A stretch of 63,418 nucleotides of DNA, counting the filler, from Reclinomonas americana ATCC 50394 (lineage: Eukaryota): NCBI GenBank assembly GCA_048213135.1. It is 7 parts of 3 records of this genome, joined end to end, with 100 filler letters (N's around TTAATTAATTAA, not from the genome) between each part and the next. Parts side by side here need not be neighbours in the genome. Positions count along the whole stretch, not along the records: positions 51,286 to 63,418 come from PS015708.1; 6 more parts are not named here. One strand, given 5' to 3'. Position numbers and translations under genes: made by a program. Below the pieces are notes generated by a model, which was not told the DNA's origin, made no database searches, and saw only the letters and a list, made by a program, of their open reading frames with translations. How positions within the stretch are numbered: position 1 is the first letter of the stretch; each line of letters opens with the position of its first letter. Below are positions 1 to 63,418 of the stretch, piece after piece.

Positions 1-194
1 GGGGCAGCGCCAACCGCCGGAGCGATATCATTCAGCTCAATGGAAGTCGGTGCTCCTCCCGCTGCTCCTCTGCCTCTTTGTGCGCCAGGAGCGACGCTGT
101 TGAAGCCGACTCCGGCGGCGGCGGCTTCTGGTGGTGCGTTGTTCGTGGCGTTGTTGTTGGCGCCAGCGCGGCCGGTGAAGCCGCGTGCGGCCAT
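1..194 (-). CDS. 5' part of an unknown gene running off the window edge (MAARGFTGRAGANNNATNNAPPEAAAAG...)
   Basis: ATG at 194-192 opens a stop-free, GC-rich frame to position 1. It is divergent from the large + strand gene. No family recognised. Confidence 0.4.
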   Translation of the reverse strand, partial: MAARGFTGRAGANNNATNNAPPEAAAAGVGFNSVAPGAQRGRGAAGGAPTSIELNDIAPAVGAA

Positions 195-380
195 TGAGAG
201 TGTGTGTTTTCGTGTGAATATGTGACAATTTGATGGGTGTGACTGCATGCATTGGATTGTCCACAGACTGGATGTGTGTCGTACGCCACCGCCGGTGCAG
301 AGCAACCACTTTACTCTTTGGCTGTTTGACCTCCTTCGCAGTCGAATACTGCCGATCCGCATCTTACTTCGCCGGTGTTC

Positions 381-474
381 AGATTGGTGTCTGTGTTGAT
401 GTTTTGGATACGGTTGAACTTGGTCATCAAGACAGCTGTTGCTTGTTTGTTGGTGAATGAATTGTTGTTGTTGT
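381..474. repeat. Dispersed intergenic repeat, copy A
   Basis: gatgttttgg..cggttgaacttgg.cat.aagacagctgttgcttgtttgttggtgaatgaattgttgttgttgt recurs at 42609-42685 and, inverted, at 45311-45373. Confidence 0.85.
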
Positions 475-1319
475 CCAATTGCAATTGCGATAGATTTACA
501 ACAACATCAACAACAACAAGATCTACAGCTACTGCAGCTACTCACAACCTCGCAGCGCAACGTGGCCGGCGGCCCTAGCTAAATGGCACAAACCAACATC
601 GACACGGAACGGGTGGGCTGTACGCGGAATGCGCCCCAGATGCATGCAGATTCAGTATCTTCGGTCGTCACTTGTCGATTTCGATATCGATATGTCGCGG
701 TTTTTGTTCGATCTCGGAATTCTGCTGCCACCAAGATCAGAATTAACGCTCACTTTTCGGAACTTACTCGGTACCATGATGTTGCCTATTTGTCATGTTG
801 CGGGTGGTTGCCGAATTTACCAATATTGAAAGAGGAGTGAATTCGTGAAAACATGCATGCATGTACTCGTAGTTCACATTACACGCTGTGTTGGATGCAG
901 TGCGCGAGTGCCATCGCTTGTGCGCGTATCATACAGCGTCGACCTATGCGTGTCCAGCCGTGTGCTTGACTGCAATTTGACGCCGAATTGGACTCAATCA
1001 TTTATTGCGTCCCCCACTCATATCAGTCCGGCACCACCACGCATCCCCACTCTTCGTCTCGCTCGCTCTTCCTCTCTCTCCTCTGCATCACGACTCGCTC
1101 GTGCAGCACGTTCGTTTCCGAAACGGTGAGACTTTGTTCGTGACAGTCTGTGTCGACAAGAGCTAGCTGCTCGACTGACTCGTCTGCATCTCTTCCACAC
1201 GCATGCAGAGGGCGGCGCACATGCACACACACGGAGGGTTGCTAGCGACGTCTGCAGCACGGAGGCCATCATTCGCAACATCAATGTGTGGGAACCGTTT
1301 TGCGCCGTCGTGTACGCAC

Positions 1320-4300
1320 ATGTCGTCCCTCGTGCACCACAACCACCACAACCACCAGCGCCAACTGCATCGACCTCTACCCAACACCATCTCTCCTCTC
1401 GTCGCCATCGTCGTCATCGCAGCACTGGCCGTCTTGGCTGCCCCAGTGTGCGGCCAGATGGACCCCATCGTCAACACGAGTGCCGCCTCGTCACCGACTC
1501 AGAGCAGTGTCGTTCTCAACGCCTCCGTCAACCCCAATGGAGCATCCACTGCCACGAACGGATTCTTTGAGTACGCTGAGTTGCAAGTGAGCACAGAGCA
1601 GTTGGCGGCAAATGTCGGCACCACGAGTGGACATATGACCTATGATGCCGCCGGTAACCTTGTAATGACATCCACGAACGCGCACGTTGTGCGCCGCATC
1701 AGCACAACTGGCGTGGTGACACACGTGGCTGGAACGAGCGGCACTTCAGGATCTACAGATGGGACTGGCACCGCCGCCCGGTTTAACGGTCCAGTTGGCA
1801 TCGCCGTTCACTCACCTTCCGGTGACTATCTTGTGGTTGACAGGGGAAATCGAACGCTGCGACGAGTTGCGTGTATTTATCGCGACCCGCTTGCTGATAG
1901 GAGGGTAATTCAAGTTATCACTGCACTCCCACAGGTGACGGCTGGTGGTGTCGTGACGACATACGCAGGAGTCGCAGGCGTGACTGATTATGTGGACGGG
2001 ATAGGTTCAGCAGCTCGGTTCAGCTCACCGAACGGACTTGCCATCACCACCAACGGTTCTGTGTTATATGTGTGCGATTCAAGCGGACTCCGTGCTGTTC
2101 AAACGACAACTGCCACTGTTTCGACAGTGACTACCAGCGTGTCGTGTTTCGGGATCGTCATTGGATCGACCGGCCAAGAAGTGTTCGTGACGGGTGCCCC
2201 GGGTGTATCGAAAATTGTTCTCAGCACGACGACTGTATCGACCGTAGCAAGTAGCAGTATCAATTCTGGAAGAGCAGACGGTGTGGGCACTGCAGCGTCG
2301 TTCTCGACGACACTTGGTGGTCTGGCAATGGACGCTGACGGCAACCTGTTTGTGGTGGACGCTGGCAACTCCTGCATCCGCCGAGTGACGCCCTCTGGCA
2401 GCGTGATGGCATACGCTGGACGCTGTGATTCAGGCAGTGGCAGTGCTGACGGCGCGGGTAGCATTGCACGCTTCACCCTAGTCAACACAAGTGGCATCGT
2501 GTTCAACAGCCAATCCAACTCGCTGCTGGTGGCTGATGCCAAGGGTAACTGCAGTGATTTTTCTTCTCCTTGCTGCAATGTGTTGCCTTCTCGCTAAACG
2601 TGTATCTCACAGGCCTCCGTCGGATCTCCTATCCGACCACGTTTTCAGTGGCAAGTGCGTCGCCGGCTAACTTGACGGGCACCACGGCGGTGTCTGTTTC
2701 TGCCACCATCTCTGGTCTGTCGCCATCGACCACCTACGTGTTCCAGGCAGCGGCGACCAACAACAATGGAGCCACTGCGATGCGTGGTTCGGCACAGCTT
2801 GCCACGACTCTCAACCTGCCAACGCTGGGAACGCCTACATTTTCGAAATCGTCTCTAACCTTGACTGTGACTTGCCCAATCACCACCAACAACGGCGGCG
2901 CCTGTGCAGTAACTGTGACACTCTCGACGGCTTCCAATATGTCACCCGTCTTGCAGACACTTACGGCCTCCAGCTCCGTCACCTCTGCCACGGCGGGCAC
3001 CACCGTCTCCGCCACAGCCTCGGGATTGACGTCCAACACCACCTTCTACTTTCGGTGTGCGGCAGTACCGGCGAGTGACACCAGTCAGTCCGTGACCAGC
3101 TCAGTGGCCTCTACGACGACGTCTCCACTCCCAGTTATCGTTTCAACAAGCATTACGTCCAGCACATCGTCGTCGGTGACAGTTGCTGTGACGATGAACC
3201 CTAAAGGCAGTGCGGAAGTGACTGTTGCTTTTGATTACTCGACGGACGGCAGCTTCAATATCGGCGTGCAGTTGTGGTCCGTGGTCACCCCGACTGGAAC
3301 GCAGACTGGTACAAGTAATATCGCGGTGTCTGCAACAGTGACTGGACTCAATGGCAGCACCAGGTGGTACTTTCGAGCACGTCTCACTTCCTCAGAGCTC
3401 GTCCCGCCACTGTTGGGAAGCACCGTGACGGCGAGTACTGTAAGTACGACGTCATCGAGCATCAGCCCCGTGTCTGCGGTCCTCAATGCAACTGTGTTGC
3501 CGCCGAGCGGAGACAGTGTTACGTCCTTGACATTCCAGTTCTCCTCCACAGACCCTATACTTGTGACGAGTGTGACAACTGTTTCCTCGGTGACCCCAGC
3601 TGCTCCGTACATGGGAACTTCTATCATTGCTGTGTCTGGCACCGCCACCGGACTCAGCCCTTCAACACAGTATTGGTTTCAGGTGGTTCTCGTCACTGCA
3701 GCGGGCACCGTCAACAGCACACCAGTGTCATTCACCACGCTGACAATGCCGACATGGAGCACACTCTCGGCGACTGATGTGCAGCAGAGCACGGCCACTC
3801 TTCGCGCCTTACTGAATCCGAACACGGTTCCGCTGGTGCCGTCTGTTACAACCGGTGCGGCAGTCGGCACCTCCACGTCAACCACCACGGTGAACGGAAC
3901 TGTCAACGCGAACGATGCAGCCTCCACGACCAGCGCGTGGTTCGAGGTCGGTGAACCTGTAGTGAGTACTTTTGCGAGCGCCACGCCCGCGAATCTTGCG
4001 GGACTCGTAGCCGATGCCTCAGGCAACCTGTACATGGCAAGCAGTACTCGGACAGCCGTCGTGCGAGTGACATCTGGCGGTGTTGTCTCGACCTTTGCCG
4101 GCAGTACATCAGCAGGAACTGCGGATGGAACAAACGCGAGTGCTTCCTTCAAGAACATTACCGGCCTTGCAGTGCACCCCCCCACTGGCGATCTCTTCGT
4201 CGTCAGTGGGAAATCCACTAGTCCTTCCTACTGCGCAGTTCGCCGAGTGTCTGTGGCATCTGCCACTGTGAGTACTTTTGCGGGCACATCGACCAGTACA

Positions 4301-7300
4301 TGCGCCTTGTCTTCGAATTCTCCAAGCGGTACCGGAAGTACTGCGAAACTTGGAGCTGATTCGAGCGGAGCTGCAATGCGCAGTGACGGCTCCATTCTGT
4401 ACATCGGTGGCTCCACCATACCGGTTCAGCAGCTGACGATTCCGGGAGCCGCAATCTCTGCAGCCCCAGGAAGTGAGGCATGCCAGGCTTCATTTGCAAC
4501 ACAGTTGGTAATAGACCCCAGCGACACATACGTTATAATTAACCCAACCTCCGACAAGTTGTGTCGGTACAACACTGTGTCACAAACTGTAGATCTCACG
4601 ATAGTGGCAGCCGTACCCCCGCAAAACGTTGATACAGTGGGACCTACTGTTAACTTTATCGGGACGTTTTCCGCGTTAGCGTTTGATAACGAAGGGTTTT
4701 TGTACTTCGGAACCTCCTCTCCCACACAGGGAGGTTGTATTCGGTAAGGGCGTGTTCTGTTACGAACTTTGTTGCGTTGTCATTCGTGCTCACTCTTATC
4801 TCTGCGGTGACACAGTAAGTACGACTTTGTAAACGCTGTCATGAGTACCTTTGCTGGCACCTGCGGTTCGACTGGGACAGTCATTAATGGAGTAGCGTCT
4901 GCGGCCCGATTTTCATCGTATTCTCCGCATGTTGCGTACCACGCAGCTTCAGGGTCGTGGTTTGTCGGCGACGTTGACAACATGGTGATCCGAAGAATCA
5001 GCATGCCGTCGACATTCACGTCGACCACCGCCACGCCGCCAACTGTCAGCGGATCATCATCGACTGCAGTTGGCGCTGCTGTGAGTGCACTTCCAGGCAG
5101 AACGTACTTTTATCGCACGGCTGCAAGCAACGACGCTGGAATGACGGTTGTACGTGGATCGCTGTCGTCTTTTGTTGGGTGTTTCAGCTCTCCCGTCTCC
5201 ATCAATATCAGTGCCAGCATGCCCGCATACACGGCAACTACTGTTGCACTGACAGCTTCTGTTTCACTCAACAGCAACATTGTGTCAGCGGTTGTCTTCC
5301 AAGTGACGGTATCGACAGACACGTCATTTGCAAATGCCTCCTTGGTCACGCGACCTGCTGCGGAAGCTATGCCCCTCGTCGGTATTACGATGGCAACGTC
5401 ATTAAGTAGTGGAACAATATCTGGCCTGACTCCTTCCACTGCTATGCGCTGGCGAGTCTGTGCAACTGTGAGTGGTGTAGCAACGCAAGTGTGTTCATCT
5501 TCCACCTTCACGACAAGCGCGCTGCCCTCAGTCACGACAAGCAGTGCGACCCTGACAGCACTTGACTCTGCCACCCTGGCTGGTTCTGTGAACCCAAACA
5601 ATAGTGCGACTGTGACATTCGTATTTCAAGTGTCACTGGACTCCACGTTTGCGACTGGTGTTGTCATTGTATCAAGCACGTCGCCTGCAGGTCCGTTTAT
5701 AGGGAACTCCTTGCAGACCGTAACCGCCACTGTCACTGGTCTGTTGCCGAGTCGTACATATTACTTCCGTGCTGTTGGCACTTCTGTTGATGCACCATCT
5801 GGGGTATCCGACGTGCCCAAATCTTTCTCAACTGTCCTCACCTTGGCAGCCACAAGTGTCGCGCCAGTGTCCGCTGTTCTGAATGCCTCACTCGACCCTG
5901 GCGCACTGGGTGCTGCGAGTGCTTCATTTTTGTATTCCACGTCGCCAACGCTCGCCACCGGCGTAGTCACCGTGATGTCCGTGTCGCCCGCTGGCCCATA
6001 CTCGACCCCCGGTGCTGTTGCGATCAGTGCGGCTGTCAGTGGGCTGTCAGCCAGCACCACGTACTTCTTCCAGGTGACGGTGACCATCAACTCAACCACG
6101 CTGAGTGGTGCCATCTTGTCGTTCTCCACTCGTCCGCTTCCGGCGCTGACAACCACGGCTGCCACCGCGGTGGTTGCTAGTAGTGCTATTCTCAACGCCT
6201 CCGTGGGCACCAATGGTGGCAGTACTGTGACGGTTTCGTTTCAGTACTCGACAGACTCGACCTTCGCTACTGGTGTGGTGACTGTCTCCAGTATCTCGCC
6301 GACCGCGACTGTGACTTCAACAGCACCCATCAGTATTAGTGCGACGGTTACTGGCCTCAGTCCTCCTCTTGTTTACTACTTTCGCGTGGTTGGTACGACG
6401 GTGGACTTGACTGCACCACAACTGGGTACAGCTCTTTCGTTTTCCACCGTGGAAACATCAGCAGTGACCGACCTGACTCCGCAGAGTGTGTTGTTCCGCG
6501 GCGCACTGAATCCTGCTGGCCAGAGCTGCACTGCTGTGTTTCAGTACAGCACGTTGTCGACACTGGCCACGGGCGTCATCACCGTGAGCGTTTTGACGCC
6601 CTCGTCACCTTACACTGGCACCACTCGCATCGATGTCGCGGCCACTGTCACTGGTCTCACTCCGCTGACGACGTACTACTTCCGCTTTGCTGTGACAGTG
6701 ACGGCCACAATGCAGGTGCTGCAGGGTGCGATTCTGTTCTTCATCGCCCCCGGCAACCCCACTGTCACGACGGTGGCCGCCTCCTCTGTGTTCCAGACGA
6801 CAATCACCCTCAACGGCACTGTTGATCCGAAAAACAACAGCGCAGTCACCGTGACGTTTGAGTACAGTCTCGTTGCGGACCTGTCAAGTGGCGTGACGGT
6901 GGTGACGACAACCACGCCGGCTGGGCCGTTCTCTGGCAGTGGATCGCAGACAGTGTCGGCGGTCGTTGCCGGCCTCCAACCAAACACGAGCTATTCGTAT
7001 CGTGTGGTGGCTGTCGTGGTTGGCAATTCGCCGCAACGCGGTTCAATTCTCACGGCAACAACCCCCGGGCTGCCGGTTGTGATGATCGGAAGTGCCACGA
7101 TTATAACAGCCGGGTCGGCGACACTGTCAGCAACGGTGAATCCTTCCAATGGTCGCGCCGATACAGTGTCATTCATTGTGGCCACCGACGCCGCGTTCAC
7201 CGCCAATGTGATCACCGTGTCGAACACCACTCCTGTTGCGCCCATCACGGGATCCGCTCCTGTGACTGTCACTGCCGTTGTGAGCGGACTCGGCCCAGCC

Positions 7301-10300
7301 ACCACGTATAATTTCAAGTTCGCAAGCACTGTTCAGGGTGTATCGCCAGCGCAGGAGTCCATGTCGGCAACATTTGCAACGCTTAACGTGCCATTGGTTG
7401 TGAGTCTGGCGGCCGTGGTGACAGGCCCGACATCTGCGACGCTGGGAGGCAGTGTGAATGCGCAAGGTGGATCGACGGTCACCGTGTCGATCGAGTTCTC
7501 CACATCCATGACGTTTGCGAATGGTGTGCTCACTGCATCTGCAGTGTCGCCAGTCACCGTCAGCGGCACCAGCACCGTGAATGTGACTGGTAGTGCAGCC
7601 GGTCTCACGATAAGCACGCAGTACTACTTCCGCATTGTGGCCACCACGAGTGGTGGAGCGTTTGTGCGATACGGCAACGTGGTTCCATTTACACCGTTCA
7701 ACCTTCCTGTTGCCACCAGCTCATCCGCCACTGTGACGAGCGCCGTGTCAGCGACGCTGAGTGGCAGTGTGAATGCGCAAGGTGGACCGACTGTCACTGT
7801 GTCGATTGAGTACTCCACGTCCATGACGTTTGCGAGTGGCGTACTGAGTGCGTCGGCAGTGTCACCGACCACGGTCAGTGGCGGCATGGACACGGCAGTG
7901 ACAGGAAGTGCAACGGGCTTGGCACCCAACACGCAGTACTACTTCCGCGTTGTGGCCACCACGAGTGGTGGAGCGCCTGTGCAGTACAGCAATCCGCTGC
8001 CATTCACCACGTTCAAATTGGCCACTGCCACCAGCTCACCCACCACTGTGACGAGCGCCGTGTCAGCGACGCTGGGAGGCAGTGTGAATGCGCAAGGTGG
8101 ACCGACAGTCACTGTGTCGATCGAGTTCTCCACATCCATGACGTTTGCGAGTGGCGTACTGAGTGCGTCGGCAGTGTCACCGACCACCGTCAGCGGCAGC
8201 GTGGACACGGCAGTGACGGGTAGTGCAACGGGCCTGACACCCAACACACAGTACTACTTCCGCATTGTGGCCACCACGAACGGTGGAGCGCCTGTGCAGT
8301 ACAGCAATAATACGCTGCCATTCACCACATTCAAGTTGGNNNNNNNNNNNNNNNNNNNNNNNNNNNNNNNNNNNNNNNNNNNNNNNNNNNNNNNNNNNNN
8401 NNNNNNNNNNNNNNNNNNNNNNNNNNNNNNNNNNNNNNNNNNNNNNNNNNNNNNNNNNNNNNNNNNNNNNNNNNNNNNNNNNNNNNNNNNNNNNNNNNNN
8501 NNNNNNNNNNNNNNNNNNNNNNNNNNNNNNNNNNNNNNNNNNNNNNNNNNNNNNNNNNNNNNNNNNNNNNNNNNNNNNNNNNNNNNNNNNNNNNNNNNNN
8601 NNNNNNNNNNNNNNNNNNNNNNNNNNNNNNNNNNNNNNNNNNNNNNNNNNNNNNNNNNNNNNNNNNNNNNNNNNNNNNNNNNNNNNNNNNNNNNNNNNNN
8701 NNNNNNNNNNNNNNNNNNNNNNNNNNNNNNNNNNNNNNNNNNNNNNNNNNNNNNNNNNNNNNNNNNNNNNNNNNNNNNNNNNNNNNNNNNNNNNNNNNNN
8801 NNNNNNNNNNNNNNNNNNNNNNNNNNNNNNNNNNNNNNNNNNNNNNNNNNNNNNNNNNNNNNNNNNNNNNNNNNNNNNNNNNNNNNNNNNNNNNNNNNNN
8901 NNNNNNNNNNNNNNNNNNNNNNNNNNNNNNNNNNNNNNNNNNNNNNNNNNNNNNNNNNNNNNNNNNNNNNNNNNNNNNNNNNNNNNNNNNNNNNNNNNNN
9001 NNNNNNNNNNNNNNNNNNNNNNNNNNNNNNNNNNNNNNNNNNNNNNNNNNNNNNNNNNNNNNNNNNNNNNNNNNNNNNNNNNNNNNNNNNNNNNNNNNNN
9101 NNNNNNNNNNNNNNNNNNNNNNNNNNNNNNNNNNNNNNNNNNNNNNNNNNNNNNNNNNNNNNNNNNNNNNNNNNNNNNNNNNNNNNNNNNNNNNNNNNNN
9201 NNNNNNNNNNNNNNNNNNNNNNNNNNNNNNNNNCCACTGCCACCAGTTCATCCGCCACTGTGACGAGCGCCGTGTCAGCGACGCTGAGTGGCAGTGTGAA
9301 TGCGCAAGGTGGACCGACAGTCACCGTGTCGATCGAGTACTCCACATCCATGACGTTTGCGAGTGGCGTACTGACTGCATCTGCAGTGTCACCGACCACC
9401 GTCAGCGGCAGCATGGACACGGCAGTGACGGGTAGTGCAACGGGCCTAACACCCAACACACAGTACTACTTCCGCATTGTGGCCACGACAAGTGGTGGAG
9501 CGCCTGTGCAGTACAGTGGTGCGCTGCCATTCACCACATTCAAACTGGCCACTGCCACCAGCTCGCCCGCGACTGTGACAAGTGCCGTGACGGCGACGCT
9601 GGGAGGCAGTGTGAATGCGCAAGGTGGACCGACAGTCACCGTGTCGATTGAGTACTCCACATCTATGGCGTTTGCGAGTGGCGTACTGAGTGCGTTGGCA
9701 GTGTCGCCTGCGACCATCAGCGGCAGCATGGACACACCAGTGACAGGAAGTGCAACGGGCTTGGCACCCAACACGCAGTACTACTTCCGCATTGTGGCCA
9801 CCACGAGCGGTGGAGCGCCTGTTCAGTACAGTGGTGCGCTACCATTCACCACGTTCAAACTGGCCACTGCCACCAGCTCGCCCGCGACTGTGACAAGTGC
9901 CGTGTCGGCGACGCTGAGTGGCAGTGTGAATGCGCAAGGTGGACCGACAGTCACTGTGTCGATCGAGTACTCCACATCCATGACGTTTGCGAGTGGCGTA
10001 CTGANNNNNNNNNNNNNNNNNNNNNNNNNNNNNNNNNNNNNNNNNNNNTTAATTAATTAANNNNNNNNNNNNNNNNNNNNNNNNNNNNNNNNNNNNNNNN
10101 NNNNCTGCATCTGCAGTGTCGCCTGCGACCGTCAGCGGCAGCATGGACACGCCAGTGACAGGAAGTGCGACAGGCCTGACACCCAACACGCAGTACTACT
10201 TCCGCGTTGTGGCCACCACGAGTGGTGGAGCGCCTGTGCAGTACAGTGGTGCGCTGCCATTCACCACGTTCAAGTTAGCCACTGCCACCAGCTCGCCCGC

Positions 10301-13300
10301 GACTGTGACAAGTGCCGTGTCGGCGACGCTGGGAGGCAGTGTGAATGCGCAAGGTGGACCGACTGTCACTGTGTCGATTGAGTACTCCACATCCATGACG
10401 TTTGCGAGTGGTGTGCTGAGTGCGTTGGCAGTGTCGCCTGCGACCATCAGCGGCAGCATGGACACACCAGTGACAGGAAGTGCAACGGGCTTGGCACCCA
10501 ACACGCAGTACTACTTCCGCATTGTGGCCACCACGAGTGGTGGAGCGCCTGTGCAGTACAGTGGTGCGCTGTCATTCACCACGTTCAAACTGGCCACTGC
10601 CACCAGTTCGCCCGCCACTGTGACAAGTGCCGTGTCAGCGACACTGAGTGGCAGTGTGAATGCGCAAGGTGGATCGACTGTCACCGTGTCGATCGAGTAC
10701 TCCACGTCGATGACGTTTGCGAGTGGCGTGCTGAATGCGTTGGCAGTGTCACCGACCACCGTGAGCGGCAGTGTGGACACGGCAGTGACAGGTAGTGTAA
10801 CAGGCTTTACACCCAACACGCAGTACTACTTCCGCATCGTGGCCACCACGAGTGGTGGAGCGCCTGTGCAGTACAGCAATGCGCTGTTATTCACCACGTT
10901 GAGACTGCCAGTGCCGGTGGCCGGTAGCGCATCCCCAACAAGTCCAGTGGCAGTGGCTCTCGTTGGCTCTGTAGATCCATCCAGTGCTCTCGCCGTTGCC
11001 GTCTCCATGGAATACTCTGCATCTGCGACTTTCGTCATCGGCACAGTGAATCAAGTGACTGGCGTGTCACCTGCTGTGGTCGGTGGCACCTCGTCTGTGT
11101 CTGTCTCTGCCTCACTCACTGGCCTTACTCCGGCCACGTCGTACTACTTTCGAGTGGTGGCCAGTGCTGGTGGTGGTGTGCCTGTGCAGTTGAGTGCGCC
11201 ACTGGCATTCACCACTCCGCCCCCTCCCGTGGTTCTCGGCACCAATGTGGATTCCATCGCGTTCACTGGCGCAACAGTGACAGTCTCCATTGACCCTCAA
11301 CATGTGGCGATGGGGGCCGCGCTTGCCGTTCTTCATGTGTCCACCGATGCAGCATTTGGCAGCATGAACATGACTACTGTGACTCTGCCGACCATGCCTC
11401 CGATCGCGGGAACTGCGGCAGTGTCGCTGACCGCGAAGCTGACGTCCCTCACTCCGGCAACACAGTACTACGTTCGTGCCCGCTGTGTGTTGACCAGTGG
11501 CACGTACAGCGTCACCGGCAGCGTCGTCACCTTTTCCACCGCTCCAGCATGTGCTCAACCGACGTTTGGCACCAACTGTGAAGGTTGCGTGCCGGAGCAC
11601 AAGCTTGCAAGGGCGTTGACTATCCAACAGATCCATCCTCTCTCACACCGTGCTCGTTGTGCATGCAGGTCGTGTCGACTCGCTGTCTCCACTGCTGGTG
11701 AACCAGTATGGAACGACCACATTCACCTTGCGCGGCAGTCAGCTGCTGCCAACAGGTCTGCTCTTGCCAGCACTTGATTCGCGCTTCTGCTTCTTGCCTC
11801 TCACTCGTCTCTCCGTCTGTGCAGATCGGATCCTGTTCACTACAGATCCAGGCTCCTGTTCCACCACTTCTGCTGCAGCACCAGCACTCGCAGCCGATGC
11901 ATCAAGCACCACTGTGAGCCCGGACGGCAAGCAGTTGACCGTGTCCATCCGTGCCACCTCTCTGGCCACTGCCAGTCCATCCACTCCGTTATTTGCATGC
12001 CTTCAGTTGCGTCAGCGCCTCCTTTTGGTGTTGATGGGCTCTCCTCGCATCTCACCGCTGTTGGCAGGCGAGCACCGTTTGCCATTTCGTACCCTGTGAG
12101 CGCGATGGGTATTCGCATCGACAAACAAGGTGCATCCTCGTCGACAGCAGCAGCGTGCACGTGTCTCTGCACCATCGTTACTCACACTTGTGATAATGCA
12201 GAGCCGTCCATCACTCGCATATTGCCTTCTGTTCTGAGCAACATGGTGTCCACTCCGGTGACACTGGAAGGACAACGATTGCCAGAGAGTGACATGCTGG
12301 CGCTGCTGGTGGAATCGCCTTCGTCGTGCGCCGGTGGTGTGGCGGCTGCTGGAACATCTCTCGGCGCGTTCTCAGTGACTGCCTCTGGCACTGTTGGCGT
12401 GGCACAGTTCACTCCGTCGCCACTGACGTCGGGATCGCTGCCGTCGTACTCGGCGCTGATTTTGTGTGTGCGGTATGAAGAAACGCAGTGGTGCTTCTTG
12501 TACGCGTGTGTGCCGTCGATTGACGTGTCTTGGTCTCGGTGCAGGTATTCTACGACTGGCTCGTTCCGACCTGTCACCCGGCTCGACTCAGTCAGCGTAG
12601 TTGGTGACTCCTATGTGTAATCTCCCCTTGTTGCATGACACCAATTCTCACATGTGCACACGCTGGCGCCACACAGCTCCTGCCGCATCAACAGTGCAGC
12701 CAGCGACTGTCACCAATCTGGTGCCATCCACACTCACCATCACCGGCAATTTGCTGCCACCGAGTGGAGTTGAAGTGGTCTTGCGACAGAAGACAACCGC
12801 CGCTGCCTCCGTCAATGCGTGCGCCGTGGCGAGTGGTGGTGGTCCGCTGTTGACTGATGTGGACGACGTGACACTCGGGCAAGTGATGGTGCAAAGTGCC
12901 GCACAAGTGACCGTGACAGTGACTCCACTGCGCACTGGCAACAACAGTCCTCCAGTGCACGATCGACTGGCGCTGTGTATACGGTGAGTTGCTGGGTGAT
13001 CACCGTCATGTTCGTGTATCTCAGCATCCCTCACACACTCTCTCGCCAGCATGTCATCGCGTCATGCGTTCCAAGAGCTGGGACCAATCGCCGTTGTTGG
13101 TTTCGTTTCACTCATTTTCGAAGTGCCGTCCTCCTTTGCGCTCATGCGCCCTCCACAGGGCCCACATTCACAACATTCTCGCCTCGTCAGCTGCGACCAG
13201 CAGTTCCATCTGTGGTCACCCTCAACGGCCAGTCGTTCCACCCCGACGATCACGTGTTTGTCTTTGCAAATGGAACCGTCACATCACAAGCAGGCCGTGG

Positions 13301-52232: not shown

Positions 52233-55200
52233 TCATGACAAGGACTCCGCGTACAACCCATCCGGAAAGCGCCTCATCAGCGTCTGCGCATGCTCCAGAT
52301 CGTTCACACGATGGATGCTCACCGAATCATCGGTGGTCGGCTCGAGAAAGGCCGTTCGCACGTGGTCGACCTCGTGGAGGCGCATGTCGGAGGCGAAGTG
52401 GATCGGCAGTCCAGACTTGACAAAGTAATGTGGGAAGCCGCAGTCCTCGCTCCCCACACGGTTGATCGCCGAAATGGAGGTGGTGCGTCGCAGAAACTCC
52501 ACCAGATCCCACGACACAAAGTAGGCGGCGCCGAGTGGGCACTCGAAGATTTGCATATCACGCGAGGTCACAAAGCCCTGTCCCCACAACAGTCGCTCGC
52601 GCGGCAGTCGTCGCAGCTCGCGCTCAAATAGCACTGGGCGCGAGAACACGTCCATGTCCACACGGCCGACGTAGCGCAGTGTCTTGCGATGTCCATACAC
52701 GTCGTGCGCAAACGCTTGCCACTCCTTGTTCTTGCCCTGCCGGCAACTGTCGCGCACGTCCATGAACGCAATGTCACCGTGTGTCGAGTACTCCTCGTGC
52801 AGCTGCCGCAGATGCGTGGCAGTGGAGAAGCGTGGCCGACCAGTCACGAAAATCACTTGCACCGTGCCGTTCGGGTTGTGCTGCGGGTGATACACGTTGC
52901 GGTAGCGCATCCATGTCTGTCGTGCGCGCTCACGAGCTACAAAGTCCACGTCAGTGCACCAGGCGCCGACGAGAATGCGCACACGCGGACCGAGTGGTGG
53001 AGGTGGGTGGGCGCGCACAAAGCGCGAGCCGAATATAATGCGCTCGACCAGCGGCGGCTCATTGCGGCCCGAGTTCATCTGGAAGCCGTGCAGCAATGGT
53101 GCGATACTCGGCAGGGCGCGCCTGTATCGCCAACGTTCGTACGGACCCGGCAAGCGCAGCGAGACATGCTCGTCGACGTCGCCCGACCACTCGGGTGGTT
53201 GCGGGAGTGGTGTTGCGGGGAGGAAGCGCTCGTACACGGTGGAGGGTGGCTGTGTGAGATGGAAGGAGAAAAGAGAGAGAGAGGGAAATGAGGTCAAGGA
53301 GTTCCTTCCCATATGCCGAGCAATTGCAAACACGCCTTCTGTCTCTCATTCTCGCTCTCGTTCTCTTTTTTTGGTCTGTTTGTGCATGTGCTGTTTGTCT
53401 GTCTTTCCCTCTCTCTCTCCTCGCTCCCCAACTCTCTCTTCTCCTTCTTCCTCACCCCTCCCTCCCTCTCTCTCTTTCTACACACGCACCACAAAGAACC
53501 ACGCGATGAGCTGTGCGCACAAACGCCCACAAGAGTAAGAATGCAAGAACGACACGAGCAATGCAGCACTTGATATGAGTTCTCCACCTCGGGTTCACGC
53601 ACGCAGCGCTCGGCCGCGGCTCGAACAAGCGCCGGCTCATCAAGATCCTTCTTGATGCGATTCCAGTACGGATGCCGATCACCGACGCAGAACGACGGCA
53701 GTTCGTCCGGCAGCGGTCCACCTGGAGAAGAAACAAATTGAGCAAGGCTCCAAGACAGCGGAACAAGAAGAAATGAGAGCGCACCAGGAACGGCGACTCC
53801 AGGCACCGCAAATGCGTAGTACGTTTTGGGAATGGAGGGGCCTTCTAAGGGAATGCTGAATCCCTTGCGCAGGTACTCGATGCGCGACAAGCGAAAGTCC
53901 ACTGGCTTGGGCTGCGCGCACAGAGCGTGAGTGGAGAGGGTGAAGGAGCGACGAGTGGGAGACGACGGGAACCTCTGGCATGTTCCGTTCCAACTGCACG
54001 CGCATGGCCAATTCCATGGCCGGCACGAACACCGTCTCCAGCTCTTGCACTCTGGCAAACTCCTCGGCTGCGCGCATCGATCAGCAGGAGGCACTCACCA
54101 AATGAGACGAGAGAGCGGCAGTTCACCGATGAGGCGCACGTCAGAGCCGTCGACAGCGACCGACAACAAGTGCACGCGTCCACGAAGCACGAGACCGACA
54201 CGGCGTCGTGGAGAAGACGACAGCTGCATGAGTGAAGCGGGCTGTAAAACAGGTGATGTGAGCTGCAAGGGAACGAGAAAAGGGGAGAAGGAGGCCAAGG
54301 AGGAAGAGAAGGACGAGGATGAGGAGGAGGAGGAGAAGAAGAAGAAGAAGGAGGAGGAAGAGAAGGAGAAGGACGGGAGGAGGAGATTCAGGAGGAAGCA
54401 GAGCCAAGGCAGCAGGAGACCAAGGAGAAGAAGAAGAACGAAGATGATAAGAACACGAACAGCAAGCAGAGAACTCGGATGAAGCAGAAACAAGGCAGGA
54501 GGAGATGACGGAGAAGAAGTAGAAGGAAGATGCAGAGAACACGAACAGCAAGAAGAGAACGTAGAGGGAGGAGAGCAAGGGAAGGAGAAGCTGAAGAGCA
54601 CACGAACAGAGGAGGAAGGAGATCGAGGACGAGGACAGGTGCAGGAGTGCGTGATGCTGCGACTCACCACTCGCTCCACCGTCGTGAAGGGCAAGAAACG
54701 CGGACTGGAGTGCGCCCACAGTCCCTTCTCCAGCAGCGCATGCTGAACCAACTCCATCACCAGCTCAGCGTAGACGGTCTCTTTCAGAGGGCCAAGTGAT
54801 GACTCGACTGCGACAAGAGCATCATGAGCGACGATGACAAGAGAGAGAGAACAGTCACCTCTCCCTCGCCTCCTCTCCTCTCTCTCTCTCTCTCCTCTCT
54901 CTCTCTCGTCGTACGTCTCNNNNNNNNNNNNNNNNNNNNNNNNNNNNNNNNNNNNNNNNNNNNNNNNNNNNNNNNNNNNNNNNNNNNNNNNNNNNNNNNN
55001 NNNNNNNNNNNNNNNNNNNNNNNNNNNNNNNNNNNNNNNNNNNNNNNNNNNNNNNNNNNNNNNNNNNNNNNNNNNNNNNNNNNNNNNNNNNNNNNNNNNN
55101 NNNNNNNNNNNNNNNNNNNNNNNNNNNNNNNNNNNNNNNNNNNNNNNNNNNNNNNNNNNNNNNNNNNNNNNNNNNNNNNNNNNNNNNNNNNNNNNNNNNN

Positions 55201-55798
55201 NNNNNNNNNNNNNNNNNNNNNNNNNNNNNNNNNNNNNNNNNNNNNNNNNNNNNNNNNNNNNNNNNNNNNNNNNNNNNNNNNNNNNNNNNNNNNNNNNNNN
55301 NNNNNNNNNNNNNNNNNNNNNNNNNNNNNNNNNNNNNNNNNNNNNNNNNNNNNNNNNNNNNNNNNNNNNNNNNNNNNNNNNNNNNNNNNNNNNNNNNNNN
55401 NNNNNNNNNNNNNNNNNNNNNNNNNNNNNNNNNNNNNNNNNNNNNNNNNNNNNNNNNNNNNNNNNNNNNNNNNNNNNNNNNNNNNNNNNNNNNNNNNNNN
55501 NNNNNNNNNNNNNNNNNNNNNNNNNNNNNNNNNNNNNNNNNNNNNNNNNNNNNNNNNNNNNNNNNNNNNNNNNNNNNNNNNNNNNNNNNNNNNNNNNNNN
55601 NNNNNNNNNNNNNNNNNNNNNNNNNNNNNNNNNNNNNNNNNNNNNNNNNNNNNNNNNNNNNNNNNNNNNNNNNNNNNNNNNNNNNNNNNNNNNNNNNNNN
55701 NNNNNNNGTCGTCGTCGTCGTCGTCCTCGTTCGTTCTCGTCGTCGTACGTCGTACTACTCCGTCGTCCGTCCGTACGACCGTCGACCTCCTCCTCCTC

Positions 55799-55855
<57 letters not shown>

Positions 55856-56319
55856 GTGTGTCCCTTATTACTTGTCTCGCGATCGTTTTATTTCACTCTC
55901 TCACTGCCTCCCTCGTTCTCTCTCTCTCTCTCTGCGTGTGTGTCTCTTGTTACTTGTCTCGATCATTCACTCTCTCACAGTCTCACTCCCTCGCTCTCTC
56001 TCTCTCTCTCGTACACATGCACACTTTCCCGCGCTCTCTTCAATCTCTCTCTCTCTCTCTCCCTTTGCAGACACTCACCCGCTTGCTTGATGGTCTTGAT
56101 GGCGGGGTCCTCCCATGACACCGTCACAGGCAGCTCCACGCGCTTCTTGTTGCCCAACTTGTAATCAACGGTCAACTCGCGAATACCTAGTCGACGCGCC
56201 TCGGCCAGTTCATCGAAAACCGGCGGTACAGCGGCCACACTGAATGAGGCTGTGACAATGACAAGGAGGAGAGGGAGAAGGAGGAGGAGCAGGAGAGGGA
56301 GGTGTGCCCGGGGAAGCAT
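52233..56319 (-). CDS. GT31-like glycosyltransferase, tandem copy 3 (spliced)
   Basis: Same architecture. 5' exons are diverged (MLPRAHLPLLLL...WEDPAIKTIKQA) while the catalytic exon is very similar to copies 1 and 2. Confidence 0.8.
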
Positions 56320-56686
56320 GCGACACAAACTCAAAATCTGAACCGAACAACAGTCGACCGGTATTTCATTCTCGGCGTGCATCAACGAGTCGATCGCGAG
56401 AACTGCGCGACGGGGAATACCGCGATGGCAATGGCAAGGAGATGGAGTAGGAGGAGGACGAGGAGGGGAGAAGTGTGGCGCAGACATATCGATTGTAAGC
56501 GAACGAAAGCATCCGGATCCGGCTGAATGACATCGCAGACTCGACAAGCCTCTCCGTGTTGTCTCGTGTCACCTGCGCGGCTATGTACTTCTGTTCCTTC
56601 CCGCACAGGATTGGTCAAGAGAATACAACACCAATACCCTGCTTTCCGAAGCCGCATCACTCTTTTACACATTCGTCCCTCTTGCC

Positions 56687-58867
56687 TCATCTCCCGCAAC
56701 ACTTCTTCCTCGGTCCCTTCTCTCCCTCCTGATCCACGCCACTACCTTCGCCCTCGACTTTCTTCGGCGACGTCAACTGAAACGCTTCGACCGACGACTC
56801 GTCAAACGGGGGCGGTGGCATCTCCTGCAACACCTGCGCCACCTCCATCACCACCTGCCGCACGAGACTGCCGCCGTCCGCAAGTGCCGACACACATCCA
56901 CTGCACATGACGTAACGGCAACGGTGAGTGAGTGAATGTCGCACTGTCTTGTTTCACACTCGTGCGTGACGCAACAGCGACGTTACGTGGTATTGTTGAC
57001 ACCACTCGCTTTCGTATGTGCAATCGACTTGCACGCGATCAGCCAGGTCGGCCTTGTTGCCCAGTAGCCAGAACGGAAGCTGGCGTCCGTTGTTTCGCGT
57101 GCGCGAGGCCACCTCCACACTCTTCTTGAGGTGTGTGAGCAGCTGCGGGAGGGAAAGTGAGGAACGAGGGGAGAGGAAGCGGTGTAAATGAAAAATCAGC
57201 CGACTCACGTCGAAAGAGCGAAAGTCAGTGACGTCGTACATCAGCAGGCAGCCGTGGACACCGCGCACAAAGCTCTGCAACATGGTGTTGCGGAGGCGGA
57301 CGTCGCCGGCCGTGTCGATGAGCTGTGTGATGGAACACGGAGGTGAGGACAGTGATTTTGAAGGCGACAGTGTGAGTGTGTGAGAGAGAGGCAGGGCAGA
57401 AAGGGTGCGCACTGGTGGAGAGAGAGAGAGAGTACAATCAAGATGGAAAGGCGCAGAAACGGAGAACACGTACAAGATAAGCAGGCAGAAGGCGAGAGCG
57501 AACTCGAGCGAAGAACCATGTCTTCTCTTATTCAGTGAGAAGAGGAACGAAAGAAAGAGGAAGGGAAGGACAGACAAAAGAGTAAGAAAAAGAGTGACAG
57601 AGAGGGACTGATTTTGCCACCGGCATGTGAGACTACAGAAGGCAACTAGGCATTGTGTCAGCGCTTTCTGAGAGAATGCAGCTCAACCATCTCTGGTATT
57701 GCTGGTGCACACACCTGCACGCTGGCGTACTGGCCGCCGGGAAACTTCACAAAGAGATTGGCGATTTCCACTGTGTGGCAACAAAAAAAAAACACGTCAG
57801 CCAACGCGAGCGCGGTGAGGCACCAAGCAGCAATTCACGAAACTGGCCACTGTTGGCCGTGTGTTTGCCAGCACAACTTCATTGCGCAGCTCTTGATACT
57901 GGCGGGCCAGCGTGGTTTTGCCGACTGCACACGCGCACAGCACAGTCAGGAACAGGAGGAGACACTGCATACTTCTTGCCCGTCCGCATGTCCTCTTTCT
58001 CAAAACCACTCTTCACAGTGTGCAACCATTCTGCTGCTCTTCCCTCACAACTGTCACGCATGCCCATGTTCTCTCACCTGTCACATCGCCAACCACGAGA
58101 ATCTTGATTACCCTCATGGATTGCTCCACAGGCACTGGTATCTGCGCCCGCGTGGTGTAAAACTCGAAGCGATTCCCACCAGTCAGCGGTCGAGCCACAG
58201 CTCTCTTGGGCATCAGCGGCCCTGAACGATTCGACAGCCTCTTGGCGCCGCCCCACACGCCCACGTCTCCGACTCGCAGCGTCACGTCGTACGGTTCGTA
58301 AAACAAAATGTACGTGTCGCGTAGGCGATCTTGCACGCGCGACTCGGAGGCCTGTGTGAAAATGGAAAGTTTGCACTTGTTGCACTCCCAGCTGCAACGT
58401 TCTCTTCGTTCTATTCCAAATGAATGGCGCAGGACAATGCTTCTCCTGATCCTGCCTCTCTCGTAGACCAGGCCAGTAGAGGAGAAAGAGCAACAGCAGC
58501 ACAAGGAGAAGGACGAGAAGAACAAGAAAGGATAAGAAAGAAGAGCAGCAGCAGCAACAATAACAACGACAACAACATCCAGAGGAAACGGAAGTGGAAG
58601 AGGAATTGGATGTAGAAGAGAAATGAGAACGAAATCAGCAACACAACAACACAAGCACAGCAGCAACGACACATAGGAAGAAAAAAGGAGAACGAGAAAA
58701 AAACAACCACCAAACCACAGCAACAAGAACTCGAAGGAGAGACGGAGAAGGAGAAAGGAATAGCAATGACAATATCACCAGCGCAGCACCAAGCACTATA
58801 ACAACCACAACCACAAAAGCAACAACATCGACCTGACATAACAGCAACAAGAACAACCGAAACGGTG

Positions 58868-58921
<54 letters not shown>

Positions 58922-61069
58922 GAAGGGACACGACGGAGAGAAGGAAAAGAAGAGTACGACGACAAAGAACAGCATTCACATTACCTACAGAGCGAAAAAA
59001 ACAACAACCACGACAGCGACAAGAATAATGAAAAGAAGAAAACGGAGAACGAGAACAGCGAACCAAAATCCACAATTGCACAACAACACCAACACAACAA
59101 CAAGAACACAAAGGAGAGATGGAGAAGAAGAAAAGAATAGCATGCATTATCAAACATCATCAACGCAGCACCAACCACAATACTACAAAAGCAACAACAA
59201 CTCCACCAGCAACAAGGACAACCGAAACAACAAGAAACAATAACGATGATAATGACAACGACATAAAACAACAACAACAACAACAGCAACAACAACAACA
59301 ACAGAAGTGACACGAAGGAGAGAAGGAGAAAAAGAGTACGACGACGAAGAACAGCATTCACATTACCACCAGAGCGAAAAATAGCAACAACCACGACAGC
59401 GACAAGAACAATGAAAAGAAGAAAACGGAGAACGAGAACAGCGAACCAAAAAAACCACAATCACCCAACAGCACCAACACAGCAACGAGAACACAAAGGA
59501 GAGATGGCGAAGAAGAAAGGAAAAGCATCATCAACATCACCAGCGCGAGCACAATGCCACAAAAGCAACAACACTGACAGCAACAAAGACGACCGAAACA
59601 ACAAGAAGCAACAACAACAAGAACACGAAGGAGAAAAAGAGAAGATGAGGAGTATGACGCCGAAGAACAGCAACAGCAACCACATTAACATTACATCCAT
59701 CGCAATAACAGCAACAACCACGAAAGCGACAAGAACAATGAAAAAAGAAGGAAAATGGAGAAGACTACTTTCCCTCCCCTTCCCCTTTCCCACTTTCCCC
59801 CCCCCCCCTCTCTCGCGCACTCGCGCCCACGCTCACGCGNNNNNNNNNNNNNNNNNNNNNNNNNNNNNNNNNNNNNNNNNNNNNNNNNNNNNNNNNNNNN
59901 NNNNNNNNNNNNNNNNNNNNNNNNNNNNNNNNNNNNNNNNNNNNNNNNNNNNNNNNNNNNNNNNNNNNNNNNNNNNNNNNNNNNNNNNNNNNNNNNNNNN
60001 NNNNNNNNNNNNNNNNNNNNNNNNNNNNNNNNNNNNNNNNNNNNNNNNNNNNNNNNNNNNNNNNNNNNNNNNNNNNNNNNNNNNNNNNNNNNNNNNNNNN
60101 NNNNNNNNNNNNNNNNNNNNNNNNNNNNNNNNNNNNNNNNNNNNNNNNNNNNNNNNNNNNNNNNNNNNNNNNNNNNNNNNNNNNNNNNNNNNNNNNNNNN
60201 NNNNNNNNNNNNNNNNNNNNNNNNNNNNNNNNNNNNNNNNNNNNNNNNNNNNNNNNNNNNNNNNNNNNNNNNNNNNNNNNNNNNNNNNNNNNNNNNNNNN
60301 NNNNNNNNNNNNNNNNNNNNNNNNNNNNNNNNNNNNNNNNNNNNNNNNNNNNNNNNNNNNNNNNNNNNNNNNNNNNNNNNNNNNNNNNNNNNNNNNNNNN
60401 NNNNNNNNNNNNNNNNNNNNNNNNNNNNNNNNNNNNNNNNNNNNNNNNNNNNNNNNNNNNNNNNNNNNNNNNNNNNNNNNNNNACGAAACGAACGAACGA
60501 ACGAAACGAAACGAACGAAAGAAAGAAAGAAGAACGTACGACTACTCCTCCCTCCTCCCTCCCCCCCCTCCCCCCCCCTTCCCCCTTTTCTTTCCCGTTG
60601 CGCACCTGCGTGCACGACCGCCCGCCTGGCGGCGGATCATCCTCAAACACCAACCACACCGACCCGTCACACCCCGGTTGGTAGACCAGCGTGGAGTACC
60701 GTCCAATCTCTGGACTGCCACCGTCGTGGCAAATGGCCGCCTTGAGCTCCCATCGAAGGTAGCGAATGTCATCGTCCTTGACGGCAGCGCTCGTATCAAA
60801 GAACCGCTGCGTGTGCGTGTGCTCAGTCAACGTGCAAGGGTAGCGCTTCTCAAGAAGATTGCTCACCCTCAAATCCAACGTCACCGGCAACGACACGGAC
60901 TTGTCCGCACGTCCGGCCTCAGCTGTTCGCTCGCGGCGCAACATCAGGCGCACCGGCGAGTACGGATCCAGCAAGTATCGCTGACCACGAGGCGAGCCTT
61001 GTCGGAGAGCACTGCGGAAGCAACGTTGTCAACAGCAACATATTTGAAACTGATTTCCTCGCCCTCTCT

Positions 61070-61106
<37 letters not shown>

Positions 61107-63005
61107 CTCTCGCTCTCCCTTTCTCTCTTTCCCTCTCTCTCGAGCAAGTCTATCGTACCTTTTGCTTGTCGTTCTTTGTTGATCTCTCGCTCTCTCTTTC
61201 CCCCTCATCACACTCACCGCTCCACCAACTCCTCCAGCTGCACATCCGGTTCTCTCTTTGTTCGGTAATGGACGTCGTCGCAGCTGTCGGCCAGTGCAAG
61301 CGGGTTCTCTTCGTCCTCGCCCTCCACCGCACCTCCTCGTCCCGTCGTCGGAACCACCACCTCCAAGAAGTACATGCTTTCCAGTTCGACGGCCTCCGTC
61401 GCTGCTGCTGATGCCGACGGTGCCACACGCAGAGTCAGCACGTCCCTGTTCACAGTACATGACCAATGCAAAAAATGTTTTCAGCGTGCGCAACGCGCAT
61501 AAGGTTGTTGTACGATTCCCCTCCATATTCTCTCCTAAAACCCCCCCTCTCCTCTTCCCCTCCTCGTACGCAACGCTCCCGTGGTGCTGAGCAGAAAGCA
61601 GAGAAAGCTGTGGGCATCCTGGTTGGCCAGATTCACCGTATCCGCGCTCTTCGGCACCGCCCAGCCGCACTCCAAGCAGGCCTGTCGCACCGACTCTGCA
61701 TGCGCCGTGGTCACTTGCAAGCCGTGTCGCAGGGCGTCGAGATATTCCTTGACGGCAGAACGCAGGCGATCGCTGGCGAGACCGGGAATCAGTAAACACC
61801 AACAACAGCGACAACAAGTCACAACTCTTATGAATTTACCGTTTTGTGCGGTCGACCTTGACGGCTGCCGACAAGCTCATGAGCTGGTGCGAGCCGAGCA
61901 GAGCGCTGCGGTTGGCCTCGTGGCGCTGTTGCTGGACGACAAGCAAAGAGAGAGAGAGCAAATGAATACCACTTTGCATGCCGTTGACTTGTGTTTGCTC
62001 GCTTCCCACCGTCATCACCCTGCATCTTTCCTCTCTTGTCTCTCAAGATGTGAGAAAGAAAGAGGAAGCATGAAGAGGACAGGCAAGAGAAAGATGAAGA
62101 TCGCGTTATGTGTGAGAGAGACAGCCTCTCCACATTCCTCAGTACACTATCATGAGCCTCTCTCTCACACGCATACGCTCACTCCCTTTGGCTTTCTCAA
62201 TCCTCAGTGACGCTCTCAGCAACGTTTGTGACCATCTCTTCCCTCTTAGTCTCCCTCCCTCACTCCCTCCTCCATCCCTCCCTCACTCCCTTTCGTCTCT
62301 CTCTCCCCCTTTCTCCGTCTCTCCCTCTCTCTCCTTCTCCCTCTCTCTCCTCCTTCTCCTCTCTCTCTCTCCTTCCCCCTCCCTCCATCCCTCTCTCTCG
62401 CTCGCTCACTCACTCCGTCTGACTTTCTCAATCCTCAGACGCTCTCAGCAACGTTTGTGACCATCTCTTCTCTTTCTCTCCCTCTTTCTCCCTCTCCTTC
62501 TCTCTCTCCCTCTCCGTCTCTCCCTATCCGTTTCCCTCTCCTTCTCTCTCTCCCTCCCTCCCTCTCCCTCTCTTTCTCTCCCTTTTCCCTCTCCCTTCTC
62601 CCTCTCCTTCTCTCCCTCTCCCTTCTCCTTCTCTCCACTCACATTATCACTCGCTCCACTGCCTCCTCCGCCTCCCTGCTGCTGCTCCTGCGCGCCACTG
62701 GCCAGCCTCGTCATGGCCTCGTGAAAGCACGAGGCCACAAAGAGCGCCGACAGACTCGCATGCAGAAACGAGGCCGACTGTGACGGGTGGTCGGTGGGCG
62801 GGTCCACTCGCACGTGCAACAGCGGATTCAGCACCACCTCGTCGCGGAACGACATGGTAATCTTTTCTCGCGCCACACACGAAAATCAGTCGCAACGTTC
62901 CAATTTTGCTTATGTAGACAGACAAAGGGTGAGAAAGTCGCGCGCCACACCGATTTCACGTGACAGACTCACTGGTCGTCTCAGCGCGTGCTCCAAGCCC
63001 CGCAT
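56687..63005 (-). CDS. Fusion protein: degenerate USP (peptidase C19-like) domain plus C-terminal Rab-like small GTPase with CCXX end (spliced)
   Basis: USP boxes: MRGLEHALRRP|SASFLHASLSALF, NQDAHSFLCFLL, VRLMLRR..KSVSLPVTLDL, WELKAAICHDGGSPEIGRY, WLVFEDD..Q|ASESRVQDRLRDTYILFYE. The same exon continues to IKILVVGDVT|VGKTT, then LIDTAGD, GCLLMYDVT, LLGNKADL and RKKCCGR*. Confidence 0.82.
58540..59750. repeat. (AAC)n-rich degenerate tandem duplications inside a long intron
   Basis: Pure AAC run at 58868-58921. Block 58950-59100 is repeated at about 59335-59460. Confidence 0.8.
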
Positions 63006-63213
63006 TTCCCACGCAGCAGAAATTCCGCGGCGAGGCTCCCCTGATGCCAATTCAGAAAAACGCAATGTGTCATTCCCTCCCTCTATGTAGACATCGACGT
63101 CGTGATTGTCGTAAGGTGTTGTATACAGGGTTACACTAACGCACAGTCATCAATCGCTCTGGTCTTCCTTCTTCTTCTTCTCCCTCCCCACTGTCCTCTT
63201 CTTTCTCTCTCTC

Positions 63214-63361
63214 TCAATCGTCCTCTTCATCCTCATCAATGACCATTCCGCCTCCGTACTCCTCGTCTGTATCCTCATCGTCGTCAATCTCCTCGTCTTC
63301 CCTTAGCGCATTCGCCGCCGAGGCCACCGCCACAGCTGCTTTCCGTGCCGCAGCGCGTCCA
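63214..63361 (-). CDS. Last exon of an upstream gene with an acidic C-terminus
   Basis: Acceptor ttgcag, then GRAAARKAAVAVASAANALREDEEIDDDEDTDEEYGGGMVIDEDEEDD*. Confidence 0.55.
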
Positions 63362-63418
63362 CTGCAATAAAACGAAGAATAAGAAACTGAAAAATAGATG
63401 GTGCGGGTAAAAGGAAAA

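Follow-up and report, generated by a model that had tools for sequence, protein, structure and literature searches.

Rab GTPases normally work through separate effector proteins, just as ubiquitin-dependent sorting proceeds through separate receptors. The large Rabs (Rab44, Rab45/RASEF and CRACR2A) carry N-terminal EF-hand and coiled-coil regions. Among proteins of the USP family, whose C-terminal signature consists of W..FDD followed by Y.LFY, USP6/TRE17 carries a TBC (Rab-GAP-like) domain, USP32 carries a C-terminal prenylation signal, and in PAN2/USP52 a pseudo-USP fold is joined to a C-terminal enzymatic domain. Rab44 and Rab45 are classed as multidomain proteins (PMC3192815), Rab44 is reported in long and short forms (PMC8016136), Rab7 is deubiquitylated by USP32 (PMC6440979), and USP39 is called an inactive DUB (PMC8565343).

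Here we analyse a locus in the GC-rich draft assembly of Reclinomonas americana, contained in a window (the whole stretch of DNA under analysis) of 63,418 nucleotides, filler included. We consider it reasonably likely that the locus is one gene with 11 exons on the minus strand, encoding a degenerate USP12/46-like domain of ~400 residues, a linker of ~60 residues and a divergent Rab-like GTPase ending in CCGR; the fusion is probably real and lineage-restricted. As in the large Rabs, a C-terminal Rab domain follows a long N-terminal region, but here the N-terminal similarity is to USPs, and exons 1–6 matched neither EF-hand nor any other Pfam family; the resemblance is one of layout only, with no sign of common descent. 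Like USP32 and USP6/TRE17, the product would give a USP-family domain a functional tie to membranes and the Rab system; those proteins are active enzymes working on or beside separate Rabs, whereas the USP-like domain described here, probably inactive, is linked covalently to its GTPase. With the pseudo-USPs PAN2/USP52 and USP39/Sad1 it would share a USP fold that has lost catalytic residues and is retained for a structural or binding role, but the partner there is an exonuclease or the role spliceosomal, and the likeness is again by domain layout. We view the fusion gene as a variant among multidomain Rabs, whose function we infer below. A fusion of a USP and a Rab-like GTPase was not found in a limited literature search, in line with the sequence-only reading of this DNA, which did not know the architecture from characterised proteins. 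As a single gene in a draft assembly, the case has the weight of a lead rather than of a result.

A single reading frame spans both halves

The gene model extends from an ATG at 62855–62853 to a stop codon ending at 56687 (Table 1). This ATG, the earliest within its own open frame, is the likely start codon and replaces the bound at 63005 that had initially been given to the gene. The predicted spliced product has 680 residues, with no in-frame stop in its 680 codons; all ten introns follow the GT-AG rule and all ten acceptors read cag. Apart from intron 5, the introns measure 66–711 nt. Three junctions have weak donors (gttgcg at two, gtttcg at one), and at two of the three a neighbouring donor looks stronger but does not fit the phase. 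After exon 3 the frame needs GGGAGC/gttgcg, the stronger-looking gtacga lying 4 bases downstream, and after exon 10 it needs gttgcg, since splicing from the stronger gtaacg donor at 56986 to the acceptor at 56900 would break the frame.

Table 1 Exons of the predicted fusion gene and its largest intron, in order of transcription (slash, exon-intron border; log-odds, codon usage).
Feature	Position	Strand	Content
Exon 1	62643..62855	-	ATG 62855-62853; donor GATAAT/gtgagt; log-odds +28.3 in frame
Exon 2	61840..61931	-	92 nt; acceptor cag; donor gtaaat
Exon 3	61575..61772	-	QDAHSF 61621-61604; log-odds +14.2
Exon 4	61218..61445	-	228 nt; log-odds +16.4
Exon 5	60606..61011	-	His-box-like H-x-G-x5-G-R-Y 60728-60696; Arg 60701-60699; WLVFEDD 60656-60636
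Intron 5	58352..60605	-	2,254 nt; N gap 59840-60483; T/G-rich low-complexity DNA with (GTT)n runs
Exon 6 (junction)	58078..58351	-	TYILFY 58315-58298; ~60-residue linker; Met 58117-58115; donor TGACAG/gtgaga
Exon 7	57844..57924	-	GKT of P-loop and switch I region; donor TGGCCA/gtttcg
Exon 8	57715..57770	-	56 nt; GTPase strands 2-3
Exon 9	57209..57322	-	DTAG+Asp 57316-57302; switch II; Rab-family-like stretch
Exon 10	56976..57142	-	NKAD 57058-57047; donor GTCGCT/gttgcg (weak)
Exon 11	56687..56900	-	SAL (G5-like) 56890-56882; CCGR 56701-56690; TGA 56689-56687; log-odds +23.3

The two halves meet in exon 6, where TYILFY and the start of the P-loop lie in the same frame, stop-free for 69 codons. 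This frame passes the internal Met and reaches G-D-V-T at the 3′ end of the exon, a part that encodes strand 1 of the GTPase and the opening half of the P-loop; the next exon (57924 onwards) opens with GKT, so that the G1 motif (G-x4-GKT) is split across exons 6 and 7. On the upstream side, exon 5 ends on a full codon at 60606 (ACGCAG/gtgcgc) and the acceptor at 58351 (tttcacacag/GCC) starts one. The sequence-only reading had proposed both the continuous junction exon and this match of phase, and our model bears them out. It had also held that the fusion does not depend on the N gap; the gap sits within intron 5, and the domain junction is therefore independent of it. Since the USP frame contains no stop codon ahead of the GTPase start in exon 6, a USP-only protein would need intron retention.

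Codon usage supports the same frame. Log-odds, trained on other open frames within the window, were positive in the model frame for all exon regions scored (+5.2 to +28.3, with exons 2, 7 and 8 outside the scoring) and negative in every frame for the three intron regions scored, which include the proximal 300 nt of intron 5. Exon 5 scored +17.3 in frame versus -65.1 and -96.7 in the other two, and the linker (58291–58118) reached +15.6 bits in the shared frame versus -28.5 and -24.9. GC3 in the exons is 0.63–0.87, and the GC content of the introns is 0.44–0.55. In a 689-codon version of the model, described at the end, the two alternative frames held 22 and 15 stops, and 2,000 base shuffles averaged 22.6 stops and never had fewer than 9, a comparison that is partly circular because the exon borders were picked to hold the frame open. 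On the plus strand, the four longest frames over the gene matched no Pfam family, and a search of the entire window for tRNAs and Rfam families returned no matches.

The C-terminal half resembles Rab GTPases

Judged by its sequence, the C-terminal half is clearly Rab-like. Among single-exon translations, Pfam Ras (PF00071) matched exon 9 with 25.4 bits (cut-off 21.6; E 1.2e-5), and exon 10 under the cut-off, with 15.4 bits (E 0.014). In the PDB, exon 9 produced 177 matches at E ≤ 1, the best being Rab1a (6e-6); 59 of the 60 matches listed are Rab, Ypt1 or Sec4 proteins, and the remaining one is labelled 'GTP-binding protein'. For the region from switch II to G4 the best PDB match was Rab1A (5e-7), with 59 Rab, Ypt1 or Sec4 proteins and one RhebL1 in the 60 listed; among these listed matches, the region is closer to Rabs than to other branches of the Ras superfamily, and switch II with the strand that follows it is nearest to Rab1A. 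Exon 10 alone retrieved RalA (first), NKIRAS1 and Rab9 from the PDB at E 0.08–0.7, and exon 11 alone gave no GTPase match there.

The nucleotide-binding motifs G1, G3 and G4 and a G5-like motif are all found (G-x4-GKT, DTAG, NKAD and SAL, respectively). Exon 11 further encodes the last helix and then an acidic, Pro-rich tail, and the product ends in CCGR immediately before the stop, a C-terminal CCXX-type double cysteine that we take to be a Rab geranylgeranylation motif. A Rab-like GTPase with a double-cysteine end, as originally proposed, is thus what the gene model contains. Of the individual Rab marks named in that proposal, the P-loop GKT, DTAG, NKAD and the double-Cys end are present, and the catalytic Gln after DTAG is replaced by Asp. 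Compared with Rab1/Ypt1 and other Rabs, the product also differs by an Ile for the Trp that precedes DTAG, by a switch I region that is poorly Rab-like, and by ~465 additional residues N-terminal to the GTPase.

The N-terminal half carries USP-type motifs

For the N-terminal ~400 residues, the sequence weakly supports a USP fold. Four USP-type motifs occur in USP order, namely QDAHSF at residue 153, the His-box-like motif at 339, WLVFEDD at 363–369 and TYILFY at 392–397, the last two being the C-terminal USP motifs, present in order after the His box. We take QDAHSF, in exon 3, to resemble the USP 'QQDAHEF' box. From composition, 689 residues would be expected to hold 3.7e-5 occurrences of [AST]Y[IL]LFY, 1.2e-4 of QDAH.F and 1.4e-3 of W..F.D[DE], values that are indicative only, as the patterns are signatures picked after inspection of the sequence. 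A relaxed His-box pattern (H.G.{5}G.Y) matches the 680-residue product, and a stricter pattern had no match in the 689-residue version.

Similarity to USPs is confined to the exon 5/6 region. A phmmer search of the PDB (177,635 distinct sequences) with exon 5 returned three matches, all of them USP46, at E-values of 0.32–0.35 that are not significant alone; the aligned segment stays in register from the strand preceding the His box through the FDD-type motif (WLVFEDD). The Atlas neighbours of exon 5 were UCH clusters (0.92, 0.91 and 0.91), and all ten of the best matches having a family agreed on UCH, with shared-feature counts of 129–133 that fall in the range of chance matches or distant relatives. 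Pfam UCH (PF00443) matched none of ten single-exon translations at E ≤ 1 and none of five at E ≤ 10, and the single-exon pieces stayed below its gathering score. Exon 1 had no match in the PDB or in Pfam, and no Cys box of the USP type can be recognised in it; residue 43, where the product has its first Cys, is followed by Phe, in surroundings unlike the Cys-box signature. Against the PDB, exon 3 gave three chance matches, none to a USP, exon 4 matched nothing there or in Pfam, and exon 6 as a whole found nothing relevant in the PDB and no Pfam family. An AlphaFold2 prediction of exon 5 alone had a mean pLDDT of 34.5.

The USP12/USP46-type minimal USPs (MEROPS C19, PF00443) are comparable in that USP46 is the sole PDB protein matched by exon 5, and in that they too have a domain of ~400 residues without accessory USP domains and the same order of motifs. 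In contrast to them, the product lacks the catalytic His in its His box, which reads G-R-Y with Arg opposite the His of G-H-Y in USP46; its Cys box is unrecognisable, Pfam UCH is unmatched per exon, a paired CxxC zinc ribbon after the QDAH box is absent, and a GTPase occupies the C-terminus. Because Arg stands at the place of the catalytic His and no Cys box is recognisable, the USP-like domain is most likely no protease. The sequence-only reading had called it a pseudo-deubiquitinase: the Arg at the catalytic-His position of USP46 fits inactivity, while the USP fold itself, with Pfam UCH unmatched, is weakly supported, and the Pfam check it had suggested for both halves, carried out on single-exon translations, placed Ras above its cut-off on exon 9 and found no UCH. 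USP53 and USP54 were for a long time annotated as inactive and have since been shown to be active (PMC12037411), and inactivity read from sequence may therefore be wrong.

Searches for relatives of the fusion

Searching 1,835,955,588 proteins with exon 5 (phmmer) gave one match and no USP at E ≤ 1e-3. The match (E 2.4e-5), a bacterial protein of 1,256 residues, has MBG-type repeats in addition to a GH25 domain; exon 5 aligns to it repeatedly at the repeats, and we regard it as spurious. Word-based searches against longer proteins yielded 544 candidates for exon 5, with none at E ≤ 10, and 117 for exon 6, with none at E ≤ 0.01; the GTPase region, in a 242-residue read-through frame, had 124 candidates among proteins of 425–2000 residues, again with none at E ≤ 10. 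Metagenome scans produced 354 pattern matches for exon 5, containing no relatives, and 372 for exon 6, from which one locus (L001) emerged with 41% identity over 39 residues. This locus was rejected as a relative, being a 51-codon frame on a 1,660-base contig without USP or GTPase context. These searches thus gave no relative that would show conservation of the fusion.

Alternative readings of the locus

The locus could instead yield two products, with a free-standing Rab-like GTPase initiated at Met 58117 from a transcript that starts in intron 5 or exon 6, and the USP-like exons made separately; the USP part would then end at a stop at 58015–58013 through retention of intron 6, or exist as a minor long isoform. 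The Met stands four residues ahead of GTPase strand 1, a normal small-GTPase N-terminus, the 2.25 kb of intron 5 have space for an internal promoter, and the long and short forms reported for Rab44 (PMC8016136) are a precedent. We nevertheless consider two products unlikely, given that the USP frame is stop-free before the GTPase, which makes intron retention a requirement for a USP-only protein, and that the 174 nt from the USP tail to Met 58117 are coding-like in the shared frame only, which is unexpected for a 5′ UTR. A short isoform would, moreover, be compatible with the long one.

The integrity of the frame also bears on the suggestion that a USP gene and a Rab gene, brought together by a deletion or rearrangement, form a decaying or non-functional fusion, now drifting, in which the catalytic His, the Cys box and the catalytic Gln were lost and the splice sites weakened. 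Such decay, which we judge very unlikely, would agree with the replacement of key catalytic residues in both halves, the three weak donors that the model requires, the failure to detect relatives in any library searched and the lack of a Pfam UCH match to single exons. It is countered by zero in-frame stops in 680 codons versus 15–22 in the other frames (689-codon version), by coding-like codon usage in all exon regions scored, and by the intact G1, G3, G4 and G5-like motifs and prenylation end. The least probable reading we weighed takes the N-terminal part to be unrelated to USPs, with chance motifs in a long extension of a Rab-like GTPase. Although a significant sequence match to USPs is absent from Pfam, 1.84 billion representatives and the PDB, exons 1, 3 and 4 have no detectable USP similarity and the AlphaFold2 prediction of exon 5 alone is uninformative, two independent methods (the PDB search, leading to USP46 only, and Atlas, leading to UCH clusters) agree with the family named beforehand. 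The USP46 alignment keeps its register across both the His box and the FDD-type motif, and three further motifs stand in the right order, each with a post hoc expectation of 1e-3 to 4e-5.

A possible role at an endomembrane

Under the single-gene reading, the ~400-residue N-terminal domain would have descended from a minimal USP12/46-like protease and is now strongly degenerate. The double cysteine is predicted to carry geranylgeranyl groups, and it would act jointly with the nucleotide state of the Rab-like switch to put the protein on an endomembrane. Because the catalytic Gln is replaced by Asp, GTP hydrolysis, both intrinsic and stimulated by a GAP, would probably be slow, and the switch might then behave more like a lasting address on the membrane. 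At that membrane, the dead USP-like domain could serve as a binding module, with ubiquitin or a ubiquitin-like protein as the most economical guess for its putative ligand. Put together, these steps describe a prenylated, slow Rab-like switch with a built-in ubiquitin reader, whose dead USP would bind cargo-attached ubiquitin at a specific endomembrane and leave it in place, a scheme that we regard as speculative and rather doubtful in its entirety. If true, one polypeptide would both mark an organelle and capture ubiquitinated cargo, which would amount to a ubiquitin-dependent sorting route undescribed in any model organism. A Rab-type switch welded to a domain derived from a ubiquitin protease would show in compact form how trafficking and ubiquitin signalling can be coupled, and would add another dead enzyme reused as a binding module.

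Alternative exon borders

The earlier model of 689 residues used the donors gttttagg after exon 3 and gtcgct after exon 10; replacing both by gttgcg led to the 680-residue product. Intron 9 (57208–57143) was also considered as coding sequence, as its frame is open and stop-free and its translation weakly aligned to the third helix of Rab1A (phmmer). Its gtgagt donor, pyrimidine-rich tract and cag acceptor led us to keep it as an intron, as did the spacing to NKAD, which in the spliced form is closer to that of Rab1.

A single frame carries both domains

The gene has one open frame that carries both motif sets, the similarity to Rabs and a linker with a coding signature. As modelled, it comprises 11 exons from an ATG at 62855 to a stop at 56687 on the minus strand (680 codons, no internal stop), with GT-AG borders at all ten introns and cag at every acceptor. 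This model was assembled from coordinates by script; an earlier version, of 689 codons, had odd donors at two sites. The sequence-only reading placed the gene start at 63005; 62855 appears more likely, since no ATG precedes it in its open frame and since the sole acceptor that could join a mini-exon from 63005 is aag, unlike all others.

Three of the ten donors are weak, two of them with a stronger-looking donor close by that is out of phase. Since one hexamer, gttgcg, resolves both phase conflicts, we think it likely that this donor is tolerated by the organism; if all three weak donors are real, its splicing accepts a GTT-type 5' splice site.

Position and strand of the studied gene's features and of other features in the window
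Feature	Positions	Strand	Remark
Exon 1	62643-62855	-	
Exon 3	61575-61772	-	
Exon 4	61218-61445	-	
Exon 5	60606-61011	-	
Exon 6	58078-58351	-	junction exon
Exon 9	57209-57322	-	
Exon 10	56976-57142	-	
Exon 11	56687-56900	-	
Weak donor gttgcg	61574	-	after exon 3
Weak donor gtttcg	57843	-	after exon 7
Weak donor gttgcg	56975	-	after exon 10
Intron 9	57143-57208	-	66 bases
Upstream neighbour	63214-63417	-	acidic tail
Long open frames	1179-11777	+	
Long open frames	28992-36005	-	
Mitochondrial carrier repeat	20839-21450	+	adjoins 50-N gap
Galactosyltransferase-like paralogue	46086-47141	-	similar low-complexity flank after it
Galactosyltransferase-like paralogue	49161-50450	-	similar low-complexity flank after it
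Galactosyltransferase-like paralogue	52233-53345	-	similar low-complexity flank after it

At the junction, exon 5 ends on a complete codon (ACGCAG/gtgcgc at 60606, read on the minus strand) and the next codon begins right at the acceptor tttcacacag/GCC (58351), confirming the phase 0 match proposed from sequence. Minus-strand translation likewise bears out that the exon starting at 58351 opens with the terminal motif of ubiquitin-specific proteases (USPs) and reads without a stop into the P-loop: the USP-type tail, TYILFY, lies at 58315-58298, and beyond it the same frame stays open, past a Met inside the exon at 58117-58115, as far as the first strand of the GTPase and the first half of its P-loop, whose GKT starts the next exon at 57924. 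Intron 5 (2,254 bases) contains an assembly gap at 59840-60483, the remainder being T/G-rich low-complexity DNA. Because the gap lies inside this intron and the junction inside one sequenced exon, the joining of the two domains does not depend on the gap, as had been claimed.

Third codon positions have a GC of 0.63-0.87 in all exons, against an overall GC of 0.44-0.55 in introns. The model has no in-frame stop, compared with 22 and 15 in the other two frames of the 689-codon version and with a mean of 22.6 (minimum 9) in 2,000 shuffles, a test that is partly circular, as exon borders were picked to keep the frame open. With training solely on the window's other open frames, codon-usage log-odds had a positive sign for each scored exon region (all but exons 2, 7 and 8) when read in the model frame and a negative one in both alternative frames; the three scored intron regions were negative in all frames.

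The C-terminal half resembles Rab GTPases

Judged by its sequence, the C-terminal half is a divergent Rab-like GTPase. Exon 9 alone matches Pfam Ras with 25.4 bits (gathering score 21.6; E 1.2e-5); exon 10 scores below the gathering score. Against PDB sequences, exon 9 gave 177 matches at E<=1 (best Rab1a, 6e-6), and among the best 60 of these, 59 are Rab/Ypt1/Sec4 and one is labelled 'GTP-binding protein' only. The contiguous frame of exon 9, intron 9 and exon 10 gave 65 matches at E<=1e-3 (best Rab1A, 5e-7), with Rab-type proteins at 59 of the best 60 and RhebL1 at the other. Exon 10 alone drew 14 weak PDB matches (E 0.08-0.7), including RalA, NKIRAS1 and Rab9, and exon 11 alone nothing relevant. 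Intron 9 is itself in frame and stop-free, such that its retention would add 22 residues to the GTPase with the frame intact; its translation aligned weakly by phmmer to the third helix of Rab1A.

The Rab signature had been described with the full DTAGQ motif. The P-loop, DTAG, NKAD and SAL motifs are all found and the product terminates in a double-Cys end, CCGR, but the PDB alignment of exon 9 places Asp where the catalytic Gln should follow DTAG, and Ile in place of the preceding Trp. Nucleotide binding is probably intact. Ras-family proteins mutated at the catalytic Gln are an established analogy for poor hydrolysis, and by that analogy the Asp suggests that GTP hydrolysis is probably poor here.

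The N-terminal half retains probable traces of a USP

Searched by phmmer against 177,635 distinct PDB sequences, exon 5 returned only three matches, all USP46 (E 0.32-0.35). The alignment begins at the strand that precedes the His box and reaches the FDD-type motif; a query Arg stands opposite the His of G-H-Y. In the Atlas, exon 5 adjoins clusters of UCH, the Pfam family of USPs (0.92, 0.91, 0.91), and its best matches with a family agree in 10/10 cases, at shared-feature counts (129-133) in the range of chance matches or distant relatives. Motif order is also kept, with QDAHSF at residue 153 (exon 3), a His-box-like motif at 339 and WLVFEDD at 363 (exon 5), and TYILFY at 392 (exon 6). For three of these patterns, which we take to be USP signatures, the composition-based chance expectation in a protein of this size is 1e-3 to 4e-5 each, calculated post hoc.

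Other searches gave no such signal. Pfam UCH matched none of ten exon translations at E<=1 and none of five at E<=10; exons 1, 3, 4 and 6 found no USP in the PDB; a stricter His-box pattern, again presumed, had no match in the product; and an exhaustive phmmer search with exon 5 against 1,835,955,588 representatives found no USP at E<=1e-3. The sole match in that search, a bacterial GH25/MBG-repeat protein, was rejected as spurious, as it matches via its repeats. AlphaFold2 gave exon 5 alone a mean pLDDT of 34.5, too low to be informative. Of the two Pfam families named in the sequence-only reading, single-exon translations thus recover Ras (exon 9) and leave UCH unmatched.

Two independent methods name the family first proposed, with the alignment in register, so descent from a USP is likely for the exon 5-6 region at least. 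The description as a pseudo-deubiquitinase is upheld in part, by the exon 5 similarity to USP46 and UCH and by the His-to-Arg change, and lacks a Pfam UCH match or a PDB USP for exons 1, 3 and 4. With His changed to Arg and no Cys box recognisable, the domain is unlikely to be an active protease, although USP53 and USP54 proved active after long being annotated as inactive (PMC12037411), a warning that inactivity calls can be wrong.

Relatives and prior descriptions

Word-based protein searches found no relative of the junction exon or of exon 5, none turned up among long proteins whose GTPase region is similar, and two metagenome scans found none of either exon. A 39-residue match at one metagenome locus (L001), on a short contig where related context was absent, was discarded as spurious. 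The gene thus appears to be an orphan among the protein and metagenome sets searched.

PAN2 and USP39 are pseudo-USPs, and proteins of this kind are among the closest analogies. Others are large multidomain Rabs such as Rab44 (PMC8016136) and USP32, which acts on Rab7 (PMC6440979); USP39 is termed inactive in PMC8565343. 'USP domain' and 'Rab domain' did not occur together in any paper of the open-access literature text searched, and further literature searches turned up no fusion of this kind. By term search, the main text of a 50-genome survey of enzymes that add or remove ubiquitin contains no GTPase, Rab or Ras (PMC3670738), and in a Rab census 'ubiquitin' is absent and Rab44 and Rab45 are the only multidomain Rabs mentioned (PMC3192815). 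The proposal that the architecture is undescribed therefore stands provisionally, within a limited search of open-access main texts.

Proposed working and alternatives

A separate small Rab could start at Met 58117, beside or in place of the long form. We consider this unlikely, because the 174-base linker from the USP-type tail to that Met is coding-like in the shared frame (codon log-odds +15.6, against -28.5 and -24.9) and because the USP frame has no stop ahead of the GTPase; a USP-only product would arise only if intron 6, where a stop lies at 58015-58013, were retained. These log-odds are the best evidence here that the linker is translated in the frame common to both domains rather than being 5' untranslated sequence of an independent Rab gene. 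It is improbable that the fusion is drifting and non-functional, and slightly more so that the N-terminal half is an extension without kinship to USPs.

The gene fits best among multidomain Rab-like GTPases, with a degenerate, putatively USP-derived N-terminal domain, an interpretation that is partly supported. In such a protein, the CCXX end would be geranylgeranylated and provide the anchor, and the Rab-like domain, in which Asp replaces Gln, might be a slow or GAP-insensitive switch specifying the membrane. The probably dead USP-like domain may then be a binding module at that membrane, with ubiquitin or a ubiquitin-like protein as the simplest guess for its partner. We regard the fusion as a lead.

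Other features of the window

The window, from a draft eukaryotic assembly, has many N gaps and a GC of ~0.41-0.62 in 4-kb steps; its introns are short and GT-AG, and (GA)n, (CA)n and (GTT)n tracts are plentiful. In the upstream neighbour, the terminal acidic tail weakly matches the C-terminus of 60S acidic ribosomal proteins (E 0.016, below cut-off); its stop is only ~360 bases before the studied gene's start codon, showing that genes are tightly packed. In the two regions of long open frames, the frames are very long (472 to 1,749 codons), apparently lack introns and in some cases are interrupted by N gaps. Their products are Thr/Ser/Ala-rich repeat proteins that carry NHL repeats and many fibronectin-III-like units, with Pfam fn3 and N-terminal domains of the Pur_ac_phosph_N and PhoD_N type; together they resemble a cluster of large repeat proteins, either secreted or at the surface. 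The carrier repeat is an exon-like frame (Pfam Mito_carr, 2.4e-6). The three galactosyltransferase-like paralogues, in tandem, look like a recent local gene amplification; the one tested matches Pfam Galactosyl_T (2.3e-5) and has Galactosyl_T clusters as its Atlas neighbours.
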